Source of the DNA: Candidatus Enterousia sp.
GTDB lineage: Bacteria > Pseudomonadota > Alphaproteobacteria > Rs-D84
Length of the DNA stretch: 64,000 bases
NCBI GenBank assembly: GCA_045546075.1
Contig: JAZQCF010000008.1
Coordinates: forward strand, 17,137-81,136
Direction of reading: 5' to 3'
The translations under genes and the position numbers were made by a program. The notes below the pieces were generated by a model. The model worked only from the letters and a program-made list of their open reading frames with translations. It made no database searches and was not told the DNA's origin. Below are positions 1-64,000 of this stretch, in pieces (the stretch's first letter is position 1; the number at the start of each line of letters is the position of its first letter).

Positions 1-1176
1 CTGCGAACCAATATATGTTTTGCGGTGGCCACGGAAATGTGCCTCGTCTGTAACGCCACCCAACGATATGCGGGCGTATTTGCGCCCCAACGCCGCTGCG
101 ATAGATTTACACAGTGATGTTTTGCCAACCCCCGGCGCACCAACCAGGCACAGAATACTGCCCTTGACGGAACCGGTTTTTTTCATCACGGCAATGTGTT
201 CCAGTATGCGTTCTTTGATTGCCTGCATTCCGGAATGTTCACTGTCCAATATTTTACGCGCCGCGTCCAGGTCGATTTCGGCCCGATCTGCGACACCCCA
301 CGGCATAGCCAACAATTCTTCCAGGTATGTTTTAATCAATCCGCCTTCGTTGGACATCGGCGACATATTGCGCATACGTTTCCATTCACTTAATGCCTTT
401 TCTTTGACATCGGTGGGCATATTGGATTTTTCAATCTTTTTGCGCATACTGGTTGTGTCGACCTCTTCATCGTCTTCGCCCATTTCTTTTTGGATTGCGC
501 GCATTTTTTCTTGCAGAATTGCATCACGCCGTCCTTGTTCCATTTGCATACTGATACGGCGGTTTATGTTTTCTTCTACTTTCGATGTTTCGTATATAAT
601 TCTTACACGTTCGAACAGCATCACCATTTTATCATACCAAGACGGTGTAATCAGGATTTTGATTGCTGCATCGGTATCAATTTCTGTGGTCTGCATCACA
701 GAATCAACAAATGCCGGCATTGGATATGTCTGCATCACATTGCGCAGTTTATCAATCTTGAACTTGCGAAATACGGCGGTGTTTTGAATTGTTTCCAAAA
801 TGCGGTCACGCAATAACAGCGTGCGTTCATCCGCCATATCGTCAGCCATCGGGATATATTCTGTTTCGGCCGAAAAGATTCCATTATTGACCGCAATATC
901 GGTCATTTTTACAACATCTGTGGTGCGTACAATCATATGAATTGTGGAATCCGGCATACGCAGAACCTGAACAATTTCACCGATTGTTCCATATTCGTGA
1001 ATATCATCTGGGGTGCCCGGATACGCAATGCTGTGTTGCGGGGCAATTATTACGCGCCCGTGCGCAGAAACCGCGGCCTCGACACAGGCGATGGATGTTT
1101 GATTATCAACATATAATGGCACGGTCATCCCCGGATGCACGACCAAATCACGACAAGGTAAAATATATTCTTTCAT
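1..1176 (-). CDS. lon: Lon protease, N-terminal ~390 aa (rest lies beyond window start)
   Basis: Reverse translation from ATG at 1176 gives MKEYILPCRDLVVHPGMTVPLYV... and runs into Walker A LVGAPGVGKTSL and HRKTYIGSQ at the window edge. It is open at position 1, so it is absent from the ORF track. The + strand ORFs here are antisense artefacts. Confidence 0.9.
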   Translation of the reverse strand, partial: MKEYILPCRDLVVHPGMTVPLYVDNQTSIACVEAAVSAHGRVIIAPQHSIAYPGTPDDIHEYGTIGEIVQVLRMPDSTIHMIVRTTDVVKMTDIAVNNGIFSAETEYIPMADDMADERTLLLRDRILETIQNTAVFRKFKIDKLRNVMQTYPMPAFVDSVMQTTEIDTDAAIKILITPSWYDKMVMLFERVRIIYETSKVEENINRRISMQMEQGRRDAILQEKMRAIQKEMGEDDEEVDTTSMRKKIEKSNMPTDVKEKALSEWKRMRNMSPMSNEGGLIKTYLEELLAMPWGVADRAEIDLDAARKILDSEHSGMQAIKERILEHIAVMKKTGSVKGSILCLVGAPGVGKTSLCKSIAAALGRKYARISLGGVTDEAHFRGHRKTYIGSQ

Positions 1177-1220
1177 AGCAAGATAAATATAAACTATTTT
1201 TACGACTTTTCAAGGGTAAT

Positions 1221-1248
1221 AAAAAATCCCCAGACTTTGGGGATTTTC
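1221..1248 (-). terminator. Intrinsic terminator after small membrane protein gene
   Basis: Hairpin ATCCCC(A)...GGGGAT followed by a T-run on the minus strand. Confidence 0.6.
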
Positions 1249-1269
1249 AACATATCTGTCCGTATGTCT

Positions 1270-1497
1270 TTAGCGACGACGACCGTTAAAACCGTGTTGT
1301 GCATTGCCGCCCGAACGCTTTGACAGATAGCGTGCCGCAATGATAACCAGCCATTCCAACGCCAATAATCCTAAAAATGCAAATTTCCCTTCGGCAATCG
1401 CAACCCATCCAAGGACGTAAACCAACTGGGCCACAAAAGATGTATATAATACTACGAACATACCGCCAAAAAATACTTTTTTAATTTTTCCTAACAT
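1270..1497 (-). CDS. Small hydrophobic membrane protein (75 aa)
   Basis: Internal start MLGKIKKVFFGGMFVVLYTSF... with AAGG upstream and two hydrophobic segments. The longer ORF-track start at 1599 would overlap the tmRNA gene. Confidence 0.5.
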   Translation of the reverse strand: MLGKIKKVFFGGMFVVLYTSFVAQLVYVLGWVAIAEGKFAFLGLLALEWLVIIAARYLSKRSGGNAQHGFNGRRR

Positions 1498-1526
1498 TTT
1501 ATTACCTTTTTGTTCCTGTTTATGTT

Positions 1527-1836
1527 TTTCAAAATACCGGGTTTCTGGTGCCAGGCACCCGGCCGGCCCCGCAAAAAGCCAAACGGATATAACCAACAAT
1601 CGCCAATTATATCCAACCTATCTATTAGGCAGCCATTGCAAGACGAACATTATCGTTCGCATTCATTTTTTTATTGGTCTTTAACGACACCACGTCGAAT
1701 TCAGCCATTTGCCTTTATCACGTCTGTCGAAACTTATACACCCCCCATATTTTTCTTGGTGGAGGTGCCGGGTACCGCCCCCGGGTCCAAAACGTCTATT
1801 CCACAACGGGTTCAGAATTATCATCACATACGTGAT
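1527..1836 (-). ncRNA. ssrA: Circularly permuted (two-piece) tmRNA gene
   Basis: The minus strand reads ...GGACCCGGGGGCGGTACCCGGCACCTCCACCA. This is a T-arm-like hairpin CCGGG/CCCGG abutting the acceptor 3' strand CACCTCC, then A and CCA at 1757-1759. After a 10-nt spacer comes GGGGGGTGTATAAGTTTCGAC (5' acceptor strand giving a G3:U70 pair, plus the TTCGAC box). A tag frame and a 3' hairpin with T-run near 1527-1560 follow. The ends are approximate. Confidence 0.75.
1625..1660 (-). other. tmRNA tag reading frame ANDNVRLAMAA with double stop
   Basis: GCG AAC GAT AAT GTT CGT CTT GCA ATG GCT GCC TAA TAG on the minus strand. The ANDN... start and ...AA end are typical of alphaproteobacterial tags. 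Confidence 0.7.
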
Positions 1837-1842
1837 ATAACG

Positions 1843-1870
1843 ATTATAATCTTTATACTGGAAATTGCAA
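1843..1870 (-). promoter_or_regulatory. Sigma70-like promoter for ssrA
   Basis: TTGCAA (1865-1870), 16-nt spacer, TATAAT (1843-1848) on the minus strand. Confidence 0.5.
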
Positions 1871-1878
1871 GTTTTTAA

Positions 1879-3643
<1,765 letters not shown>

Positions 3644-3705
3644 TTGTTTTGCTTTTTGCATAAACACCTGTTATCATTTGAGCACTTTAATCCAAGGAGA
3701 AAAAT

Positions 3706-4329
3706 ATGAACTCATTAAAAGGCACCAGAACCGAAAAAAACCTGTTGATTGCATTTGCCGGCGAATCCCAGGCGCGCAATCGTTATTCTTTCTTTGCGTC
3801 CCGTGCCAAGGACGAAGGGTACCAGGCAATCGGTAAAATATTTCTTGAGACCGCAGAACAAGAACGCGAACACGCATCCCGCCTGTTCAAGTTTCTGGAA
3901 GGCGGCGCTATCGAGATAACCGCGTCTTTCCCGGCGGGCAAAATAGGCACAACATTGGAAAACTTACAGGCGGCGGCATATGGCGAACACGAAGAAAACA
4001 CCGATATGTATCCGCGTTTTGCGCAAATTGCGGCCGAAGAAGGTTTTGATTCTATCGCTGAAATATTAAAGAATATTGGCCTTGCCGAACGGTATCATGA
4101 ATCGCGCTTTCGTGCGCTGGCCGATGCGATTGAAAACGGTACATTGTTCAAACAGGATAAAATCGTTATGTGGCGTTGCACAAATTGCGGTATGTGGCAC
4201 ATTGGAACCGAGGCCCCAACCGTTTGCCCGGCGTGCCTGCATGCCCAGGGTTATTTTATAAGCGAAGGCACAATTTCCCGTTGTGACACAAACGAAGGTT
4301 TCTGTGAATACGCAAAAATTGATGATTAG
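3706..4329 (+). CDS. rbr: Rubrerythrin
   Basis: LKGTRTEKNLLIAFAGESQARNRY, EHAS/EHEE di-iron ligand motifs, and a C-terminal rubredoxin-like CTNCG...CPAC. Confidence 0.85.
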   Translation: MNSLKGTRTEKNLLIAFAGESQARNRYSFFASRAKDEGYQAIGKIFLETAEQEREHASRLFKFLEGGAIEITASFPAGKIGTTLENLQAAAYGEHEENTDMYPRFAQIAAEEGFDSIAEILKNIGLAERYHESRFRALADAIENGTLFKQDKIVMWRCTNCGMWHIGTEAPTVCPACLHAQGYFISEGTISRCDTNEGFCEYAKIDD

Positions 4330-4350
4330 TATTGAATATAAAAATAAAAG

Positions 4351-4378
4351 AACCGGCGCAGAAATGCGCCGGTTTTTT
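4351..4378. terminator. Bidirectional intrinsic terminator
   Basis: AACCGGCGCA-GAAA-TGCGCCGGTT followed by TTTT, with an A-run on the other side. Confidence 0.7.
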
Positions 4379-4379
4379 A

Positions 4380-4694
4380 CTATCTTTCAATTCCAAACTG
4401 TTTCATAATCTGTTGTGCCTGGGCGACCTTTTGTTTTAATGTTTTTTTGCTGCTTTCGTATTGATTAAATCCGCCAACGCTAACGCCACCTTTGCCGTCG
4501 GATTTCAGTTTTGTTTCATCCAATTTTTCAAATGCCTTGGTTAAATTTTCTTTTTCTTTACCAGACTTCATTTTATCCAGATATTCTGCTATGATGTGTG
4601 TGGCATCTTCATACTCGTCAATCAGTGTCTGTTTGCCCGATAATTTGTTTATGCCATTACGCAGTGCCAAAGCAAGTTTTCTTTTATCGACCAT
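4380..4694 (-). CDS. Hypothetical protein (104 aa, Lys/Glu-rich)
   Basis: ORF lying between two terminators; no motif recognised. Confidence 0.45.
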   Translation of the reverse strand: MVDKRKLALALRNGINKLSGKQTLIDEYEDATHIIAEYLDKMKSGKEKENLTKAFEKLDETKLKSDGKGGVSVGGFNQYESSKKTLKQKVAQAQQIMKQFGIER

Positions 4695-4760
4695 CTTGTA
4701 TCTCCTCGTTTTAGTCAGGGAAAATTATACCACAAAACACTAATAAAGTCAACACAATAT

Positions 4761-4785
4761 AAAAGGCGCAATTTGCGCCGGTTTT
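4761..4785 (-). terminator. Intrinsic terminator
   Basis: GGCGCA-ATT-TGCGCC hairpin with flanking A/T runs. Confidence 0.6.
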
Positions 4786-4786
4786 G

Positions 4787-5521
4787 TTATCTTGATTTTT
4801 GGCTGGACATATAATTGCGCAAATTGTTTGCGTATCTGTTCACTTTTCTTTGCACTTTTGTCGGCATGGTTTCAATATCAAATGTATCCAGAATTTTTTG
4901 TGCATCAAACGGGTGTTTCTTTAAGTGTCCCAGTATAATATTTTGTGCGACATTTATGTCTGTGACAGATTCAGGATTCTGCATCATTTTATCAAACAGT
5001 CCGGGGTTATATTTAGAAATATATTGTATTAAAATTCTTTCCAATTTTTCACAGTTGATTTGGTCGGTTAAATCCAATTGGTAATCTGATTCCTTTAAAT
5101 ATCTGCTGGTGGCATTGCGTATTTGGAATATATCGTCTTTCATCCATTTGTTTACCCTAGGGGTGATATAAATACTCCACCCAAATGCCATACATACAAA
5201 AAAAGCAGATATACTGCTGCAGACGGCACGTGCCGGTTCAGAAAGTTTTTCTTGGTTGATACCACATAGTGCCAAAGGAATACATGATATCAGCGGCCAC
5301 ACCCATTGATTCAACAAACCCGACCGCACCATCAAAAACGGGGGCAGGCTTTCCGCCCGTTTTCTCTCTCTCGCCACGCGTTTTGCTTCGGCCTTGTCCG
5401 CTTTTTCCATTGCCCTTGCCACGCGTTCTTGTTCTTGTTTTACTATTCGTTCTTGTTCGGCGTTGTATCCTGGAAAGGCCTGTTTTGTTGTATTATTGTT
5501 CATATTGTACTCCTTAATCAT
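4787..5521 (-). CDS. Hypothetical membrane protein (244 aa; start may be 5503)
   Basis: Charged N-terminus (KQEQERVARAMEKADKAEAKR), then two hydrophobic segments. Confidence 0.5.
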   Translation of the reverse strand: MIKEYNMNNNTTKQAFPGYNAEQERIVKQEQERVARAMEKADKAEAKRVARERKRAESLPPFLMVRSGLLNQWVWPLISCIPLALCGINQEKLSEPARAVCSSISAFFVCMAFGWSIYITPRVNKWMKDDIFQIRNATSRYLKESDYQLDLTDQINCEKLERILIQYISKYNPGLFDKMMQNPESVTDINVAQNIILGHLKKHPFDAQKILDTFDIETMPTKVQRKVNRYANNLRNYMSSQKSR

Positions 5522-5963
5522 TTTTAATTTCTAATTCGTCCAAGAATCGGTCCAGTTTGCGCAAAGAACTGTTTTGGCAACCACGCCCACGCCAAGACAA
5601 AATTTCTTCGCCGGTTTTCTGGTCTGCGATTGAAACGCTAAATTTCCACCACCAAAAACCGTTAAACACGCACCACCACGGCATAAAAGATTCGGTACTG
5701 TATCCAGCACGAAAGATATATTGGGTGTCTGCCGGTAAAACAGTTGTTTTGCTACTGCTTAAACCGTCTTCTGATTTTTTCTGTTTCCCGATGCGAACAT
5801 CATATCCGCGTTTTTCAAGATGTTCTTTGATTGCGCGTTCAAGTCCAGTGCCGGCGGGGTCCGCTTGAATAATTGCGCCCGGTTCCATTGTGTTTGGTTT
5901 GATGTAAACACTGTTACACGCGGTCATTAAAATCAGGGAAAATAAAACGATAATTTTCTTCAT
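5514..5963 (-). CDS. Putative lipoprotein (149 aa)
   Basis: Internal start MKKIIVLFSLILMTAC gives a lipobox (LMTAC). The ORF-track start at 6035 would run into tRNA-derived repeats. Confidence 0.55.
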   Translation of the reverse strand: MKKIIVLFSLILMTACNSVYIKPNTMEPGAIIQADPAGTGLERAIKEHLEKRGYDVRIGKQKKSEDGLSSSKTTVLPADTQYIFRAGYSTESFMPWWCVFNGFWWWKFSVSIADQKTGEEILSWRGRGCQNSSLRKLDRFLDELEIKND

Positions 5964-5998
5964 CGTAACTCCAAATACGTGGCGCGAACAAAATCGCG

Positions 5999-6017
5999 TG
6001 GCGCACCCGGCGCGATT
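5999..6017 (-). repeat. 19-nt duplicate of the tRNA-Arg 3' end
   Basis: TGGCGCACCCGGCGCGATT is identical to 6163-6181. A further partial copy (AAATCGCGTGGCGCAC) lies at 6104-6119. Confidence 0.75.
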
Positions 6018-6162
6018 GTTCGCTTCGCTTACCACTCGTAAGGCGCGAACTGCGCGTTTTCACGCTTGTTCTTGCCAACTATCGTGTCGAACGCGGCGCG
6101 TTCAAATCGCGTGGCGCACAACAACAAATTCAAATTATCACTTCGTGATAATTTAAATTTAT

Positions 6163-6239
6163 TGGCGCACCCGGCGCGATTCGAACGCGCAATCCCCGCC
6201 TTCGGAGGGCGATGCTCTATCCAGTTAAGCCACGGGTGC
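6163..6239 (-). tRNA. tRNA-Arg (anticodon CCG)
   Basis: GCACCCG acceptor, anticodon arm TCGCC-CTCCGAA-GGCGG, T arm GCGCG-TTCGAAT-CGCGC, CCA encoded. Confidence 0.9.
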
Positions 6240-6288
6240 GTGTGCCAGTCCATATTATATTTGTTATTGTCCAAATTGCAAGCATAAA

Positions 6289-7008
6289 TCAACGCGAACA
6301 TTTGCGTGGATGAATCATATTGCATATGGATTTGAAGCGTTTGCGGTCTATGTCTTGGCCGCTGATTTTTCCCCAATGTTTTACCAGTCCCCAAAAATCA
6401 GTTTTCGAACAATAACACGGGTATTTTACGGCCACAGATGCCAAAAATGTATTCAATGTCGTCATAGATACCGATGCCATATCTAACAGTCCGGCGAATT
6501 CCCATCGCGGCCCCAGCAAAATGTTCCCTGCATGTAAATCATTGTGATACAGTTTCATTGGTATATCGAAAATTTTGTTTGCTATAAAATCTTGATGTGA
6601 ATTGAACATATTATGCGACATTTTCTGGATCGGGATGTTCACATTTGATATTTTATAAACCACGTCCATTGCATCACAGTATATTGAAAAAATCAAATCG
6701 CGCGGCAATCCCAATTTAATCCATTCGGCCAGCGTTTTATTCGGGTTATATTCGTATGTGGTAAAGAACAATCCGTCATAATTTGCAATTTTTATATTCG
6801 GCACGCAAATATCGTTTTTGCGCAGTTTTTCAGAAACATATCGGTCATGACGACAAACAGATTCTTTATCAAATTTACACACGATTTTTTTCTTTGGCGT
6901 GTGCGCAATCAGTATATTTGAATTTATCCCCAAAACATCCGGTTCTGTTATGTCATAAACGCCGGGAAAAGTATTTTTTATTGCCTTAACAAATTTTGGG
7001 TTTTTCAT
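6289..7008 (-). CDS. Phosphotransferase (APH/choline-kinase-like) family protein
   Basis: Catalytic-loop-like motif LYHNDLHAGNILL followed by LLDM. Confidence 0.55.
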   Translation of the reverse strand: MKNPKFVKAIKNTFPGVYDITEPDVLGINSNILIAHTPKKKIVCKFDKESVCRHDRYVSEKLRKNDICVPNIKIANYDGLFFTTYEYNPNKTLAEWIKLGLPRDLIFSIYCDAMDVVYKISNVNIPIQKMSHNMFNSHQDFIANKIFDIPMKLYHNDLHAGNILLGPRWEFAGLLDMASVSMTTLNTFLASVAVKYPCYCSKTDFWGLVKHWGKISGQDIDRKRFKSICNMIHPRKCSR

Positions 7009-7011
7009 ATT

Positions 7012-8086
7012 TTAATATCCACCTTGCAACAGACTTAACATAAAACCGTCCAAATCCCCATCCAACACGGCCCCAGAATCCGCTGTTTCAAATCCGGTGC
7101 GAACGTCTTTGACCAACTGGTACGGATACAATACATAGTTTCGAATCTGGCTGCCCCACTCAATTTTTTTCTGGGCGGCCTTGGCGGCATCTTCTTCGGC
7201 GGCGCGTTTTTTTAATTCCAGTTCATACAATCGCGACCGCAGCATTTTCATCGCCATATCTTTGTTTTGAAATTGGCTGCGTTCGTTTTGGCACGTAACG
7301 ACAATTCCGGTTGGAATATGGGTTATACGAACGGCACTGTCGGTTTTGTTTACGTGTTGCCCGCCCGCGCCCGATGAACGATATGTGTCAATGCGCAAAT
7401 CTTTATCATTTATTTCAATTTGTATGGAATCATCAACATCCGGCCACACGTCCACAGACGCAAAACTGGTTTGGCGTTTGCCGTTCGCATTAAAAGGCGA
7501 AATTCGCACCAACCGATGCACCCCGATTTCATTGCGCAACCATCCATACGCGCGTTCGCCGACAATTCGCATTGTAATACTTTTTATTCCCGCGGTGTCG
7601 CCTTCGTGTTCTTCAACCACCTCTACCGCAAAGTTATGGCGTTCGGCCCAACGGGTATACATGCGGGTCAGCATTTGCGCCCAATCTTGGGCCTCGGTTC
7701 CACCGGCACCGGCCTGGATAAACAAAAATGCGTCGTTGCCGTCCGCCGGATTACTGAACAAAGTAATATATTTTGCGTGTTGCACGCGCGCCGCCAATTT
7801 TTCAATGCCGTCTATGACATCGGCATCATCGGGGGCAATCGCATACAGTTCGGCAATGTTTTTATATTCATCATCCATCGCGACAAATTCGTTCAGTTCG
7901 CGTTCCAATGCGGATTTTTTCTGTAATAACGCGCGTGCCGCGTCCGGGTTATCCCATAAATCGGGGGCCAAAGATTTTTCTGTTATATCGGCAATTTGTT
8001 CCCGTAATTTATCGGGGTCAAAGAAACCCCCGAATTGCAATCAGGTTATCGTTGATTTCATTCAAAACTTCGTTTGGTAAAATCAT
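7012..8086 (-). CDS. prfB: Peptide chain release factor 2, with programmed +1 frameshift
   Basis: Frame 0 reads MILPNEVLNEINDNLIAIRGFL and stops at TGA (8018-8020). The +1 frame continues DPDKLREQ...GAGGTEAQDW...SGAGGQHVNKTDSAVR (GGQ motif). Confidence 0.92.
8017..8031 (-). promoter_or_regulatory. RF2 autoregulatory frameshift site
   Basis: GGGGG T TT CTT TGA C: an internal SD-like element upstream of the CTT-TGA-C slippery site. Confidence 0.85.
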
Positions 8087-8185
8087 ATTTTGATATTACC
8101 ATCAAAAATTGTAAAATCAACCATAAATCAAGTGTTGCGTTTTTTATTCATCTGTGATAAAATCATTCCTAAGAGAGAGGTTTCA

Positions 8186-9430
8186 ATGAAACATTTATTC
8201 AAAATACTTGGACCAATTTGTGCATGTGTTGTCGGTGCATCTGCGTATGGGGTATCGGCGGGAACGGTTGCGAATAATGCCGCCCGTGGCATTATAAATC
8301 CAACTGTGGCGATTGGCACGGCGGGAACGCTGCGCGGGAACCAGGGATTGGCCAACGCATATAAACAAAATATGCGTAATACGTATTATATGGTAAATGT
8401 TCCCGACGTGGACAGTGCGTGCCGCACCAAAATCGATAAATGTTTAACCGATTATTGTGGTGATATAACCGTTGTCCCGGGCCAGGTTTCTGGTCGTTGT
8501 GCATACGCCACGGAAAGTGAATTATATAATTATGTCTTGTTGTGTCTGCGTAATGATACATCAATGTTGTTGCCGAACTATGCGGCGGGAACCAAGATGG
8601 GTGTGGGTGGCGTGAATACGGCGGCACACCTGTGTCCATCCTATGTCCAACAAGAATTAATGGCGTGGCTTTCTATGTCAAATATGGCGAACGAATTAAC
8701 CAAGGCACATTCGCCCCAGTGCCTGCAACGTCGCCAGGAATTAGAGGCCGCATTATCGTGTCACGCGGTTGCGTTGGCATATGGTAACGAAACATCCAGT
8801 ATGTTAATGTCGCAATTAACTGATTTTTGTGGCGCGGGCGTTCCGGGTGGTTCGGCCGAAATGGTTTCGCGTTTTGCGAACGCCGGAAACGTCGGGGCAA
8901 ATATTTGGGGCTGGGCGGAAAAGATTGTTAGCCTGGATATGAACAAAAAGGCGGCTGATTGGGAAACGGCGGTTGATGCGGTATTGGCATCATATACGAA
9001 TCGTATGAATTTGGCGTGTGGTGAAGATATGCAATTAAATTTGCCGGCGCGTGACAGTTCGAATAATAATTCTGGCCTGCAAACGGCGGCGGCGATTGCG
9101 GCAACTGTGGCATTCCCGGATACACAAAAAAAAACTAACAACGATGCCGTAAAGTCGGGAATGTTTTTGGAAATAAAATCCCGCCAAGAAATCTATGATT
9201 ATCCAACCGCAAATACCGTGGTCCAGGCGGGATTAACAAATTCTGTCCTGACACAAAATGCGTTCTTTACCCCATCCCAAATGGATGATATGCAAAACGC
9301 GTACAAGGCGGGGACAAATGTATTCATCTTGCGCGACAGCACGCGTTGCTTTATTGTTCCGGTTGCGGAAATGACGGCGGCGGAAAAATCTATGGTTGCG
9401 CAACAATTCGGCACATGTATTTATAAGTAG
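8186..9430 (+). CDS. Secreted cysteine-rich hypothetical protein (414 aa)
   Basis: GAGAGG RBS, signal-like MKHLFKILGPICACVVGASAYG, many Cys; no family recognised. Confidence 0.55.
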   Translation: MKHLFKILGPICACVVGASAYGVSAGTVANNAARGIINPTVAIGTAGTLRGNQGLANAYKQNMRNTYYMVNVPDVDSACRTKIDKCLTDYCGDITVVPGQVSGRCAYATESELYNYVLLCLRNDTSMLLPNYAAGTKMGVGGVNTAAHLCPSYVQQELMAWLSMSNMANELTKAHSPQCLQRRQELEAALSCHAVALAYGNETSSMLMSQLTDFCGAGVPGGSAEMVSRFANAGNVGANIWGWAEKIVSLDMNKKAADWETAVDAVLASYTNRMNLACGEDMQLNLPARDSSNNNSGLQTAAAIAATVAFPDTQKKTNNDAVKSGMFLEIKSRQEIYDYPTANTVVQAGLTNSVLTQNAFFTPSQMDDMQNAYKAGTNVFILRDSTRCFIVPVAEMTAAEKSMVAQQFGTCIYK

Positions 9431-9475
9431 TGGGAATCAATTATTTATGTTCGCGCGCCTGCGCGCACCAATTCC

Positions 9476-9542
9476 CTGCGGGGCAAGTCTCGCCTTTGGC
9501 TCGACTGGGTACCGCCCTTCGGCGGTATGACGGGTATCTGGA
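9476..9542. repeat. Left inverted repeat of GIY-YIG cassette
   Basis: Its reverse complement is TCCAGATACCCGTCATACCGCCGAAGGGCGGTACCCAG..., with an internal hairpin TACCGCC-GAAG-GGCGGTA. Confidence 0.8.
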
Positions 9543-9572
9543 AATTTTCTATTTTTTTCAAACCATCTGGAA

Positions 9573-9896
9573 TTATTCTTCAAATGGGGCAAATCCGTAT
9601 TCGGCCAAGATACCGTTATATAAATCGTACCAATTTGGATTTTTTTCTATTATCAATCGAATTTTCCAATTACGGTGCCATTCTTTTAATTGACGTTCGC
9701 GTGCGACCATATTTTCCAGGCTGTCATACCATTCCACATATACTAATTTATCAAGATTGTGTCTTGCGGTAAAACTTTTTGGATAAATTTTCTTTTTATG
9801 TTCATACACACGTTGAATTATATTTGACGTGGAACCGATATACAATGTTCCATTTCTTTTATTCGTCATAATATAAACGCAACCACCATCTTTCAT
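9573..9896 (-). CDS. GIY-YIG nuclease superfamily protein (UPF0213/YhbQ-like, 107 aa)
   Basis: VYIMTNKRNGTLYIGSTSNIIQRVYEHK (GIY...YIG), then RERQLKEW. Confidence 0.8.
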   Translation of the reverse strand: MKDGGCVYIMTNKRNGTLYIGSTSNIIQRVYEHKKKIYPKSFTARHNLDKLVYVEWYDSLENMVARERQLKEWHRNWKIRLIIEKNPNWYDLYNGILAEYGFAPFEE

Positions 9897-9947
9897 AAAG
9901 CGAATACTAAGATAAATAAAACAAATTTCAATAAGTAAAAATATTGT

Positions 9948-10015
9948 TCCAGATACCCGTCATCCCGGCGAAGGCCGGGACCCAGGCCGAGCGATAGCGA
10001 GGACTTGCGTCGCAG
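9948..10015. repeat. Right inverted repeat of GIY-YIG cassette
   Basis: TCCAGATACCCGTCATCCCGGCGAAGGCCGGGACCCAG..., with a compensated hairpin TCCCGGC-GAAG-GCCGGGA. A partial extra copy CGTCATCCCG lies at 10028-10037. Confidence 0.8.
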
Positions 10016-10047
10016 ACATTCATATTTCGTCATCCCGAATTTTTTTG

Positions 10048-10077
10048 TTTGGAATAAAAACCGATTCGTGTTATAAT
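10048..10077 (+). promoter_or_regulatory. Promoter of paralog F1
   Basis: TTTGGA, 18-nt spacer, TATAAT. The spacer and start region (CCGATTCGTGTT...GAACCAAT) are homologous to the promoters at 18033 and 51494. Confidence 0.5.
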
Positions 10078-10146
10078 GCGTTGAACCAATTTGAGGATTT
10101 TGGCTCACAGTGATTAAGACTCATACAAAAGAAAGGAGAAACCACT

Positions 10147-10971
10147 ATGAGAATCAAATCCTCGATAATGATTGGTGTGCTGGTGTCGGTTATGACATTA
10201 TGCGCGGCATTCGCGGACAGCGTTGTTACATCCAAATCATATGTTGATGCGCAAGACGCATTAAAGCAAGATAAAATCACCGCCGGGACCAGGGGCAGTG
10301 TTGTTACATATGCAGGCGAGGTTGGTGGTTATGCGCAATTTGGTGAGATGCGGGTTAATGATAGTTCTTTTGAGTTAGGTTCAAGTGTTAACGAGCTGGC
10401 TACGACTGGTCTATTGGTACCTCCGTATCAGCTTTTAGAAGATATAAGTGTAATCAATTCTAATGAAGTTCTCGTGCGTGCTGTACATGCTGGTGGGTCT
10501 TATGTTGAAGGTTTGGCGATTTTTTCGTCGGACGGGACATATAACGCCGGTACAGATGCCGATAAATTGGCAACAATGGGCGCGGTAATGGCCAGTATGG
10601 CGGCATCCGGATCGCAACCGGCATTATCCGGAACCAATGGTGCAATCGTCACATATGGTAATGCCCCCGGCGTGACGGGTGAGCGTAAGATTTTGTCAGA
10701 ATGGTATCAACCATTCGTTCCAGGCGTAACCGCAGGCAATGGCGATCATCTTGTTGATGCACAAAGTGTGATGGGTGTTGTATACACCATTGGAAATCGA
10801 CCCATCAGCGTGATGGAATGTGCGGATGGTGAAAATGTATCGGATGAGGACTGTATGTTGTGGCATATTTCACAAAGACACGTCTTATCATGGCCATCAA
10901 ATGCTGGTTATCAACGCTCTCCGTTTATCAATAGTAGTGAATTCCCATCATATGAACCGTATAATCCATAA
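10147..10971 (+). CDS. Secreted YVD/CLLW-family protein, paralog F1 (274 aa)
   Basis: Signal peptide ending AFA, then TSKSYVDAQDALKQDKITAG..VVTY, TMGAV, and C-terminal CMLW. Confidence 0.7.
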   Translation: MRIKSSIMIGVLVSVMTLCAAFADSVVTSKSYVDAQDALKQDKITAGTRGSVVTYAGEVGGYAQFGEMRVNDSSFELGSSVNELATTGLLVPPYQLLEDISVINSNEVLVRAVHAGGSYVEGLAIFSSDGTYNAGTDADKLATMGAVMASMAASGSQPALSGTNGAIVTYGNAPGVTGERKILSEWYQPFVPGVTAGNGDHLVDAQSVMGVVYTIGNRPISVMECADGENVSDEDCMLWHISQRHVLSWPSNAGYQRSPFINSSEFPSYEPYNP

Positions 10972-10989
10972 TAAAAATAATTATGACCC

Positions 10990-11024
10990 ATGTCCGTTTT
11001 CTTTTGAAAACGGACATTTTTTTT
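10990..11024 (+). terminator. Intrinsic terminator
   Basis: ATGTCCGTTTT...AAAACGGACAT followed by T8. Confidence 0.85.
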
Positions 11025-11041
11025 GATATAATGTATGTGCT

Positions 11042-12196
11042 ATGAAAATATCAAGACGTTGCCTTTTGCAAATCACGGGTGTTGGGGTCGTGGTCGCGGG
11101 CGTGTTTCCGCGTATGGCGTTCGCCGCCCGAAATTCTTTGAAATCTATGCGCACGGGGGTTCAGCCAAACGGCAAAACGCGTCTGGTTGTTGAAACCGCG
11201 ATGCGTCCGTCATATACGTTGGTCTATGGCGAAAATACTTTGACGGTAAAATTATCAAACACGACCGGAAATAATTCTGTGTCGGCGAAATTGGCATCTG
11301 GAACCTTGGTTAAATCTGTGTCGCAAACACAAATTGGTGACGCGTTGAACATTGTTGCAGAACTGCGCAAACCAATCGCGGAAATTCCCAAGAACCAAAT
11401 AATGATTTTGGAACCCAACGGCGATAACGATTATCGGCTTGTTCTGGATTTTGTCGCGGGCGCGGGTACAAAAACAACCGCGGCCGCCGCGTCAACAACA
11501 AATAATTCAACCGCAACACGTAAACGCATAATTGTCCTGGACCCCGGACACGGCGGCAAAGATCCGGGCTGTATCGGGCGTGGCGGAACCAAGGAAAAAA
11601 CGGTTGTATTGTCGGTTGGCCGAAAATTGCGCACGGCATTACAAAATGCCGGATTCGCGGTGTATATGACGCGCGCGGATGATACATACCTGAAATTGGC
11701 GGAACGCGCGGCGATTGCGGAACGGAAAAAGGCGGATTTGTTTATATCTATTCACGCGAACGCGAACCCAAGTCGCAGTATGAAAGGTTTTTCAATTTAT
11801 ACTCTGTCCGAAAAGGCATCTGACGAAGAGGCGCAAAAACTGGCGGATTCTGAAAACGCCGCGGACAAGATTGATGTTTCCGGGTTCGAAAGTTTTTCCA
11901 AGGATATTCGTGTCGCACTGTCCGCGTTGCAACAACACGCGGTTGCGGAGATGAGTGAAGAATACGCAAACGGCTGCGCGCGCGCATTTAACCGCGCCGG
12001 CATCACGCAACAACCCGGGCCCGCCGTGCGGCACGCACCGTTGGCGGTGTTGCGGTCAACGGTTCCGGGGGCGTTAATTGAATGTGGGCACCTGTCGAAT
12101 TCGGCGGAAGAAAAATTGTTGAAAAGTTCTGCGCACCAGGATAAATTGGTTGCCGCAATCGTCCGTTCTATAAAAAATTATGATTTTGAGGTATAA
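11042..12196 (+). CDS. N-acetylmuramoyl-L-alanine amidase (AmiC-like, Tat signal)
   Basis: Twin-arginine-like SRRCLL, then VLDPGHGGKDPG and ISIHANA amidase_3 motifs. Confidence 0.85.
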   Translation: MKISRRCLLQITGVGVVVAGVFPRMAFAARNSLKSMRTGVQPNGKTRLVVETAMRPSYTLVYGENTLTVKLSNTTGNNSVSAKLASGTLVKSVSQTQIGDALNIVAELRKPIAEIPKNQIMILEPNGDNDYRLVLDFVAGAGTKTTAAAASTTNNSTATRKRIIVLDPGHGGKDPGCIGRGGTKEKTVVLSVGRKLRTALQNAGFAVYMTRADDTYLKLAERAAIAERKKADLFISIHANANPSRSMKGFSIYTLSEKASDEEAQKLADSENAADKIDVSGFESFSKDIRVALSALQQHAVAEMSEEYANGCARAFNRAGITQQPGPAVRHAPLAVLRSTVPGALIECGHLSNSAEEKLLKSSAHQDKLVAAIVRSIKNYDFEV

Positions 12197-12219
12197 AAAA
12201 TCCGCATTCGCGGATTTTT
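12197..12219 (+). terminator. Intrinsic terminator
   Basis: AAAATCCGC-ATTC-GCGGATTTT. Confidence 0.7.
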
Positions 12220-12231
12220 AAGATTTTATCC

Positions 12232-12322
12232 TGGCGGAGATAGGGGGATTCGAACCCTCGATACAGTTTCCTGTATACGCGATTTCGAGTCGCGCGCATT
12301 CAACCAGCTCTGCCATATCTCC
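12232..12322 (-). tRNA. tRNA-Ser (anticodon CGA)
   Basis: GGAGATA acceptor, anticodon arm CGCGA-CTCGAAA-TCGCG, long variable arm, GGGTTCGAATCCC T arm, CCA encoded. Confidence 0.9.
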
Positions 12323-12468
12323 GGTGCGTGCATTATACATGCGTATAAATATTTTGCAAGACCAAAGTTTTCATTTTATGCCTCTAAAAATGTATTTTCT
12401 GCTACTTGAATTGTGATGCGTTTTTGACTATAATATTTGTGTGAATAATTGAACCAAAGGGGGCGAAT

Positions 12469-13248
12469 ATGATGAAAAACAACGCCACAAACATAAATAA
12501 TATTGATAATATGCGCCATATGATACGCACGATGATGAACGGTGCGCAATGGAACGCGATTAAGAAAGACCAGGCGCGTGCCGTTGCCGGAAAAATAGAA
12601 GACGACAAATGCGGCCGTTTTGCAGACTATTTGACGGACCGGTTTATTGATGTGTGCCGTGACCGCGCAATCAGTGCACGGTTCAGTAATTGGGAAAAAT
12701 TATCGGGTGATGATAAAATAAAACTTGCGGCCGATATTGTTCGCGTGTTGCTTATGAAAATCTGTACGGATATGACCAACGGTCGTGTCACGATTTATAA
12801 TCACGCGGGTTTGGCGGATGATTTTGATAAAACTGTGCGTCCCGATATGTCCAAAATGCCCAAGATTTCGGTTCGTGCCGCAAATGACGGCCTGATGGGT
12901 GTGTCGAACAAGGGCGTGATGTCTATCAATACAAATTGGGCGTTTTATCAAAAAAGTCCAACATATTTCCTTATGGACCTGCGTCACGAGGTTATGCATA
13001 TTGTTGATATGTTCATCCCGGAAATAAGTCCGTTGAACCCGGATGTGCGCCGTCGCGCGGCATTGTTCTATGTTGACCCGCGTGATGATTTTGGGTTATA
13101 TACATCAAATCCGTTGGAATTAAATGCAAATCTGCACCGGCGCGAATATGGTGAAAAAATCCGGTCTATGTTGACAGGGTTGGAAATTGAGCGTATCCGC
13201 GCGATGAATCCAAACCTGATGGGCATGGGGCGTGTGCGGGGGCGGTAA
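12469..13248 (+). CDS. Hypothetical protein with HExxH motif (259 aa)
   Basis: GGGGG RBS. LRHEVMHIVD is a possible zinc-metallopeptidase motif. No family recognised. Confidence 0.5.
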   Translation: MMKNNATNINNIDNMRHMIRTMMNGAQWNAIKKDQARAVAGKIEDDKCGRFADYLTDRFIDVCRDRAISARFSNWEKLSGDDKIKLAADIVRVLLMKICTDMTNGRVTIYNHAGLADDFDKTVRPDMSKMPKISVRAANDGLMGVSNKGVMSINTNWAFYQKSPTYFLMDLRHEVMHIVDMFIPEISPLNPDVRRRAALFYVDPRDDFGLYTSNPLELNANLHRREYGEKIRSMLTGLEIERIRAMNPNLMGMGRVRGR

Positions 13249-13593
13249 ATGTCTGGTTTTTATGACAGTGTTTATGAAATTGTTGCAAAAATTCCGCCCG
13301 GCCGTGTGGTGACATTTGGTCAAATTGCGCGTATGTTGGGACGGCCAAAAATGGCGCGATTTGTGGGCTATGCATCAAACAATCAAAAAAGTTGGCACCT
13401 GCCTTGGCATCGTGTTGTTTTCAAAGATGGCAGCCTTTGCAGCGAGCAATTTTTTGAACAATCATACAGGGCGTTAAAGGCCGAAGGTGTAAAATTTACG
13501 CGGGATAAACGTGTCAAGATGGATGAATTTCAATGGCACCCGGAAAGTGAATCTGCGCCGGCGGATATTCGTGATTGGCCATTAAAGTTCTAA
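13249..13593 (+). CDS. Alkyltransferase-like protein (MGMT DNA-binding domain with active-site Cys replaced by Trp)
   Basis: VYEIVAKIPPGRVVTFGQIA...LPWHRVV, where MGMT has PCHRV. Confidence 0.75.
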   Translation: MSGFYDSVYEIVAKIPPGRVVTFGQIARMLGRPKMARFVGYASNNQKSWHLPWHRVVFKDGSLCSEQFFEQSYRALKAEGVKFTRDKRVKMDEFQWHPESESAPADIRDWPLKF

Positions 13594-13596
13594 TAC

Positions 13597-13624
13597 AAAA
13601 CGGATGCGTTTGCATCCGTTTTTC
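13597..13624. terminator. Bidirectional intrinsic terminator
   Basis: AAAACGGATGC-GTTT-GCATCCGTTTT. Confidence 0.75.
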
Positions 13625-14384
13625 ATTCTTTTTTTCGTGTCTTGCGCTTTTTATCATCCCCGATATACTTACGATTTGTGATTTTGTTCAAAATCGCTTC
13701 GGGGCTTAAAGATTTGAATTGCAAAAACCAATTCCGGCCACCGCCTGATTTTATGCGCGTGTTCGCACCTGTGGCGGTGTTTGGTGCGGGGACAATAACG
13801 TCTTCGCCCGGAATCCATTCGGCCGGGGTTGCGATACGAAATGCGTCGCTGGTCTGTAACGCAATCAGTGTGCGTTTAATTTCGGTTATATTGCGCCCAA
13901 CGGCCTTTGGATAGTACATAATCGCGCGAATTGTGCCACGCGGGTCAATTATAAAGACCGCACGAACGGTGTCCGTATTGCCCGATGCATCGTGAATCAT
14001 ACCATACAGGCGTGCGACCGCGCCTGCGTTATCGGCAACAATCGGGAATTGAATTTCCATATTTTTCCATTCTTGAAACATTATGTCGTGTTTAATCGCT
14101 TGAATCCACGCGATGTGCGAAGAATTCGAATCAACCGACAATCCCAACAGTTCAGTGTTCAGCGCACTGAATTCTTGTGCCATAGATTGAAAGGTCATAA
14201 ACTCGGTCGTGCACACGGGCGTAAAATCGCCCGGATGCGAAAAGAATATAACCCATTTCCCACGATAATCGTGCGGAAAGTGCACATAGCCATTTGTTGT
14301 ATTTGCGCCAAATTCTGGTGCGATATCACCAATGTTTGGCATACGCACACATTCACAATCGTCTTCATATAAAAAATCTTTCAT
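13623..14384 (-). CDS. Peroxiredoxin (Prx6/1-Cys-like) with Lys-rich tail
   Basis: WVIFFSHPGDFTPVCTTE peroxidatic-Cys motif. The gene ends with TGA. Confidence 0.85.
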   Translation of the reverse strand: MKDFLYEDDCECVRMPNIGDIAPEFGANTTNGYVHFPHDYRGKWVIFFSHPGDFTPVCTTEFMTFQSMAQEFSALNTELLGLSVDSNSSHIAWIQAIKHDIMFQEWKNMEIQFPIVADNAGAVARLYGMIHDASGNTDTVRAVFIIDPRGTIRAIMYYPKAVGRNITEIKRTLIALQTSDAFRIATPAEWIPGEDVIVPAPNTATGANTRIKSGGGRNWFLQFKSLSPEAILNKITNRKYIGDDKKRKTRKKE

Positions 14385-14465
14385 AGAATACCCCCTTTTT
14401 TACGGATGTATAATAAAATATTTGATAATCAATTTCCCCAAGACTGTATTCCCACGCGTATAAAA

Positions 14466-14487
14466 TTAAAAAAGGGCCGATGGCCCA
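14466..14487 (-). terminator. Intrinsic terminator ending the smpB 3' UTR
   Basis: GGGCC-ATC-GGCCC followed by T6 on the minus strand. Confidence 0.55.
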
Positions 14488-14630
14488 ATAAAATTAAACT
14501 AAGATTTCATCATTCGCACGCGGTCTTTTTCCCATTCGCGTATAATTCCCCTTCTTATAAAGAAAGGGGGGGGACCGCGGGACGCGGTGGGGTAGTTGTC
14601 GCCCAAAGGGCGATGCGCTTTGCGCCGTTT

Positions 14631-14668
14631 CACTAACCACTATCCACTTACACTAACCACTAACACTA
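14631..14668 (-). repeat. Heptamer-type stop-rich repeat (TAGTGGT-like) overlapping the smpB stop codon
   Basis: Minus strand: TAG TGTTAGTGGTTAGTGTAAGTGGATAGTGGTTAGTG. The same core recurs at 51468, 53602, 59944 and 60068. Confidence 0.75.
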
Positions 14669-15133
14669 GTGTTTCATCAACCGTGCTTTATCTTTTTCCC
14701 ATTCGCGGCGTTTTATTGTTTCCCGTTTGTCGGTGCGGTTTTTGCCAAACCCAACCCCCAGTAATACCTTTAATTTTCCGTGATTGTTAAAATACAGTTT
14801 TAACGGAAATATGGTTGCCCCTTTCTCGTTCAATTTGCCGATTAAACGATTTATCTGGGCCCGGTGCAGTAATAATTGACGCGGGCGGCGTTCATCAAAA
14901 TTTATATATCGCGCCGCGGTTGGTAAACGCTGAATTTCGACACCGGTCAAGAACAAATTGCCGCCGCGGTTTTGGACGAACCCATCTACAATCGTAACCA
15001 AACCATATCGCACAGATTTAATTTCCGCACCCGTCAGGGCGATTCCGGCCTCGATAGTGTCTTCCACAGTATAATTGAACCGCGCCTTGCGGTTTTCGGA
15101 AACGGCACCAAATTTTATCATATTCCGTGGCAT
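14666..15133 (-). CDS. smpB: SsrA-binding protein
   Basis: NRKARFNYTVEDTIEAGIALTGAEIKSVR... Confidence 0.9.
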   Translation of the reverse strand: MPRNMIKFGAVSENRKARFNYTVEDTIEAGIALTGAEIKSVRYGLVTIVDGFVQNRGGNLFLTGVEIQRLPTAARYINFDERRPRQLLLHRAQINRLIGKLNEKGATIFPLKLYFNNHGKLKVLLGVGFGKNRTDKRETIKRREWEKDKARLMKH

Positions 15134-15134
15134 A

Positions 15135-15899
15135 TTAAATCTTTATTTTTGGATACAAACGTTTTGTGTTTTCAACAACTATATCACAGAATTTTTCAAA
15201 TGGTACATTTTTTATTCCGGCAACAACGCGCGCCGTCTCTGTCACAAATGCGGGTTCGCACACGCGCCCGCGATATGGCACCGGGGCGCAGTACGGGGAA
15301 TCTGTTTCAACAACAATGCGGTCCAATGGGATTTTTGAAAAAGTTTCCCGAATATCGGTGGCATTTTTGAATGTTAAAATGCCACTTGCGGAAAAATAAA
15401 AACCGCGCTTTAACATCTTGTCCGCCAATCCCCATCCGGATGTAAAGCAATGCATAACACCACGTACATCCGGAAAATCGGCCAATATGGCGGCTGTATC
15501 ATCTTCGGCATCGCGCGTATGAATCGCCACCGGCAAACCGACGCGCCGCGCCATTTCTAATTGTTCGGTAAACAGTTTTATTTGCGCGTCACGGTCGGGT
15601 ACATTGTCGCCGTGATAGTCCAATCCAATTTCCCCAACGCCGACAACGCGCGGATGCATCAAAATTTCATTGGTAATATAATCCGCCGCGCTGCATCCCG
15701 CGTGTTCGGGATGAATTCCAATGGTTGCAAATATATTATTGTGCGTTTCTGCTAATTTAATTGCGGCCGGAACGTCGATGGGATCGGCGGTCGGGCATAT
15801 TATAACGCTCACGCCCGCGGCATTTGCGCGCGCAATAACCGCGTCCACCCCCGCCGCATCTATTTCATAGGTCAAATGACAATGGGAATCTATAAGCAC
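15135..15899 (-). CDS. tatD: TatD-family metal-dependent deoxyribonuclease
   Basis: MLIDSHCHL, GEIGLDYH, VETDSPY. Confidence 0.85.
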   Translation of the reverse strand: MLIDSHCHLTYEIDAAGVDAVIARANAAGVSVIICPTADPIDVPAAIKLAETHNNIFATIGIHPEHAGCSAADYITNEILMHPRVVGVGEIGLDYHGDNVPDRDAQIKLFTEQLEMARRVGLPVAIHTRDAEDDTAAILADFPDVRGVMHCFTSGWGLADKMLKRGFYFSASGILTFKNATDIRETFSKIPLDRIVVETDSPYCAPVPYRGRVCEPAFVTETARVVAGIKNVPFEKFCDIVVENTKRLYPKIKI

Positions 15900-16789
15900 T
15901 TTTTAATCTCTTGTATAATTTTGAATATCGCGATTTCTGGTTCCAGGTTTATTCGCCCAATATCTGCGATTGCGCGCGCCGCAACCGGATACAGTTCCGC
16001 CAAATTAAAATGTGCGATTGCATCCAACAGTATCCCATACAATTCGGGATAGGGTGCAATTTGGCGCGCCAAACCCATTGCGTCGGTTTCGGTGGAATTT
16101 TTGTGCTCTATAACCTTAATTAATTCCGCATAGATTTCATCACCGCCCGATTGTTTAATTCCCGCAATGCGCCCAAAAGACCCATTGGCAAGGCGCAAAG
16201 TTTCATCGTCCACGGAATCTTCTGGCATAAACCGCGCGCACAGCCGCCGCAACACATCCATCGACAGTGGGCGCATTTTTTCAACCCGGGCGCGCGAACG
16301 CACCGTCGGCAACACGGCAGACAACTGGTGTGTTACCAACAAAAACAAAGTCTTGGCGGATGGTTCTTCCAATAATTTCAAAATTGCGTTTTCGGCGGCA
16401 ACCGTCAATTCATCGATTGAATCAATCAGCACCACACGCCATTCGCCCGACATAGACGACATCTGCATTTTTTCAATCGCGGCCCGCACAGTATAAACCG
16501 AAATAGATTTCCCATCGGTTTTCAATTTACCGTCTTTATCAATGTTGCGGTCCATATCAATAATAAAGAAATCACCAACATTGCCATAAACCATTTTTGC
16601 GATTTTATATGCCAATGTGGCCTTGCCAATACCACGTGGCCCGGTCAGCATCCAAACCGGATGAATCGGGTGCGCATCGCGCGCATTCCACGCGGCCAAA
16701 AATGCGTTCATTGTCGCGTCGTGCCCAATAACATTGTCATTATCCATCGGGTGCGGAAATTCGTAAAGATTTGTTTTCTTTTTTGCCAT
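15890..16789 (-). CDS. holB: DNA polymerase III subunit delta'
   Basis: LTGPRGIGKATLAYKIA, LLKLLEEP, TVRSR. Confidence 0.8.
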   Translation of the reverse strand: MAKKKTNLYEFPHPMDNDNVIGHDATMNAFLAAWNARDAHPIHPVWMLTGPRGIGKATLAYKIAKMVYGNVGDFFIIDMDRNIDKDGKLKTDGKSISVYTVRAAIEKMQMSSMSGEWRVVLIDSIDELTVAAENAILKLLEEPSAKTLFLLVTHQLSAVLPTVRSRARVEKMRPLSMDVLRRLCARFMPEDSVDDETLRLANGSFGRIAGIKQSGGDEIYAELIKVIEHKNSTETDAMGLARQIAPYPELYGILLDAIAHFNLAELYPVAARAIADIGRINLEPEIAIFKIIQEIKKCL

Positions 16790-16790
16790 T

Positions 16791-17975
16791 TTATTTACCG
16801 AAAATCATAACCATAATATTTTTCCACGCGCGTCCAAAGAATTGAATTTTTGACACTTTGTTTTTCGCAACCAGTTTTCCACGCGCAATCACGCGCCCAT
16901 TTTGTTCTGCGATAATTTCGCCCAACGTGTCGCCAACGCGTACCGGCGCGGCAACCGGGTCATTGTATCGTGCCAATACACGCACCCCGCGTAAACCGGC
17001 ATCTTTGCCGGTTGTAACCGCAAATGTCTTGTCAACGGTTGCAACAACGGTGTCCGCCCGCCCGTACCAAACGGGCACATTTGTCACATCGTCGCCCGGG
17101 CGATAGAACACGCGTGTTGCGGTGGTTGTGAACCCGTGGGTCAGCAATTTTTTCATCTCGGCCGCCAACCCATCGTGTCCTTTGCCGTTAAATCCGTTTA
17201 TAACCCCGATTAAGCGACGACCGCCGGATGTGGCACTGGCCACCATACCATAGCCGCCTTTGTCCGTATGCCCGGTCTTTAATCCATCCGCCCCCGGCAT
17301 AATAAACAGCAATTTATTATAGTTCACTGTATGTGTCCGTCCCCAATCGCGGCACCAATCGGTCTTATAATCATTAAATTCAAACCGTTTCGTTGCGAAC
17401 ATAGGGTATAAATCCGGATAGTCTGCGATTAAATGATACGCCAGTGTTGCCAATTCCCGACTTGTCATCAAATTGTTTGGATTGGGCAATCCCGACGCAT
17501 TCCCAAATGTAGATTGTGGCATACCGATTGCGCGCGCCTTGGATTGCATCATTTCTGTAAATTTAACCTCGGTCCCCGCCAAAGATTCGGCAACAACAAC
17601 GGATGCATCACCCCCAGATAAAACGATTAATCCCAAAATCACATCACGCACACTAATTGTTTGCCCGGCGGACAGGCAAATCTTGCTTGCCGGGTACCAT
17701 TCGGGTTTTTGATAGTCCGCATTTTCGCCAACGGTTAATTTATCGTCCAAGGACAGTTCGCCGGATTTAATTTTATCGAACAACACCGCCAACGTCATCA
17801 GTTTCAGCATCGAAGACGGTGGCATCAGTGTATCGGCCGCCTTGGTCACAATTTCGGCACCGGAATCATAGTCAATTAAAAACGCGGATTTTGCGGTTGT
17901 CTTGAATTCTGCCGCGCCCGCGGTCGTGGTTGCGGCAACGATAAACGATAAAATCGTGGGATAAATCTTTTTCAT
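16791..17975 (-). CDS. D-alanyl-D-alanine carboxypeptidase (PBP5/6-like, peptidase S11)
   Basis: Signal peptide, SSMLK (SxxK) and KTGHT motifs. Confidence 0.85.
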   Translation of the reverse strand: MKKIYPTILSFIVAATTTAGAAEFKTTAKSAFLIDYDSGAEIVTKAADTLMPPSSMLKLMTLAVLFDKIKSGELSLDDKLTVGENADYQKPEWYPASKICLSAGQTISVRDVILGLIVLSGGDASVVVAESLAGTEVKFTEMMQSKARAIGMPQSTFGNASGLPNPNNLMTSRELATLAYHLIADYPDLYPMFATKRFEFNDYKTDWCRDWGRTHTVNYNKLLFIMPGADGLKTGHTDKGGYGMVASATSGGRRLIGVINGFNGKGHDGLAAEMKKLLTHGFTTTATRVFYRPGDDVTNVPVWYGRADTVVATVDKTFAVTTGKDAGLRGVRVLARYNDPVAAPVRVGDTLGEIIAEQNGRVIARGKLVAKNKVSKIQFFGRAWKNIMVMIFGK

Positions 17976-18032
17976 ACCTTTATCATAACAACAAGATTTT
18001 TCATTTCAAACAGATTTTTTATAAAAATGCGC

Positions 18033-18062
18033 TTGACCCCGATTGTGCATTTTTGATAAAGT
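18033..18062 (+). promoter_or_regulatory. Promoter of leader copy 1 / F2
   Basis: TTGACC, 18-nt spacer, TAAAGT. Homologous to 23943 and 51494. Confidence 0.55.
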
Positions 18063-18067
18063 GTATT

Positions 18068-18290
18068 TGAACACGGATGGGAATCCGGTTCGGGGCCCTG
18101 AGAAGCCCATACTATCCGGTGCCAAGGACATCGTAATTCCACGATTTCCATTTTTTGGCATCGATATATTCCCCGAATTTGTTGGTTCGGGGTGCGGTGG
18201 TTATATAACAGGCATTGCCGAAGCCCACTGGGATTACTGATAGTATGATTTCTCAACGCCCCGACCGTCATTTCCATTGACGGTTCTTTT
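18068..18290 (+). promoter_or_regulatory. Structured 5' leader copy 1 (candidate riboswitch/attenuator) with terminator 18264-18290
   Basis: One of three homologous leaders with covarying hairpins (18119-18161, 18171-18192). An antiterminator segment overlaps the terminator ACCGTCA...TGACGGT-TCTTTT. The TSS is inferred. Confidence 0.6.
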
Positions 18291-18318
18291 ACACCAAAAT
18301 GGAAAGGGGGAGTACACA

Positions 18319-19074
18319 ATGCACAAAAAATTACTGTTCGGTTTAATCGGCGCGATTGTTGCAACAAACGCATTTGCGAACCAAATTGTCACAAGTCAAA
18401 CATACGTTGATAATATGGACGCATTAAAACAAGATAAAATTACCGCCGGTACCACAGGGGCGGTTGTCACATATAATGGCGAGATAGACGGTCAGGCACA
18501 ATTCAGCGAGCAGGCGATTTATGATGGTACAACAACATATGATGCCACGACAGATGCGAATAAACTTGTTACCGCCGGGGCGGTATCAAATATGGCACCG
18601 GCATTACCAACCGGAACGGCAAACGCCGCGGTTACATACGATGCCAACGGTAATATTGGCGGCGAACGGGGGATTTGGTCCTATGATTATCAATTTTATG
18701 GAGGCAGTGTCGACTATATGCAATCTTTTAAAGATAATTTAACTACGCTCGATAGTGTTAGAAGCGCGCTAGATTATGTGTCAACGGATATAACCAGTGT
18801 TATGCCGAATGGGGATAGTGCAACCAGAATGCTACCGGTGTTTAGGAACGACTATGATTCGCAGTATTCTAATAAAGATAAGTTTTGGAAAGTGATGATT
18901 ACAAATTCAATCAACGGGGAAAATAAGTGGGATACGTATAATTTAATTCCAAGTCTTATGGCGGTAAATGCGGGGTTGGATACCAAACAATCCAAAAAGG
19001 TTTGTGTCCGTTGGTTGCCAGATGTCGTCGAACAAACGGATGAAACCTGCCTGTTGTGGGATTTGCCGGACTAG
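18319..19074 (+). CDS. Secreted YVD/CLLW-family protein, paralog F2 (251 aa)
   Basis: GGGGGAG RBS, signal ending AFA, VTSQTYVDNMDALKQDKITAG..VVTY, TAGAV, C-terminal CLLW. Confidence 0.7.
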   Translation: MHKKLLFGLIGAIVATNAFANQIVTSQTYVDNMDALKQDKITAGTTGAVVTYNGEIDGQAQFSEQAIYDGTTTYDATTDANKLVTAGAVSNMAPALPTGTANAAVTYDANGNIGGERGIWSYDYQFYGGSVDYMQSFKDNLTTLDSVRSALDYVSTDITSVMPNGDSATRMLPVFRNDYDSQYSNKDKFWKVMITNSINGENKWDTYNLIPSLMAVNAGLDTKQSKKVCVRWLPDVVEQTDETCLLWDLPD

Positions 19075-20318
19075 ACGCGCGTTCCAATCAATACCCCACC
19101 ATCCGTGCCTGTGATTTTTATATCGCAAATTGTGCGGGCGGGAATTGGTGCGCCGGAAATGCGTACCGGAATGTCGTCCGGTGTGCGCGCCATATTGTTT
19201 GATTCCACCATAACCGATGTCCGCGTCCCGACCAAGCCCGCCATAAATTCGCGCATATTTTCCGCCGCCGCATCGGTTATGATTTTAACGCGCCGTTTTG
19301 ATTCACTGCGCGGAACCTGGTTTTCCATTTCCGCCGCAACTGTGCCGGGGCGGGGCGAATACGGAAACGCGTGAACACGAATTGGTTTTAATTCGCGCAC
19401 CAATGATAAGGTTTCGTTAAATAATTCGTCTGTTTCCCCCGGAAAACCACAGATTATATCCCAACCGAAACTAACCCGGCTGGCCGCCAGTTTTACCAAT
19501 TCGCGTACCGTGTCCGCCGTGTGCCGCCGCCGCATCGCCCGCAAAATTGTATTTGAACCCGACTGCATAGAAAGATGCAGGTGCGGCATAAAACGTGCAT
19601 CGGTTTTCATCATTTCAATAATGTCACGAATAATCGGTACCGCCGGGTCAACCGAAGAGAGTCTCAACCGCCGTAACCCCGGCACATCATCTAATAACCG
19701 CCGGCACAGGTCATTTAACAAAAATGGCCGGCCATCATAATTCTTAATATATGATGCCGCATCTACACCGGTCAGGACAATTTCCCCAAATCCGTCCTTG
19801 GTCGCGCGGCATACGTCCGCCAATATATCATCGTATTCAAATGACACCGCCGGCCCCCGCAACAGGCGCGTCACACAATATGTGCAATCGTGATTGCAAC
19901 CATTTTGAACCTGGACAAACTTTTTCGATAATTCTGTGGTGCCGTCAAAGTTTCCCGCGAACGAATTGCCGCGTGTGCAGTCAGCCGACGCGCCCAAATA
20001 TGCACTCGGGTTCATCTTTTGCGCGTTGGGAATAACAACCGTGCCGGGAATTTTTTGAAACATTTCCGGGTTGCGTGTCGCGCCGCACCCGGTCACAAAG
20101 ATTGTCATGCCGGGATTTTCGCGTGCAATTTTTCGCACCGTTTGGCCACATTGACGTTCGGCTTCCCCGGTGACGGAACAAGTATTCACAACAACGCCGC
20201 AAATTCCGTGCGCCGCCAACATATTTTTTATCTTTTCGCATTCCAACGCGTTCAGCCGGCAACCGAAAGACAAAGTTTTTATATCATTTTTATCATTTTC
20301 TACTTGCATTTTTACCAT
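19071..20318 (-). CDS. mtaB: Radical-SAM methylthiotransferase (MiaB/MtaB family)
   Basis: FGCRLN N-terminal domain and CNHDCTYC radical-SAM cluster. Its stop overlaps the F2 stop (CTAG). Confidence 0.75.
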   Translation of the reverse strand: MVKMQVENDKNDIKTLSFGCRLNALECEKIKNMLAAHGICGVVVNTCSVTGEAERQCGQTVRKIARENPGMTIFVTGCGATRNPEMFQKIPGTVVIPNAQKMNPSAYLGASADCTRGNSFAGNFDGTTELSKKFVQVQNGCNHDCTYCVTRLLRGPAVSFEYDDILADVCRATKDGFGEIVLTGVDAASYIKNYDGRPFLLNDLCRRLLDDVPGLRRLRLSSVDPAVPIIRDIIEMMKTDARFMPHLHLSMQSGSNTILRAMRRRHTADTVRELVKLAASRVSFGWDIICGFPGETDELFNETLSLVRELKPIRVHAFPYSPRPGTVAAEMENQVPRSESKRRVKIITDAAAENMREFMAGLVGTRTSVMVESNNMARTPDDIPVRISGAPIPARTICDIKITGTDGGVLIGTRV

Positions 20319-20368
20319 CCTTGGGGCATTATAGCGAGACGAAAATATATTTCAACAAAGGATTTATA

Positions 20369-20758
20369 ATGGCACGTACAACAAATTCTGACACATTACC
20401 ATTTGTGGAAAGCAGATATGAACTGGGGATGCTGGCATCTCAGCGGGTTCGCGATTTGAACGGTGGGGCCACACCGGTTGTGGAACGTGGAAACGACAAA
20501 CCAACGGTGACGGCGCTGCGCGAAATTGCAAGTGGAAAATTAGATGTCGCAAATTTGCGTCACGAATTTGTGCAATCTTACAAAGAAACACCGGTTGTTG
20601 AAAATGCCGAAGAAACGCTTGAAGTCAACAGCGTTGACCCGGCACTGCGCGAAATTGACGCGGAATTGGAAGAATCATTGGTGACCGAAGACCCGGTTGA
20701 TGCCGCCGATTTGGTTGCCGAAGATGTCGCCGACGATGATTCGGGTGACGACGAATAA
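20369..20758 (+). CDS. rpoZ: RNA polymerase omega subunit with acidic tail
   Basis: SRYELGMLASQRVRDL core and a C-terminal D/E-rich extension. Confidence 0.75.
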   Translation: MARTTNSDTLPFVESRYELGMLASQRVRDLNGGATPVVERGNDKPTVTALREIASGKLDVANLRHEFVQSYKETPVVENAEETLEVNSVDPALREIDAELEESLVTEDPVDAADLVAEDVADDDSGDDE

Positions 20759-20770
20759 ATAACTGAATCC

Positions 20771-20861
20771 GGAGATGTCGCATAGTTGGTCTAGTGCGCC
20801 ACATTGGAAATGTGGTATACGGGCAACCGTATCAAGGGTTCGAATCCCTTCATCTCCGCCA
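20771..20861 (+). tRNA. tRNA-Ser (anticodon GGA)
   Basis: GGAGATG acceptor, anticodon arm CCACA-TTGGAAA-TGTGG, long variable arm, GGGTTCGAATCCC, CCA encoded. Confidence 0.9.
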
Positions 20862-20869
20862 CAAAAATC

Positions 20870-20896
20870 AAACGCCCATTTGGGCGTTTTGTTTTT
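20870..20896 (+). terminator. Intrinsic terminator after tRNA-Ser
   Basis: AAACGCCCA-TTT-GGGCGTTT followed by TGTTTTT. Confidence 0.7.
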
Positions 20897-21004
20897 GTGT
20901 TGTCGATTCCGGGATTCGAACCCGGGGTTAAGGGTTCGAACCGCAGCCGAAAGGCAGACGAGAGTCGGCCGGTGAGCAAAGCGAATGAGGCAAGGTGGCG
21001 AAGC

Positions 21005-21023
21005 AATCCCTTCATCTCCGCCA
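21005..21023 (+). repeat. 19-nt direct duplicate of tRNA-Ser(GGA) 3' end
   Basis: AATCCCTTCATCTCCGCCA is identical to 20843-20861. Confidence 0.8.
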
Positions 21024-21029
21024 GAATAA

Positions 21030-21068
21030 AATCTTAAAAATCCGCGACTGCGGATTTTTTGATTTTAT
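21030..21068 (+). repeat. 39-nt direct repeat (copy 1) containing a terminator hairpin
   Basis: AATCTTAAAAATCCGCGACTGCGGATTTTTTGATTTTAT is identical to 21202-21240. Confidence 0.85.
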
Positions 21069-21069
21069 A

Positions 21070-21086
21070 GGCGGAGATGAAGGGAT
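21070..21086 (-). repeat. Inverted copy of tRNA-Ser(GGA) 3' end
   Basis: GGCGGAGATGAAGGGAT is the reverse complement of ATCCCTTCATCTCCGCC. Confidence 0.75.
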
Positions 21087-21201
21087 GTGTGCGAGCGCAG
21101 CGCAGCACACAATCCGCGAATAAACAATTAGAAAAATCATAAAAATCGCCGGAACAAGATTTTTATAGATTTTAATTATTGTTTATCAAGACAACCAATT
21201 T

Positions 21202-21240
21202 AATCTTAAAAATCCGCGACTGCGGATTTTTTGATTTTAT
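21202..21240 (+). repeat. 39-nt direct repeat (copy 2)
   Basis: Identical to 21030-21068. Confidence 0.85.
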
Positions 21241-21329
21241 GTTTTGGAAATTCTTGGTAAAAAATCCACTTGCCCGGTGCGGGGAAAATCTGTATCATAG
21301 ATTCCCGTAGAGCAGGGGAACAATTTATT

Positions 21330-23936
21330 ATGAAATATCGTGGATTGACCGCCGCCGCGGTCACGCAAAGTCGCGAAAAATATGGCGCAAACACTATGCC
21401 GGAACCACATGCGAAAACCGCATGGGAATTTTTATTGGATGTGTTTCGCGATAAAATAAACATTATTTTATTGATAATGACGATTATATTCGCGGTCCTT
21501 GCGATATTGGGCTTTGGCGAATTAACCGAGGCATTGGGTATCGGGGCGGTCTTGGTTATTGTATGTGTTGTAAATGTTATTACCCACCTGCGCGCGCAAC
21601 ACAGTACCATCGAACTGCGTCGCCGCGCATCAAAACAGATGTGCAATGTCGTGCGTGCCGGACGCGTGCGCAACATAGACAGCACAGAAATCGTCGTTGG
21701 CGATATAGTTTTAATTTCGGCGGGCGAAACAATTCCGGCCGATGGATATATCGTATCGGGACATGTGGAAGTAAATAATTCCGTCCTTAATGGCGAAAGT
21801 GATGAAGTTCATAAATCACCGGTTGCAAATTTCAAGTATAACCGCGATGCCACCGTGACGGCGGATGATTATACCGATGCGAATCATGTCTTTGCGGGAA
21901 CAACGGTTCATGGCGGCGGGGGCGCAATGATTGTGACGCGCGTTGGCATGGACACCGAAAATGCAAAAATCTTGCGCGCGGTCGGCGATGTCCGCGAAGT
22001 AAAAACGACATTACAATTACAACTGGACCGGGTTGCGCGTGTAATTGGAAAATTTGGTGCGATATGTGCGATTGTGGTTGCGGCGTGTATGATAATATTT
22101 CACCTGGTCGCGTCCAATGCGCACGGCGTTGGGAACATTGTTTATATTGTTGTGTCGGCGATAACACTGGCATTGACGATTTTTGTTGCCGCCGTTCCCG
22201 AAGGACTGCCGTTTATCATAGAAATCATTACATCCCAAAATGCACACAAAATGACACGGGCGAATCTGTTGGCAAAAAATCCCCATAAAATCCCAGAGGC
22301 CGGAAATATACAATTACTCTGTACCGACAAAACCGGCACGATTACATTTGGCCGTATGCAGCCGGTTGCAAATTACCTTGGCGATGGGACAAATGTCGGG
22401 TTTGCGGTCCGGTCGATTGGTGCCACGGCCGAAATTGCGAATAATATCGTCCTGAACGGGCGTGCAATGTTGGATGCAAACGGCAATATAGTCGGCGGAA
22501 ACACGACGGAAAGGGCGCTGTTCGGGGCAATGAATTTAACTGCGCACCGCATCGCAACCATTCGCCGCGAAAATCATATCGTTGCAAAAATCCCATTCGC
22601 CAGTGCACATAAATTTTCGGCCACAACCGTGCGCGGTCCAAACGGCACGCGAACATATGTTATGGCGGCCCCAGAAATCATATTGGCGCACGCGAACCGG
22701 TATATTGATACGGATGGTGCGGTTCATTCTATGCGCGGGTCCAAGGTAAAACGTTTAATGGTGTCAAATGCGCGCCGTGCGATGCGTGTAATTGCAACCG
22801 CGTATTATGATGGCGCAATATCGGGTAATGCCGTGCCAGACAATTTGGTCTTTATTGCGTTGTCCATTATGCGGGACGAAGTTCGCCCCGGTGTCGCCGA
22901 TGTGGTTGGCGCGATGCATGAATCGGGTGTTCGTGTTATGATGATAACGGGCGATAATTTGGAAACCGCGCGGGTTATCGCAACGGAATCGGGCATCATA
23001 TCAAACGACCAAGACATCGCAATATCGGCCACCGAATTTGATGCTTTGCCGGATGCGCGGGCGCGTCGAATGTTGCCCAAGATATCTGTGATTGCGCGTG
23101 CAACACCATACACTAAATTGCGCATGGTTGAATTGGCGCGTATGGATGGAATAAGTATAGGTATGTGTGGCGACGGCACGAACGATGCGCCGGCACTGCG
23201 CGCCGCCGATGTGGGCTTTGCCATGGGCGACAGTACCGATGTATGCAAAGGCGCAAGCGATATAATCATTGTCGATAATAATTTTATATCTATCGCGAAC
23301 AGTATTTTGATGGGGCGCACATTTATGCATAATGTGGTTGGATTTTTGCGGTTTCAATTACCGATAAACTTTATCTTGGTCGCGGTCAGCATTCTGTTCC
23401 CGCTGTTTTTAGGCTTTGATGCGATAATGGCGGTCCAGATTTTGATTATAAACATTATTATCGACAGTTTGAATTCTTTGGCATTTGGTGGCGAAGCGGC
23501 ACGACCCGAATATATGCGCGAACCCGTGCATGGTAAAAATTCGCCATTGATTACGCGTGAAACATTGCGCGGTGTTATTTGGACAACGGTGGTCGGCGTG
23601 TTCATAGTGTCCATTACCACAACGCCGGCGGCAATGCGTTTGTTTGGCAATGCGGACGTGGCGTTGTCGGCCCGTTTCGCATTGATAATTATTGTTGCGA
23701 TGTTAAATGGTTTTTGCGTGCGTGCGCCGGGGTATAATATATTTTCGGGATTGCGTGCGAACCCAATGTTTGTGGCGGTGGCGGCGTTTGTGTTTGTGGG
23801 AACATACCTGTGCGTGACATTTGGTGGCGCGGCATTACACCTGACCCCAATGGGGTGGGAACAATGGTTTGTTGTTGCGGGATTGGGACTGTGCGTTGTT
23901 CCATTAAATATGCTTTATAAAAGAATCTTTCGATAA
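21330..23936 (+). CDS. P-type cation-transporting ATPase (Ca2+/P2-type-like)
   Basis: AGGGGAA RBS, CTDKTGTIT phosphorylation site, MITGDN, GDGTNDAPAL, multiple TM segments. Confidence 0.85.
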   Translation: MKYRGLTAAAVTQSREKYGANTMPEPHAKTAWEFLLDVFRDKINIILLIMTIIFAVLAILGFGELTEALGIGAVLVIVCVVNVITHLRAQHSTIELRRRASKQMCNVVRAGRVRNIDSTEIVVGDIVLISAGETIPADGYIVSGHVEVNNSVLNGESDEVHKSPVANFKYNRDATVTADDYTDANHVFAGTTVHGGGGAMIVTRVGMDTENAKILRAVGDVREVKTTLQLQLDRVARVIGKFGAICAIVVAACMIIFHLVASNAHGVGNIVYIVVSAITLALTIFVAAVPEGLPFIIEIITSQNAHKMTRANLLAKNPHKIPEAGNIQLLCTDKTGTITFGRMQPVANYLGDGTNVGFAVRSIGATAEIANNIVLNGRAMLDANGNIVGGNTTERALFGAMNLTAHRIATIRRENHIVAKIPFASAHKFSATTVRGPNGTRTYVMAAPEIILAHANRYIDTDGAVHSMRGSKVKRLMVSNARRAMRVIATAYYDGAISGNAVPDNLVFIALSIMRDEVRPGVADVVGAMHESGVRVMMITGDNLETARVIATESGIISNDQDIAISATEFDALPDARARRMLPKISVIARATPYTKLRMVELARMDGISIGMCGDGTNDAPALRAADVGFAMGDSTDVCKGASDIIIVDNNFISIANSILMGRTFMHNVVGFLRFQLPINFILVAVSILFPLFLGFDAIMAVQILIINIIIDSLNSLAFGGEAARPEYMREPVHGKNSPLITRETLRGVIWTTVVGVFIVSITTTPAAMRLFGNADVALSARFALIIIVAMLNGFCVRAPGYNIFSGLRANPMFVAVAAFVFVGTYLCVTFGGAALHLTPMGWEQWFVVAGLGLCVVPLNMLYKRIFR

Positions 23937-23942
23937 AAGTCC

Positions 23943-23971
23943 TTGACCGGGATATGCGTTTTTGATAGAAT
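23943..23971 (+). promoter_or_regulatory. Promoter of leader copy 2 / F3
   Basis: TTGACC, 17-nt spacer, TAGAAT. Confidence 0.6.
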
Positions 23972-23977
23972 AGCAAA

Positions 23978-24190
23978 TGAATCGGATGGGAATCCGTTTC
24001 GGGGCTGTAGCAGGCCTATGTGTATCCGGTGCAATGCATCGTAATCCGTTGCGATTTCCGTGTTTTTGCACCGCAATATTACCCCAATAGTGGTTGGGGT
24101 GCCGGTGGTGTATATATAAATATCATCGGGATCGTTGATACACATGATTTGCTAACACCCCGACCGTCAATTCCCATTGACGGTTGTTTT
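23978..24190 (+). promoter_or_regulatory. Structured 5' leader copy 2 (candidate riboswitch/attenuator) with terminator 24163-24190
   Basis: Homologous to 18068-18290, with hairpins 24028-24072 and 24082-24099. A 10-bp alternative helix GGTTGGGGTG:CACCCCGACC overlaps the terminator stem. Confidence 0.6.
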
Positions 24191-24212
24191 ATACCAAAAA
24201 AGAGGGAATTCA

Positions 24213-25097
24213 ATGAGCAAAAAATTACTTTTCGCCATAATCGCGACAATTTGTACCACCACCGCATTCGCAGATTCAAAAACTATAACGACCCAGGATT
24301 ATGTAGATACAAATTTCCAAACAAAGATTCCCGCTACATCATCAGATCTTGAATGGGTAACAAAAACTTTGGTGGCAACAACGGACACCGCCGGTCAAGT
24401 TGAACAAATAGGGGTTTATAGTTCTGATCTAGAAGATTACGGTGGTAGTAGTTATTTGCCACAATACAATTTGGATATTAATAGTTTCAACATGATTAAC
24501 AATGTTATTCCTACATATGCAAGTACGTATATGGATAAAGAGCAGCTTCGGCTTGATATGTATGGGAATATGCAAATACGAATTCCCAGAAGTGGTGAAA
24601 TAGTATACGAATATGGGGTTGGCGACAATGGTCCCTATACAAGTTCGTTAACAATGACTACTTGGAATAATCCTTGGTGGTTGCGTAATGATGTCAAAGG
24701 GACCGGTTTGGTTACCAAAACAAGTACCGATGGCGGTGTTGGTGAACGTCAAATTATTGAAACGGCGGATGTTGCAAATTATGGGACCGGCACCGCCACC
24801 GAACAACAAATTCAAGAAATATCTATTCCCACAATGGGGGCGGTTATGGCGGCAATTTCAAATAATACCCCCTCATTACCAACGGGGACGGCGGGAAATG
24901 TCGTCACATATAACGCATCCGGTCAAATCGGTGGTTCGGTTGCAACATATAACGGTTCGACCACATACAACGCATCAACCGATGCATCGAAAATCGCGGT
25001 TATGTCCGCGGTGCAACGCAAAATGACCTGTGCGCAGTATGTTCAAAATGCCGCAGAAACACCGGAAAACTGCCTGTTATGGAACGTGCTAGATTAA
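24213..25097 (+). CDS. Secreted YVD/CLLW-family protein, paralog F3 (294 aa)
   Basis: Signal ending AFA, TTQDYVDTNFQTKI, NVVTYNASGQIGG, TMGAV, C-terminal TC...NCLLW. Confidence 0.7.
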   Translation: MSKKLLFAIIATICTTTAFADSKTITTQDYVDTNFQTKIPATSSDLEWVTKTLVATTDTAGQVEQIGVYSSDLEDYGGSSYLPQYNLDINSFNMINNVIPTYASTYMDKEQLRLDMYGNMQIRIPRSGEIVYEYGVGDNGPYTSSLTMTTWNNPWWLRNDVKGTGLVTKTSTDGGVGERQIIETADVANYGTGTATEQQIQEISIPTMGAVMAAISNNTPSLPTGTAGNVVTYNASGQIGGSVATYNGSTTYNASTDASKIAVMSAVQRKMTCAQYVQNAAETPENCLLWNVLD

Positions 25098-25103
25098 AAA
25101 AAT

Positions 25104-25272
25104 TCCAGATAATTGTCATCCCGCGGCATCGGGCCCCGCAAAATTTGAAAAAAATTTTGTGGGTGGTCTAACGCGGGATCTCGTCAGTATCGTCGTGAAT
25201 CAAAGAGATCCCGGCCTGAATCACCCACAAAATGCGTTCGCATTTTTCGGGGCCCGATGCCGCCGGGATGAC
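25104..25272. repeat. MITE-like nested palindrome (four-way-junction architecture) sharing its terminus with the GIY-YIG cassette
   Basis: It starts TCCAGATAATTGTCATCCCG (compare TCCAGATACCCGTCATCCCG at 9948). The 24/25-nt outer arms 25115-25138 and 25248-25272 enclose three internal hairpins. Confidence 0.75.
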
Positions 25273-25284
25273 GGCCTGTTTTTG

Positions 25285-25304
25285 CGGGCACGTGTCCGTT
25301 TTTT
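25285..25304 (+). terminator. Probable terminator of F3 transcript
   Basis: CGGG-CACGTG-TCCG followed by T6. Confidence 0.45.
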
Positions 25305-25336
25305 GTTCGACACCCCGTCACCCCGTTTATCGAATA

Positions 25337-25365
25337 TTGACAAAAATAAATTTATGTATTATAAT
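25337..25365 (+). promoter_or_regulatory. Consensus sigma70 promoter
   Basis: TTGACA, exactly 17-nt spacer, TATAAT. Confidence 0.7.
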
Positions 25366-25388
25366 AATTGTCCAATAAAGGTATTATA

Positions 25389-26435
25389 ATGCGTAAAATG
25401 TGTATTTTTTGCGGGCATCGGCCGGTGGACAAGAATAAAGAACACGTTATTCCACAATGGCTTATTCGTGCCACGGGGCGGGCGGGTTCGCCGATTGTTG
25501 ACGGCCCGGACAAAAAGATTGGGTTTATGTCGTTCACTATGCCGGCATGTACCGCGTGTAATGAACGGTATTCCAAATTAGAACTTGCAACCAAGGGCGT
25601 TATGGAAAAGATTTTTGCCGGCGCGTCCGTCAATGCCGCGGAAATCAACACATTACTTGATTGGTTTGACAAGGTTCGCGTGGGATTGTGGCTGGCGAAC
25701 GCGTATTTGAATCCAAAAATGTATGATTTTCAACCGAAAATCGCCATAGACACACGTGTTGGCAAACTGGACCGCGCATTGATTGTGGAAAAGATAGATA
25801 TGCCGGCATCCGACAAGGGAATTTTAATTGAAGGCATTTATTCGCCAATATTCATATATTCTCCGTCGGTTTTTCAAATGTTGATAAATAATTATTCTTT
25901 TACCAGTGCGTCCAGTATAAATCTGGTGTCGCCGCGGTTGGGGTTCCCGATGCTGGCCAATGTTGCGGTGGTATCCAGTGGTCGAACCAGTGCAAATATA
26001 CAATCCACGCGTGAAAAAATCTTGCGCCCGGTTATCAAAGAATTTGAACCAAATCGCAATCAAATTGTGTTTTATCAACCGATGTTCACGCAATACCAAT
26101 CGTTACCACAATTTGATACAAAATATGTGCGCGAACATTCATTGGACTTTGCATCCGGCCGGGGCGGAATATTTTACAGCCGCGGCACCCACACAACGGT
26201 CAACTATATGTCGCCGACGGACAGTGTTCGTATAAACCCGCCGATGTATCCAAACAATGACCAAGAATTGAACGGTATTTATCGGCGTATGTATGAAATG
26301 CAGGTGTCTGTGAACAATATGCCAATAAAATTCGATACAGGTGACAAAAATGTTGATGCCAAATTGGCAATGTTGCGCCGTGAAAAATCTGATTTTGTGT
26401 CGAACTTTGTCAAAGATAAGTTTAATGGCCGGTAA
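25389..26435 (+). CDS. HNH-nuclease-domain fusion protein (348 aa)
   Basis: N-terminus CIFCG...KNKEHVIPQWL...CTACNERY (CxxC-H-N-CxxCN HNH pattern), then ~280 aa of unknown domain. The start was chosen downstream of the promoter -10. Confidence 0.6.
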   Translation: MRKMCIFCGHRPVDKNKEHVIPQWLIRATGRAGSPIVDGPDKKIGFMSFTMPACTACNERYSKLELATKGVMEKIFAGASVNAAEINTLLDWFDKVRVGLWLANAYLNPKMYDFQPKIAIDTRVGKLDRALIVEKIDMPASDKGILIEGIYSPIFIYSPSVFQMLINNYSFTSASSINLVSPRLGFPMLANVAVVSSGRTSANIQSTREKILRPVIKEFEPNRNQIVFYQPMFTQYQSLPQFDTKYVREHSLDFASGRGGIFYSRGTHTTVNYMSPTDSVRINPPMYPNNDQELNGIYRRMYEMQVSVNNMPIKFDTGDKNVDAKLAMLRREKSDFVSNFVKDKFNGR

Positions 26436-26448
26436 TATACGATTTTCC

Positions 26449-26477
26449 TTGATTTTTCAAAATAAATGGTATAGTAT
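26449..26477 (+). promoter_or_regulatory. Promoter of rpsD
   Basis: TTGATT, 17-nt spacer, TAGTAT, leaving a ~115-nt leader. Confidence 0.5.
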
Positions 26478-26592
26478 GGCATCCGCTGGATAATATTTCA
26501 GGACTGATTAAGGCGCGGTGCGTTTTGGTCCCGCGGTCGATAAGGTTCCTGTCAAACGTCCGGCACAATAAAAAACCAAAAGGATTATAAAA

Positions 26593-27225
26593 ATGGCAAG
26601 AGATGGGGCAAAACGTAATACCCGTAAATTGAAAATTGGCCGCCGTTTGGGTGTCAACCTGTGGGGCCAGGCAAAATCACCGTTTAACAAACGCAAATAT
26701 AAACCGGGCCAGCATGGACCAACTTCGCGTGGCGGCAATATGACCGATTACGCAAAACAGATGCGTGCAAAACAGACCCTGAAAGGTTATTATGGCAATA
26801 TCGGTGAAAAGAAGTTCCGTGCATATTATCTGGAAGCGGACAATATGAAAGGCGACACACCGGATAACTTGATTGGTTTGTTGGAACGCCGTTTGGACGC
26901 GGTTGTATATCGTGCAAAATTTGCACCGACGGTTTTCTCGGCACGTCAGTTGGTAAGCCACGGTCATATCTATGTCAACGATAAACGCGTGAAAATTGCA
27001 TCTTACCAGGTTAAACCGGGCGATGTTATCACGGTCAGTGACAAGGCAAAACAAATGCCGTTGGTCGTTTTGGCGTTGGAATCGGGCGAACGCAATACAC
27101 CGGACTATATCAATTTGGATTCTGCGAACTTTGTCGCAACATACACACGCGTTCCGGCATTTGCAGATGTTCCGTATCCGGTTCAAATGTCCCCAGAATT
27201 GGTCGTCGAATTTTATTCACGTTAA
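26593..27225 (+). CDS. rpsD: 30S ribosomal protein S4
   Basis: [19 protein letters not shown]...S4 domain [14 protein letters not shown]. Confidence 0.92.
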
Positions 27226-27247
27226 TTTTGGAAACGAAACAAAATTC

Positions 27248-27273
27248 AAAATCCGCCGTTTGGCGGATTTTTC
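27248..27273 (+). terminator. Intrinsic terminator
   Basis: AAAATCCGCC-GTTT-GGCGGATTTTT. Confidence 0.8.
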
Positions 27274-27330
27274 TTTGATTTTCAATTCAATTCGTTGTAT
27301 AATAACGCAAACAAAATAAAAGATTACAAA

Positions 27331-28335
27331 ATGTCGGATAACAAGATTTTTTTGTCGGGTATAAAACCCACTGGAACCGTACATTTGGGCAACTATATTG
27401 GTATGCTGTCCCAAATGCGCGATATATCGCACGAACACAAAACGGTTATGTTTATTGCGGATTTGCACGCGCTGAATATGATGCGCGATGCGAATGCGGT
27501 GCGCGAACACACATACGAAATCGCCGCGATTATTATATCTATGGGTTTTAATATGAACAATGTCTTGATGTTTCGGCAATCGGATGTACCGGCCGTGTGC
27601 GAATTGTCAACGATGCTGACCAATGTCACGCCCAAGGGTTTAATGGACCGCGCCCATTCGTATAAGGCCGCGATTGATAAAAACATCGCCGCCGGGAACG
27701 ATGCGGATTTTGGGGTGAATATGGGGTTGTACACTTACCCAATTTTGATGGCGGCGGATATATTGCTTTATGGTGCGGATGTTGTGCCCGTCGGTGCAGA
27801 CCAAAAACAACACGTGGAATTTGCACGCGACATTGCGGGTCATTTCAATACAATATACGGCAATGTATTCCGGTTGCCCGAACCCCAGATTATGCCAGAT
27901 GCCGGAATTATACCGGGATTGGATGGCCGGAAAATGAGTAAATCTTATGATAACATTATTCCGCTTATGGCCCCCAGTGCCGAATTGAAAAAGCGTGTTA
28001 TGCGCATAATCACCGACAGCAAAACACCCGACGAATCCAAAGACCCGGATGAATCTACGATATATATGCTTTACCGGCATTTTGCAACCGCGGCGGAATC
28101 GGCCGATTTTGCGGAAAAATTCCGTGCCGGCGGTATGGGATATGGCACGGCGAAGACAATCCTGTTTGAAAAATTGGATTCTGTGTTATCACCAATGCGG
28201 GCCCAATATGAATATTTGATGGCAAATCGCAATGAATTGGACAATGCGTTGTCGAACGGTGCAGAAATTGCGCGCCGTATCGCGGACAAGACCATGTCAC
28301 GCGTGCGCCATGTAATGTTGGGAACAAAAAAATAA
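27331..28335 (+). CDS. trpS: Tryptophan--tRNA ligase
   Basis: SGIKPTGTVHLGNYIG (HIGH-like), VPVGADQKQH, KMSKS. Confidence 0.9.
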   Translation: MSDNKIFLSGIKPTGTVHLGNYIGMLSQMRDISHEHKTVMFIADLHALNMMRDANAVREHTYEIAAIIISMGFNMNNVLMFRQSDVPAVCELSTMLTNVTPKGLMDRAHSYKAAIDKNIAAGNDADFGVNMGLYTYPILMAADILLYGADVVPVGADQKQHVEFARDIAGHFNTIYGNVFRLPEPQIMPDAGIIPGLDGRKMSKSYDNIIPLMAPSAELKKRVMRIITDSKTPDESKDPDESTIYMLYRHFATAAESADFAEKFRAGGMGYGTAKTILFEKLDSVLSPMRAQYEYLMANRNELDNALSNGAEIARRIADKTMSRVRHVMLGTKK

Positions 28336-28357
28336 TTAAAAAGCAAGGAGAGAGCAA

Positions 28358-29086
28358 ATGAACAACAAAACAATTGGAATAATCGCGTGCGCGTTGTGCG
28401 TGTTGGTGTTGGGTTGGGGCGCGGTGAATCGATTGGCCGAACCCCGAACGATAAGTGTAAATGGCGAATGTTTGACATCTGCGCCCAAGGACAGAACCGC
28501 AATCACAATTCGGGTCAGTGTCACGGATAAAAGCGCGGCGAAATCTATGAAGGCGGCATCATCCAAGGTCGCAGAAATCAACAAATACCTTAAAACACTG
28601 GATGTCCAGGTTCAAACCAGTGAATTTAATTCATACGAAAAAAACGAATGGAATCCAACAACGCACAAGTCTGATTTTGTGGGCATTGAAACAAATATCG
28701 CACTGGATGTTTCCGCGGCCAGTATTGATACCATTGAAACGGTCTTGACACAATTCGCGGGCCAACCAGATGTGTTTGTGACAAACCTGCGTATGTTCAC
28801 ATCAAGCGAAACAATGAAACCGATTTTGGAATCGTGCCTTGGGACGGCGGTTGAAAATGCGCGTGCCCGTGCGGACGCATTGGCCGCAGGTGTGGGCCGC
28901 CGCGCGGGTAAAATGTTGGCGGCATCCTATGGGACGGGCGGTTCATACGATGTGCGCCCAACGGCAAACTTCCGTATGGCAAAAATGGAAATGGCGGCGG
29001 TCGCAGATTCATATGCCGGTGGCGCAATCACCGGTAAAGATACCGAGGTTTCCGTCACCGTTTCCGCAATATTTGAAATAAAATAA
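28358..29086 (+). CDS. SIMPL/DUF541-like periplasmic protein
   Basis: Signal anchor, then an ISVNGE...APKDRTAITIRV pattern typical of the 26-kDa periplasmic immunogenic protein family (from memory). Confidence 0.6.
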   Translation: MNNKTIGIIACALCVLVLGWGAVNRLAEPRTISVNGECLTSAPKDRTAITIRVSVTDKSAAKSMKAASSKVAEINKYLKTLDVQVQTSEFNSYEKNEWNPTTHKSDFVGIETNIALDVSAASIDTIETVLTQFAGQPDVFVTNLRMFTSSETMKPILESCLGTAVENARARADALAAGVGRRAGKMLAASYGTGGSYDVRPTANFRMAKMEMAAVADSYAGGAITGKDTEVSVTVSAIFEIK

Positions 29087-29087
29087 A

Positions 29088-29999
29088 ATGCAAGAAATCA
29101 TTGATGAATTTACGAACTATTTAATCAAGACGCGTAATTATTCGGGCCATACGGCCACGGCCTATGGGATGGATATTGATGATTTCTGCCGATTCTTTGA
29201 ACGTTTTAATGGTGCGGCGGTCGGTGTGCGTGATTTTGCGCACGCCGACACAATTTGTTTTCGGGCATGGTTGGCGGACCGGCAAAAGCGTGAATTGGCG
29301 TTCAAATCTACGGCGCGCGCATTGTCGGCATTGCGTGGGTTTTATAAATATCTGGCAAAGCATTATGATATAAAAAATGATGCGATTGGTTTAATATCTT
29401 CACCACGAATTCCAAAAAAATTATCCAAGGCAATAGATGCCGGTGATGTTGCCGATATGGCGGGTGCAATACGTGTTGTTGATGGGGGTGAACCATGGAT
29501 TGCGGCGCGTGATTGGGCGTTGGTAACATTGCTGTTTGGGTGCGGGTTACGCATATCTGAGGCATTGGCATTAAAAAATCGCGATGTCGCACATGCGCCG
29601 GAATCACTGCGCATTTTGGGCAAGGGGTCCAAGGAACGCATAGTTCCCGTGTTACCGGCGGTGAATACGGCGATAAAAAAATATATGGATGTGCGTCCAT
29701 GCGGAAATGCACCGGATGATGAATTGTTTCGCAGTGTTCGGGGCCTGCCCATGTCGGCACGTATGGCGGAAAAAGTCATTGAAAAATTGCGTGCGTATTT
29801 GCAATTACCGGACTATGTGACACCACACGCGTTACGCCATACCTTTGCGACCGTGTTATTGGCAGATGGCGCGGATTTGCGCAGTCTGCAAGAATTACTG
29901 GGACATTCATCACTTTCTACAACGCAATTATATACCAAGGTAAATATGGCGGAAATTATGGATATTTATGAACATTGTCATCCACGCGCCGGGGAATAA
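29088..29999 (+). CDS. XerC/XerD-family tyrosine recombinase
   Basis: ARDWALVTLLFGCGLRISE, HALRHTFAT, LLGHSSLSTTQLYT. Confidence 0.85.
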   Translation: MQEIIDEFTNYLIKTRNYSGHTATAYGMDIDDFCRFFERFNGAAVGVRDFAHADTICFRAWLADRQKRELAFKSTARALSALRGFYKYLAKHYDIKNDAIGLISSPRIPKKLSKAIDAGDVADMAGAIRVVDGGEPWIAARDWALVTLLFGCGLRISEALALKNRDVAHAPESLRILGKGSKERIVPVLPAVNTAIKKYMDVRPCGNAPDDELFRSVRGLPMSARMAEKVIEKLRAYLQLPDYVTPHALRHTFATVLLADGADLRSLQELLGHSSLSTTQLYTKVNMAEIMDIYEHCHPRAGE

Positions 30000-30161
30000 A
30001 AATAAATTGATTTGTATATTCATCTGTGCAAACATATAAATATGCTAATTCGTTTTATCAATTTTTACTGTTGTTGTTAAATTATTTTTTTGCAAACATA
30101 TTGTTTGCCAATTTTTAATATATCTGTTATTATATCAACGCTAATATATAAGGATTTTGTT

Positions 30162-31589
30162 ATGCAAATAAGACTTTACAACACTATGAGCCGCAAAGTG
30201 GAAGAATTCAAACCATTGGTGCCTGGCCAGGTTAGTTTTTATGGTTGTGGACCGACGGTTTATCACTATGCCCACATTGGTAATATGTTGTGCTTTATTC
30301 GTAACGATTTGCTGCGTCGTATGTTTACCGAGAACGGGTACAAGGTTCATCATGTTATGAATATTACCGATGTTGGCCATTTGACCAGTGACGATGATGA
30401 TTCTGGCGAAGACAAAATGGAAAAGGGCGCGGCGCGTGATAATAAGTCTGTTTGGGATATTGCAAGGTTTTATACAGACAAATTTTTGCGTGATTTTGAT
30501 GATTTGAATAATTTGCGACCAACCGAAATGCCGCATGCAACGGATTTTATTGCCGAACAAATAGAATTGATAAAAAAATTAGAAGATTTGGGTTATACAT
30601 ATGAAATTCCAAACGATGGTATCTATTATGATACATCTAAATTTGCATCATACGGTTTGTTGACCGGCGGTTCCTTGGCGGGTAATCGCGCAGGCGCACG
30701 CGTAGAATTTAATAAATTGAAACGCAACATAACCGATTTTGCGCTTTGGAAATTTTCCCCAAAGGATAAAAAGCGTCAAATGGAATGGGACAGTCCGTGG
30801 GGTGTTGGTTTCCCGGGCTGGCACGCAGAGTGCAGCGCGATGAGTATGAAAATCCTTGGGAATCATTTTGATATTCATACCGGTGGCGAAGATTTGGCGC
30901 GCATCCATCATACAAACGAAATTGCACAATCTGAACCGATAACTGGTGCGCCGTGGGTGCGTTATTGGGTGCATTGGGCGTTTTTAATGGATAAATCTGG
31001 TAAAGAAAAAATGAGCAAATCAAATGGCGAATTTTTAAGCCTTGATGCATTGCGCAATCGCGGTTACGACCCAATAGTATATCGGTATTTTATAACGCTG
31101 GGACATTTTCAAAGTCAACTGGCTTTCTCGTGGGATGCCCTGGATTCTGCGGCAAATGGTTATAAAAACATTGTGCGCAAAGTGGCCGATATACTTGCCA
31201 ATAAATCCGGAAATTTAGACCAGGATTTATATAATACATGGCACGATAGACTGCTGGAACCCGCATCAGACAATTTGAAGACGGCCGAAACATTGGTTGT
31301 GTTTCAAAAATTGTTGAAAGATGGGACCGTAAATAATACAACAAAAATTGCATTGGTTGAATTCATTGACCGATTGCTTGGGTTAAAATTGATAGAACAT
31401 GCGGAAAAATTACACGAAACTGAATCTGTTGTGGCACCGGCGGATGTTCAAGAATTGGCGGATGCGCGGGCGGATGCCAAGAAAAATCGTGACTTTGCAA
31501 CCGCGGACGAATTGCGTGCCAAGATAGATGCGGCGGGTTGGACGGTTATGGACACGCCGGGCGGATTCAAATTGGTTAAAAAGCAATAA
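30162..31589 (+). CDS. cysS: Cysteine--tRNA ligase
   Basis: MQIRLYNTMSRKVEEF, YHYAHIGN (HIGH), KMSKS. Confidence 0.9.
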   Translation: MQIRLYNTMSRKVEEFKPLVPGQVSFYGCGPTVYHYAHIGNMLCFIRNDLLRRMFTENGYKVHHVMNITDVGHLTSDDDDSGEDKMEKGAARDNKSVWDIARFYTDKFLRDFDDLNNLRPTEMPHATDFIAEQIELIKKLEDLGYTYEIPNDGIYYDTSKFASYGLLTGGSLAGNRAGARVEFNKLKRNITDFALWKFSPKDKKRQMEWDSPWGVGFPGWHAECSAMSMKILGNHFDIHTGGEDLARIHHTNEIAQSEPITGAPWVRYWVHWAFLMDKSGKEKMSKSNGEFLSLDALRNRGYDPIVYRYFITLGHFQSQLAFSWDALDSAANGYKNIVRKVADILANKSGNLDQDLYNTWHDRLLEPASDNLKTAETLVVFQKLLKDGTVNNTTKIALVEFIDRLLGLKLIEHAEKLHETESVVAPADVQELADARADAKKNRDFATADELRAKIDAAGWTVMDTPGGFKLVKKQ

Positions 31590-31664
31590 AATATTTTACA
31601 AAAACCGCTTGAATATGACACATTTTGTGCTATATTAAAGCACGTTGCAACAAGAGGATTTTTT

Positions 31665-32210
31665 ATGAATTACCCATATATGCCTAAATCCACTGCACTG
31701 TGGTTGATTGAAAACACGTCTTTAACATTTGAACAAATCGGTGAATTTTGCGGCCTGCATGAACTTGAGGTGAAAAATATTGCGGATGCTGAGGTTCAAA
31801 AGATTCAAGGTTTGGACCCGGTTTTGAATGGGCAACTGACCCGTGAAGACATCAAGAATTGCGAAGCCGACCCATCTGCGCGCCTGACACTGCGCGAAAA
31901 CATTGTTCGTGCACAAAATGCCCAAAACAAAAAGGGTGTGGGTTATACGCCAAAATTACATCGTCAAAACCGTTTGGGCGGAATTTTGTGGATTTTGAAA
32001 AATTGCCCAGAATTGACCGATGGACAAATCGCACGTCTTATGCGCAGTACAAATCCAACGGTTGCATCGGTGCGCAACAAAACACATAAAAATTACAGTG
32101 AAATTCAAATTCAAAGCCCGATAGTATTGGGGTTGCTATCGGAATCTGCATTACATGACGCGGTTGCCAAGGCGGCGCGCAGTGCAGAAAAATCGGGCAA
32201 AAAGAAATAA
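31665..32210 (+). CDS. DUF1013-family protein (alphaproteobacterial)
   Basis: MPKSTALWLIENTSLTFEQIGEFCGLHELEVKNIADAEV matches my memory of the DUF1013 N-terminus. Confidence 0.7.
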   Translation: MNYPYMPKSTALWLIENTSLTFEQIGEFCGLHELEVKNIADAEVQKIQGLDPVLNGQLTREDIKNCEADPSARLTLRENIVRAQNAQNKKGVGYTPKLHRQNRLGGILWILKNCPELTDGQIARLMRSTNPTVASVRNKTHKNYSEIQIQSPIVLGLLSESALHDAVAKAARSAEKSGKKK

Positions 32211-32229
32211 ATTTATCAAACCATAAAAC

Positions 32230-34323
32230 ATGGGGTTTTGGATGTCCAAAAAACTTGATAACGCAACCAAATTGTTGGTAGATTCATTACCGGAAAACCT
32301 GCAAAAATTGGCGACATCGTCGATTGAAAACGGATACTTGTCCCAAATGGATTTCAATGCCGCGGTTGATGCCGATGAAATCCCAGATGACGAGCAGGCC
32401 GAAGTCCAAGAATTCTTTCGCCAAGATTTGGGTTTGGAATTCATTGAAACCGATAATTTTTCCAAAGATTTAGAAAAATACTATGACGAAGATGCCGATG
32501 AAAATGCGGAAAAATATCGCAATTTATTAAATGCGGATGCGGAACAGGTTGACGTTAATGACGAAGATTATGAACATTATGCCAAACAACTGGAACGCAG
32601 TCAAACCGGTACATTGGTGTTGGGTGTCCAAGATTCTGTCCAATCGTATTTGAAACAAATTGGTATGGTGCAATTATTGACCGCCGCAGGCGAGGTTGCC
32701 ATTGCCCAACGTATCGAGGCCGCATCCCGTCTTATGATTTACGGTCTGTGCGAAAGTCCTATGACGATTCAGGCGATGTTGGATTGGTATCAACAACTGC
32801 TGAACGAAGATATTAGATTGCGCTATATTGTTAATCTTGAAGCAATGTATTCATCGGATGCGGAACAAAAATCTTTGGCGGCGATTTCTGAAACCCTGAA
32901 ATCCAAGGGCGTAGACCAGGTTGATGATTTGGACGATGATGATTTAGATGACCTGGAAGAAAGTGTCAGCGATGAAGACGATGATGACACCGATGTTTTG
33001 GATGATGAAGATGGCGACAAAAAAGAAGATACACCACGCGGAACATCCGGTGTGCCTATTCCGGTAATGGAAGAGGCCTTAATGCCAACTGTTTTGGATT
33101 TATTTGCGAAAATTAAACGCACGTTTAATGGAATGCAGAAATTACAGGCCAAGCGTTTGGAAAATCTGCTGACTTCTTCGAAACCGGACGAAGAATTAGA
33201 GGCAAAATATAACAAAATGCGCCTGAATTTGTTCGAGAATGTCAGTAAAATTCGTATGAACGACGACCGCATCGCGGAAATTATGGAAAAATTGACCCAG
33301 CGCGATCAACTGCTTATGGGGCTTGAGGGTAAATTGTTGCGTCTGGCCATGGCGAACAAGATTAAGCGTGAAGATTTCTTGGCGGAATACACCGGCAACG
33401 AATTGAACCGTAATTGGGTTAAAAAATTACTTAAACATAAAAGCACTGTTTGGGTGAATTTTGCGAAAAAGCACGGGGCCGACATAATCAAAATTCAAGA
33501 AGAGATTACGGCAATCGCCGCCGAAACGGGTCAACCGACCGCCGAATATAAAAAGGTTGTGGAACTGGTCCGCCGGGGCCAGGCCGAAGCTGCACGCGCC
33601 AAACGTGAAATGATTGAGGCGAATTTGCGCCTGGTTATCAAATTTGCGAAAAAAAGCAGCAATCGCGGATTGGGATTGGATTTTTCGGATTTGGTCCAAG
33701 ACGGCAATATCGGCCTGATGAAGGCGGTTGATAAATTTGACTATCGTTTGGGAAATAAATTTTCAACATATGCGACAAATTGGATACAACAGGCCATCCT
33801 GCGCAGTATCGCAGATCAGGCCCGCACAATTCGTATCCCGGTGCATATGATTGACAATATTCATAAAATCCAACGCGCATCGCGCCAGTTTATGCATAAA
33901 TATGGCCGTCAGCCGACCGCCGAAGAATTGTCCAAGATTATATACTTGCCGGTGGACAAGATTCACAAGGCAATGAAAGTCAACCTGAAACCGATTTCTT
34001 TGGAGGCCCCCGTTGGCACCGAAGACGACAGTTCGCGTATGGAAATCATTGCAGATGAAACGGCAAAAAATCCGTTCACATCGGCGGCGCAAAAGAATCT
34101 GCGAAAAATTGTTACGCAAATTCTGTCGGAATTGGATCCCAAGGAAGAAACCGTCCTGCGTCAACGTTTCGGGATGAGCACCAACAAAACCAGCACCCTG
34201 GAAGAGGTTGGTGAATACATTGGTGTTACGCGTGAACGCATACGTCAAATTGAACAAAAGGCACTGAATAAGTTAAAGCACCCAACGCGGGCGCGCAAAT
34301 TACGCAGTTTCTTGGAAGATTAA
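32230..34323 (+). CDS. rpoD: RNA polymerase sigma factor RpoD with acidic insertion
   Basis: TYATNWIQQAILRSIADQARTIRIPVHM (region 2), region 4 LEEVGEYIGVTRERIRQIE, and a D/E-rich non-conserved region. Confidence 0.92.
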   Translation: MGFWMSKKLDNATKLLVDSLPENLQKLATSSIENGYLSQMDFNAAVDADEIPDDEQAEVQEFFRQDLGLEFIETDNFSKDLEKYYDEDADENAEKYRNLLNADAEQVDVNDEDYEHYAKQLERSQTGTLVLGVQDSVQSYLKQIGMVQLLTAAGEVAIAQRIEAASRLMIYGLCESPMTIQAMLDWYQQLLNEDIRLRYIVNLEAMYSSDAEQKSLAAISETLKSKGVDQVDDLDDDDLDDLEESVSDEDDDDTDVLDDEDGDKKEDTPRGTSGVPIPVMEEALMPTVLDLFAKIKRTFNGMQKLQAKRLENLLTSSKPDEELEAKYNKMRLNLFENVSKIRMNDDRIAEIMEKLTQRDQLLMGLEGKLLRLAMANKIKREDFLAEYTGNELNRNWVKKLLKHKSTVWVNFAKKHGADIIKIQEEITAIAAETGQPTAEYKKVVELVRRGQAEAARAKREMIEANLRLVIKFAKKSSNRGLGLDFSDLVQDGNIGLMKAVDKFDYRLGNKFSTYATNWIQQAILRSIADQARTIRIPVHMIDNIHKIQRASRQFMHKYGRQPTAEELSKIIYLPVDKIHKAMKVNLKPISLEAPVGTEDDSSRMEIIADETAKNPFTSAAQKNLRKIVTQILSELDPKEETVLRQRFGMSTNKTSTLEEVGEYIGVTRERIRQIEQKALNKLKHPTRARKLRSFLED

Positions 34324-34371
34324 CATAAGGGGGGCGTTTTTTACGCCCCTTGTTAAACCCAGGGGGTAAAT

Positions 34372-35001
34372 ATGAAAAATACAATTTTGTTTTGCACGGG
34401 ACTTTCGGGTTCGGGAAAAACGTATTTTATCAAGAACACTTTACCGGATGGATTGTTCTATAACCTGAAATCTGCGACAACACGCGATATGCGTGTGGGC
34501 GAGGTTGACGGGCGCGAGTATTATTTTCGTGACGAAGCATATTTTGATAACACACCATTGGTTACACGTTTATGGGTGAATCGTGATTTTTGGAAACCGG
34601 GTGACCGGAAATGGTTATATGGTGTTCCCGAGAGCGAGGTTATAAGCCACCTGGGCCAGAATTTTACATATGATGTAATTCAACCGCAATATGTGCGCCA
34701 AATGATAGATTGGTTCAATATGCATGGTTTGGATACATCGTACACGTATAAAATCGCGTGGTTTTTGCCACACAAAAATAACTTTGATGTTGCGGCGGCG
34801 CGCGCAAATATGCCGAACGATATCGCGGTTCGTCGCCAGAACACGTGTGATGCAGGTGATTTTTTGGATGCGGGTATCTGGCCGGATTATATTTTGCGGC
34901 CAATCACGGGCGATATGGATGCGCGTTTGATGCAATATATTGGCGCAGTATATGACGATATGATATGGCACCGTTCCAAAGGAATTTCAAATTCGCGATA
35001 A
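34372..35001 (+). CDS. Divergent guanylate-kinase-like P-loop kinase
   Basis: GLSGSGKT P-loop and SATTRDMRVGEVDGREYYF (Gmk signature-like). The C-terminal half is atypical. Confidence 0.5.
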   Translation: MKNTILFCTGLSGSGKTYFIKNTLPDGLFYNLKSATTRDMRVGEVDGREYYFRDEAYFDNTPLVTRLWVNRDFWKPGDRKWLYGVPESEVISHLGQNFTYDVIQPQYVRQMIDWFNMHGLDTSYTYKIAWFLPHKNNFDVAAARANMPNDIAVRRQNTCDAGDFLDAGIWPDYILRPITGDMDARLMQYIGAVYDDMIWHRSKGISNSR

Positions 35002-35006
35002 AAACA

Positions 35007-35027
35007 CCGCCCATACGGGCGGCTTTT
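35007..35027. terminator. Bidirectional terminator
   Basis: CCGCCC-ATAC-GGGCGG followed by CTTTT. Confidence 0.6.
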
Positions 35028-36102
35028 AATTATCCAACACGCCGGCGTGATACGTGGTGTTGTTGTATGTTAAATTCAAACTGCCGGTGCCGCCGTTGCC
35101 GGCCTCAAGTGGTACATAGCACGTAACGCCGTTTTGCCTAATATTGATTGCCACGGTCGTTACCTTGGTTGCGAACAGTGGAAATGATAAACCGGTACTG
35201 GTTTTTAATTGTGTGGCAAATGAACACAAATCTGGACATGCACCACTATATGCGTGATCACACGCCACCGCATCCGGTTTACAGGCAACACGCGGCGTTG
35301 CCGCGGTACCGCTTGTGCCAGGTTTCCAATAATTTTCATATCCGGTTGTTACTTGTGTTGTCCCGGTTGGACATGTCGTGGCCAACTTGGTATCGTTTTT
35401 GAATATATCTGTCATATTGGATGTGCTTATATTGTTAATACCATCAAATAAGTTATATGGTATATATTCATCCAAATTAGTGCATCCATAGAACATCTCG
35501 TTAAACATTCGTGTTCGTGCGTTTCCATTGATTCCATTAAATAATGTAGATGGAATTGGGCCACGCAGGTTGGTTGCGCCACGAAACGCCGAATAAAATA
35601 ATGGTTGATTCTCTGGGAAAGTAACATTACTTAATGTTGGAAACAAAGCGCCCAAACTGCCCGAAATTCCATACAGGTATTCTGGTGTTGCATAACCACC
35701 ATATACACTGATAACCGCATTTGAAAAACTTGTATCTTTCTTTGGGTATTGGGTAAAATTACCGCTCAATCTAATGGTATAACATTCTTGTGTGTCATAG
35801 AATTTACGTGTAATTGCCATACGGTTATTCAGGTTGTTATTTCCTAATGTTTTGGTTTCTGTGTATCCGTCCCCCCAATCAATATACAAAGTTCCAACTG
35901 CAGAAACATAAAAAGTAAAATCGTCCCCGTCTGATGGGAAATTACATACCTGCATTTCAAATTGTGATGGGACACATGTTGCACCGTTGTTTATCGAAAT
36001 TTCATCGGCTGTGCATGCGACCGCGGGCGCGATATGAAACGCGCCGAAAACACCGACAAATACGAGTGTCGATATACGTAAAAAACGCACAATATTCAAC
36101 AT
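35026..36102 (-). CDS. Secreted repeat protein (BspA/DUF285-like F.GCTNL repeats)
   Basis: Signal peptide, then repeated AFRGATNLRGPIP / MFYGCTNLDEYIP / TDIFKNDTKL units. Confidence 0.5.
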   Translation of the reverse strand: MLNIVRFLRISTLVFVGVFGAFHIAPAVACTADEISINNGATCVPSQFEMQVCNFPSDGDDFTFYVSAVGTLYIDWGDGYTETKTLGNNNLNNRMAITRKFYDTQECYTIRLSGNFTQYPKKDTSFSNAVISVYGGYATPEYLYGISGSLGALFPTLSNVTFPENQPLFYSAFRGATNLRGPIPSTLFNGINGNARTRMFNEMFYGCTNLDEYIPYNLFDGINNISTSNMTDIFKNDTKLATTCPTGTTQVTTGYENYWKPGTSGTAATPRVACKPDAVACDHAYSGACPDLCSFATQLKTSTGLSFPLFATKVTTVAINIRQNGVTCYVPLEAGNGGTGSLNLTYNNTTYHAGVLDN

Positions 36103-36214
36103 ATTAGATTTTTGCTTGTGTTTTCCTTTCCTTATCTCTAATTTAAGGCTAGCAAAAATGCGCCAAACGGCGCAAGTATAAATACATATTTTTTACAATT
36201 TTTTTTTAGATTTT

Positions 36215-38140
36215 TTATAACTGTGCCGCCAGTGCGGAATATATTGTTCCCAAATCTGTTTTGATTAATGCCGCCGACAGTTTATCGGGGTTATCGGTCT
36301 GTTTCGCCGCCGCCAATATTTTATCGAAACTGCGCACAAATTGTGTCGCCTGGGAACGGAAAACAGAATCAGATTTTAATATATCGCGAATTTTTTTCTT
36401 GTCGGCGGCACGGATAATTTTGGCCATCCATTTTGCAAAGATTGTTTTATCGCCGTCGTGATATTTTTTCCAAACTACATCCGGAATTTCGCCACCCATT
36501 GCGCGGGTTAAATCGATTGTTTGTTCATACATCTTGTCAAATTCGCGTGAACCGGCATTGATAAAATCGCGACTGCTGGCGGCCGGTATTGGTGCGGCGG
36601 TTGCGGTTTTAATTGCATCCATTGGCGCGGCGGCGCGTGCAACCATCATTTGTTTGTTCAATGTCTGCATCGTGTCAACGGCGTGCGCATAGTCCGCCAT
36701 TAAATCAATCATTTGCTGACGCGATGTCCCGGCCAGGTTTTCCAACTTTACCGCCGAATCGGCAACCGCAACGGTTGATTTTTCAACTGTGTCGCGTATC
36801 GCGGCGATTTTTTCATCTAATTCGGATACAATTTTGCCAAGGCCGATTCCTGCGTCCCCCGATTGACGTGCCAGTTCGGGCAGGGCGCTGTAATATTTAT
36901 CAATCAATTCGGACAACGGTTTTAATTGCGCCGTCGTTTCAACAGACATATTGATTAACCCCTGGGATTGCCCGGTCAGTTGTGTGTGTGCCGCGTTCAT
37001 TTCTATCAGTGTTTCGCGCACGCCTGTTGCCATGGATTTTACCGATTCGGAAAATGCGTTTGCGGCGGTCTTGGTGTCCTTTAATGTATCGTTTGCGACA
37101 CCGGACACAGTCTTTAATTCATCAACAACATCGCCGGCGAAATCTTTGATTTCATTTTCAAAATGATTGGTCAACCCGGCCAGCTCACTGGAAATTCCGC
37201 GAACTGCGCTTTCTGTTTCGGTGGCACTGGTCATCAATCCTTCGACCGCATCGGTCAGTTTTTTAATCTGTTTTTCAATGGATGATTCCGATAATAACAC
37301 CTGGGCACCGACAACGTTTGCAGTATTGGTCAGTGTGTTCATTTGTGCGGTTAATTGCTTCTTGCTCTGTTTGCCAAATGTATCCAGTTTTGTCAGGTAT
37401 GTGTTTATAATTTTATTATTCTCGCCCAATGTGTTTTCATAATCTGTGGCAGAATTTTTTATTTGATTAAATCCATCAACACTTGATTGGGTCAAACTGG
37501 CTATCTGGCCTTGAATAGTACTGGATTCTTCGGTCATTTTTTGAAACTGTTCTGTGTTAGATTCGAATGCAGTTTTTAATTGCGCCCCAAGGTTCGTGCT
37601 GGCATCGGTCCATTCGGCAATCTTGGTGTCGATTTGTGCAATTTTATCGGTTGAATCGGTTGTTGTTTCCGTTATTTTTGCCAATGTTTGCGCAACGCTT
37701 TCCGCAAACCGGTCGGTTGCATTGGACACCGCGTCCCACGATTCGGATGTAACAACCTGGCTTAATCCAGAAATTGTGTTATCCATACGGCCCGTCATTT
37801 GGACAACGCGTTGAATTGCGTCGTTTGCCACGGTTACCAATTCTTGGTTGCGTTTTTCTAATTCTTCGCGCAGTTTCTGGGCATCGGCAATTTGATTGTT
37901 CATTGTTGCCTGCATATTTTGAAAGCACGCGGCAATTCTTTTGATTTCATCGGCCATTATTACCTGTAATACACGTGATGCATCTGTAATGCGTGCACGG
38001 TCGGGTTGTGTCATAATGGAAACGACCGATTCCATAACACGTTGGGACCTGCGCGATATGAAAAACAGCATAATCATCGCGATAAATGCCAACCCCATAA
38101 CCGATGCACCAACAATTACAAATATATTATTGAAATCCAT
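36215..38140 (-). CDS. Membrane-anchored long coiled-coil protein (641 aa)
   Basis: N-terminal TM segment, ~450 aa of heptad-like Q/T/E-rich sequence, and a conserved-looking C-terminus VWKKYHDGDKTIF...DLGTIYSALAAQL. Confidence 0.55.
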   Translation of the reverse strand: MDFNNIFVIVGASVMGLAFIAMIMLFFISRRSQRVMESVVSIMTQPDRARITDASRVLQVIMADEIKRIAACFQNMQATMNNQIADAQKLREELEKRNQELVTVANDAIQRVVQMTGRMDNTISGLSQVVTSESWDAVSNATDRFAESVAQTLAKITETTTDSTDKIAQIDTKIAEWTDASTNLGAQLKTAFESNTEQFQKMTEESSTIQGQIASLTQSSVDGFNQIKNSATDYENTLGENNKIINTYLTKLDTFGKQSKKQLTAQMNTLTNTANVVGAQVLLSESSIEKQIKKLTDAVEGLMTSATETESAVRGISSELAGLTNHFENEIKDFAGDVVDELKTVSGVANDTLKDTKTAANAFSESVKSMATGVRETLIEMNAAHTQLTGQSQGLINMSVETTAQLKPLSELIDKYYSALPELARQSGDAGIGLGKIVSELDEKIAAIRDTVEKSTVAVADSAVKLENLAGTSRQQMIDLMADYAHAVDTMQTLNKQMMVARAAAPMDAIKTATAAPIPAASSRDFINAGSREFDKMYEQTIDLTRAMGGEIPDVVWKKYHDGDKTIFAKWMAKIIRAADKKKIRDILKSDSVFRSQATQFVRSFDKILAAAKQTDNPDKLSAALIKTDLGTIYSALAAQL

Positions 38141-38228
38141 TTCCTTTGCCCCCCAAAATAATAACAGATATGTTCTTGCAGTTATTGATACTTTATACTA
38201 GAATTTATAGAACAAAGCAAGGACATAA

Positions 38229-40844
38229 ATGATAAAAAAAGACACGCTTTCACCCGAACAAGAAATTGCCGCCGAACCAACACTGAACGTCTGGGTCCAG
38301 GCGAACGCCGGCACCGGCAAAACCAGTGTTCTAACTGCGCGATTGTTGCGTATTTTGTTTCGTGGTGATGAACCGTGCACCGGAATTTTATGTTTAACAT
38401 ATACAAACGCGGCGGCGGGGGAAATGCGCAACCGAATTTTGGCGGCACTGCGCGAATGGGCAATGTCCCAAGATGATGATTTGCGTGAATTACTGGACGG
38501 GGTTTCAACAAACAACCCGCCAACCGATGCCGATATCGCCCACGCACGCGCGATATTCTTCAAATATATTGATAACCCCGATATGTTAAAGATAAAAACA
38601 ATCCACGGTTTCTGTGAAGAGGTTTTACACCGTTTCCCGACCGAGGCAGGTATATCACCATCTTGGTCCCTGATATCGGATGCACCGCAACGCGTGTTGT
38701 TAAACGATGCCTTAAACGATTTAATAAATTCGCCGAAAAATGATGCCCGCACAGTCAGTGCTTTTAATCATATTGTCGGTGTTATGTCGGAATATAAACT
38801 GGACGATTTATTATCAAATATAGAAGGACAATACAAAAACTTTTTTACAGTGAATAATTTTGATAAATACAGGGAATATTTTATTGATACGATTGAAAAA
38901 AAATTAAAAATCAATGATACAAAAAATATCGAAAAAGATGTTAAAAAATTAAAAATCATACTTGAAAACGCAAAAAATGAAAAAAAGCCGACCAAGACAC
39001 TGGAAAAACTTATTTATTTAACTGAAAAATATATTGATAATACAATAGATTTTCAAGAATATAAATCCGCGTATTTAATCAAGGCCGGAACACCGATTCA
39101 AAAGGGTCTGGATTATGAATATTTGTCTGCTGAACGTGAACGTGTTTTGGCGGCAAACGCATATCAAACAAATAAAGAAATTTATATGTCTACAATCGCA
39201 CTGTTTGATTTGTCGGCGGCGTTTGCAAAAAAATATCAAGAATTAAAACAAATTCACAACGTGTTGGATTTTGAAGATTTAATTTTATATACTCATCGTT
39301 TGTTTTCAAACGCGGAAAATATGGGATGGGTTTTATCACAAATGGATTATTCTTTGTCGCATATCTTGGTGGACGAAGCCCAAGATACCGGTCCGCTGCA
39401 ATGGGAATTATTACAAATGTTGGCGGGTGATTTCTTTGCCGAAGGCGACCGGTCCAATTTGCCGCGTTCATTGTTTGTTGTTGGCGACACCAAGCAATCT
39501 ATTTATGGGTTTCAGGGCGCAGATCCTAAGGCGTTTGCCGCAAGTCGCGAACAAATATCTGCCCAGATTCAAAATAATGCACGCCAAATCCGCGAAGTTC
39601 CATTAACGCAAAGTTTTCGTTCGGTTGAACCGATATTAAAAACCGTTGATGTGTTTTTTGATGATGCGGACGTTGCGGCGCGCACGGGTTTTGTAAATAA
39701 CCCGCATAAATGTTTTCGCATTGGTGACAAGGGTATGGTTGAAATTCATAAATTGATTACACCAAACGAAGAAGATACATCAATTATGCGTAAAAAATAT
39801 ATTCGCGCAATCGGCGACAAAATAGAAGCCTTGTTGCAGGGCGGAAAGTATAAACCGCATGATATTATGATTCTTGTTCAAAATCGCAACCCGTTTGCGG
39901 TGCCAATGGCAAATGAATTAAAACGCCGTGGTATTGATGTCGCCGGCAGTGATCGTGTCGTTCTGCCGAACTTTCCGGTTGTGCGCGACCTGATGAATCT
40001 GTTGCGTTTTTGTGTAAATCCGGTTGATGATTATTCGCTTTGTTGTGTGTTAAAAAGCCCAATGTTCAGGTTAAACGATTCTGCGGTTTATAAAATATGT
40101 GCGTTACGAAATGCGGAAAATTCGCGTCGCAGAAAGGCATCCGCCGAATTTACACCTATAAGTATTTTTGAAATATTGAAAAATACAGATGCAGATATTT
40201 ATTCTGTATTACAAGATTTTGCGGAATTATCAAAAACGTGCGGACCATACAGTTTCTTTACATACGTATTAAACAATTATGATATACGAAAAAAATTCAT
40301 AGAATCTTTGGGAACGCAAATAATCGACCCATTGGAAGAATTTATTACTATATGCCTGGCATACGAACGGACGCGCCCCGGTACATTGCGTCATTTTATA
40401 AAATGGTTTATCACCGGCAACAGCGAGATAAAGCGCGATATGGATTCCGGTGCCGGTGTTCGTATCGTTACCATTCACGGCAGTAAAGGTTTGCAATCAG
40501 GCGTTGTGTTTTTAATAGATACAACATCAATGCCTAAATCACATACGATATATGATTTGCCAGACAAAAATATGCCGGTATGGATTTGGGTGCCACATAC
40601 TCCAACCGGATTTAGTCCAGAATTCGCAGATATTCGCGACGCTGCGTTTAATCAAGACATTGAAGAAAGCTATCGTTTGTTATATGTTGCGATGACCCGT
40701 GCGCGCGATGAATTGTATATTTATGGTTTTACGTCGAACAAATCTGCGCCGGAATTATCGTGGCATAATATGTTGTGGAATACATTGCAGAAAAATATAC
40801 CAGTCTTAAATGATACAATCAGGATTTCTAGTTATGACGAATAA
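38229..40844 (+). CDS. addA: AddA/UvrD-type helicase (helicase part of helicase-nuclease)
   Basis: NAGTGKT (Walker A), DEAQDT, VGDTKQSIYGFQGA, TIHGSKGLQ, YVAMTRAR. Confidence 0.8.
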   Translation: MIKKDTLSPEQEIAAEPTLNVWVQANAGTGKTSVLTARLLRILFRGDEPCTGILCLTYTNAAAGEMRNRILAALREWAMSQDDDLRELLDGVSTNNPPTDADIAHARAIFFKYIDNPDMLKIKTIHGFCEEVLHRFPTEAGISPSWSLISDAPQRVLLNDALNDLINSPKNDARTVSAFNHIVGVMSEYKLDDLLSNIEGQYKNFFTVNNFDKYREYFIDTIEKKLKINDTKNIEKDVKKLKIILENAKNEKKPTKTLEKLIYLTEKYIDNTIDFQEYKSAYLIKAGTPIQKGLDYEYLSAERERVLAANAYQTNKEIYMSTIALFDLSAAFAKKYQELKQIHNVLDFEDLILYTHRLFSNAENMGWVLSQMDYSLSHILVDEAQDTGPLQWELLQMLAGDFFAEGDRSNLPRSLFVVGDTKQSIYGFQGADPKAFAASREQISAQIQNNARQIREVPLTQSFRSVEPILKTVDVFFDDADVAARTGFVNNPHKCFRIGDKGMVEIHKLITPNEEDTSIMRKKYIRAIGDKIEALLQGGKYKPHDIMILVQNRNPFAVPMANELKRRGIDVAGSDRVVLPNFPVVRDLMNLLRFCVNPVDDYSLCCVLKSPMFRLNDSAVYKICALRNAENSRRRKASAEFTPISIFEILKNTDADIYSVLQDFAELSKTCGPYSFFTYVLNNYDIRKKFIESLGTQIIDPLEEFITICLAYERTRPGTLRHFIKWFITGNSEIKRDMDSGAGVRIVTIHGSKGLQSGVVFLIDTTSMPKSHTIYDLPDKNMPVWIWVPHTPTGFSPEFADIRDAAFNQDIEESYRLLYVAMTRARDELYIYGFTSNKSAPELSWHNMLWNTLQKNIPVLNDTIRISSYDE

Positions 40845-41280
40845 ATTAAACGATTTAATAAACACAAATTCACACCGGGAATATGCAACCACAACCGGGC
40901 GCACAATGCACGCACAAATGCAGCACGTGTTTTACACCGGCAACGGATGGGTTGGGGCAGACGATGTTATAAAACACATTTCCACAATCCCAGAATTGCG
41001 TGAATATATGGGTCCATTGTCGCGTACCGAGGTTCCTGTTGCGGGGACGATAAATGGAAAATTTATAAGTCGTCGCATAGACAGATTATATGTGAACACG
41101 GATACAAAAAAAGTTGTGATTTTGGATTATAAAACCGACATAAATAAAAAAGTGTTTTTTGAAAAATATCGCGCACAATTAAAAGAATATCGTGAATTGT
41201 TAAAGCAAATTTATAAAGGGTTTGATGTAACCTGTATGATACTGTGGTTAAATGATTTTACACTGGAAAACATAATATAA
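40834..41280 (+). CDS. PD-(D/E)xK nuclease domain protein (detached AddA C-terminal nuclease)
   Basis: RIDRLYV...VVILDYKTD nuclease motif. The ATG lies 11 nt before the addA stop, in the +1 frame. Confidence 0.65.
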   Translation: MTNKLNDLINTNSHREYATTTGRTMHAQMQHVFYTGNGWVGADDVIKHISTIPELREYMGPLSRTEVPVAGTINGKFISRRIDRLYVNTDTKKVVILDYKTDINKKVFFEKYRAQLKEYRELLKQIYKGFDVTCMILWLNDFTLENII

Positions 41281-41297
41281 ATGGGTATAATACGGTT

Positions 41298-42947
41298 ATG
41301 TTAACAAGCCTGAACATTTCTAATATCGTATTGATTGATAAACTGAATCTTGAATTCGGGACGGGATTAAACGTTTTAACCGGTGAAACGGGCGCGGGTA
41401 AAAGTATATTATTGGACGCGCTTGCACTTGCATTGGGCGCACGTTCAGATGTGGGGCTTGTGCGGCACGGCACAGATTTGGCATCGGTTGTGGCAGAATT
41501 TGACACGGCAAATGATAAAATATACGCAATTATGGACGATGCGGGCATTGAACGCGACAGCAATATCATATTGCGACGCACACTTGGGGCGGATGGCAAG
41601 AGTCGCGCGTGGGTCAATGATACGCCGGTGTCAATCAAGACACTTAAATCCATTGGTGACGAATTGGTGTCCGTGCACGGTCAATTCGCAAATCATACAT
41701 TGTTAAACCAGGCGACACATCTTGGGACGCTGGATGATTTTGCCATTAAAAATGATAATAATTTTAATGAATTATTAAATGACATTCATACGATATATCA
41801 CGAATATCATACATTGACACAACGGTTAAAAGAAACCGAAGATTTTATTGCGCGCAACGCGACGGAACAAGAGTACCTTGAACACAATGTTGCGGAATTG
41901 CGCGCATTAAATGTTCGTCCGGGCGAAGAAGAAGAATTGGCAACGCGCCGTGCCGATATGATAAATGCTGAAAAAAACGCGGCAATATTGACCGATGCGG
42001 TAAATGCGATTGGTGCGGGTGGAAATACACTTGATGCCCAGATATTTGCGGTTGCGCATATTTTGGAACGTATAAAAACCGAACCAAATCCATTTGCAGA
42101 ACAGATAGATGCTCTTTATAACGCGGCGGAAATTGTCGCAAATGTCGCGGGCACAATTTCACCGGACGAAATTGACACAGACACGGTCGATTCAATCGAA
42201 GAACGTTTATTTGCTATACGTGCGGCGGCGCGCAAACACCACGTTGCGGCGGATGAATTGCCGGAAAAATTGGCCCAAATGGAATCCCAATTAAATACTA
42301 TAAATAACAGTGATACCGAATTAAAGAAATTGCGCGATGCGGTTAATGTGGCGCGTAAAAAATATGATGTTTGTGCGGCGAAATTGGCCGATGCGCGCCG
42401 GGCGGCGGCGGCGAATATGCGCGAACGCATTTTGCATGAATTACCAGATTTGAAATTGGCAAATGCGGACTTTATGGTTGAATTTTCGCAAATTGCGCCA
42501 TCTGCGTCCGGTACAGACGACGTAACATTTATGATAAAAACAAACCCGGGTATGCCGTTTGCACCATTACACAAATCGGCATCTGGGGGCGAATTGGCAC
42601 GTTTAATGTTGGCAATGCGCGTGGTGTTGGTATCTGGTAACGCGACACATACATTTGTGTTTGATGAAATTGATACGGGAATAAGTGGTGCCACCGCATC
42701 GGCGGTAGGCCAACGATTAAATCGCCTGGCCCGTGGGGCCCAGGCATTGGTTATAACCCATTCGGCCCAGGTTGCAGGATATGCAGACAAACACTTTAAG
42801 ATTGAAAAGACATCCAGTGGCGAAATTACAACCACAAATGTTTATGAAATAACGGGCGAAGAACGGTTAAATGAAATCGCGCGAATAATCAGCGGTGCGG
42901 AAATAACCCCCGAATCATTGGCCACCGCCAAGACATTGATGAAATAA
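41298..42947 (+). CDS. recN: DNA repair protein RecN
   Basis: NVLTGETGAGKSILLDAL, C-terminal ASGGELARLMLA and FDEIDTGISG. Confidence 0.9.
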   Translation: MLTSLNISNIVLIDKLNLEFGTGLNVLTGETGAGKSILLDALALALGARSDVGLVRHGTDLASVVAEFDTANDKIYAIMDDAGIERDSNIILRRTLGADGKSRAWVNDTPVSIKTLKSIGDELVSVHGQFANHTLLNQATHLGTLDDFAIKNDNNFNELLNDIHTIYHEYHTLTQRLKETEDFIARNATEQEYLEHNVAELRALNVRPGEEEELATRRADMINAEKNAAILTDAVNAIGAGGNTLDAQIFAVAHILERIKTEPNPFAEQIDALYNAAEIVANVAGTISPDEIDTDTVDSIEERLFAIRAAARKHHVAADELPEKLAQMESQLNTINNSDTELKKLRDAVNVARKKYDVCAAKLADARRAAAANMRERILHELPDLKLANADFMVEFSQIAPSASGTDDVTFMIKTNPGMPFAPLHKSASGGELARLMLAMRVVLVSGNATHTFVFDEIDTGISGATASAVGQRLNRLARGAQALVITHSAQVAGYADKHFKIEKTSSGEITTTNVYEITGEERLNEIARIISGAEITPESLATAKTLMK

Positions 42948-43142
42948 AAATCGCCCATTTGGGCGTGTTAATTTAATTCATAATCGTGTATTTTTGCCCA
43001 ATAACCCGTATAAATCATTTTATTGCTCGTGTGTCTTTGAATTGTGATTAAATTGTTGTATCAAATGACGTAATTTTATCGCTCGATATATTTCTAGTAT
43101 ATCAGCTGCGACTGGACGCAGGAAAAACATTTATAAATCCTT

Positions 43143-43168
43143 GATATAAAACACTAAAATTTTAGTGT
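43143..43168 (-). terminator. Terminator of xseA
   Basis: Palindrome ACACTAAAATTTTAGTGT followed by TTTATAT on the minus strand. Confidence 0.5.
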
Positions 43169-43190
43169 AAAAAAACATAAAGACAATTTA

Positions 43191-44426
43191 TTATATGCTT
43201 TTAATTCCGTCTGCAAATTCAATGCTGGCGATTGGGTGTGGGGCATCGACGCTTGATATAATTGCACCATTCGCCGCGCGTGCAATCGCGTATCCGCGCG
43301 CCAAAACATTTTTATAGCCCAATGAATTCAGCATCTGTGCGCTGTGTTCAATTCCACGTTTTATATTTGCCATTTTGTTATTCAATATATCCGGCATCCG
43401 TGCAACAATGTCCATTTTACGACGTGCGTCTGTCATTTTTGCGTTTATAATTATCCCCAATGTGCGCGTAATATCATCCAATCGTTGCGCGCGTTCCATA
43501 ACCATTTGTCGCGGGCTTTTAATGTTTATGTTTTCAACGCGCGTACGGGCATTTGTAATACGTGTTGTAAAGTTTGATGATAAACGATGCCACAGATTAT
43601 CAATTTCTTGGACAAGTGATATTTTTGTTGGAACGACTGCCTCGGCTGCGCCGGTTGGGGTTGGTGCCCGGTGGTCCGCCGCAAAATCAACCAACATCCA
43701 ATCCGGTTCATGTCCAACACCGGTTATAACGGGGATTTCACTGTTTGCGACGGCGCGCACGACAATTTCTTCGGAAAACGGCAACAGGTCTTCCAGCGAA
43801 CCACCCCCACGCGCAACAATTATAACATCAACATTTTTTGCGCGGTTAAAGTATTCCACACCGGCGGCAACTTCGGTCGCCGCGGTTTGTCCCTGAACAG
43901 TGGCAGGGTACAAAATTACACGTACCGGAAATCGTTCGCGTAAACGGTTTTGAATATCTTGGAATGCCGCACCGGTTGGACTTGTCACTACGCCGATTGT
44001 TGTTGGCAGTTTTGGTAATGGCTTCTTGCGCGATGCATCAAACAAACCTTCCGCCGCCAATTTTTGCTTGCGTTCTTCCAGCATTTTAAGAATCGCGCCA
44101 ACACCCGCCATTTCAATACTTGCGGCAACAATTTGATAATTACTGCGCGCCGGATATGTGGTAAGCCGACCGGTAATAACAACCTCCATCCCATCACTTA
44201 ACGCGAAATTTATCGGTGTTCCGCGCCATATAATCACAGACATTGCCGCACCAGAATCTTTGATTGTCATATACATATGTCCCGATGTTGCGCGGGTAAT
44301 TTGGGACAATTCACCGCGAATCTTGATAACCGGGAATGCGGTTTCAACAACATTTTTAAGCAATGCCGACGCGTCGGTCACAGAAAAAATCATATCAGGT
44401 TTTACAAATGGTTCTGGTTTCTGCAT
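43191..44426 (-). CDS. xseA: Exodeoxyribonuclease VII large subunit
   Basis: Length and motifs IRGELSQ (OB fold), VVTSPTGAA, IIVARGGGSLEDL. Confidence 0.88.
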   Translation of the reverse strand: MQKPEPFVKPDMIFSVTDASALLKNVVETAFPVIKIRGELSQITRATSGHMYMTIKDSGAAMSVIIWRGTPINFALSDGMEVVITGRLTTYPARSNYQIVAASIEMAGVGAILKMLEERKQKLAAEGLFDASRKKPLPKLPTTIGVVTSPTGAAFQDIQNRLRERFPVRVILYPATVQGQTAATEVAAGVEYFNRAKNVDVIIVARGGGSLEDLLPFSEEIVVRAVANSEIPVITGVGHEPDWMLVDFAADHRAPTPTGAAEAVVPTKISLVQEIDNLWHRLSSNFTTRITNARTRVENINIKSPRQMVMERAQRLDDITRTLGIIINAKMTDARRKMDIVARMPDILNNKMANIKRGIEHSAQMLNSLGYKNVLARGYAIARAANGAIISSVDAPHPIASIEFADGIKSI

Positions 44427-44436
44427 AACACATACC

Positions 44437-45549
44437 TTATAATTCGGTCAGCGGCCAACGTGGACGTGGTGCAACCGGTTCACGCACGACATTACCAATT
44501 TTGTAATTTTCCAATCCCGCCCAGGCAATCATCGCACCGTTGTCGGTGCAAAGACTCATTGGTGGGGCGGCAAAAATCATATTGTGTTCGTGTGCCAAAT
44601 TTTCCATCGCCGCGCGTATCGCGCTGTTTTTCGCAACACCACCCGCAACCACCAAAGTTTTAGGTTTCGTGTTTAATACGACATCTGTCTTCATTGCGTG
44701 CCCAAGACGGTTTATAATACAATCCACAACCGCCGCCTGGAACGATGCACAGAAATCATTTATAAATTCATCATTATACGGCGCATCTGTGCGCGATAAA
44801 AATGTTCGTGCGGCGGTTTTAATACCACTGAATGAAAAATCACACCCCGGTTTGTCACATAATGGACGCGGAAAATCAAACGCACGCGGATTCCCCAATG
44901 CGGCACGCCGGTCAACAATCGGTCCGCCCGGATACCCCAGTCCCAGCATTTTTGAAACTTTATCGAATGCTTCACCGGCACTGTCGTCCAACGTCTGTCC
45001 AATCAGGTCATATTTACTAACGCCACGCACCAACAAAATCTGGCAATGGCCACCCGATGCCAGCATCAGCAAATATGGAAATTCGACCGTAACCGGGGCC
45101 GCCGAATTGTCCGCCGTTGCCGCGGCAAGGCGCGGAACCAATGCGTGACCTTCCAAATGATTAACGGCAACCAGTGGTTTGCCGGTTGATTGCGCGATAC
45201 CCGTTGCCGCCATCCAACCAACCAAAACACCGCCAATAAGGCCCGGGCCCGCCGTTGCCGCAATAACATCAATATCATCAATCGTCATATTTGCACGATT
45301 CAGTGTTTCGCGAATAACCGTATCAATCGCCAATATATGTGCGCGCGCCGCCAATTCGGGAACAACGCCACCATATTGTTGATGTTCTGGAATTTGCGAA
45401 TAAATAATATGTGCCAATATGTTTTTATTTGAATCGACTATTGCGGCACTGGTTTCATCGCACGAAGATTCAATTCCCAAACAAACGGTGCCGCGTGCCG
45501 CCGCACCCGATGCACCCATATCCATATGAATAATTTTTTCGTCTGTCAT
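44437..45549 (-). CDS. tsaD: tRNA N6-adenosine threonylcarbamoyltransferase
   Basis: CLGIESSCDETSAAIV, HLEGH, GGVAKN. Confidence 0.9.
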   Translation of the reverse strand: MTDEKIIHMDMGASGAAARGTVCLGIESSCDETSAAIVDSNKNILAHIIYSQIPEHQQYGGVVPELAARAHILAIDTVIRETLNRANMTIDDIDVIAATAGPGLIGGVLVGWMAATGIAQSTGKPLVAVNHLEGHALVPRLAAATADNSAAPVTVEFPYLLMLASGGHCQILLVRGVSKYDLIGQTLDDSAGEAFDKVSKMLGLGYPGGPIVDRRAALGNPRAFDFPRPLCDKPGCDFSFSGIKTAARTFLSRTDAPYNDEFINDFCASFQAAVVDCIINRLGHAMKTDVVLNTKPKTLVVAGGVAKNSAIRAAMENLAHEHNMIFAAPPMSLCTDNGAMIAWAGLENYKIGNVVREPVAPRPRWPLTEL

Positions 45550-46241
45550 TTTTTTATTTCCAACAACATTATACCCAAATTATTTTTATTTTCTATCATT
45601 TGGTGTGCATATTCAAGAAAATTCACATCAATCACACGACCACGTCGGCGTGATGCGTGCCGCAAACGTCCATCTGGCATAAGTAAACCCATATGTCGCA
45701 CCGCTAAATCTGTGCCAATTTTATTTTTAATGCCGCCATCACCGCGCACAAACAGGACCACCATTGGACGACGGTCAATCACAATATCCTGCACACGGGA
45801 ATAGGGTATATATTCCAAAATCACAGTTTGTGTTGCAAAGTCTGTGTCAATATTATGGTTTTTCTTGAACCAACTTTTTTTGTCTATTGTAACGGTGCGA
45901 GTGTTGGTGGGGGCATATTTTGCCGAAACATTTTTAACCACCCCGGAATTGTTTTTTATCCAGTCTGTTTCAATAAAATGATTTCTATTTATAAAATCAA
46001 TTTGGCCATTTTTATATCGTATTTGATTCAGTTTTTCTTTGTTTCCATCCGCCAATACGGTTTCCACAAACGTCACACAATCGAACGCATCAAAACGTAT
46101 CAATGGGTCCGCGTCAATTCCAAATTCTTCGCCCAACGGGTCATTTACATATCGGGTGCCCAAATATTCATCGCCAATAAAATATTGATTGTTTTGATAC
46201 GCACATCCCGCCAGTAAAAGCCCCAGCAACACACGCCACAT
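45546..46241 (-). CDS. Lipoprotein, DUF1460-like
   Basis: Lipobox LLLAGC. FDAFDCVTFVETVLA resembles DUF1460 (from memory). Confidence 0.5.
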   Translation of the reverse strand: MWRVLLGLLLAGCAYQNNQYFIGDEYLGTRYVNDPLGEEFGIDADPLIRFDAFDCVTFVETVLADGNKEKLNQIRYKNGQIDFINRNHFIETDWIKNNSGVVKNVSAKYAPTNTRTVTIDKKSWFKKNHNIDTDFATQTVILEYIPYSRVQDIVIDRRPMVVLFVRGDGGIKNKIGTDLAVRHMGLLMPDGRLRHASRRRGRVIDVNFLEYAHQMIENKNNLGIMLLEIKK

Positions 46242-46546
46242 TAGATATTTTCTTTCAGTTGCATACCCATAAAACAGAGTTCTGTTGCGTCACGCACACT
46301 CATATCACCAGAATCCGGCAGTGTCGCCATTTTATCAACACACCGCACCAATATATCAACGTTATCATCGTTTGCGCGCAGTATCTTGACCGCGGACATC
46401 CTGCGTTCAACGGATGCCGCACGCCAATCCTTTAATGTTCCCGATTCCAACGCGGTTGTTTTTTGCGCCCGTATAAAAATAGAAACGGCGAACAATAATG
46501 CAAAAATACCTATGATAAATACCGATATCTTCTTTAATGTTTTCAT
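46241..46546 (-). CDS. Hypothetical membrane-anchored protein (101 aa)
   Basis: N-terminal TM segment; start and stop coupled to neighbouring genes. Confidence 0.45.
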   Translation of the reverse strand: MKTLKKISVFIIGIFALLFAVSIFIRAQKTTALESGTLKDWRAASVERRMSAVKILRANDDNVDILVRCVDKMATLPDSGDMSVRDATELCFMGMQLKENI

Positions 46547-46565
46547 ATTTACACCCCCCTAATAT

Positions 46566-46928
46566 TTATTCGCATCGCACCAACCATGCGTCATAGTCCG
46601 GATTTTGAACCGGATTTTTCCCGGGGTTGTTACGATTCATCCAATTTCCATAAATTTTGGTATCGCCTGATTCTGTGATTTCCACAAACGCATAGAAATT
46701 TTCCGCCTTAAATGGGTCACTTTGTTTACATGCCCGCGCAGTTATATTCAGTTTTTCGAATTGCACACTTTGACCAACGGGAATACTTACGGTCTGGGTT
46801 TTGCCGGCGGCCTTGTTCATAACCTGGATAACCGCAGTGTTGCGATTAGTGTACGCGTTCGCGCCTGTCGCAAAAACCGCACAACAAAGTGAAATTAAAA
46901 AAAATCTTGAAATTTTTATCATACGCAA
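46566..46928 (-). CDS. DUF2155-like secreted protein
   Basis: Signal peptide, VIQVMNKAAGKTQTVSIPVGQSVQFEKLNITARAC...; family assignment from memory. Confidence 0.55.
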   Translation of the reverse strand: MRMIKISRFFLISLCCAVFATGANAYTNRNTAVIQVMNKAAGKTQTVSIPVGQSVQFEKLNITARACKQSDPFKAENFYAFVEITESGDTKIYGNWMNRNNPGKNPVQNPDYDAWLVRCE

Positions 46929-46985
46929 ATACTACCGCCATATTAAATCTATGTCAAATTGAAATTTTTACCAACAACAATATAC

Positions 46986-47115
46986 AAAAAATCCCCGCGT
47001 TTGCGGGGATTTTGAAATAGGCAAAAATTATTTTGCTTCTTTTGCGACCTTTTCGTTCGCGGTTGCGGACAAATCTTCCACAATACGTGCCTTTTTACCG
47101 GACAGTTTGCGCAAA
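46986..47115. repeat. 130-bp direct repeat A (rplS 3' end plus terminator)
   Basis: About 95% identical (6 mismatches) to 48466-48595, at an offset of 1480 bp. Confidence 0.9.
47028..47115 (-). pseudogene. Displaced 3' fragment of rplS
   Basis: Encodes ...[28 protein letters not shown], matching the rplS C-terminus (48508-) but with no upstream gene body. Confidence 0.85.
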
Positions 47116-47348
47116 TTGTTCAACGGAAAAATTCGGAAATTTGCTTGATTATCACTGTCTAAAAGCGGATTTACAAAAAGCCGAACAGGATCTGACCACC
47201 GCAAAGCAAAAATTGCGCAGCAGATTTCCGTTTGCAAAACAGAAGTGAATGTTCAATGTGCTTTTTACAAAAAGGCTAAACTGTAAATAATGTATCTTTT
47301 TGGAAAAAACATTGTATAATTGGTGATGATAATTAAAAAGGACAAAAT

Positions 47349-47576
47349 ATGCCAGAAATAGGAAGTATTTACAAACATTATAAAAACCATCAACTTTATC
47401 AAGTAATTGCCATCGGCAAGCATACAGAAACACTAGAAGATCTTGTGGTTTACAAGGCACTATATAAATCAGATGATTTTCCGTATGGTCAGATATGGTG
47501 CAGACCTTTGAAAATGTGGCAGGAAAATATAAATGGCAAACCAAGATTTGAAAAAATTGAAGACAAAAACCAATAA
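47349..47576 (+). CDS. DUF1653-family protein
   Basis: GSIYKHYKNHQLYQVIAIGKHTETLEDLVVYKALY...WCRPLKMW. Confidence 0.7.
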   Translation: MPEIGSIYKHYKNHQLYQVIAIGKHTETLEDLVVYKALYKSDDFPYGQIWCRPLKMWQENINGKPRFEKIEDKNQ

Positions 47577-47700
47577 AAAGGTACATTATTTACACTTGAG
47601 CCAAAATATAAAACAGGAATTATATTTTTTGTGCCTACAACTTGACAATATATAATTTTTGTATTATTTTTGGTAGTAAATAAGACAAAAGGAGCAAAAT

Positions 47701-48081
47701 ATGCTTGTAAATTTGTATGTGCGTTCGCTTGTAACACGCTGGAAATATGAACGAGCGGGGGAAGTAGCGTCAAATCTTATGGACGAACTACTTAAAGACA
47801 AAGCCCCAAAAGAAAAAAAATTTAGGTTTGTCCGAATGTCTGATGGTCAATCATTTTTTATAGAGGCTCCGGCGCCTGCTAGATGTATTAGCGGAAATTA
47901 TATATGTCCACTTTTTAAACCTGGTTCATCGTGCGGACAACGGGATTGCGACGACTATGAAGTCCAGCACCACTATGCTCGTGCATACAACGTATTCGAA
48001 GAAAGACTTAACAAATACATACAGGCAAAAGAAGCGTTGGACGAACGTTTAAAACGTTTGTATCGCGTATTTGGCAAATAA
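47701..48081 (+). CDS. Hypothetical protein (126 aa)
   Basis: AGGAG RBS; no motif recognised. Confidence 0.45.
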   Translation: MLVNLYVRSLVTRWKYERAGEVASNLMDELLKDKAPKEKKFRFVRMSDGQSFFIEAPAPARCISGNYICPLFKPGSSCGQRDCDDYEVQHHYARAYNVFEERLNKYIQAKEALDERLKRLYRVFGK

Positions 48082-48169
48082 TCATACAAATAAAAACGTC
48101 GGTTAAAAAAATTTTACCTATAAAACCGATTTTATGATATAATTCCCCTGTTGTCACAGGGGGATTTTT

Positions 48170-48460
48170 ATGAAAGAAATAATTGCTTATGCATTTTTAT
48201 CTGTTTATACCATTTTGGAATTTGTTGCCTATATTCCCCAGATTATCAAGATATTAAAGACCCGGCATGCCGATGATTTAAGTTTAACATCTTGGTTCGT
48301 GTGGATCACAACCGATTTGTCTTATTTGGGGTATGTTCTGTTGGAAACGCCCGAGGTTGGTGTGATATTTATCGCCACACTAGATTTGGTATTTATTGTG
48401 ACCGTATTCTTGCTAACCGCATATTATCAAAAACACAACAAACGTAAAAAAAGATGCTAG
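48170..48460 (+). CDS. PQ-loop / SemiSWEET-like 3-TM membrane protein
   Basis: 96 aa, three TM segments, YIPQIIKILKTR PQ motif. Confidence 0.6.
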   Translation: MKEIIAYAFLSVYTILEFVAYIPQIIKILKTRHADDLSLTSWFVWITTDLSYLGYVLLETPEVGVIFIATLDLVFIVTVFLLTAYYQKHNKRKKRC

Positions 48461-48465
48461 CACTA

Positions 48466-48595
48466 AAAAAATCCCCGCATTTGCGGGGATTTTGAAATAG
48501 GCAAAAATTATTTTGCTTCTTTTGCGGTCTTTTCGTTCGCGGTTGCAGACAAATCTTCCACAATACGCGCCTTTTTACCGGACAATTTGCGCAAA
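48466..48595. repeat. 130-bp direct repeat B (functional rplS 3' end plus terminator)
   Basis: Partner of 46986-47115. The terminator is AAAATCCCCGC-ATTT-GCGGGGATTTT. Confidence 0.9.
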
Positions 48596-48906
48596 AAGAA
48601 CAATTTCGCACGACGCACACGGCCGATACGAACCTTTTCAATTTTTTCGATTGCCGGGCTGTACAACGGGAATTTGCGTTCCACACCCACGCCGTATGAT
48701 TCGCGACGAACGGTGAAAGACGCGGTATTACCCATACCACCATCACGTGCAATAACAACGCCTTCGAATAACTGAATACGGAATTTGTCGCCATCTTTGA
48801 TTTTTACATGCACGCGCAGTGTATCACCGGCCTTGAAATTCGGGATTGTTTTACCCGCACGCATTTTTTCAACATTTTGTTGTTCTATTTTTTTTACAAT
48901 GTTCAT
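48508..48906 (-). CDS. rplS: 50S ribosomal protein L19
   Basis: [33 protein letters not shown]. Confidence 0.92.
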
Positions 48907-49592
48907 TTTTTGTTTTCCTTTATTAAGTCCGGTCGACGTTCTTTTGTTATGTCAACCGATTGTTGTTTCCGCCACCGTTCTATATTGCCGTGGTGACCGG
49001 ACAGCAGGACTTCTGGGACACTTTGTCCACGCCATACTGACGGGCGGGTGTATAACGGCCATTCCAGCCCCCCGATTTCGAAACTTTCATTTGCGGTGGC
49101 CTCAATCCCACCACCGACGACATTATCAACCAATCGAACGCAACTGTCAATAAAAACCTGCGCGGCAACTTCACCCCCCGACAGGATATAATCGCCGATT
49201 GATAATTCGGTTATATTATACATATCAATGACGCGTTGGTCAATTCCTTCGTACCGACCACAGAGCAGGGTGTACACCGCATCATCCGGATTCTTTGCGA
49301 ATTCGCGCACCATTTTTTGACAAAGCCTTGGCCCGCGTGGCGAAAAGTATATAATTTGCCCCGGGTTTTTAATAGAATCAATCGCATTGCCCAACACGTC
49401 GGGGCGCATAACCATACCCGCGCCACCGCCGAATTGCGCGTCATCAACACTGCCGTAATCATTTACGGCAAAATCGCGAATATTTATCACATCATAAGAC
49501 CAAATTCCATTTTCCAACGCGCGCCCAACCACCCCGGCACCAAGTGTGCCCGGAAACATTTCTGGGAAAACAGTCAGTATATTAAAGTGCAT
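48903..49592 (-). CDS. trmD: tRNA (guanine37-N1)-methyltransferase
   Basis: [37 protein letters not shown]. Confidence 0.92.
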
Positions 49593-49593
49593 T

Positions 49594-49764
49594 TTATCGT
49601 TGTTTCCCGTGCAGTTTTTCCCAACATTTTTCGCATATTTTGCATACTTCTGTGGCGGGTTTGTCTTCCATTTCTGCCGCCACCGCCGGACACTGGTCTA
49701 ACGGCAAACATTTTTTATTACAACTGGTAAGTATTGAATAAATAAAGTCTTTGAAAACGCCCAT
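49594..49764 (-). CDS. Small Cys-rich ORF (56 aa) wedged between rimM and trmD
   Basis: MGVFKDFIYSILTSCNKKCLPLDQCPAVAAEMEDKPATEVCKICEKCWEKLHGKQR. The ATG lies 3 nt after the rimM stop, and its TAA overlaps the trmD ATG region. It is below the ORF-track size cutoff. Confidence 0.45.
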   Translation of the reverse strand: MGVFKDFIYSILTSCNKKCLPLDQCPAVAAEMEDKPATEVCKICEKCWEKLHGKQR

Positions 49765-49767
49765 TTT

Positions 49768-50232
49768 TTACTCCGTATAAATTATGTTTTTATCAAAGTC
49801 AACGGTTGCGCCACGGAAAGAAACCATATCCCCGTTGTCCAGTTCCATAATATCCCCGGCACCAAAGTTTTGAAAGCATACAACGCGTCCCAATATTTCC
49901 CTGTCACGCACAACCGTCATCCCGACCAGGTCTGCCTGGTAATATTCGCCATCTTTTGATGCCGGCAAAGAATCGCGCATTATGAATAATTCGGTTCCGC
50001 GCAGTGTTTCGGCACTGTTTCGGTCATTAATCCCGTCAATTCGTGCGACAATAACATTTGTGTTTGGAACCCTGCGTACAAAGTGAAAGGCATTGGTTGC
50101 GATATTATTGCCGAACACGGGCAAATTTTTGAAATCGTCCGGTGCGGCGGTAAAGGCCTGAACGCGCACTTCACCCCGTATTCCCTGGGGGGCGACGATT
50201 TTTCCAACCAAGATTTGTTTATTATTTTCCAC
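49768..50232 (-). CDS. rimM: Ribosome maturation factor RimM (GTG start)
   Basis: ILVGKIVAPQGIRGEVRV plus a PRC-barrel C-terminus. Confidence 0.88.
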   Translation of the reverse strand: MENNKQILVGKIVAPQGIRGEVRVQAFTAAPDDFKNLPVFGNNIATNAFHFVRRVPNTNVIVARIDGINDRNSAETLRGTELFIMRDSLPASKDGEYYQADLVGMTVVRDREILGRVVCFQNFGAGDIMELDNGDMVSFRGATVDFDKNIIYTE

Positions 50233-50491
50233 GGTGTTTTTTCTTTAACCAGGTTTTATATCGGGCACAATCAAACCCTTCTTTGTTTATGTTCGGGCAT
50301 TCGGCAAAGAAGTCTTCGCCGGGCGACACAAACATATTTTCCCGAAAACGTATGCCCAAACTTTCGGCAATTTTTTTGCGCGCATCCAATTCGTATTGGA
50401 ATTCCCAGCAATGCGCCCGATCATACGGGCAAATATGGTCGCGAATTTGTTCGGGGGTTGGGTCCGCCATATCAAAATCCTTATCGTTCAT
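50222..50491 (-). CDS. Hypothetical protein (89 aa) inside the rpsP-rimM operon
   Basis: Overlaps rimM by 11 nt and the upstream ORF by 11 nt; four Cys; no family recognised. Confidence 0.5.
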   Translation of the reverse strand: MNDKDFDMADPTPEQIRDHICPYDRAHCWEFQYELDARKKIAESLGIRFRENMFVSPGEDFFAECPNINKEGFDCARYKTWLKKKHRGK

Positions 50492-50729
50492 GCACGCCGG
50501 GTATTTTTAACAATGTTTCCCGGATGTCCAGCAAGTAATCTAATTCATCAATACGGTTTTTGTGTGCATATTGCATCATTGGGCAAAGGTTCATGAAATA
50601 ACTGTCGCGCATAATACGACCAAAATCAACATCATCGAATTTGACAGAATCAAATACGAATCCCAACGCCTTTTGACGCAGGCGCGATGGATATTCATGA
50701 TATGGTTGTTTATGCGCGATGTTATTCAT
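50481..50729 (-). CDS. Hypothetical protein (82 aa) inside the rpsP-rimM operon
   Basis: Starts 13 nt after the rpsP stop; no family recognised. Confidence 0.5.
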   Translation of the reverse strand: MNNIAHKQPYHEYPSRLRQKALGFVFDSVKFDDVDFGRIMRDSYFMNLCPMMQYAHKNRIDELDYLLDIRETLLKIPGVHER

Positions 50730-50742
50730 ATTTCAAACCCAA

Positions 50743-51180
50743 TTATTCTGCGGTTGCGCCTTCGGCCGGGGCCTCCGCTGGGGCCTCTGCTGCGGCCTTG
50801 GCGGCTTCTTCTGCCTTGGCTTTTTCTTCGGCTAACTTGGCCAATTTATCGGCTTTGTCTTTGATTTTCTGCAGTGTCTTTTCGCTTTGCAGGTTTTTCT
50901 TGGTCTGGTTCGGCACAACGCGTTTTGCGACCAAACCGGCGTTTGCCAAGAAACGATACACACGGTCAGACGGCTTTGCGCCCTTGGCCATCCAAGCCTT
51001 GATTTCATCAATTTTCAAAATAACGCGTTTTTCATTATCGCGTGCCAACATTGGGTCATATTTACCAACGACTTCCAGAACATTACCGGAATTACGTGCG
51101 CTGCGTGAATCGACCACAACAATGTGGTAATACGGGCGTTTTTTTGCACCATGACGTGCCAAACGAATAACAGTTGCCAT
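50743..51180 (-). CDS. rpsP: 30S ribosomal protein S16 with Ala/Lys/Glu-rich C-terminal extension
   Basis: MATVIRLARHGAKKRPYYHIVVVDSRSARNSG. Confidence 0.92.
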   Translation of the reverse strand: MATVIRLARHGAKKRPYYHIVVVDSRSARNSGNVLEVVGKYDPMLARDNEKRVILKIDEIKAWMAKGAKPSDRVYRFLANAGLVAKRVVPNQTKKNLQSEKTLQKIKDKADKLAKLAEEKAKAEEAAKAAAEAPAEAPAEGATAE

Positions 51181-51210
51181 ATATTTACTCCTTTTGGGTT
51201 TGTTATTTTA

Positions 51211-51277
51211 TCCCACAAAGCCTTGGCGAAGTGGGAAAACTGTTTTTTATCCACAAAGAAAACCGCCATCAAGGGTG
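51211..51277 (-). promoter_or_regulatory. rpsP 5'-UTR motif shared with rplY leader
   Basis: mRNA sense: CACCCTTGATGG ... TCCCAC-TTCGCCAAGGCTTT-GTGGGA. The same two blocks occur at 60745-60800. Confidence 0.5.
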
Positions 51278-51355
51278 AAACTCACCGGATGATGCTCCTT
51301 GTGCATACCGCACACAGGTTTTATTCAAATGGCAATCTTTGGGATTTGCGCGTCC

Positions 51356-51384
51356 ATTATGTATCAAAAATATTGGAAAGTCAA
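51356..51384 (-). promoter_or_regulatory. Promoter of rpsP operon
   Basis: TTGACT, 17-nt spacer, CATAAT on the minus strand. Confidence 0.55.
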
Positions 51385-51393
51385 GGCGTTTTC

Positions 51394-51420
51394 AAAAATA
51401 ATGCGGGGCGAATGCCCCGC
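51394..51420 (-). terminator. Orphan intrinsic terminator upstream of the rpsP promoter
   Basis: GCGGGGC-ATTC-GCCCCGC followed by ATTATTTTT on the minus strand. Confidence 0.5.
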
Positions 51421-51467
51421 ACACTAACCCATTGTCGCGACGGAGCACACAAAGTGTGCGTAGACGG

Positions 51468-51487
51468 AACTAACACTAACCACTAAT
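51468..51487 (-). repeat. Stop-rich heptamer repeat copy (orphan)
   Basis: Minus strand TTAGTGGTTAGTGTTAGTT, the same 18-nt core as at 53602. Confidence 0.7.
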
Positions 51488-51493
51488 TTTCTC

Positions 51494-51525
51494 TTGACCC
51501 CGAATCGTGTTTTTTGTTAGAATGT
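51494..51525 (+). promoter_or_regulatory. Promoter of leader copy 3 / F4-F5
   Basis: TTGACC, 18-nt spacer, TAGAAT. Confidence 0.6.
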
Positions 51526-51531
51526 ATTTGA

Positions 51532-51730
51532 ACCAATGGGAAGCCATTCTCGGTTCGGGCTGTCGTAGGCCCACATCTTGGACGGCACACAATTTTTTTG
51601 GGTGTGCCAAATACCCCGCCTGTCGGGGTGCCGATGGTTATAATGCGCTGTCAAAAGGCCTATCGGGATCAACTTCCAAGATGTGATTTACGAACACCCC
51701 GACCGTCTGTTTTCCACGACGGTTTATTTA
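51532..51730 (+). promoter_or_regulatory. Structured 5' leader copy 3 (candidate riboswitch/attenuator) with terminator 51702-51730
   Basis: Homologous to copies 1 and 2, with compensated hairpins 51584-51608 and 51614-51628. GTCGGGGTG:CACCCCGAC is an alternative helix. The terminator is ACCGTC...GACGGT-TTATTT. Confidence 0.6.
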
Positions 51731-51774
51731 TACACAAAACAATCCCTGTGAGGGGGAAAGGAGAAAAACAAGCG

Positions 51775-52329
51775 ATGAAAAATTCCAAAATTCTATTATT
51801 TGGCGCGGTGGTGTCGGTATTGACATCGGGCGCATTTGCCGCAACAACAACCCAAACCGTCACGACCCGGGGTTATGTTGATACCGCGGTTGCGACCAAA
51901 CAGAATAAATTATCCGGCACGTCCGGTTATGCCGTCACATACGGCGCAAGCGCGGGTACAACGGATGAACGGCAAATCGTAACATCACTTGGGTCGGACA
52001 CGACGGCGACGACATTGCCGACAACGGGCGCGGTGGTTGCGGGCCTGAACGCTAAACAAAATACATTAAACGGCGCGGCAAACAGTGTTATTACATATAC
52101 CGGCACGGCGGGCGGCACCGGTTCCAAGGGTGTGTACCAGGCATCAGGTTCGTATTCATCCCAAACAAACAATTTGGCCGAGGCCGGACATGTAAACACG
52201 GCGGTTGCGAACGCGTTTAATGCACATTTAACATGCAATACATACGCAACGCCGGGTGATAGCAGCAGTGATTGTTTGCTCTGGAATGTGAACAATTTGT
52301 CGGGCACATATATGCCAGAGAATCAATAA
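51775..52329 (+). CDS. Secreted YVD/CLLW-family protein, paralog F4 (184 aa)
   Basis: GGAG RBS, signal ending AFA, TTRGYVDTAVATKQNKL, AVTYG, TTGAV, LTC...DCLLW. Confidence 0.7.
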   Translation: MKNSKILLFGAVVSVLTSGAFAATTTQTVTTRGYVDTAVATKQNKLSGTSGYAVTYGASAGTTDERQIVTSLGSDTTATTLPTTGAVVAGLNAKQNTLNGAANSVITYTGTAGGTGSKGVYQASGSYSSQTNNLAEAGHVNTAVANAFNAHLTCNTYATPGDSSSDCLLWNVNNLSGTYMPENQ

Positions 52330-52425
52330 CCGTCATACCGATGTAAATCGGTATCTTGTCGGTTCAAGATGCAGATAGGGTATCAGGCGGTTGCAAAGAG
52401 ATCCCGTGTCAAGCACGGGATGACG
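52330..52425. repeat. MITE-like palindromic element between F4 and F5
   Basis: CCGTCATACCGAT-GTAA-ATCGGTATC ... GATCCCGTG-TCAAG-CACGGGATGACG. The termini match the GTCAT(A/C)CCG arms of the GIY-YIG cassette, and it starts at the first nt after the F4 stop. Confidence 0.7.
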
Positions 52426-52442
52426 AAAAAAGGACAGAGAAT

Positions 52443-53459
52443 ATGAAACTATCAAAATACGGTTTTAATGTTGCATTGGCTTTATTATTGGTGCCAGGAA
52501 TTATAGGTTCTGCATTTGCTGACACGGGCACAATAACCAGTCGTGAATATGTTGATGATTTGTTGGATACCAAACAGGCGCAAATTCCTGCATTAAACAC
52601 GAACACAATTGTTACATATGGCACAAGCGATGGAGTGATTGGTCAACAAACGATAGTAACCGCGCTGGGGACGGACGCAACGGCGACAACATCCCCAACC
52701 GCTGGCGCAGTGAATACCGGATTAAGTGCAAAACAAAATATAGCGAACGGTACGGCGAACTATGTTATGACCGGCACCGGCACCGCCGGCACACTCGGCG
52801 AAAAACCGGTCTACAGCGCGACAACAAACTACACAAATGCCTTGGTGACGGCACAAACAATCAACACCGCCGCCATGGACGCCGCCAACAGTGAACTGAC
52901 CTGTATCGATAACGATTGCCTGCTGTGGCAGATTCGCACCACAACCCCATCCGGCCTATCCATACGAATAGATTTTAATCCAGACACAAGTATTAGCGGG
53001 ACATCTGTTTGTTGGCGTAATTTATCTAATGAAGGAAACTATGCAAATTACGATGGTACATGCAGCGCATCAACATTATCATATATTGGGGCCAGTGGAA
53101 GCAAAAGTGGCAAATGGGGGACAGTATTTTCGTATGGAGACGTTAGCGGGATAAGTGTGTGTAGTTCAACAACAAAAAATTCGGTGGGGACAATAGTTGC
53201 CACGGATGCACAGGCAGCGGTATTAGACAGTGAGTATCTTGCACAAACGGGTATCGGACTCGGTGATACGGAATTAAATACAAATTACCATTGTTGGTGT
53301 AAAATGGAAAATCCCGGAACTTCAAAATGGATTTATGTACGGACTTTGAACTATGGTGGTACCAGATGTTCCGATATATGTGTAAATGATTGCGCGCGCG
53401 ATGTACGGGACAATAGTAGTGGCAATTTTAGGACAACCATGTATGGCACGATAAATTAA
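52443..53459 (+). CDS. Secreted YVD/CLLW-family protein, paralog F5 (338 aa) with extra Cys-rich C-terminal domain
   Basis: Signal ending AFA, TSREYVDDLLDTKQAQI, IVTYG, TAGAV, LTC..DCLLW, then ~170 additional aa. Confidence 0.7.
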   Translation: MKLSKYGFNVALALLLVPGIIGSAFADTGTITSREYVDDLLDTKQAQIPALNTNTIVTYGTSDGVIGQQTIVTALGTDATATTSPTAGAVNTGLSAKQNIANGTANYVMTGTGTAGTLGEKPVYSATTNYTNALVTAQTINTAAMDAANSELTCIDNDCLLWQIRTTTPSGLSIRIDFNPDTSISGTSVCWRNLSNEGNYANYDGTCSASTLSYIGASGSKSGKWGTVFSYGDVSGISVCSSTTKNSVGTIVATDAQAAVLDSEYLAQTGIGLGDTELNTNYHCWCKMENPGTSKWIYVRTLNYGGTRCSDICVNDCARDVRDNSSGNFRTTMYGTIN

Positions 53460-53505
53460 CGGATAATTGTTCAAAATAATATGTTTTAATACTATATAAT
53501 TTGGT

Positions 53506-53531
53506 ACCCCGGCATTGTCCGGGGTGTTTTT
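53506..53531 (+). terminator. Terminator of F4-F5 unit
   Basis: ACCCCGG-CATTGT-CCGGGGT followed by GTTTTT. Confidence 0.75.
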
Positions 53532-53570
53532 ATGCAACAATTGCCGTGAATACTGCGCCGTGGTTACATT

Positions 53571-53597
53571 AAAAAGGTTGCCAAACGCAACCTTTTT
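53571..53597. terminator. Terminator of gdh (bidirectional shape)
   Basis: AAAAAGGTTGC-CAAAC-GCAACCTTTTT. Confidence 0.75.
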
Positions 53598-53601
53598 AAA
53601 T

Positions 53602-53624
53602 ACTAACACTAACCACTAACTAAC
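53602..53624 (-). repeat. Stop-rich heptamer repeat overlapping the gdh stop codon
   Basis: Minus strand TGT TAG TTAGTGGTTAGTGTTAGT. Confidence 0.75.
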
Positions 53625-54873
53625 ACCACCCGCGCAGTTTCATTGCCGTTGCAACGCGTTTAATGGAATACATATATGCGGCCTCGCGCATAGATACATT
53701 ATATTCACATTTTATTTTATAAATCGCATCAAATGCGGTAATCATCGCATGGCGTTCTTTGTCTTCAACCTCGCTTTCCGGCCAATAATAACCATAACGA
53801 TTTTGCACCCATTCAAAGTACGAAACCGTCACGCCACCGGCGTTCGCTAAAATATCTGGCACAATCATAACGCCGCGTGCGGCCAATATTTCTTCGCCGT
53901 CCAGTGTGGTTGGACCGTTTGCGCCTTCGACAATTAAATTGGTTTTAATCAACGGCGCGGTGTCTTTGTTGATGGTGTTTTCCATCGCGCACGGCGACAA
54001 CACATCCACATCCAGACCCCAAAATTCATCGGCGGAAATAACCCGTGCACCCGGGAAATCCTTGATTGACCCCGCGTTTTTGTTTTTATATTCCATCAAT
54101 GCATCAATGTCCAAGCCCGCATCATTAAACAGGATTGTATTCCATTCCGCAATCGCAACAATTTTTGCGCCCATATCCGCCGCGCATTTGGCGGTAAAAG
54201 ACCCAACGTTGCCAAAACCCTGAATCGCAATGCGCGCGCCATTTATATCTTTGTTCAATGTCTTTAATGCGGATGCGATTGTAATCGCAATGCCCAAACC
54301 CGTCGCACGCGTGCGTCCCAACGAACCATTTAATTCAACCGGTTTTCCGGTAAATGTGCCAAACGAATTGTCGCCCGTCAGTTTTATATATTCGTCAATC
54401 ATCCAAGACATAATTTGCCCGTTTGTGTTGACATCCGGTGCCGGCACATCACACTTTTCGCCCAAAATCGGGTAAATCGCATCAACATATCCACGCGACA
54501 GCCGTTCCAATTCGCCCGCCGACAGTGTTTTCGGGTCAACGATAATGCCACCCTTGCCACCACCATAGGGCAGGCCCGTCACGGCGCATTTGAACGTCAT
54601 CCAAATAGAAAGTGCCGATACTTCGTCACGTGACACCATTGGGTGGAAACGAATTCCGCCTTTGCTTGGACCCAATGCGGTATTATGTTGCGCACGGAAT
54701 CCTGTAAAGGTTTTTATCGAACCATCGTCCATTTTGACCGGAATTTGCACCTCTACGATGCGTGCCGGATTTTTAAGAATTTCATATACGTTCGGTTCCA
54801 TTCCCAATTTATCACACGCCGATTTAACGCGCGCCTGGGCGGCAACCAAAGGGTTCAAATTTTCAACTGACAT
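53620..54873 (-). CDS. Glutamate dehydrogenase (Glu/Leu/Phe/Val dehydrogenase family)
   Basis: PSKGGIRFHP active-site Lys region and GFGNVG dinucleotide fold. Confidence 0.9.
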   Translation of the reverse strand: MSVENLNPLVAAQARVKSACDKLGMEPNVYEILKNPARIVEVQIPVKMDDGSIKTFTGFRAQHNTALGPSKGGIRFHPMVSRDEVSALSIWMTFKCAVTGLPYGGGKGGIIVDPKTLSAGELERLSRGYVDAIYPILGEKCDVPAPDVNTNGQIMSWMIDEYIKLTGDNSFGTFTGKPVELNGSLGRTRATGLGIAITIASALKTLNKDINGARIAIQGFGNVGSFTAKCAADMGAKIVAIAEWNTILFNDAGLDIDALMEYKNKNAGSIKDFPGARVISADEFWGLDVDVLSPCAMENTINKDTAPLIKTNLIVEGANGPTTLDGEEILAARGVMIVPDILANAGGVTVSYFEWVQNRYGYYWPESEVEDKERHAMITAFDAIYKIKCEYNVSMREAAYMYSIKRVATAMKLRGWC

Positions 54874-54988
54874 TTTTATTTCTCCTGGTTAAAAACATAA
54901 TTACGGTATACGACCAAATACACAAAAAATCAAATATAAAAATTTCTGGACAATTCCACAGACAAAGTATAGAATACGAACACTGTTT

Positions 54989-55062
54989 GCGGGCGTGGTA
55001 TAATGGCAGCACGAAAGCTTCCCAAGCTTTAGACGAGGGTTCGATTCCCTTCGCCCGCACCA
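54989..55062 (+). tRNA. tRNA-Gly (anticodon CCC)
   Basis: GCGGGCG acceptor, anticodon arm AAAGC-TTCCCAA-GCTTT, T arm GAGGGTTCGATTCCCTT, CCA encoded. Confidence 0.85.
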
Positions 55063-55074
55063 AGATTCAATATT

Positions 55075-55560
55075 TTATCTGTTACGACCTTTGTTATAAA
55101 TAGAAATATCCACGCCTGAACCACCATTTATGCGAACGTGTTTGCGGCGTTTGTCCCCAGAATTATCATATTTATTCTTGCGTGATTTTCCGCCCGAACG
55201 TGAACCGTTCTTTTTATGATTTTTCATCATTTGTTCTAACAATTCTGGGTCAATATGACAAAAATATGTTTCATCGGTTTCGTCGCCCTTGGCAACATTG
55301 CACCATGTATGCATCGGTTGCAGATTGCCGATTTGTGTTGGACCGCCCCTGGATTCTGCGATAACGTGATCCCACGAAAAATCGTCCATATTAAATATCG
55401 GTTTACCACATGCCGCGCACTTTGGTAATTCTCCACGTACTATCAAGATTTTTAACAAACTTTTAACCTCGGCCGGGGTCAAAGACTTCCAATACTTTAA
55501 TATGCCACCCAATATGGCCTGAACTTCATTTTCTGTCATATCGTTATACCGTTTTTTCAT
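55075..55560 (-). CDS. HNH endonuclease with basic tail
   Basis: CAACGKPI...WDHVIAESRGGPTQIGNLQPMHTWCNVAKG. Its end lies 12 nt from the tRNA-Gly 3' end. Confidence 0.75.
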   Translation of the reverse strand: MKKRYNDMTENEVQAILGGILKYWKSLTPAEVKSLLKILIVRGELPKCAACGKPIFNMDDFSWDHVIAESRGGPTQIGNLQPMHTWCNVAKGDETDETYFCHIDPELLEQMMKNHKKNGSRSGGKSRKNKYDNSGDKRRKHVRINGGSGVDISIYNKGRNR

Positions 55561-56735
55561 TATTTTTTTGTTGGAATTTGCAGTAATTGATCCGTTAGAA
55601 TTAAATCCGGATTTTCAATATTATTGCGTTCGGCAATTATACTGAACAATACGCCGCGACGCAGAAAATTCCGCGCAATAATCCACAAACAATCGCCACG
55701 GCGCACCGTATAAAACGTGTCATTATCACCCGTCATTTCTGGCATAATAAAGTTATGGTTTACTGTCGCAATCGTTTGGCCATCACCATCGTGCAGACGA
55801 ACCGTAAGATTGTATTCTTGACCCGGCTTTAATTCACCAACATCGGCCCCAAGTCCAAAATGTTTGTAATCTGACACGCGCGCGAAACCCATATATTTAT
55901 CATTCAATGACAAAGATACGCGCAACCGCGGCAACGCATCACCTGTTACAATTATGCGCCCAGTATCCAGATAATCTATTTTTGACACAACCAAATCGCC
56001 ATCTTTCAAAATTGACGGGGACTGTAAAACACGACTGCCGTCACGGGTCATAAGCAACGATACAGAATTGCGATAGTCTGCATCTGACACGTACAGAAAA
56101 ACCTTGTCCGCAGATTTCATCTTGGGTTCCACCCCCATCAAAGACAATGTGTAATTTCCCGGCGTTAACCCATTTGCCGGCGCATAGACAAATTCACCGT
56201 TTTCGTTTGTGCGCTCGGTTGCGACAATCTTGTTATTAATCAATATTGAAATATTTTTATTTGGTTGCCAACGGCCGGCAACAACGATGCCGTTTTCTTT
56301 GATACGAACGATATCAAACGTTGGAATATCCGCCGGTTCAATAACGTTTTTAACCGTGTCACGGGACACGGTTTCAACAGGCACAGGATTCGCATTTAAC
56401 ACAACAATTCGTTGTGGTGTTCCAATTCGAATAAATATAACCCAAATTGCAACGAATAATACTATTAACGCACACAATATCGGGAACCAATATTCACGCA
56501 ATACAGATTTTTTTTCATCATTGTTATCACGTGGCGCACGTTCACGTTTCACAACTACAGTTTTTTCGGGTTCTTGGTCGCGTGAAAATACATTAACAGA
56601 TTTTAAGAAACGGCGCGTAAAATTACGCCGGCGCGACAACCAACTGTTTTGCTGGGCGATAGCCTCGTCAATCATATTGTCGGTTGAACGTTTTGTCTTG
56701 CCCATAACGGCCGTGTTATTGTTTGCCATAATCAT
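55560..56735 (-). CDS. LysM-domain membrane protein
   Basis: N-terminal TM segment and a C-terminal LysM YTVRRGDCLWIIARNF...NPDLILTDQLLQIP. Confidence 0.75.
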   Translation of the reverse strand: MIMANNNTAVMGKTKRSTDNMIDEAIAQQNSWLSRRRNFTRRFLKSVNVFSRDQEPEKTVVVKRERAPRDNNDEKKSVLREYWFPILCALIVLFVAIWVIFIRIGTPQRIVVLNANPVPVETVSRDTVKNVIEPADIPTFDIVRIKENGIVVAGRWQPNKNISILINNKIVATERTNENGEFVYAPANGLTPGNYTLSLMGVEPKMKSADKVFLYVSDADYRNSVSLLMTRDGSRVLQSPSILKDGDLVVSKIDYLDTGRIIVTGDALPRLRVSLSLNDKYMGFARVSDYKHFGLGADVGELKPGQEYNLTVRLHDGDGQTIATVNHNFIMPEMTGDNDTFYTVRRGDCLWIIARNFLRRGVLFSIIAERNNIENPDLILTDQLLQIPTKK

Positions 56736-56833
56736 TATCTCCTAAGGATAGTTTTTCTAATGGACAAAATAGCATAAAAATGTTTTCTTTGTCAACTTAT
56801 TTATGATATAATCTTGGAATAAATGGGGGCAAT

Positions 56834-57913
56834 ATGAAACGTATAGGAATTATGACCACGGGTGGCGATTGCAGCGGCCTGAACACAGTGATAAATCGTA
56901 TTGTTTTGGGTGCATCCAATCGTGGATGGCGCACATTTGGTATTATTGATGGCACGGACGGCCTGTGTCATATGCCGGCAAATGCGATTGAATTAACAAC
57001 TGAATCCATACCTGTTGAAAACGCGCGCCTGGCCGGCAGTTTTCTGCACAATGGAAATTCCGGCATTATGAATTTCGAAACCGCGGTCAAGATGGGACGA
57101 CTTGCAACCTTTAACAAGAATTTGAAACGTTCGCTTGCCGGATTAAAATTGGACGCATTGATTTTAATTGGTGGCAACGGCAGTTTTTCACTTGCATATA
57201 AAAACAATGATATTTATAACAATCTGTCATTGGTATGTATTCCAAAAACTATCGATTTTGATATACCACTGACCGACCGGACAATCGGTTTTGATACGGC
57301 GGTAAACGAATTGGTTAAATACTGTGACCAGGTTTTATTAACCGCACGCAGTCATCATCGTTGGTTTGTTGTTCAAACAATGGGACGTGAATGTGGACGA
57401 TTGGCATTGAACGCAGGTGTCGCGGTTGGCGCAGATGCGATTATTGTGCCAGAAATAAAATTTAATATTCCCGATTTGGTTCAGCATATTAAATGCGTTG
57501 GGCGCGATTATGGAATTATTATGGTGGCCGAAGGCATTACAATTCGTGGGCATTCGGGCCGCCCGGCCGATATGATATCGCGCGCGTTAACGAACGCAGG
57601 TATTGTGAATCGCGCCGCTTTTCCGGACTATATTCAACGCGCCGGCGACACGACTGCGGCGGACAGAATTACCGCAACAAAAATGGTGACCTGTGCATTG
57701 GATGCGATTGAAAATGGCGAAACAAATGTTATGACGGCATTGCGTGGTGGTGAATGTGTAACGGTTCCATTGGCGGAATTTTATGCGTCGGGCGATATTG
57801 CACGTGACCCAAATATTCCAGATTTGTGCACATCAAACGCATACATTGAACCGGACGATCCGTTGTTGGATGCCGCGGCGGCAATGAACATTTACATCGG
57901 TGAAATGAAATAA
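56834..57913 (+). CDS. 6-phosphofructokinase (ATP- or PPi-dependent; not resolved)
   Basis: IGIMTTGGDCSGLN, IGGNGS, PKTIDFD, MGRECG. Confidence 0.85.
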   Translation: MKRIGIMTTGGDCSGLNTVINRIVLGASNRGWRTFGIIDGTDGLCHMPANAIELTTESIPVENARLAGSFLHNGNSGIMNFETAVKMGRLATFNKNLKRSLAGLKLDALILIGGNGSFSLAYKNNDIYNNLSLVCIPKTIDFDIPLTDRTIGFDTAVNELVKYCDQVLLTARSHHRWFVVQTMGRECGRLALNAGVAVGADAIIVPEIKFNIPDLVQHIKCVGRDYGIIMVAEGITIRGHSGRPADMISRALTNAGIVNRAAFPDYIQRAGDTTAADRITATKMVTCALDAIENGETNVMTALRGGECVTVPLAEFYASGDIARDPNIPDLCTSNAYIEPDDPLLDAAAAMNIYIGEMK

Positions 57914-57918
57914 AAAAA

Positions 57919-57940
57919 ATACGGGGCGTTTGCCCCGTAT
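57919..57940. terminator. Bidirectional terminator between pfk and dnaK
   Basis: ATACGGGGC-GTTT-GCCCCGTAT with an A-run upstream and a T-rich stretch downstream. Confidence 0.75.
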
Positions 57941-57959
57941 TATAAGTATTAAATACCGA

Positions 57960-59858
57960 TTATTTCTTTTCAGAAAAATCTGCGTCACGCGCGTCATTGG
58001 GTTTATTGTCATCCGCACCGTTTGCGCCACCGGCATTTTGTGCCGCCTGTTGCGCCTTGTAGACGGCTTCGCCCAATTTCATGGCTTTTTCGCTTAACGC
58101 ATCGGTTTTTGCTTTCAGGCTTTCTGCCGTCGCGTCAGTTTTTGCCAATTCGTCCGCCAAATCTTTCTTGGCGTTTTCAATCGCAGATTTTTCATCGGCC
58201 GAAATTTTATCGCCGTGTTCTTTTAACGATTTTTCAATCGCAAAGATTGCGGTTTCGGCGGCATTTTTTGCCTCGGCCAATTCGCGTTTCTTTTTATCTG
58301 CATCGGCATTTGCGGCGGCTTCGTCAACCATACGCTTGATTTCTTCTTCGCTTAATCCACCATCGGATTTGATTGAAATCGCCTGTTCTTTGCCTGTGCC
58401 TTTATCTTTGGCCGACACGTGAACGATGCCGTTTGCGTCGATATCAAAAGACACTTCGATTTGCGGCATACCACGCGGGGCCGGTGCGATGCCTTCCAAA
58501 TTGAATTGGCCAAGCAATTTATTGTCTGCGGCCATATCGCGTTCGCCTTGGAATACACGAATTGTCACGGCCGATTGGTTGTCTTCGGCGGTTGAAAAGA
58601 CCTGGGACTTTTTGGTTGGAATTGTTGTGTTCCGGTCAATAAGGCGCGTGAACACACCACCCAATGTTTCAATACCCAACGACAGCGGTGTCACATCCAA
58701 CAACAAAACGTCTTTTACATCGCCTTTTAACACACCACCCTGAATTGCGGCACCCATTGCGACAACTTCGTCCGGGTTCACGCCCTTGTGCGGTTCGCGG
58801 CCAAAGAATTCTTTGACGGTTTCCACAACTTTTGGCATACGGGTTTGACCACCGACCAAGATAACTTCGTTGATTTGTGATTTTTCGATACCCGCATCCG
58901 CCAATGCCTTGCGACACGGTTCGATTGTTTTTTGAATCAAATCATCAACCAAAGATTCCAATTTCGCGCGCGTCAAAGTTGTATTGAAATGTTTTGGACC
59001 CGACGCGTCTGCGGTCAAAAAGGGCAGGTTGATTTCCGTCGAAGTCTTGGACGACAGTTCGATTTTTGCCTTTTCTGCGGCTTCTTTCAAACGTTGCAGT
59101 GCCAATTTATCGCCCGACAAATCAATACCTGTTTGTGATTTGAATTCTTCGATTAAATATTTCAAAACGCGCGCATCGAAATCCGAACCACCCAGGGCCG
59201 TATCACCATTGGTCGATTTCACTTCGAATACGCCGTCAACGATTTCCAACACCGACACATCGAATGTTCCACCACCAAGGTCATAGACAACAATCGTTCC
59301 GTCTTTGTTTTTGTCCAAACCATAGGCCAACGCGGCCGCCGTCGGTTCGTTCACAATACGCAACACGTTCAAGCCTGCAATACGCCCCGCGTCTTTGGTT
59401 GCCTGGCGTTGAGAATCGTTAAAATATGCCGGAACGGTAATAACCGCATCGGTCACCGTTTCACCCAAATAACTTTCTGCGTCTTTTTTCAGTTTTGCCA
59501 AAACCATAGCCGAAATCTGGGATGGCGCATATTTTTTGCCGTCAATTTCAACCCATGCGTCGCCATTATCGCCGGCAACAATTTTATACGGCACGCGCGC
59601 CATAATTTCACGAACGGCGGGACTGTCGAAACGTAATCCCATCAAACGTTTAATTTCATAGATAGTGTTTTCTGGATTGGTTACCGCCTGGTTCTTGGCG
59701 GTAACACCAACCAGTTGTTCGCCATTCGATGTAATTGCGACAACGGACGGTGTGGTGCGTCCACCTTCGGCGTTTTCAATAATTTTCGGGTCATTTCCGT
59801 CCATAAATGCCATGGCGGAATTTGTTGTTCCCAAATCGATACCTAATACTTTTGCCAT
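57960..59858 (-). CDS. dnaK: Chaperone DnaK
   Basis: [33 protein letters not shown]. Confidence 0.95.
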
Positions 59859-59897
59859 TTTTATTTACTCCTTGGTATAAATCTTTTCGTATGCCAA

Positions 59898-59927
59898 AGA
59901 TATAGTTACCCCAAAACCGATTTCAAG
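59898..59927 (-). promoter_or_regulatory. Putative sigma32 (RpoH) promoter of dnaK
   Basis: CTTGAAA, 15-nt spacer, CTATATCT on the minus strand, resembling the alphaproteobacterial heat-shock consensus CTTG-N-CTATNT. Confidence 0.5.
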
Positions 59928-59943
59928 ACCATAGGAATAAAAT

Positions 59944-60099
59944 TTAGTGGTTAGTGGATAGTGTTAGCGGTTGGTGATTAGTCCGTCACGACCGCTGCGC
60001 GGCGGGCCGCGACGGGTGTTAATGTGTGATGATTAGTAAAAATATGAAACGGCGCATTTGCGCCGTTCACTAATCACTAACACTAACCACTTGCCACTA
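59944..60099. repeat. Complete inverted pair of stop-rich heptamer repeats around a GC-rich core and the rplY terminator
   Basis: Left arm TTAGTGGTTAGTGGATAGTGTTAGCGGTTGGTGATTAGT (59944-59982). Right arm CACTAATCACTAACACTAACCACTTGCCACTA (60068-60099) overlaps the rplY stop. Confidence 0.75.
60037..60067 (-). terminator. Terminator of rplY
   Basis: AACGGCGCA-AAT-GCGCCGTT followed by TCATATTTTT on the minus strand. A near-identical hairpin follows smpB at 14611-14630. Confidence 0.7.
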
Positions 60100-60723
60100 T
60101 TTTTTGGCGGGTGCCGCCGCGGCCGCAGGTGCCGCCGCCGGTTTTTTCGCATCGGCTTCTTCTGGCATTTTACCACCAATGGTGGCGAACGCCAATTCCG
60201 CCTGGTGCAGACCCAAAGACACACCGTCCGGCAATTTCAAATCAGAACCGTGAACCGTATCACCAATGGTCAAATCGGCCAAATCCAAAACGATTTTTTC
60301 CGGCAATTTATCAACCAACGCGACAACCGAAACCTTGCGCACCGCAAAGTTCAAAACGCCGCCCAATTTCAAACCGCGAGAATTTTCTGCATTGATGATT
60401 TCAACCGGAACAGACACACAAACCGGCTTTTTAACATCGATGCGTTTGAAGTCAACATGGATAATACGGTCGGTCACCGGATGATATTGAATATCCATCA
60501 ACATCGCGTCTTCTTTACCGTTCTTGGTTGTAATATTGAAAAGTTTTGTCCGCAACGCCGGAATCACAGATATTGGTGCAAAATCACGACCGGAAATTTC
60601 AATCGCGATTGGTTCTTTCTTTTCACCATAGATAACGGCGGGGATGTTTTTATTGTTACGAATTGCACGTGCGGCCCCCTTGCCGGCAACATTGCGAATT
60701 TCTGCATTTAATTGAATTGCCAT
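60097..60723 (-). CDS. rplY: 50S ribosomal protein L25 / general stress protein Ctc
   Basis: LNAEIRNVAGKGAARAIRNNKNIPAVIYG... plus an Ala/Pro/Lys tail. Confidence 0.9.
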   Translation of the reverse strand: MAIQLNAEIRNVAGKGAARAIRNNKNIPAVIYGEKKEPIAIEISGRDFAPISVIPALRTKLFNITTKNGKEDAMLMDIQYHPVTDRIIHVDFKRIDVKKPVCVSVPVEIINAENSRGLKLGGVLNFAVRKVSVVALVDKLPEKIVLDLADLTIGDTVHGSDLKLPDGVSLGLHQAELAFATIGGKMPEEADAKKPAAAPAAAAAPAKK

Positions 60724-60744
60724 TTTTAGTTCCTTTTTTGCTTG

Positions 60745-60805
60745 TCCCCCAAAGCCTTGGCGACGGGGGATTGTTACGTTTCACGCAACCTCCAAGGGTG
60801 TTGCG
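60745..60805 (-). promoter_or_regulatory. rplY 5'-UTR motif shared with rpsP leader
   Basis: mRNA sense: hairpin CGCAAC-ACCCTTGGAG-GTTGCG, then TCCCCC-GTCGCCAAGGCTTT-GGGGGA. The loop sequences CCTTGG and CCAAGG are complementary. Confidence 0.5.
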
Positions 60806-60813
60806 CGGACGGT

Positions 60814-60842
60814 ATTATGTAATAAAACAAACGAAAAATCAA
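60814..60842 (-). promoter_or_regulatory. Promoter of rplY
   Basis: TTGATT, 17-nt spacer, CATAAT on the minus strand. Confidence 0.55.
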
Positions 60843-60848
60843 GTTATT

Positions 60849-61325
60849 TTATATAATATGCTGATTCATTTCCCACTTTAACTTTTCCAAAGTGATATTG
60901 CGCAAGATATTGTATTCGCGCGTCTTGGATGGTTCTAATAACAAATTATGTCCAACCTGGGGCGCAGGCGCAATCTGGACCACATCTGGTGCCGACATAA
61001 TATTAAGACATTTTTCACCTATGTGTTGATTGTATATCCTTATAATATCGCGATTTGGCGAAACATCCAATACTACAACAATTTCATAGGGATGTTCAGA
61101 GTATGCTTTATCCCCAACCCATGTTAGTTTATTAGCGTCGCCACGCAAATGTCCAATGGCGCCGAATGCGTTCAATTTTCCACGAACCGTCACCCAGGTT
61201 TCCGTATAGGCCACAGGGCTTTGCGGGTCAGTTGAAATGGTCTTTATCACTTTATACACCCCTCTTGCATCAATTGCATCGGTCAACAAAATACGTTCAT
61301 CTTGAAATAAATTTGTCTTAGACAT
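60849..61325 (-). CDS. Hypothetical protein (158 aa)
   Basis: GAGAGGTG RBS before MSKTNLFQDERILL; no motif recognised. Confidence 0.5.
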   Translation of the reverse strand: MSKTNLFQDERILLTDAIDARGVYKVIKTISTDPQSPVAYTETWVTVRGKLNAFGAIGHLRGDANKLTWVGDKAYSEHPYEIVVVLDVSPNRDIIRIYNQHIGEKCLNIMSAPDVVQIAPAPQVGHNLLLEPSKTREYNILRNITLEKLKWEMNQHII

Positions 61326-61385
61326 AATATCACCTCTCTGGTTGTTCTCAGGCAATAATATAGACAAAAAACACAAAAAGTCAAG

Positions 61386-61940
61386 TTATATTTTACGCAA
61401 AATCAAGAATCGCGCCCGACCATATTTTTTATCCCGCAAAACATCCCATTTTGTTTCATCGGGGGAATATGGCACATTTGATTCAATTTCTTGGACGACA
61501 ACGGTGCCGGCACGCGCACGTTCCGCCAATTTTGCAACGAAATCAATACCCAATTCCGGATTCGCATACGGCGGGTCAACAAAGACCAAATTTATATCAT
61601 TGGCATAATTTTTAATTACCTTGGCCGCATCAGTATTTACAATACGGATACGATTTGCCGCAATACCATTGGTGTTTTTTCTTATGGTTTTGATTGATTC
61701 GACCGAAACATCGGTAAAAACGGCCGTGGGATCCGGGTAACGGGACAATATTTCCAATCCCAATGCCCCAGACCCGGCAAACGCATCCCACACAACAATT
61801 TTATCATCAAACGACAAAAATTCGGCCAACATATTAAATATCGCCACGCGCGCCAGGTTTTGTGTCGGCCGCGCGCCAGGGGGCAAAAATAACTTTCGCC
61901 CACGATACACCCCAGAAATAATTTGCAATTTTGAATCCAT
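61386..61940 (-). CDS. rsmD: 16S rRNA (guanine966-N2)-methyltransferase RsmD
   Basis: ISGVYRGRKL..PPGARPT, DAFAGSGALGLE, FVDPPY. Confidence 0.85.
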   Translation of the reverse strand: MDSKLQIISGVYRGRKLFLPPGARPTQNLARVAIFNMLAEFLSFDDKIVVWDAFAGSGALGLEILSRYPDPTAVFTDVSVESIKTIRKNTNGIAANRIRIVNTDAAKVIKNYANDINLVFVDPPYANPELGIDFVAKLAERARAGTVVVQEIESNVPYSPDETKWDVLRDKKYGRARFLILRKI

Positions 61941-61958
61941 ATGATAAATTTTACAACC

Positions 61959-62405
61959 ATGAACATAATGAAGCAAGTTTTTAATTTGGCACGGCGCGCC
62001 GGCAACGCGGGCGATGTGCCGATTGGCGCGGTGATTGTCCGTGACGGGAAAATTATTGCCCGGGGGGAAAACCTGGTCCAAAGAAAACAAAACCCAACAC
62101 TGCACGCAGAAATCGTTGCGATAAACCGCGCGTGTAAAAAATTGGGGACAAAATTCTTGGACGACTGTGATATTTATGTGTCATTGGAACCGTGCGCAAT
62201 GTGTGCGACCGCGATATCTTTTGCGCGCATACGCAACATATACTTTGCGGCAACGGACGAAAAGGGTGGTGGAATTACCGCGAACGCGCGCGTGTTTGAA
62301 AACGACAGACACCTGTGGCACCCAAACATAGTCCAAATGCCGGAATACGCGGACGCATCCGCCAAATTACTGCGCGAATTTTTTGCCGAACGCCGCAAAC
62401 AATAA
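61959..62405 (+). CDS. tadA: tRNA-specific adenosine deaminase
   Basis: HAEIVAI and PCAMCATAI zinc motifs. The start could be 61941, 61959 or 61968. Confidence 0.85.
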   Translation: MNIMKQVFNLARRAGNAGDVPIGAVIVRDGKIIARGENLVQRKQNPTLHAEIVAINRACKKLGTKFLDDCDIYVSLEPCAMCATAISFARIRNIYFAATDEKGGGITANARVFENDRHLWHPNIVQMPEYADASAKLLREFFAERRKQ

Positions 62406-62427
62406 CCATAATAACAAAAGGAAAAAT

Positions 62428-62988
62428 ATGTCAAAGAACTTAACACCTGTGGAAAAATTTACCGCAATGGAAGAAAAACGAATGTTTAACGAATATATTG
62501 TTGCAGATTATAACTGTCGCAAGCGTGGCACCGTTACTGTAACACTGGTCCCAACCTATGCGACCGATGCACCAAAACAAATTACACTGGATGACCATTT
62601 GAACGCCCGCAAGAAAATGTTAGATACGGACAGTTGTATATGGAACATTGGTTCCTTGGTCACTTTAACCAAAGATGGAAAAATCAAACCGGTTAAATAC
62701 GATATGCGTAAATGCGACACTATGTTGGTCACCGGCACCCAATACACGGGTGATATAACCAAAGAATTGTATTTGGTTGGTAAAAAGTTTGGCAACGCAG
62801 TATTGTTTATTCGTGATGAACCAATGTATTTATGGCATCAAAAATTCTATGGAACCGAACGTGGCGATATCGTATTGGTTCGCCCCACCAACCAAGAATA
62901 TGAACCGGTGAACACTCACGAAATCCTGCGGAATTTCACAATGGAAGAACAGATGCGCGCTTTTTTTCAATCGCAACACCAACGGTAA
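62428..62988 (+). CDS. Hypothetical protein (186 aa)
   Basis: AAGGAAAAA RBS; no motif recognised. Confidence 0.5.
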   Translation: MSKNLTPVEKFTAMEEKRMFNEYIVADYNCRKRGTVTVTLVPTYATDAPKQITLDDHLNARKKMLDTDSCIWNIGSLVTLTKDGKIKPVKYDMRKCDTMLVTGTQYTGDITKELYLVGKKFGNAVLFIRDEPMYLWHQKFYGTERGDIVLVRPTNQEYEPVNTHEILRNFTMEEQMRAFFQSQHQR

Positions 62989-63004
62989 AAAAAAATAAAA
63001 TAAA

Positions 63005-63022
63005 CGCGGGGTTTCGCCCCGC
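63005..63022. terminator. Bidirectional terminator
   Basis: GCGGGG-TTTC-GCCCCGC with A/T runs on both sides. Confidence 0.7.
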
Positions 63023-63029
63023 ATAATTT

Positions 63030-63644
63030 TTAATTTGCAACATTCCATAACAAGCAGTTTACGTCGGTATGGTCGGCACCATCCACCCATTGTGCACAGG
63101 TCATTTTATTTTGTTTGGAACTTATTGCTGTATAAACAGCGCCATCGGTTGGAATATCGGTCCCGCCATTTGCAACGGTGGTTACGATTTTCTTAACCCC
63201 CGGTTCACCCACACCAATGCCATATGTCACCAATGAACCGTTCGGATAAGCTGTTTCGTTATTTTTCCTAAGAGAATCTTGTTTATTTCTCCACAAATCC
63301 TCTATCGCATCCGCCACCAGTGTAACAGTTGGCACAACGGTATCGTAATCCCGACCTTCAGTTTCTTTATCTAAAAATCTTAATTTGGATTCATTGAATT
63401 CCTCTACTGTATAACTGTCCAAAATACCAATTTTGTTTCCTGTTAATTCCCCGTCATAATAAGAAACCAACGCAGGCAATGAATCATAACTTGTTTCAAC
63501 ATAGCCCGTTGTGATTTTATCTTGTTTTGTTTCCAGCGCGTTATCAACATATTGTCGTGATGTCACGGTTGATGTTGTATCTGCAAAAACTGAATTTATC
63601 GCGATTATTGATGCGATTGCACCAAGTAATAATTTTTTGCTCAT
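63030..63644 (-). CDS. Secreted YVD/CLLW-family protein, paralog F6 (204 aa)
   Basis: AAGGGGAA RBS, signal ending VFA, VTSRQYVDNALETKQDKITTG, LVTYG, TDGAV, KMTC...NCLLW. Confidence 0.7.
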   Translation of the reverse strand: MSKKLLLGAIASIIAINSVFADTTSTVTSRQYVDNALETKQDKITTGYVETSYDSLPALVSYYDGELTGNKIGILDSYTVEEFNESKLRFLDKETEGRDYDTVVPTVTLVADAIEDLWRNKQDSLRKNNETAYPNGSLVTYGIGVGEPGVKKIVTTVANGGTDIPTDGAVYTAISSKQNKMTCAQWVDGADHTDVNCLLWNVAN

Positions 63645-63674
63645 ATATTCCCCTTTATTCCTATGGTTAAAAGT

Positions 63675-63702
63675 GTAACAAAAACGAACGTTTTTTGTAA
63701 CC
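63675..63702. promoter_or_regulatory. 27-nt palindromic site 1 upstream of F6
   Basis: GTAACAAAAACGAACGTTTTTTGTAACC, near-identical to 63783-63809. Confidence 0.4.
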
Positions 63703-63782
63703 AGTCTAAAATGAATTTTTGTCAATTAAAAATGGCGGATTTCTGCCATTTTCTATAATTTGAAAAACATCAAAAAAACACT

Positions 63783-63809
63783 GGACAAAAACGTTCGTTT
63801 TTTGTGACC
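63783..63809. promoter_or_regulatory. 27-nt palindromic site 2 upstream of F6
   Basis: GGACAAAAACGTTCGTTTTTTGTGACC, 108 bp from site 1. Confidence 0.4.
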
Positions 63810-63820
63810 GGTTTTTTACA

Positions 63821-63844
63821 TAAAAACCGCGGAAATCCGCGGTT
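63821..63844 (-). terminator. Terminator of gpmI
   Basis: AACCGCGG-ATTT-CCGCGGTT followed by TTTTT on the minus strand. Confidence 0.7.
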
Positions 63845-63853
63845 AATTATTTT

Positions 63854-64000
63854 TTATATCAACGATTTTCCGGTCATATCAAGGGGCTTTGGCACGCCCA
63901 ACAATTTTAATATCGTTGGCGCAACATCGGCCAATCCACCGTTTTTAATCTTTTTGTATTTTGGTTCGCCAACCATAATCGCGCGAACCTTGTTGTTGGT
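63854..64000 (-). CDS. gpmI: 2,3-bisphosphoglycerate-independent phosphoglycerate mutase, C-terminal 48 aa (partial)
   Basis: Reverse translation gives ...[29 protein letters not shown], which matches the GpmI C-terminus. It is open at the window end. Confidence 0.75.

Follow-up and report, generated by a model that had tools for sequence, protein, structure and literature searches.

The window analyzed here (the whole stretch of 64,000 nucleotides from Candidatus Enterousia sp.) contains a short gene for a GIY-YIG nuclease between two inverted hairpin repeats, and this locus is a new example of the known pairing of Ssn nucleases with their repeats, not a new kind of transposon. In all likelihood, the open reading frame encodes a member of the Ssn family of single-domain GIY-YIG nucleases and the arms on its two sides are copies of the cognate Ssn-related motif (SRM), which also qualify as CGTC-tagged REPs. 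Ssn are site-specific nucleases that cut single-stranded DNA (ssDNA) only, and they have been described as bordered on both sides by hairpin repeats in the arrangement NTS-ssnA-NTS (Chenal et al., 2025, Nat Commun 16:2388, PMC11893778). Given that description, the statement in the initial annotation that no bacterial transposon family with this arrangement is known no longer holds; no follow-up papers to this study were found. The pairing, characterized in Neisseria and Wolbachia, extends to uncultured gut alphaproteobacteria.

The nuclease gene and its flanking repeats

The ssn-type gene (positions 9573-9896, minus strand) encodes a protein of 107 aa that matches Pfam PF01541 with an E-value of 7.7e-17 and, on inspection of the ORFs combined with the Pfam search, is the sole credible gene between the arms, as originally proposed. 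The GIY-YIG match spans residues 5-79, and the only other Pfam match is to the related T5orf172 family. The protein conforms to the description of Ssn (cd10448) in its length (about 94-110 aa in the family), in the absence of accessory domains and in the conserved catalytic residues, namely two Tyr and a Glu along with Arg and His. In an alignment of 27 homologs, Y19, R29, H33 and E67 do not vary, and at least 90% of the sequences have Y8; judging by the spacing in the alignment, the catalytic positions correspond to Y6, Y17 and E64 in the family members of 94-95 aa, which are the residues mutated in SsnA of N. meningitidis (Chenal et al., 2025, PMC11893778). The AlphaFold2 model (pLDDT 95.7) consists of one compact domain with the GIY-YIG fold, and the fold search returned generic GIY-YIG neighbors only, the nearest being UPF0213, Slx1 and UvrC. 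A sequence search of the PDB detected no relative of the protein (the best match, with an E-value of 0.36, was to unrelated glycoside hydrolases). Searches of NCBIfam, PADLOC and PHROGs yielded only weak, sub-threshold similarity to GIY-YIG and homing endonucleases, and therefore the locus does not belong to any catalogued family of defence systems or phages. A weak candidate promoter (TTGAAA-16-TAGTAT, 9904-9931, minus strand) is located between the head of the right arm and the start codon; the number of such sites in the consensus scan was not above that in shuffled sequences.

The arms form an inverted repeat that consists of a 39-nt segment with 90% complementarity (9505-9543 and 9947-9985) and a 28-nt segment with 71% complementarity (9476-9503 and 9988-10015), in agreement with the original reading of the arms as reverse complements of each other. 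The left arm (9476-9543, minus strand; 'B-type', with the tail CTTGCCCCGCAG) and the right arm (9947 to about 10015-10018, plus strand; 'A-type', with the tail CTTGCGTCGCAGACA) were each delineated by the inverted repeat, the SRM match, the predicted fold and an nhmmer search (E-values of 3e-14 and 4e-21, respectively). Along its own strand, each arm begins with TTCCAGATACC, which is followed by CGTCAT (9532-9527 in the left arm and 9958-9963 in the right one), hairpin 1 (9527-9510 and 9963-9980), ACCCAG, hairpin 2 and the tail. The 7-bp stems differ between the arms and are perfectly paired in both (TACCGCC-GAAG-GGCGGTA and TCCCGGC-GAAG-GCCGGGA), so the compensated stems reported at the outset are genuine. 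The terminus shared by the two arms had been assigned to their outer ends, which is incorrect: in each arm, TCCAGATACCCGTCAT lies at the end nearer to the gene (9527-9542 and 9948-9963), and the repeat heads (TCCAGATA...CGTCAT ends) face the gene while the tails point outward. The 16-mer was matched three times compared to 0.27 matches expected by chance; a search of the window with the tail 16-mer produced no further copies.

The published SRM pattern, HGTCWYN(0-2)YYVSBRHN(0-5)WNVSBRGN(0-2)RNCYNB, which formalizes a layout of CGTCAT, stem, loop, stem and AYCCAG (Chenal et al., 2025, PMC11893778), fits both arms (9505-9532 on the minus strand and 9958-9985 on the plus strand) and has 3 matches in the window versus 0.11 expected from shuffles. 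The arms read CGTC-AT-CCCGGC-GAAG-GCCGGG-A(C/T)-CCAG and possess the CGTC head, the 8-bp stem starting from AT, the 4-nt loop and the CCA tail that define the CGTC-1 REPs.

The arms themselves are real within the limits first proposed (9476-9542 and 9948-10015), but the repeated DNA continues to the left (9446-9475) and to the right (10028-10037). The left extension shows homology to the hairpin at the center of doublets found elsewhere; within it, 9453-9475 is the remnant of a doublet center, with a GCGCGC-CT-GCGCGC hairpin and a spacer, and window positions 9446-9532 are 84% identical to positions 6419-6506 of L120, which comprise a doublet center and an arm. On the right, the solo CGTCATCCCG (10028-10037, plus strand), correctly noticed in the initial annotation, is the truncated head of the next tandem arm; tandem arrays with a similar tail-to-head spacing are present in L106 and L115. 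A local 29-nt direct repeat (9536-9564), which includes a second TTCCAGAT, is missing from the aligned orthologous copies in L130 and L132. An nhmmer profile derived from 63 arms detected no member of the exact arm family in the 64-kb window beyond this locus, ATTCCAGAKA is not enriched in the window, and Rfam models gave nothing in or near the arms, either at gathering scores or at E-values up to 1.

Two gene-less doublets of related subfamilies are also found in the window, so that the host copy number seen within 64 kb amounts to these and the two exact-family arms. The palindromic doublet at 25104-25273 belongs to a related arm subfamily and carries TTCCAGATA on one side only; as initially noted, the same terminus, TCCAGATAATTGTCATCCCG, opens its 160-nt palindrome (DNA fold of -56.5 kcal/mol, z -9). 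The second doublet (52331-52425, z -5.2), which had been placed at 52330, indeed consists of two CGTCAT(A/C)CCG hairpins, and the right one fits the SRM pattern. The heads of both elements point outward, the opposite of their orientation at the ssn-type gene.

Homologs, dispersed repeats and alleles in related genomes

The gene and its arms belong together, as had been suspected: SRM-type repeats likewise flank close homologs (68-84% identity) that occur in at least five other genomic contexts. The homologs with 79-84% identity (L001, L005, L117, L123 and L124) are located in a CopG-TolB context and carry the same arm family, and the DNA homology between these loci and the window ends at the arms. 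Of the 82 homolog loci from GTDB genomes, 49 have an SRM no farther than 500 bp away and 20 have SRMs on both sides, which resembles the published proportions of 71% and 42% (Chenal et al., 2025, PMC11893778); the association spans phyla, and the repeats were present at all close homologs inspected. Among the distant homologs, outward-pointing heads prevail (15 of the 20 loci with SRMs on both sides), as opposed to the inward-pointing heads in the window.

The composite arm of about 70 nt is dispersed in related gut alphaproteobacteria (Candidatus Enterousia-like), where it was found at 38 metagenome loci, 36 of these without ssn; accordingly, the arms are not confined to the locus, and the gene-less relatives postulated in the initial annotation are abundant. 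In the consensus of the repeat, TTCCAGA-N5-GTCAT is followed by a 7-bp hairpin whose loop is of the GAAG type, then by AYCCAG, another hairpin, which is variable, and the tail CTTGC(GT/CC)CGCAG. Most of the dispersed copies form tail-to-tail doublets that resemble REPINs, many of them with a 98-nt spacing, or tandem arrays, and one 293-kb contig of a relative contains at least eight exact arm matches. Hairpin 1 has 7/7 Watson-Crick pairs in 61 of the 63 unique arms, with four stem variants, and hairpin 1, hairpin 2 and the tail are shuffled into 36 combinations among the 63 arms.

Alignment of the window with syntenic loci delimits an inserted block of about 585 bp (9453-10037). Three close relatives (L129, L133 and L134) lack both the block and ssn and have a 26-nt terminator hairpin instead, whereas in two others (L130 and L132) the ssn block is present with junctions identical to those of the window; the block is therefore an insertion, and it takes the place of the terminator hairpin, with the T-run retained. 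Given that the empty alleles possess neither the gene nor the repeats, an ancestral gene with repeats inserted independently on each side is ruled out. The comparison of occupied and empty sites, suggested in the initial annotation, thus confirmed an insertion but not the predicted TIR-bounded unit: the block ends lie outside the inverted repeat and differ from the arm ends, and the content of the block is asymmetric, with half of a doublet on the left and an arm followed by a truncated head on the right. Reading of the junctions in the occupied and empty alleles revealed no target-site duplication at this site and ruled out a simple one; the breakpoints are located in hairpins, with microhomology of ATGTT on the left and CCG/AA on the right. 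Judging from these junctions, the gene and the adjacent repeats would have reached the site by a recombination-type event, and the arrival of the block does not look like TIR-defined cut-and-paste.

Allelic differences were also detected at other loci. The CopG-TolB site of the relative L102 has the flanking arms but not the gene, and comparison with L124 at the same site shows the gene to be precisely present versus absent between the two heads. In L120 and L124, the gene is located between complete REPIN-like doublets, not inside a TIR pair. One site holds a doublet in L093 but none in L122; the insertion in L093 includes a 17-21-nt direct repeat and extra non-repeat DNA, and shows no clean transposition footprint. 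A further candidate pair, L104 and the window, was dropped because the flanks diverge. The element of the 25104 type differs in presence or absence between L001, L102 and L114, on the one hand, and L005, on the other hand, and its arm type also flanks ssn in L125.

Possible mechanism and alternative explanations

By homology with the characterized enzymes, the protein would bind hairpin 1 in ssDNA and would nick a few nucleotides 5' of CGTCAT, within TTCCAGATACC, on the strand that carries the forward-sense motif. Such nicking would serve the propagation of the repeats, in a RAYT/REPIN-like manner, the restriction of incoming ssDNA, as in Neisseria, or both, and we lean toward both roles. A change of the stem sequence abolishes the activity of SsnA (Chenal et al., 2025, PMC11893778), and at least three stem variants coexist among the arms, so that a single enzyme may not serve all of them.

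Several scenarios of the relationship between the nuclease and the repeats can be considered. The one that survives best, although we give it less than even chances, is that Ssn is an analog of RAYT, a single-copy, host-retained nuclease that mobilizes CGTC-type doublets, which would be the true mobile units, the gene being merely embedded among them. This possibility, already raised by Chenal et al. (2025, PMC11893778), is consistent with the conserved architecture, compensated stems and shuffled modules of the doublets, with the polymorphism both of the doublet in L093 versus L122 and of the 25104-type element, and with the report that CGTC REPs lack any associated transposase. However, transposition of hairpin repeats driven by a GIY-YIG enzyme has no known mechanistic precedent, the insertion in L093 left no clean footprint, and ssn changes its context more than a vertically inherited RAYT would; moreover, the only Ssn biology demonstrated by Chenal et al. 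(2025, PMC11893778) is the restriction of transforming ssDNA, shown in Neisseria. A broader version appears slightly less plausible and should be taken as tentative, namely that Ssn is the GIY-YIG equivalent of RAYT and the missing propagator of CGTC-type REP doublets, and that its nicking of ssDNA hairpins also lets the cassette of gene and repeats hop by recombination into other hairpin sites, for example terminators. If that is the case, the window versus L129 and L133, L093 versus L122 and L124 versus L102 would represent natural footprints of hopping.

The autonomous transposon inferred in the initial annotation, in which the 67-nt arms are TIRs, the GIY-YIG protein is the transposase and the elements at 25104 and 52330 are MITEs, is unlikely. 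It would account for the joint movement of arms and gene into different contexts, the variable occurrence of the block at the window's locus and the existence of gene-less relatives, and the IS-like architecture was remarked upon by Chenal et al. (2025, PMC11893778). A TIR-bounded IS is expected to end at its TIRs and to generate a target-site duplication, and neither is the case for this asymmetric block; the heads are oriented toward the gene, the reverse of the gene-less elements, L102 has arms without the gene, and the gene lies between complete doublets in L120 and L124. In addition, GIY-YIG nucleases hydrolyze DNA without a covalent intermediate and, therefore, would not carry out strand transfer alone.

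Less probable still is a homing-type selfish gene, whereby Ssn nicks gene-less head-to-head SRM pairs and repair from a gene-bearing copy installs the gene. The invariable position of the gene exactly between two heads, at the predicted cuts, the precise difference between L102 and L124 and the similarity to homing endonucleases in PHROGs and NCBIfam, weak as it is, all fit this scheme; against it, enzymes of this family cut ssDNA only, the empty allele at the window's locus contains only a terminator hairpin and no SRM pair, and the SRMs are intact in gene-bearing alleles, so that the site is unprotected from cutting. It is hardly credible that the arms are just common hairpins of a terminator or regulatory kind, unrelated to the nuclease gene and adjacent to it by coincidence, even though the block replaces a terminator hairpin with its T-run kept and REP-like elements often occur downstream of genes (Di Nocera et al., 2013, PMC3733652), considering that all close homologs examined show the association, as do the 49 homolog loci across phyla, and that no terminator-like site was scored in the arm-gene region.

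The comparative material gathered here appears to go beyond the 2025 description in three respects: the modular, two-hairpin repeat of 70 nt, the REPIN-like doublets and the natural alleles, occupied and empty, of the gene cassette as well as of the doublets. Such alleles are relevant to the spread of CGTC-type REPs and to Ssn as a possible domesticated mobile-element nuclease, and supply concrete substrates and junctions. As site-specific cutters of ssDNA, different Ssn-motif pairs also hold practical interest.

Comparison with known systems

The closest counterpart is the Ssn/SRM system (Chenal et al., 2025, PMC11893778), which shares with the present locus the GIY-YIG-only protein of about 100 aa, the CGTCAT-stem-loop-stem-AYCCAG repeat to either side of the gene, the dispersal of the repeat, seen here in related genomes, and an animal-associated alphaproteobacterial host. 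The differences are that the repeat described here is a longer composite of about 70 nt, with a conserved tail, an additional modular hairpin and, at the 5' side, a conserved TTCCAGA-N5 extension, that the heads point inward here, because the gene lies between doublets, and outward in most homologs, and that the activity of the protein is a prediction.

The CGTC-tagged REPs (CGTC-1), a group found mostly in Alphaproteobacteria that includes dRS3/NIME of Neisseria and RPE-6 of Rickettsia and in which no enzyme gene or transposase was found (Di Nocera et al., 2013, PMC3733652), are similar in the CGTC head, the stem starting with AT, the 4-nt loop, the CCA(G) tail and the occurrence in dimers and clusters. 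They differ in that a GIY-YIG gene is associated with the repeats here and in the 2025 study, and that hairpin 2 and the tail modules are outside the 2013 description.

With the REPIN-RAYT systems (Nunvar, 2010, PMC2817692; Bertels and Rainey, 2011, PMC3116915), the present repeats share the spacer-separated inverted hairpin doublets, the location on both sides of a nuclease gene and the recognition of hairpins in ssDNA, which is a prediction in our case, whereas the enzyme is a GIY-YIG hydrolase instead of an HUH-Y1 transposase, the head is CGTC instead of GTAG and mobilization is hypothetical. The IS200/IS605 elements are comparably small, with subterminal hairpins recognized as ssDNA (again, predicted here), and the asymmetric conserved motif 5' of one hairpin recalls their target or cleavage tetranucleotide; in contrast to these elements, there is no HUH transposase here, the predicted cuts are on opposite strands and the hairpins do not define the block ends. 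Finally, the homing endonucleases of the I-TevI type and the GIY-YIG endonuclease of Penelope-like elements similarly link a GIY-YIG domain to DNA mobility, but those enzymes cleave double-stranded DNA and possess further domains for DNA binding or reverse transcription, whereas the protein described here is a bare GIY-YIG domain.

Nuclease gene and its flanking arms

An ORF scan and a Pfam search bear out the initial annotation of a GIY-YIG gene as the only gene between the inverted arms: the sole sensible ORF there (ssn, 9573-9896, minus strand) encodes a 107-aa protein that matches Pfam GIY-YIG with an E-value of 7.7e-17 and has no other match of substance. Defence and phage libraries yielded weak generic matches only, and a PDB sequence search found no relative at the sequence level; the AlphaFold2 model is confident (pLDDT 95.7), with the UPF0213 protein BH0048 (E 8.8e-4, 25% identity), Slx1 and the UvrC N-terminal domain as its best PDB neighbours. 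The closest genome match, with 84% identity, comes from a Candidatus Enterousia MAG. Across 27 aligned homologs, Y19, R29, H33 and E67 never vary and Y8 is retained by at least 90% of the sequences; in the 94-95-aa homologs, the conserved Tyr/Tyr/Glu positions are Y6, Y17 and E64, the residues that were mutated in SsnA of Neisseria meningitidis (Chenal et al., 2025; PMC11893778). By comparison with the published description of SsnA, the protein is a probable member of the Ssn family.

The inverted repeat around ssn, as seen in the sequence of 9300-10200, consists of two collinear segments, one of 39 nt (9505-9543/9947-9985, 90% complementary) and one of 28 nt (9476-9503/9988-10015, 71% complementary). 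Each arm forms a hairpin of 7 bp around a GAAG loop, and the stems differ at paired positions while pairing perfectly in both arms, so that the compensated hairpins noted initially are confirmed. The terminus was misplaced in that annotation, at the outer ends of the arms: TCCAGATA...CGTCAT is the gene-proximal end of each arm (9527-9542 and 9948-9963) and faces ssn. The 16-mer TCCAGATACCCGTCAT occurs in the window in two exact copies and, with three mismatches, at 25104, compared to 0.27 matches expected. The gene-less elements 25104-25273 and 52331-52425 are strongly self-complementary (folding z of -9 and -5.2, respectively) and both have CGTCAT(C/A)CCG at their ends; these heads point outward in the two elements and inward, toward ssn, in the arms. 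No Rfam match was found at the ssn locus, no enrichment of the TTCCAGA motif in the 64-kb window, and no terminator-like site in the ssn region, where one unremarkable promoter-like site lies upstream of the gene.

Modular repeats in related genomes

A pattern consisting of the head, hairpin 1, AYCCAG, 12-26 nt and YTGCGTCGCAG matched 38 loci in metagenome sequences, 36 of them without ssn within the fetched DNA, which substantiates the gene-less relatives of the arms that had been proposed. The copies are composite units of ~70 nt comprising, from head to tail, an optional AAAATTCCAGAG-N4 lead, GTCAT, hairpin 1, AYCCAG, a second hairpin and a tail of type A (CTTGCGTCGCAG) or B (CTTGCCCCGCAG). 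The commonest layout is a doublet, namely an A and a B arm joined tail to tail about a central GC-rich hairpin, the heads pointing outward and the arm starts lying 98 nt apart; arms also occur in tandem arrays. Hairpin 1 keeps 7 of 7 Watson-Crick pairs in 61 of the 63 unique arms, with four stem variants, a result that was not built into the search given that the pattern left 4 of the 7 stem pairs free, the varying positions included. Hairpin 2 is represented by interchangeable cassettes (9986-10004 and 9488-9504 in the window, and arm copies in the comparator loci L085-L122), several of which are similar in shape, with GNNA-like loops and a stem that contains a tandem G.A/A.G mismatch; altogether, the unique arms display 36 combinations of hairpin-1, hairpin-2 and tail types.

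The left arm in the window is B-type and the right arm A-type, hence the 71% complementarity of the outer segment. The sequence to the left of the left arm (9446-9475) matches a doublet centre, and CGTCATCCCG at 10028 is the cut-off head of a further tandem arm. In L120 and L124, ssn has complete doublets at its sides; because it is located between doublets, the heads face it. In L125, ssn is flanked by arms of the 25104 type. Short arrays of GTTAGTG/CACTAAC-like heptamers adjoin repeat clusters (L005 3820-3860, L102 3985-4020, L002 6500-6545) and are also found downstream of ssn in L126 and L127.

Close homologs of the nuclease (68-84% identity) occupy at least five contexts besides that of the window: a CopG-TolB context (L001, L005, L117, L123, L124), one bordered by VTT-domain, rbfA and lepA genes on the downstream side and by ABC-transporter and DUF218 genes on the upstream side (L002), one between rpoA and rpsK (L125), one beside ABC-transporter and DUF218 genes (L126, L127) and one beside a repeat protein (L120). 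The initial annotation had raised the question of whether other GIY-YIG paralogs have the same arms; outside the window context, the arm-gene-arm layout recurs in L001 (79% identity) and L005 (84%), between a CopG-like gene and tolB, with DNA similarity to the window limited to 9469-10020. At the CopG-TolB site, L102 retains the flanking arms with 26 nt between the heads, and L124 has ssn there.

Occupied and empty alleles

The site of the block in the window was traced through orthologs (87-90% identity) of the 414-aa protein encoded upstream, and the order of prfB, the 414-aa protein gene, the next gene and an amidase gene is conserved. L129, L133 and L134 possess neither the nuclease gene nor the arms, and all that their spacer of 141-154 nt contains is a terminator hairpin (AACGGTTGC...GCAACCGTT) followed by no more than a T-run; L130 and L132 carry ssn and the arms, with junctions identical to those of the window. 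An orthologous hairpin is common to both kinds of empty allele, which argues that the ssn-arm block was inserted rather than deleted. In the window, the block spans 9453-10037 (585 bp) in place of ~26 nt; its left end lies inside a doublet-centre hairpin, following a shared ATGTT, and its right end within the stem of the truncated head, ahead of the T-run. The mobile unit proposed initially stands insofar as the block is present in some alleles and absent from others, but its ends differ from those of the inverted repeat and the junctions of occupied and empty alleles show no target-site duplication, which argues against transposition bounded by terminal inverted repeats. The junctions suggest instead that the cassette arrived through recombination, at hairpins that share microhomology. 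The orthologous right arms of the window and L130 differ in two stem pairs, which are swapped in a compensated manner; this suggests sequence exchange among repeat copies.

Other polymorphisms involve the gene-less repeats. A doublet present in L093 is absent from L122, and a 17-21-nt direct repeat, TTTTTTATTCCAGATAG, flanks the insertion; L104 was rejected as an empty site for a doublet because the flanks diverge. L001 (3197-3379), L102 and L114 carry the 25104-type palindromic element; L005 lacks it at that site (1271-1277). L120 (229-5925) and L101 (1-2578) are 95% identical up to a doublet-arm head, followed by differently oriented DNA, as might result if two doublets had mediated an inversion or rearrangement of the DNA between them.

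Several further features were recorded. A segment of ~2.1 kb (51487-53618), with ORFs at 51598-52329 and 52356-53459 and the doublet 52331-52425 between them, is missing from L101 and L105, where its flanks are 42 nt apart. Directly after tRNA-Ser(gga), ~143 nt (20862-21004) are extra relative to L104, with duplicated or rearranged pieces around, and may represent a small insertion at the 3' end of the tRNA. The neighbours of ssn (8186-9430 and 10147-10971) appear by eye to have signal-peptide-like N-termini and lack Pfam matches; relatives of the 414-aa protein number >900 (E up to 1e-20) and come mainly from uncultured Alphaproteobacteria. The permuted two-piece alphaproteobacterial tmRNA gene (1533-1874) is ordinary for the class and identifies the window as alphaproteobacterial DNA.

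Relationship to the Ssn family and CGTC-tagged REPs

The initial annotation knew of no family with such an arrangement; it has been described for the Ssn family, single-domain GIY-YIG proteins of ~94 aa, and the Ssn-related motif, SRM (CGTCAT, stem, loop, stem, AYCCAG) (Chenal et al., 2025; PMC11893778). In that work, SsnA binds its hairpin repeat, NTS (CGTCATTCCCGCGMAVGCGGGAATCYRG), solely as single-stranded DNA and cleaves a few nucleotides upstream of it, and Ssn homologs across bacteria have at least one flanking SRM in 71% of cases and SRMs on both sides in 42%. The published degenerate pattern matches the window three times, compared to 0.11 matches expected from dinucleotide shuffles: in the left arm (9505-9532, minus strand), in the right arm (9958-9985, plus strand) and at the right end of the 52331 element. 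Among 82 ssn-homolog loci fetched from GTDB genomes, an SRM lies within 500 bp of the gene in 49 and on both sides of it in 20, a frequency that resembles the published one; in more distant homologs, the nearest heads usually point outward (15 of these 20 two-sided loci).

By homology, the nuclease would bind hairpin 1 in single-stranded DNA and nick inside the TTCCAGATACC stretch 5' of CGTCAT. Because the heads face ssn, the two predicted nicks would be placed immediately inside the arms, one on each strand. GIY-YIG enzymes are not known to form a covalent intermediate when they hydrolyse DNA, and therefore any mobilisation would need host repair or replication functions. The nuclease may restrict incoming single-stranded DNA, as demonstrated in Neisseria (PMC11893778), it may propagate doublets in the manner of RAYT and REPIN, as the authors of the same paper already bring up in their discussion, or it may do both. 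It is possible, though less likely than not, that Ssn is responsible for the spread of CGTC-type REP doublets, which would be of considerable interest if shown.

The arm hairpins conform to class CGTC-1 of the CGTC-tagged REPs, in which a CGTC head is followed by a stem that begins with AT, a loop of 4 nt and a CCA tail; the class occurs mostly in Alphaproteobacteria, with no associated transposase reported (Di Nocera, 2013; PMC3733652). The ssn locus agrees with the Ssn/SRM system and with the CGTC-1 REPs in every property that could be compared from sequence. It differs from RAYT systems in the enzyme and the head, and from insertion sequences bounded by terminal inverted repeats in the block ends and in lacking a target-site duplication. 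A literature search found no later papers on Ssn. The two-hairpin composite of 70 nt, the position of ssn between doublets with the heads facing inward, the TTCCAGA-N5 lead conserved on one head per doublet and the natural occupied and empty alleles have no counterpart in the accessible portion of the published Ssn description; these features are variations within the known Ssn/SRM kind.

Follow-up and report, generated by a model that had tools for sequence, protein, structure and literature searches.

Exported proteins with conserved ends and variable middles, in part behind a shared structured leader RNA, in a Candidatus Enterousia genome

Six open reading frames of similar design lie in a 64,000-nucleotide stretch of DNA from Candidatus Enterousia (here called the window), and they raise the question of whether they encode one protein family and what such a family might do. 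All six frames (F1 to F6, Table 1) are uninterrupted and open with ATG, and each has a ribosome-binding site of the GGAG/GGGGA type 6–12 nt upstream of that ATG. Longer alternatives that start with TTG exist for F2–F6. We preferred the ATG starts because they fit the family alignment, because the ribosome-binding sites lie close to them, and, for F2–F4, because a terminator would otherwise fall inside the longer frame. Pairwise phmmer comparisons gave E values of 1e-29 for F4 and F5, 1e-23 for F1 and F2, and 1e-6 to 1e-13 for the majority of the remaining pairs, with the weakest values (1e-3 to 0.2) for F3 and F5 against F1 or against each other. A profile built from the six sequences and searched against the six-frame translation of the window recovered exactly F1–F6, and the next match had an E value of 0.15. 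F1–F6 are genuine paralogs of one protein family, as an earlier note on this DNA had claimed, and they occupy 7.3% of the window. The suggestion that these are chance or non-coding frames whose similarity is an artifact of composition is refuted. The high content of Gly, Thr, Ala, Ser, and Asn (39–61% of mature residues) is the one point that would favor it, but the pairwise E values reach 1e-29, the motifs recur in hundreds of relatives, ribosome-binding sites, promoters, and terminators stand in the expected places, and the AlphaFold model described below is confident.

Table 1. Features of the six genes and their surroundings. Positions are nucleotides of the window except for the three F4 units, which are given in residues of the F4 protein (H, helix; E, strand).
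Feature	Position	Strand	Length	Evidence and remarks
F1	10147..10971	+	274 aa	ORF, family profile, Cys count; mosaic alleles
F2	18319..19074	+	251 aa	ORF, family profile, Cys count
F3	24213..25097	+	294 aa	Long insert after first helix
F4	51775..52329	+	184 aa	Minimal member; three helix and beta-hairpin units; AlphaFold
F5	52443..53459	+	338 aa	F4-like rod and C-terminal Cys-rich head
F6	63030..63644	-	204 aa	ORF, family profile, Cys count
F4 unit 1	H32-42, E52-56, E63-69			AlphaFold
F4 unit 2	H84-95, E104-108, E115-120			AlphaFold
F4 unit 3	H137-150, E152-157, E167-172			AlphaFold; hairpin closed by Cys154-Cys167
F2 5' leader RNA	18069..18289	+		Terminator hairpin ~18263-18285; covariance model 211.7 bits
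F3 5' leader RNA	23979..24189	+		Terminator hairpin 24161-24186; covariance model 217.2 bits; folding energy -92.4 kcal/mol, z = -5.67
F4-F5 5' leader RNA	51530..51728	+		Terminator hairpin ~51701-51724; covariance model 90.2 bits
Promoter-like TTGACC-18-TAAAGT	18033..18062	+		TG-extended; 5' of F2 leader
Promoter-like TTGACC-17-TAGAAT	23943..23971	+		TG-extended; 5' of F3 leader
Promoter-like TTGACC-18-TAGAAT	51494..51523	+		TG-extended; 5' of F4 leader
Promoter-like TTGGAA-17-TATAAT	10049..10077	+		~70 nt before F1; structured leader absent
Terminator-like hairpin	10990..11017	+		After F1
Terminator-like hairpin	63004..63024	-		After F6
Palindrome ACAAAAAACGnnCGTTTTTGT, two copies	63678..63805	-	21 bp	Upstream of F6

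Inspection of the translations bears out the claim that all six proteins begin with a signal peptide ending in (A/V)FA. Each has a basic, M-x-(K/R)-rich n-region, a hydrophobic h-region of 12–17 residues, and a small-x-small site (AAFA, NAFA, TAFA, GAFA, SAFA, and SVFA in F1–F6, in that order) followed by D, N, or A, which is the pattern of Sec export and cleavage by signal peptidase I. The motifs that the earlier note listed for the rest of the chain are there with small deviations. VTY..G..GE(R/K), T(M/A/T/D)GAV, and a C-terminal pair of cysteines followed by (L/M)LW are found in all six. YVD...KQxK(I/L) is exact in F1, F2, F4, and F6 and deviates in F3 (YVDTNFQTKI) and F5 (KQAQI), and the T reported before the first cysteine of this closing loop is present in F3–F6, whereas F1 has E and F2 has V at this place. 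Every mature chain is acidic, and every member has an even number of cysteines. Five have exactly two, both in the C-terminal loop, and F5 has 10. The extra Cys-rich domain described for F5 is real: residues 27–166 form an F4-like rod and are followed by an alpha/beta head of ~160 amino acids that holds 8 of the 10 cysteines. The other five genes lack an additional domain beyond the closing loop and end at or soon after it. F1, for example, consists of a signal peptide cut after AAFA, two helix-hairpin units, a middle insert, the Cys225-Cys236 loop, and a Pro/Tyr-rich tail. No lipobox with Cys at +1 was found in the six mature chains, where the cysteines are C-terminal only, and the six proteins contain neither a beta-barrel anchor nor a recognizable sorting signal.

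We modeled F4 as a monomer using AlphaFold with an alignment of 97 sequences, at a mean pLDDT of 80.9 and a pTM of 0.51. The model has a signal-peptide helix and then three units, each a helix plus a beta-hairpin, which agree with a sequence repeat of ~50 residues. The repeat unit opens with a short helix (T-x-x-Y/A-V-x-x-x-L-x-x-K-Q) and continues into a Gly/Thr-rich hairpin (G-x-VVTY-x4-G-x2-GER-x-I). The first unit holds the conserved TSxxYVD...KQDKI helix, and the last is a helix and hairpin with C...C(L/M)LW. Between them, the number and kind of units and inserts vary, so that the translations and the family alignment agree with the earlier description of conserved start and end modules around variable middles. 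Some members carry Cys-rich globular or knottin-like modules as well, either after the closing loop, as in F5, or before the first unit. The F5 model (44-sequence alignment) has a rod with a pLDDT of 40–60 and an alpha/beta head at residues ~181–338 with a pLDDT of ~90. Foldseek searches of these models gave a best E value of 6.5 for F4 against the PDB and of at least 1 for F5 against the PDB and BFVD. Therefore, as far as monomer models of an elongated protein allow, the fold is not recognizably related to solved structures.

Sequence searches gave a similar picture. An indexed protein search matched 95 clusters, all annotated as “hypothetical” and without Pfam domains, and an exhaustive profile search found 828 representatives of 50% identity clusters at E <= 1e-3, 677 of them at E <= 1e-10. 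The representatives span 157–2278 amino acids, and the long ones have 6–10 matched stretches each, which marks the family as large, diverse, and modular. Scans of the six proteins and the long relatives against Pfam, NCBIfam, and PHROGs returned nothing significant, and for the six proteins, Pfam and PHROGs gave nothing below E = 0.02. A sequence search of the PDB had a designer PPR protein as its sole match, which we rejected as an artifact of the VVTYN repeat. In the literature, we found no description of the protein family or of the leader RNA presented below, the publications on Enterousia that we found do not deal with surface proteins, and this lineage is absent from a bioRxiv paper about the symbionts of rumen ciliates. 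The protein family is new and lacks recognizable relatives in fold.

Within a collection of species-representative genomes, relatives occur in rumen and gut MAGs only (RUG14636, RUG585, RUG10747, RGIG3338, and RGIG8116). Related genomes have several copies each, up to nine family loci with a bait of just two N-terminal peptide patterns, and some relatives sit on scaffolds of 0.69–1.0 Mb. The family is restricted to Candidatus Enterousia-like bacteria (order Rs-D84, Alphaproteobacteria), which are gut and rumen organisms with genomes of ~1 Mb and are common in the guts of livestock and other animals. ObgE of Candidatus Enterousia scatequi shares 89% identity with the Obg protein encoded in the window, and many entries named “Alphaproteobacteria bacterium” share 86–95%. 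The window also encodes a two-piece alphaproteobacterial tmRNA at 1533–1874. Candidatus Enterousia and other Rs-D84 genomes measure ~0.75–1.0 Mb, lack flagella, a respiratory chain, standard transporters, and most biosynthesis, and have incomplete glycolysis; the lineage has been proposed to consist of obligate symbionts or parasites that take metabolites from other cells (PMC12306168).

Apart from F4 and F5, which form a tandem and are probably co-transcribed, each gene stands alone among housekeeping genes. The neighbors in the window include an AmiC-like amidase, DacA, MtaB, a Ca-type P-type ATPase, rpsD, TrpS/TyrS-type and CysS tRNA synthetases, TrmD, GdhA, L25, RsmD, TadA, Obg, rubrerythrin, peroxiredoxin, and SmpB. 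No phage genes were found in the window, and four other family loci are likewise flanked by housekeeping genes. This setting bears on an idea raised in the earlier note, in which the YVD-K motif brought tail-fiber-type proteins to mind. Like phage tail and other viral fibers, the proteins are elongated and repetitive, with Gly/Thr-rich rods, a conserved N-terminal module of the attachment type, variable distal parts, and sometimes a globular head, and the family motifs may resemble fiber repeats. Unlike those fibers, however, all members have Sec signal peptides, which argue against a virion protein, and the repeat in the monomer model is a helix plus a hairpin rather than a demonstrated trimeric beta-structure. 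With two long relatives as queries, tblastn returned no match from 50,697 phage genomes, a pattern scan of IMG/VR found no relative, and PHROGs, BFVD, and the PDB were equally without a match. Phage-fiber-like C-terminal or internal modules suspected in three relatives (P0084, P0146, and P0119) were set aside, as their contexts are chromosomal and the phage searches were empty. The searches gave the tail-fiber idea no support, and we consider it very improbable that the genes are domesticated phage tail fibers or fibers of a tailocin or gene transfer agent.

We then compared what follows the closing loop in 95 close relatives, 90 of which have the C.LW loop. The chain ends within 12 residues of the loop in 9 of these, continues for 13–100 residues in 40 (17 knottin-like tails with at least four cysteines and 21 Pro/Tyr-rich tails of the F1 type), and in 41 leads into a head that is longer than 100 residues and has six or more cysteines. 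About one third of relatives also have a related Cys-rich domain ahead of the first YVD helix. Such ends could belong to soluble secreted effectors or toxins, for which the rod would be a delivery device or scaffold and the variable or Cys-rich ends would act on partners or competitors. The knottin-like tails and the 41 large heads fit this reading, as do a weak match of one relative (P0090) to the spider-toxin family PF07740 and a weak Dickkopf-like match in another. On the other hand, five of the six genes in the window have no such domain past the loop, the searches detected neither a toxin nor an enzyme family, and none of the six is followed by a small immunity-like gene. An effector or toxin role is possible for the knottin-tailed members; as an explanation of the family, we regard it as improbable.

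The variable parts appear to be exchanged as blocks. Compared with the relative P0004, F1 is ~99% identical over its first 44 and last ~145 residues, and the middles are unrelated and differ in length. Compared with P0005, the first ~185 residues are ~96% identical, and the last 90 are ~45% identical. The F1 alleles or orthologs from other samples are thus block mosaics, a pattern that suggests that modules have been swapped between alleles or paralogs. Among the six paralogs of the window, the shared modules are ~70% identical in DNA, and by this measure the paralogs appear to be old. A comparison of the six genes and their flanks found no near-identical DNA tracts; ongoing gene conversion between the paralogs is thus not indicated, and we set recent conversion aside. 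Furthermore, no silent cassettes, invertible promoters, or slippage-prone or phase-variable repeats were seen in the genes, flanks, or upstream regions. The family members of related genomes sit at differing chromosomal positions. For example, P0084 adjoins prfB in contig L023, a place where the window has a different gene, and L023 lacks F1 at the site flanked by the 414-aa gene and the amidase.

F2, F3, and the F4–F5 pair are preceded by a shared leader RNA of ~220 nt that ends in a GACCGUC-loop-GACGGUU hairpin and a U-run. The terminator hairpin and T-run lie about 25–50 nt upstream of the start codon and ribosome-binding site. We gathered further copies by a terminator-pattern scan of metagenomes and by nhmmer. 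RNAalifold predicted 60 base pairs from a six-sequence alignment, 26 of them with compensatory changes; this alignment leaves out the F4 leader and that of contig L140, and a covariance model was then used. As a control, we slid the pairing partners against each other. Paired cells amounted to 94.6% in the predicted structure versus 34–48% with slid partners, compensatory pairs to 26 versus 5–7, and none of 500 shuffles matched the observed values. The covariance model found 12 credible leaders, namely the three of the window and those of L002, L032, L044, L124, L082, L140, L146, L001, and L014, the last three of which form a diverged class (class 2). About 100 unrelated loci with the exact terminator string, mostly of high GC content, served as a negative control and scored no more than 25.8 bits. 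The model search showed F1 and F6 to lack the leader. Ten of the 12 leaders lie directly 5' of family genes. Of the other two, the L082 leader stands before an autotransporter of 1242 aa that has Chlamydia-PMP repeats, and the L140 leader stands before a secreted Cys-rich protein whose weak matches are ephrin-receptor-like and TNFR-like. Rfam has no match to the leader: at gathering thresholds, the window yields tmRNA and tRNAs alone, and the F3 leader at E <= 10 gives a lone chance CRISPR-DR match of 14 bits.

The leader contains a second, competing pairing. One internal hairpin has GGUCGGGG as its 3' strand, and this strand is also complementary to CCCCGACC, a segment that overlaps the terminator in its 5' arm. 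In class-2 leaders, the two strands are changed jointly to GGUUGGAG and CUCCAACC, and the pairing is kept through two compensatory changes. At the level of sequence evidence, the leaders thus combine a conserved, covarying structure with a terminator and a mutually exclusive helix, as an attenuator does, and because this alternative pairing runs over the terminator arm, the leader most likely controls expression by conditional termination in response to a signal. Attenuation by a leader peptide was considered and rejected, as the AUG of the first hairpin is not kept (it is missing in L082 and in class 2), and a CsrA-type GGA loop was rejected in the same way, as it is not kept in class 2. Terminator-type riboswitches and attenuators, such as those for c-di-GMP, are known to precede adhesin or pilin genes. 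Like c-di-GMP-type riboswitch leaders, the leader is long, conserved, and covarying, has an intrinsic terminator with a competing helix, and stands before genes for exported or surface proteins. Unlike them, it matches no Rfam family even at E <= 10 and is found in this lineage only. We regard the leader as a new cis-regulatory RNA candidate whose kind is already known.

Four polyA RNA-seq runs labeled “gut metagenome” yielded contigs 95–99% identical to the window. At F2 they cover the leader and the 5' end of the gene (18119–18414), at F3 the leader's 3' end and the 5' end of the gene (24156–24416), and at F4–F5 a run from the leader across F4 and the spacer through the first half of F5 (51439–52895). 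None of the matching contigs covers the F5 head. The contigs diverge from the window at the variable parts, and several other leader copies among them have just the terminator segment in common. One contig starts 5' of the predicted promoter, so carry-over of DNA is possible in these assembled contigs of low depth. They weakly suggest that the leaders and the 5' parts of F2–F5 are transcribed.

Taken together, we give a probability of about one in two to the reading that these are exported, disulfide-capped rods of the envelope or cell surface that act as variable contact proteins and are partly co-regulated by transcription attenuation. The chains would be exported by Sec and cleaved by signal peptidase, the Cys pair would then be oxidized, and the mature protein would stand as an elongated rod, either within the envelope or on the surface of the cell. 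A common docking end may be provided by the conserved start module, and the variable middle and the optional Cys-rich heads may diversify binding or antigenicity where the bacteria meet partner cells. The earlier note had proposed a variable surface or host-interaction family. This is plausible given the F1 mosaics, the proposed dependence of the lineage on partner cells, and the leader shared with a Pmp-type autotransporter, which suggests a surface role and is its best indirect support; surface location and host binding themselves we infer.

With no lipobox, beta-barrel anchor, or sorting signal, the proteins could also remain in the periplasm, and this is the main rival since no route across the outer membrane is evident. 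The proteins would then be exported structural or scaffold components of the periplasm or envelope, such as spacers between the membranes or cell-wall rods, and their variation would reflect relaxed constraint. Signal peptides with no outer-membrane targeting feature agree with this, and so do neighbors concerned with peptidoglycan: F1 adjoins the AmiC-like amidase, F2 adjoins DacA, and the relative P0064 adjoins an SLT-domain gene. However, ~99% identical flanks around unrelated middles resemble diversifying exchange and not drift, knottin-like and Cys-rich heads have been added within the family, and the leader is shared with a Pmp-type autotransporter, a bona fide surface protein. We consider the periplasmic reading unlikely.

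The variable contact rods that we favor resemble several known systems. YadA/Hia trimeric autotransporters and classical ones such as Chlamydia Pmp are likewise modular, repeat-built, exported proteins of the adhesin type with swapped head and stalk modules, and the Pmp-type autotransporter of a related contig has the same leader RNA as the family genes. Unlike autotransporters, the family has no beta-barrel translocator or anchor and is much smaller here (184–338 amino acids); a scan that does detect such a domain in the L082 protein showed no YadA_anchor or Autotransporter domain in any of the six proteins or of 10 long relatives. The Vlp, Vsa, and Vsp lipoproteins of Mycoplasma, Msp2/P44 of Anaplasma, and Vls of Borrelia are multigene families of variable surface proteins in bacteria with reduced genomes. 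They share with the present family many paralogs in a genome of ~1 Mb, a conserved export or N-terminal part with a variable remainder, and mosaics. The present family differs in showing no lipobox, silent cassettes, invertible promoters, or phase-variable repeats, and the paralogs of the window are old (~70% DNA identity). The kind of system, an expanded and variable family of exported proteins in a reduced genome, is already known.

Occupying ~7% of the window and having hundreds of relatives, mosaics, and Cys-rich heads, the family is an obvious candidate for the contact apparatus of Enterousia. A further-reaching proposal, which we regard as tentative and somewhat doubtful, is that the proteins, with their helix-hairpin repeats, disulfide cap, and exchangeable Cys-rich heads, are a structurally new type of surface rod for attaching to and exploiting other cells and that the leader represents a riboswitch class of its own, or else is bound by a new RNA-binding regulator, and switches a whole surface-protein regulon on a signal from the host or partner. 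If so, the regulon would comprise the family, the Pmp-type autotransporter, and other secreted Cys-rich proteins. The leader offers a handle on the signal that is sensed before surface proteins are displayed, and it can be tested in vitro without cultivation.

As to the control of the individual genes, F2, F3, and F4–F5 would each be transcribed from a promoter of the TTGACC-N17/18-TAGAAT type through the shared leader and its terminator, and F1 and F6, which lack the leader, would be controlled differently. The ACAAAAAACGnnCGTTTTTGT palindrome upstream of F6 has no copies elsewhere in the window, and its two copies there are a possible operator pair.

A conserved, structured RNA leader lies ahead of three of the transcription units that carry the paralogous exported repeat-protein genes, namely F2, F3 and the tandem pair F4-F5. 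The leaders are ~220 nt each, show strong covariation and include a terminator, and an Rfam search returned no match for them. Related contigs have the leader in front of two further genes as well, one for a Pmp-type autotransporter and one for a secreted Cys-rich protein, the latter with weak, eukaryote-like similarity to ephrin-receptor-like/TNFR-like repeats. The coordinates of all features are listed in the table.

Features of the window and of related loci (L-numbers)
Feature	Position	Strand	Remarks
414-aa protein gene	8186-9430	+	signal peptide, many Cys
Small ORF	9573-9896	-	just upstream of F1; weak GIY-YIG/group I intron endonuclease-like N-terminus
MITE-like elements	9959-10037, 25115-25272, 52332-52424		small; further ones near 9523 and 49916
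133-aa ORF	17972-18373	-	antisense to F2 promoter and leader, overlapping both
Leader of F2	18069-18289	+	conserved, structured
Leader of F3	23979-24189	+	conserved, structured
Leader of F4	51530-51728	+	conserved, structured
21-bp palindrome, two copies	63678-63698 and 63785-63805	-	upstream of F6
tmRNA	1533-1874	-	two-piece (permuted), alphaproteobacterial
SmpB	14666-15133	-
XerC/XerD-type tyrosine recombinase	29088-29999	+	Phage_integrase domain plus a SAM-like N-terminal domain
P0084	L023 660-1727		related protein
Autotransporter	L082 719-4444		Chlamydia-PMP repeats; behind diverged leader copy
Secreted Cys-rich protein	L140 210-560		behind diverged leader copy

The 133-aa ORF opposite the F2 leader matches no family and probably does not represent a gene. 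Two contigs from RNA-seq runs, X1 and X4, join window position 18449 to 24894 and 24200 to 18316, coupling the 5' part of F2 to the 3' part of F3 and the end of the F3 leader to the start of F2. These joins could be assembly chimeras across the conserved modules, or real hybrid paralogues from other strains.

Upstream of F6, the palindrome ACAAAAAACGnnCGTTTTTGT occurs twice, its only copies in the whole window, and the pair resembles operator sites to which a dimeric regulator would bind.

Both F1 and F3 are adjoined by small MITE-like elements, whose terminal inverted repeats read CGTCAT(C/A)CCG...CGGGATGACG, and a single element occupies the entire F4-F5 spacer. A motif resembling these repeats also lies upstream of P0084 in the syntenic locus L023. 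There, F1 and the small ORF beside it, whose endonuclease-like match (E = 1.6e-6) is below the cut-off, are both missing from the interval that separates the 414-aa gene from the amidase gene. The 414-aa gene adjoins the AmiC-like amidase gene in a conserved arrangement, L023 included; its product matches nothing in Pfam or NCBIfam and is a further lineage-specific exported protein.

In a subgroup comprising P0084, P0146 and the L044 and L124 genes, the closing Cys loop and end are swapped for another C-terminal domain of 200–350 aa with the motif YTELEYIE..GTQYI. P0119 carries another inserted module in two copies (YFYGTG.GAADTATKTVSI...). Neither module had a match in Pfam or phage searches.

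Among the other window genes, the two-piece tmRNA together with SmpB confirms the organism's class. The XerC/XerD-type recombinase is surrounded by housekeeping genes and is probably the chromosome dimer resolvase rather than a mobile-element integrase.

Follow-up and report, generated by a model that had tools for sequence, protein, structure and literature searches.

Three surface-protein genes or operons in the window, the whole 64,000-nt stretch of a Candidatus Enterousia contig analysed here, are each preceded by a leader RNA of ~220 nt with an intricate fold. The leaders belong to a widespread, previously undescribed family whose sole catalogued relative is a 3' core, sRNA-Xcc1 (RF02221). 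Judging from their sequences, they probably choose between stopping transcription and allowing read-through into the gene.

Three leaders and their fold

A covariance model (R1) of 39 aligned relatives, the window's three copies among them, detected exactly three copies in the window; all else scored 12 bits or less with filters off. The scores of copies 1, 2 and 3 (133.3 bits with E ~4e-39 over the whole model, 133.5 bits and 88.9 bits, respectively) are partly circular, because the copies belong to the R1 training alignment. Aligned with one another, the three leaders have a mean column identity of 73%, and their fold z-scores against shuffled controls are -6.3, -6.3 and -5.3. They share the promoter consensus TTGACC-N17/18-TA(A/G)A(A/G)T. 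Three homologous leaders behind TTGACC promoters, as first proposed in a preliminary description of this DNA, are borne out and the promoter sites lie where it had placed them (Table 1). The start codons, in each case that of a gene encoding a signal peptide, are 27–50 nt downstream of the terminators, and the distance from terminator to RBS is ~10–35 nt rather than the 25–45 nt given earlier. Scanning the interval between terminator and start codon revealed no promoter-like site in any of the three leaders, including a + strand scan of copy 1 that gave no further site. The interval is too short to hold a second promoter, so the downstream genes would depend on read-through. The product of F2 has no Pfam match.

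Table 1. Coordinates of leaders, promoters, genes and structural elements in the window.
Feature	Position	Strand	Description and evidence
Leader RNA copy 1	18062..18287	+	R1 match
Leader RNA copy 2	23972..24187	+	R1 match
Leader RNA copy 3	51523..51726	+	R1 match
Promoter copy 1	18033..18062	+	TTGACC-18-TAAAGT, TG-extended -10; promoter-like site scan
Promoter copy 2	23943..23971	+	TTGACC-17-TAGAAT, TG-extended -10; promoter-like site scan
Promoter copy 3	51494..51523	+	TTGACC-18-TAGAAT, TG-extended -10; promoter-like site scan
Gene F2	18319..19074	+	251 aa, signal peptide, YVD...KQ N-terminal motif, CLLW C-terminal motif
Gene F3	24213..25097	+	294 aa, paralog
Genes F4 and F5	51775..53459	+	F4 51775-52329, F5 52443-53459; apparently one operon
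H0 (copy 1)	18069..18091	+	5' hairpin GAACACGGAU-GGGA-AUCCGGUUC, GNRA loop; 8/9 pairs changed on both sides in the family
H1 (copy 1)	18093..18108	+	hairpin GGGC/GCCC; 4/4 pairs covary
H1 loop (copy 1)	18097-18105	+	CCUGAGAAG, 5' strand of pseudoknot PK1; covariation
P1 5' strand (copy 1)	18109..18117	+	AUACUAUCC; partner 18237-18246
P2/P3 region (copy 1)	18118..18171	+	GGUG..CAUC hairpin, UAAUUCC linker, P3; P2 and P3 apex covary in the family
Hairpin B (copy 1)	18171..18192	+	C1 CCCCGAAUU with G2 GGUUCGGGG, proposed anti-antiterminator; -13.5 kcal/mol
G2 strand (copy 1)	18184..18194	+	GGUUCGGGGUG, common to hairpin B and the G2:C2 helix; duplex with 18257-18266 -16.2 kcal/mol; covariation
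Hairpin C (copy 1)	18194..18231	+	GCGGUGG...CCACUGG, UAUAnAACA/GAA internal loop, also in sRNA-Xcc1; 7/7 pairs covary
P1 3' strand (copy 1)	18237..18246	+	CUGAUAGUAU; -7.7 kcal/mol with own 5' strand
PK1 3' strand (copy 1)	18249..18256	+	UUUCUCAA; covariation with H1 loop
C2 strand (copy 1)	18257..18266	+	CGCCCCGACC, partner of G2; last three/four bases within terminator stem
Terminator hairpin (copy 1)	18263..18290	+	GACCGUCA...UGACGGUU, then CUUUU; -10.7 kcal/mol; stem covaries in the family
Hairpin B, G2, C2, terminator (copy 2)	24081-24100, 24091-24101, 24156-24165, 24161-24186	+	
Hairpin B, G2, C2, terminator (copy 3)	51613-51629, 51620-51630, 51695-51704, 51701-51724	+	

Comparison across the family showed that the 5' domain consists of H0 with its GNRA loop, H1, P2 and P3, and that the 3' domain is a three-way junction of the sRNA-Xcc1 type, formed by hairpin C and a closing helix, G2:C2. 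The two domains are joined by a long-range helix (P1) and by pseudoknot PK1, both of which may coexist with G2:C2 or alternate with it. Covariation supports eight aligned helices, PK1 included: 94.8% of the cells in the family alignment are paired, compared with 80.9% in shuffles and 36–48% with slid partners, both sides have changed in 36 of the 49 pairs, and none of 500 shuffles matches any of the measures. The PK1 columns (45–47/480–482) carry AU, CG, GC and UA and not a single unpaired cell (0). For PK1 and H0 the covariation is independent of the alignment, because both were absent from the model that made it, and the transcribed strand is fixed by G-U pairs in H1, P2 and PK1. P1, the ninth helix, was assessed by an alignment-free test in which cognate strands paired with -8.7 and non-cognate strands with -1.2 kcal/mol, the cognate partner being strictly the best in 50 of 57 cases. 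A candidate for the local third hairpin that sRNA-Xcc1 has inside its junction, P5 (GGUCA/UGAUU), can form and varies by pairing-keeping transitions only; it is incompatible with P1 and PK1, whose support is far stronger. In copy 3 a single hairpin replaces P2/P3. The joining regions AUCC, GGGnUCAuu and AAC are conserved in the family. At one paralog with a short 5' UTR an H0-like hairpin is retained by itself.

This architecture revises several elements of the preliminary description. Its ATGGGAA block is the GNRA loop region of H0, and the ATG, inside the H0 loop, is missing from most relatives. Its GGGC-loop-GCC hairpin is real (H1), but the loop also pairs with the UUUCUnA block after (A/G)TGATT (PK1), which had been overlooked, as had P1, where variable sequence after H1 pairs with variable sequence before TGATT. 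GGTGC(C/G)G(A)TGGT and (C/T)GGGAT, listed as separate blocks, are the two strands of hairpin C. The family consensus has two hairpins (P2 and P3) where a single hairpin A had been drawn for copies 1 and 2, and the version drawn for copy 1 may be an alternative in which the 5' arm of P2 pairs with the 3' arm of P3. The statement that no leader peptide is conserved stands: the ORFs of the three copies differ in frame and length and no conserved upstream ORF was found. An attenuator of the ribosome-mediated, leader-peptide type was accordingly rejected, the short ORF not being conserved. A hammerhead or other ribozyme core was also rejected, with no motif and no Rfam match. Of two checks that had been suggested, the Rfam cmscan returned no family at threshold, and the covariance model with its covariation analysis retrieved relatives whose measures 0 of 500 shuffles reach.

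A shared strand and the terminator

The G2 strand (CGGGG) has two mutually exclusive partners, C1 in hairpin B and C2, and compensatory changes support both pairings. Hairpin B forms in every member inspected, compensated variants among them, with energies between -7 and -15 kcal/mol, and in a divergent subfamily C1/G2/C2 change jointly from CCCCGAC/GUCGGGG/CCCCGAC to CUCCAAC/GUUGGAG/CUCCAAC. The pairs flanking G2:C2 comprise 23 UA, 20 AU, 6 GU, 3 UG, 2 GC and 1 CG. Within the window the energies are -11 to -13.5 kcal/mol for hairpin B, -16 to -18 for G2:C2 and -9 to -12.6 for the terminator; the copy 2 duplex of G2 and C2 has 10 bp and -18.3 kcal/mol.

Each leader ends in a GC-rich hairpin directly before a U-run, as predicted for an intrinsic terminator, and ~54 of the 58 listed relatives end in GGCGGUUUU. 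Copy 2 alone passes a strict terminator scan. Copies 1 and 3, in which 8–9 bp stems are followed by CUUUU or UUUAUUU, miss it because their U-runs are interrupted, and fall below the scan's U-count or stem rule.

Hairpin B, the C(G/A)CCCCGACC segment (C2) and the terminators are present as originally drawn, and it is correct that ACC, the last three bases of C2, are also the first bases of the terminator stem. At its full 9–10 bp, the G2:C2 helix consumes (G)ACC, which forms the base of the terminator stem beside the U-run. Helices of the conserved domain thus appear exclusive with those of the expression platform, with C1 and C2 predicted to vie for G2 and an overlap of 3–4 nt with the terminator. 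The earlier claim that hairpin B, antiterminator and terminator exclude one another gains from the covariation of G2:C2 and of C1:G2, but has to be narrowed: a G2:C2 core of 6–7 bp is compatible with the terminator, RNAfold of the 3' module giving both in copies 1 and 3, so the proposed competition between G2:C2 and terminator concerns an extension of just 3–4 bp. Covariation of this ACC extension is visible in the small divergent subfamily only, because the metagenome pattern fixed C2 as CCCCGACC in every match, which biases statements on C2 variation. A single-sequence MFE pairing of H1 GGGGC with C2 GCCCC was ruled out, as was a kissing or coaxial reading of G1:C2, since H1 covaries with its own 3' arm and C2, held so by that pattern in the metagenome matches, is constant.

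We favour, with moderate confidence, the view that the leaders act in cis as riboswitch-like transcription attenuators of the ON type, each gating read-through from the sole promoter. Hairpin B would form first during transcription and hold G2. If the core is not stabilised, C2 would stay free, the terminator would be completed and an RNA of ~220 nt would be released, the OFF default. If the core is stabilised, C2 would displace C1, and G2:C2 would extend over ACC; the lower stem of the terminator would then be blocked and RNA polymerase would read into the gene (ON). Of the folds open to the leader, the one with the terminator is by far the most stable and exceeds the ON fold by many base pairs, and a strong stabiliser would therefore be needed. 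Our best guess for the effector is a small molecule or second messenger, with a protein, or a trans action of the released leader RNA, as alternatives.

Several features place the leaders close to transcriptional riboswitches. A structured domain in the 5' UTR is backed by covariation; the conserved fold is large and contains a pseudoknot and GNRA loops; the 3' strand of the closing helix is common to the 5' arm of the terminator; multiple copies per genome precede different genes; and the expression platform of the core differs between lineages. The genes behind the leaders resemble those of the c-di-GMP-I (GEMM) class, whose products are surface, secreted and phage-related proteins. In contrast to the riboswitches of Rfam, the leaders show no sequence or structure match to any of them, and their three-strand C1/G2/C2 design, with the decoy inside the conserved region, is unusual. 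Rfam covariance models of the T-box, c-di-GMP-I/II and other cis-regulatory families gave only noise apart from sRNA-Xcc1.

Distribution and relation to sRNA-Xcc1

One metagenome scan yielded at least 58 distinct members of the family. Its pattern (TGATTTNNNNAAC...) matches the commoner TGATTTT form, and the window's own copies do not match it. The mean column identity of the family alignment is 49%. A same-strand ORF with a Shine-Dalgarno sequence lies within ~175 nt in 46 of the 58 listed members, mostly within 80 nt, and orientation and position relative to the ORF are constant. A promoter of its own and a conserved terminator belong to every member. Across the 58 listed members the expression platform hardly varies, a pattern equally typical of sRNA genes and of riboswitches. 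Initially the leader had been tied to a family of secreted-protein paralogs; it precedes many unrelated proteins, mostly secreted or outer-membrane (autotransporters, Chlamydia PMP repeats, OMP barrels, Cys-rich secreted proteins and a few cytoplasmic proteins), and this gene context of the family members does not indicate a metabolite or ligand candidate. A search for related loci with a 13-sequence alignment gave 18 loci, 2 of which carry the leader. In viral contigs a loose hairpin-C pattern gave 120 loci, and the covariance model matches 0 of the first 100. The core was found in Alpha-, Beta- and Gammaproteobacteria, in Desulfovibrio plasmids and in prophages. The leader family, unlike sRNA-Xcc1, is found in chromosomal housekeeping neighbourhoods in uncultured gut Alphaproteobacteria.

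At the gathering threshold, Rfam reported nothing relevant for the whole window, and at E <= 10 there was no relevant match to copies 1 and 3, RF02221 included. The RF02221 model gives consensus-like relatives 33–41 bits and true members 69–78 bits, with a gathering score of 53, and R1 in turn scores weakly on two true RF02221 loci (21.9 bits, E = 3e-6; 17.7 bits, E = 5.7e-5). By sequence and predicted structure, the 3' half of the leader is a sub-threshold relative of sRNA-Xcc1. The earlier remark that the leaders fit no known riboswitch class thus holds at Rfam thresholds, yet a distant catalogued relative exists.

The two share a three-way junction with a GC-rich closing helix, GgCcGGggG/CccCCgGcC (corresponding to G2:C2); a hairpin with an AUAnAAnA/GAA internal loop (hairpin C), which corresponds column by column in cmscan/cmsearch alignments; a UUUnnAAC joining strand, after which comes a hairpin that overlaps the closing helix with its 5' arm; and an ORF just downstream on the same strand. 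True RF02221 loci also have H1, PK1 and P1 upstream, outside Rfam's model. This common 5' architecture emerged only from reading the sequences for complementarity, and BLAST of the Aeromonas Xcc1 locus against plasmid records found no sequence-level conservation of the 5' domain. The leaders differ from sRNA-Xcc1 in their larger 5' domain (H0, P2, P3), in the C1 decoy hairpin of every member inspected, and in a true intrinsic terminator instead of RBS-proximal duplicates. They precede surface or outer-membrane proteins, whereas sRNA-Xcc1 precedes antirepressor, symE or ORF6N genes. RF02221 is described as a trans-acting sRNA of Xanthomonas campestris carried by integrons, transposons and plasmids. 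A literature search did not find sRNA-Xcc1 as a cis-regulator, and a full-text search on strings of conserved sequence, and on Xcc1 in combination with riboswitch, found no earlier description.

RF02221 is present in ~3% of complete E. coli genomes, just 5' of prophage antirepressor genes. There, the cognate core strand is the best pairing partner of RBS-proximal duplicates of the H1 loop and P1-5', and a putative RBS-sequestering platform takes the place of the terminator. In the leaders before ant genes, the upstream copy, the core and the downstream copy show triple covariation. One such ant locus has a C4 RNA 560 nt upstream. As a parallel that supports the attenuator favoured here, the same core with its RBS-proximal copies would likewise switch ON upon core folding.

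A broader reading, which we put forward only as a possibility, is that a single undescribed and pseudoknotted riboswitch class of ~230 nt, with swappable terminator and RBS-sequestering platforms, comprises the window leaders as well as the full-length 'sRNA-Xcc1' leaders found in prophages, integron cassettes and plasmids. Such a class would sense a cellular signal that, in uncultured gut Alphaproteobacteria, turns ON surface or outer-membrane proteins and, on mobile elements, turns ON genes for antirepressors or toxins, and RF02221 would be a mis-scoped, mis-annotated fragment of a cis-regulator.

Alternative explanations and significance

The phage immunity antisense RNAs C4 of P1/P7 (a1b1/a2b2), CI of P4 (seqA/seqC) and CB of N15 are tied to antirepressor genes, and downstream expression is controlled by termination or by a translation block. 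Like C4/CI-type RNAs, the leaders hold a structured RNA of ~80–90 nt with two exposed segments complementary to an upstream copy; in the E. coli Xcc1 leaders the segments are also complementary to the RBS copy, and all covary and are locus-specific. We consider it unlikely, but worth weighing, that the leader or the Xcc1-like 3' core regulates its own locus in this antisense manner, pairing in trans through P1-3'/PK1-3' with the H1 loop and P1-5' of nascent transcripts and altering their folding and termination without a ligand. The P1 and PK1 sequences are copy-specific and strictly cognate, like specificity determinants, and the triple covariation at the E. coli ant genes, with a C4 RNA near one of them, points the same way. 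So does the accumulation of sRNA-Xcc1 as a discrete 88-nt RNA whose 5' end is at G2 (PMC2996969), and a precedent exists in IsrK of Gifsy-1, which is reported to be a leader-terminated RNA that acts on its own read-through mRNA (PMC4825925). The window leaders, however, are chromosomal and not in a prophage, and a downstream copy of, or complement to, the H1 loop or P1-5' is absent from all three (-1.7 to -5.9 vs -7.7 to -13.1 kcal/mol). Moreover, the segments are already paired in cis in the intact leader, so that a processing step would be required; the Rfam models of C4 and IsrK do not match the window leaders; and variable, compensated helices are normal in ordinary riboswitches as well.

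The promoter and conserved terminator of every member, the cataloguing of RF02221 as a trans-acting sRNA and the dominance of the terminator-containing fold would all suit an element that does not switch, either an independent gene for a stable sRNA, complete with terminator, or a constitutive 5' structure whose leaky terminator sets low expression and shields the mRNA 5' end. We give this explanation a low probability: it leaves unexplained why C1 should be a mimic of C2 that covaries with G2, and why relatives replace the terminator by an RBS-proximal mimic of the 5' module, and it has to contend with the fixed orientation and spacing to the start codon and the lack of space for a second promoter.

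It is quite improbable, in our estimate, that a protein of the CsrA, Hfq or ProQ type, or a dedicated antiterminator, biases the choice between hairpin B and G2:C2 by binding to conserved loops or unpaired stretches. The CsrA SELEX consensus is RUACARGGAUGU, and the H0 loop of family members, which often reads ACAGGGAUGU, resembles it. Retention of the H0-like hairpin alone on the short-5'-UTR paralog, joining regions that could serve as protein sites, and a surface-protein regulon with no metabolic theme would also agree with protein-dependent attenuation. The size of the RNA, its pseudoknot and two GNRA loops go beyond the needs of known protein-dependent attenuators, though, and given the broad host range of the core a partner protein would have to travel along with it; none is adjacent.

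That the leaders have no RNA function, being a mobile repeat or else cassettes of promoter and 5' region that were duplicated or gene-converted within a variable family of surface proteins, is very improbable: the protein family is rich in paralogs and promoter, leader and gene form a replaceable cassette at the dacC-miaB slot, but nine helices with dozens of compensatory changes, strand-specific G-U pairs and a 49% mean identity unlike that of one recent clone argue against it. A mobile repeat upstream of unrelated genes had been named at the outset as a finding that would overturn the proposal; unrelated protein families do lie downstream, yet orientation and position relative to the ORF are always the same, and the repeat was ruled out; incidentally, neither terminal repeats nor target duplications came to notice.

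If the riboswitch-like attenuator that we favour is correct, the leaders would represent a large, well-supported orphan regulatory RNA that controls surface and outer-membrane proteins in uncultured Alphaproteobacteria of the rumen, termite gut and human gut, where the target proteins are likely mediators of contact with hosts or protists. The leaders would be linked to a catalogued 'sRNA' of E. coli prophages, and RF02221, now an 87-nt trans-acting sRNA, would be redefined as the core of a ~230-nt cis-regulator. This would provide a genetically tractable E. coli system for discovery of the effector, and one signal would control both prophage antirepressors and the surface proteome. Should there be no ligand, the three-strand design, with its decoy, shared and terminator-linked strands and its locus-specific helices, would constitute a testable RNA-only attenuation logic.

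Three leader RNAs and their shared fold

Alignment of the three regions bore out the preliminary claim that the window holds three homologous leaders (73% mean column identity). Each follows the promoter described for it, TTGACC-N17/18-TA(A/G)A(A/G)T, with a TG-extended -10 in all three copies, and each ends, as described, in a hairpin with a U-rich run (GACCGUC...GACGGUU). The start codon lies 27-50 nt beyond the terminator and the product is in every case a signal-peptide protein; a scan of the three leaders found no further promoter-like site between terminator and start codon. All three fold far more stably than dinucleotide shuffles (z-scores -6.3, -6.3 and -5.3 for copies 1-3). Searching the window with R1, a 236-position covariance model of the family, returned exactly three copies in 64 kb at 89-133 bits, scores that are partly circular since the 39 training sequences include these copies; with filters off, the rest reached 12 bits at most.

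The helices were supported by RNAalifold on a MAFFT alignment and by pair counts on the model alignment, and PK1 and P1 were found by inspection. The leader comprises a 5' hairpin, H0 (GAAUCCAnn-GGGA-nnUGGGUUC, GNRA loop), H1 (GGGnC/GnCCC), P2 (often GGUGC-GAAA-GCAUC), P3 (a hairpin after an AUCC linker), G2:C2 (CGGGGx/x'CCCCG), hairpin C (CCGnnGG...CCnnCGG) and the terminator (ACCGCC/GGCGGU). The pseudoknot PK1 forms between the loop of H1 (nUnAGAAA) and a UUUCUnA segment that lies downstream of UGAUU; three of its columns contain AU, CG, GC and UA pairs and not one unpaired cell. P1 joins a hypervariable stretch after H1 to another before UGAUU; in an alignment-free test cognate duplexes average -8.7 kcal/mol versus -1.2 for non-cognate ones, and for 50 of 57 sequences no other partner does as well as the cognate one. 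Four unpaired blocks are conserved: AUCC (between P2 and P3), GGGnUCAuu, UGAUU and AAC. P1/PK1 and G2:C2 may form one pseudoknotted fold or may belong to separate global folds; in the family alignment, all variation within a local GGUCA/UGAUU helix that cannot form together with P1/PK1 consists of transitions that preserve pairing. The complementary P2-5' and P3-3' strands, hairpin A of the preliminary description, may form another alternative pairing.

Covariation persisted as homologs were added: 94.8% of cells are paired, compared with 80.9% in shuffles and 36-48% with slid partners, both sides have changed in 36 of 49 pairs, and none of 500 shuffles matches any measure. Because H0 and PK1 were absent from the model that made the alignment, their covariation support is independent of it, and the frequent G-U pairs fix the transcribed strand. 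The structured leader family is strongly supported as real, and a leader devoid of RNA function is highly improbable.

At its apex P3 (e.g. in L053 1426-1671) has a GC-rich hairpin between an A-run and a U-run, such as GGCGCGGAAUGCGCUUUUUGUUUU, and in the E. coli prophage L274 (~2418-2445) the sequence is CCAAC-CCCGUCAGU-GUUGG-AUUUUUU; it looks like a candidate internal intrinsic terminator within the leader.

Distribution and downstream genes

The leader is a widespread RNA family and not a relic of paralogy. It occurs with compensatory changes at orthologous loci of related MAGs; at one locus (L030) the ortholog is 54% identical and the promoter is kept, and the leader is missing. A metagenome scan, with a pattern one N off the window's own sequence, placed the complete architecture on many termite-gut, rumen and human-gut contigs among the matches listed; the pattern fixed the ACC extension, so covariation there is not visible in these matches. 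At least 58 distinct members score 62-200 bits with R1. A same-strand ORF starts within ~175 nt downstream, mostly within 80 nt, in 46 of the 58 members listed, and in 10 of the remaining 12 the contig ends within ~140 nt. At least 30 of these 46 ORFs (~36 by eye) have signal-peptide-like N-termini. The downstream proteins are mutually unrelated (8% column identity) and include autotransporters, Chlamydia PMP repeats, OMP beta-barrels, List-Bact repeats and Cys-rich secreted proteins, together with a small number of cytoplasmic proteins, an HTH regulator among them. Members of a divergent subfamily are shorter (~150-190 nt), with or without P2/P3, and score only 19-27 bits; one lies ~1 kb downstream of a canonical copy (L101).

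No Pfam domains were found in the F2, F3 and F4-F5 proteins; all have a signal peptide, a T-x-x-Y-V-D...K-Q motif in the N-terminal part and a C...CLLW motif in the C-terminal part. Seven genes of this surface-protein type lie in the window under three different upstream regimes. Most paralogs lack the leader and have instead two copies, ~100 bp apart, of a ~30-nt direct repeat, each with a 20-bp palindrome, which looks like a paired operator or DNA-level switch of the surface-protein family. Before one paralog (10147-10971) only an H0-like hairpin is kept, suggesting that the 5' hairpin with its GGA-containing loop may have a role of its own. At the slot between the D-Ala-D-Ala carboxypeptidase and radical-SAM (MiaB-like) genes, promoter, leader and gene together act as an exchangeable cassette. 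Also present in the window are TrcR, a two-piece alpha-type tmRNA and ordinary housekeeping genes, and homologs of its proteins belong to 'Alphaproteobacteria bacterium' MAGs of rumen and gut origin.

Coordinates of the leaders and of associated elements
Feature	Position	Strand	Remarks
Leader copy 1	window 18062-18287		R1 match; before F2
Leader copy 2	window 23972-24187		R1 match; before F3
Leader copy 3	window 51523-51726		R1 match; before F4-F5
Divergent subfamily	L001/L007 2764-2951
Divergent subfamily	L011 15323-15538	-
Divergent subfamily	L101 4327-4540	-
Carboxypeptidase/MiaB-like slot	window 17975-19071		leader type 1 and F2
Same slot, other species	L027/L029 2663-5311		type-3 leader, F4-like gene, second large secreted protein
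Short 5' UTR regime	window 10068-10146		upstream of paralog 10147-10971; H0-like hairpin GAACCAAUUUGAGGAUUUUGGCUC directly before RBS
Paired repeats	window 63674-63809	-	upstream of paralog 63030-63644; palindromes GGTCACAAAAAACGAACGTTTTTGTCCAG and GGTTACAAAAAACGTTCGTTTTTGTTACAC
Same repeat, other MAGs	L009-L023, around 7700-8000		cores AAAAAGGTACCTTTTT or AAAAACCAAGGTTT
24-nt perfect palindrome AAAAATCCGCGACTGCGGATTTTT	window 21036-21059, 21208-21231		A-/T-run flanked, 172 bp apart, just upstream of P-type ATPase gene; repeated bidirectional terminator-like elements
Two-piece (permuted) alphaproteobacterial tmRNA	window 1533-1874	-	168 bits; smpB elsewhere in window
C4 antisense RNA (RF01695)	L276 56-141		74 bits; before ORF6N pseudogene, then Xcc1 leader and ant

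Alternative partners of the G2 strand

In every member inspected C1 lies a few bases upstream of G2 and forms with it a compact local hairpin, hairpin B (-7 to -15 kcal/mol; -11.2 to -13.5 in the window copies). Its compensated variants include CCCCAA/UUGGGG (copy 2), CCCAGCC/GGUUGGG, CCCUGGCCG/CGGUUGGGG and CUCCUUGGUC/GGCCGGGGAG. The pair x:x' flanking G2:C2 is UA in 23 sequences, AU in 20, GU in 6, UG in 3, GC in 2, CG in 1 and UU in 1, a compensatory spectrum that makes selection for this second helix unambiguous. In the divergent subfamily C1, G2 and C2 are altered jointly to CUCCAAC, GUUGGAG and CUCCAAC, and x:x' stays G:C or U:A. The full G2:C2 duplex (-16.2 to -18.3 kcal/mol in the window copies) takes (G)ACC, the base of the terminator stem (-9.1 to -12.6 kcal/mol) beside the U-run. 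The terminator/antiterminator logic proposed earlier is thus upheld and extended, G2 having two exclusive partners and G2:C2 overlapping the terminator. The 6-7 bp core of G2:C2 is compatible with the terminator, and RNAfold of the 3' module predicts both in copies 1 and 3; competition is therefore limited to a 3-4 bp extension, the weakest link of the attenuator model.

We infer the following order of folding. Hairpin B would form first, keeping G2 away from C2, and by default the terminator would be completed and transcription would stop. Were the core (H1/PK1, P1, hairpin C and G2:C2) stabilised, C2 would displace C1 and G2:C2 would extend across ACC, blocking the lower terminator stem so that the downstream gene would be transcribed.

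Relation to sRNA-Xcc1

The preliminary description could match the leaders to no known riboswitch class, and this holds at Rfam thresholds: no Rfam family reached threshold on the window. Sub-threshold matches to sRNA-Xcc1 (RF02221) cover the 3' 90 nt of six of nine consensus-like relatives, at 33.6-41 bits, where the gathering score is 53. The closing helix of the Rfam model corresponds to G2:C2 and its AUACAAuA...GAA hairpin to hairpin C; in the reverse search true Xcc1 loci are hit by R1 with E-values of 3e-6 and 6e-5. We used eight bona fide RF02221 loci (L274 2390-2625 and L275-L278 from E. coli prophages, L153, L152 and L151; sources E. coli prophages, Aeromonas, a Desulfovibrio plasmid and Neisseria), which score 69-78 bits. 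All eight have a 5' part, starting ~115-150 nt upstream of the model start, for which no Rfam family was found. In this part, in all eight, the loop of an H1-type hairpin is complementary to the joining strand and a P1-5' strand is complementary to the loop of the third hairpin in the model; both complementarities covary between loci. This shared part indicates that RF02221 models a longer leader in its 3' core only; the window RNA and the RF02221 leaders share the whole architecture.

Of 5426 complete E. coli genomes 150 have the element, and at the six E. coli loci examined it precedes ant or antA/antB antirepressor genes by 25-40 nt; elsewhere, reports place it before symE and ORF6N genes. 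In the prophage L276 two different structured RNAs, C4 and Xcc1, stand in series within one anti-immunity region. Five E. coli leaders were examined, and in each the sequences of the H1 loop and of P1-5' recur directly ahead of the Shine-Dalgarno sequence; the best partners of the core strand are its cognate 5' module and its cognate RBS-proximal copy, and all three copies covary. These duplicates constitute a putative RBS-sequestering platform, whereas the window leaders have no RBS-proximal copy and carry a terminator instead. In E. coli, too, the leader would be in the ON state when the core holds its P1-3' and PK1-3' strands.

Because one conserved core with two platforms resembles riboswitch families, we rank a regulated cis-attenuator first, as the likely function judging from sequence comparison. 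A small molecule or second messenger would be the most likely effector, with a full riboswitch class a tentative reading. Locus-specific P1/PK1 and the association of Xcc1 leaders with ant genes suggest a released or processed leader RNA acting in trans, as in C4, CI, CB or IsrK systems, which we consider improbable. Slightly less probable is that the leader is a non-switching sRNA gene or leaky terminator, and less again that a protein drives the switch. In the searchable literature Xcc1 is regarded as a trans-acting sRNA of 88 nt, and no prior description of a longer structure or cis role was found there; the Rfam model and this label seem too narrow for what would be a cis-regulatory element. 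The leader family is an expanded relative of the catalogued, mis-scoped RF02221 family.
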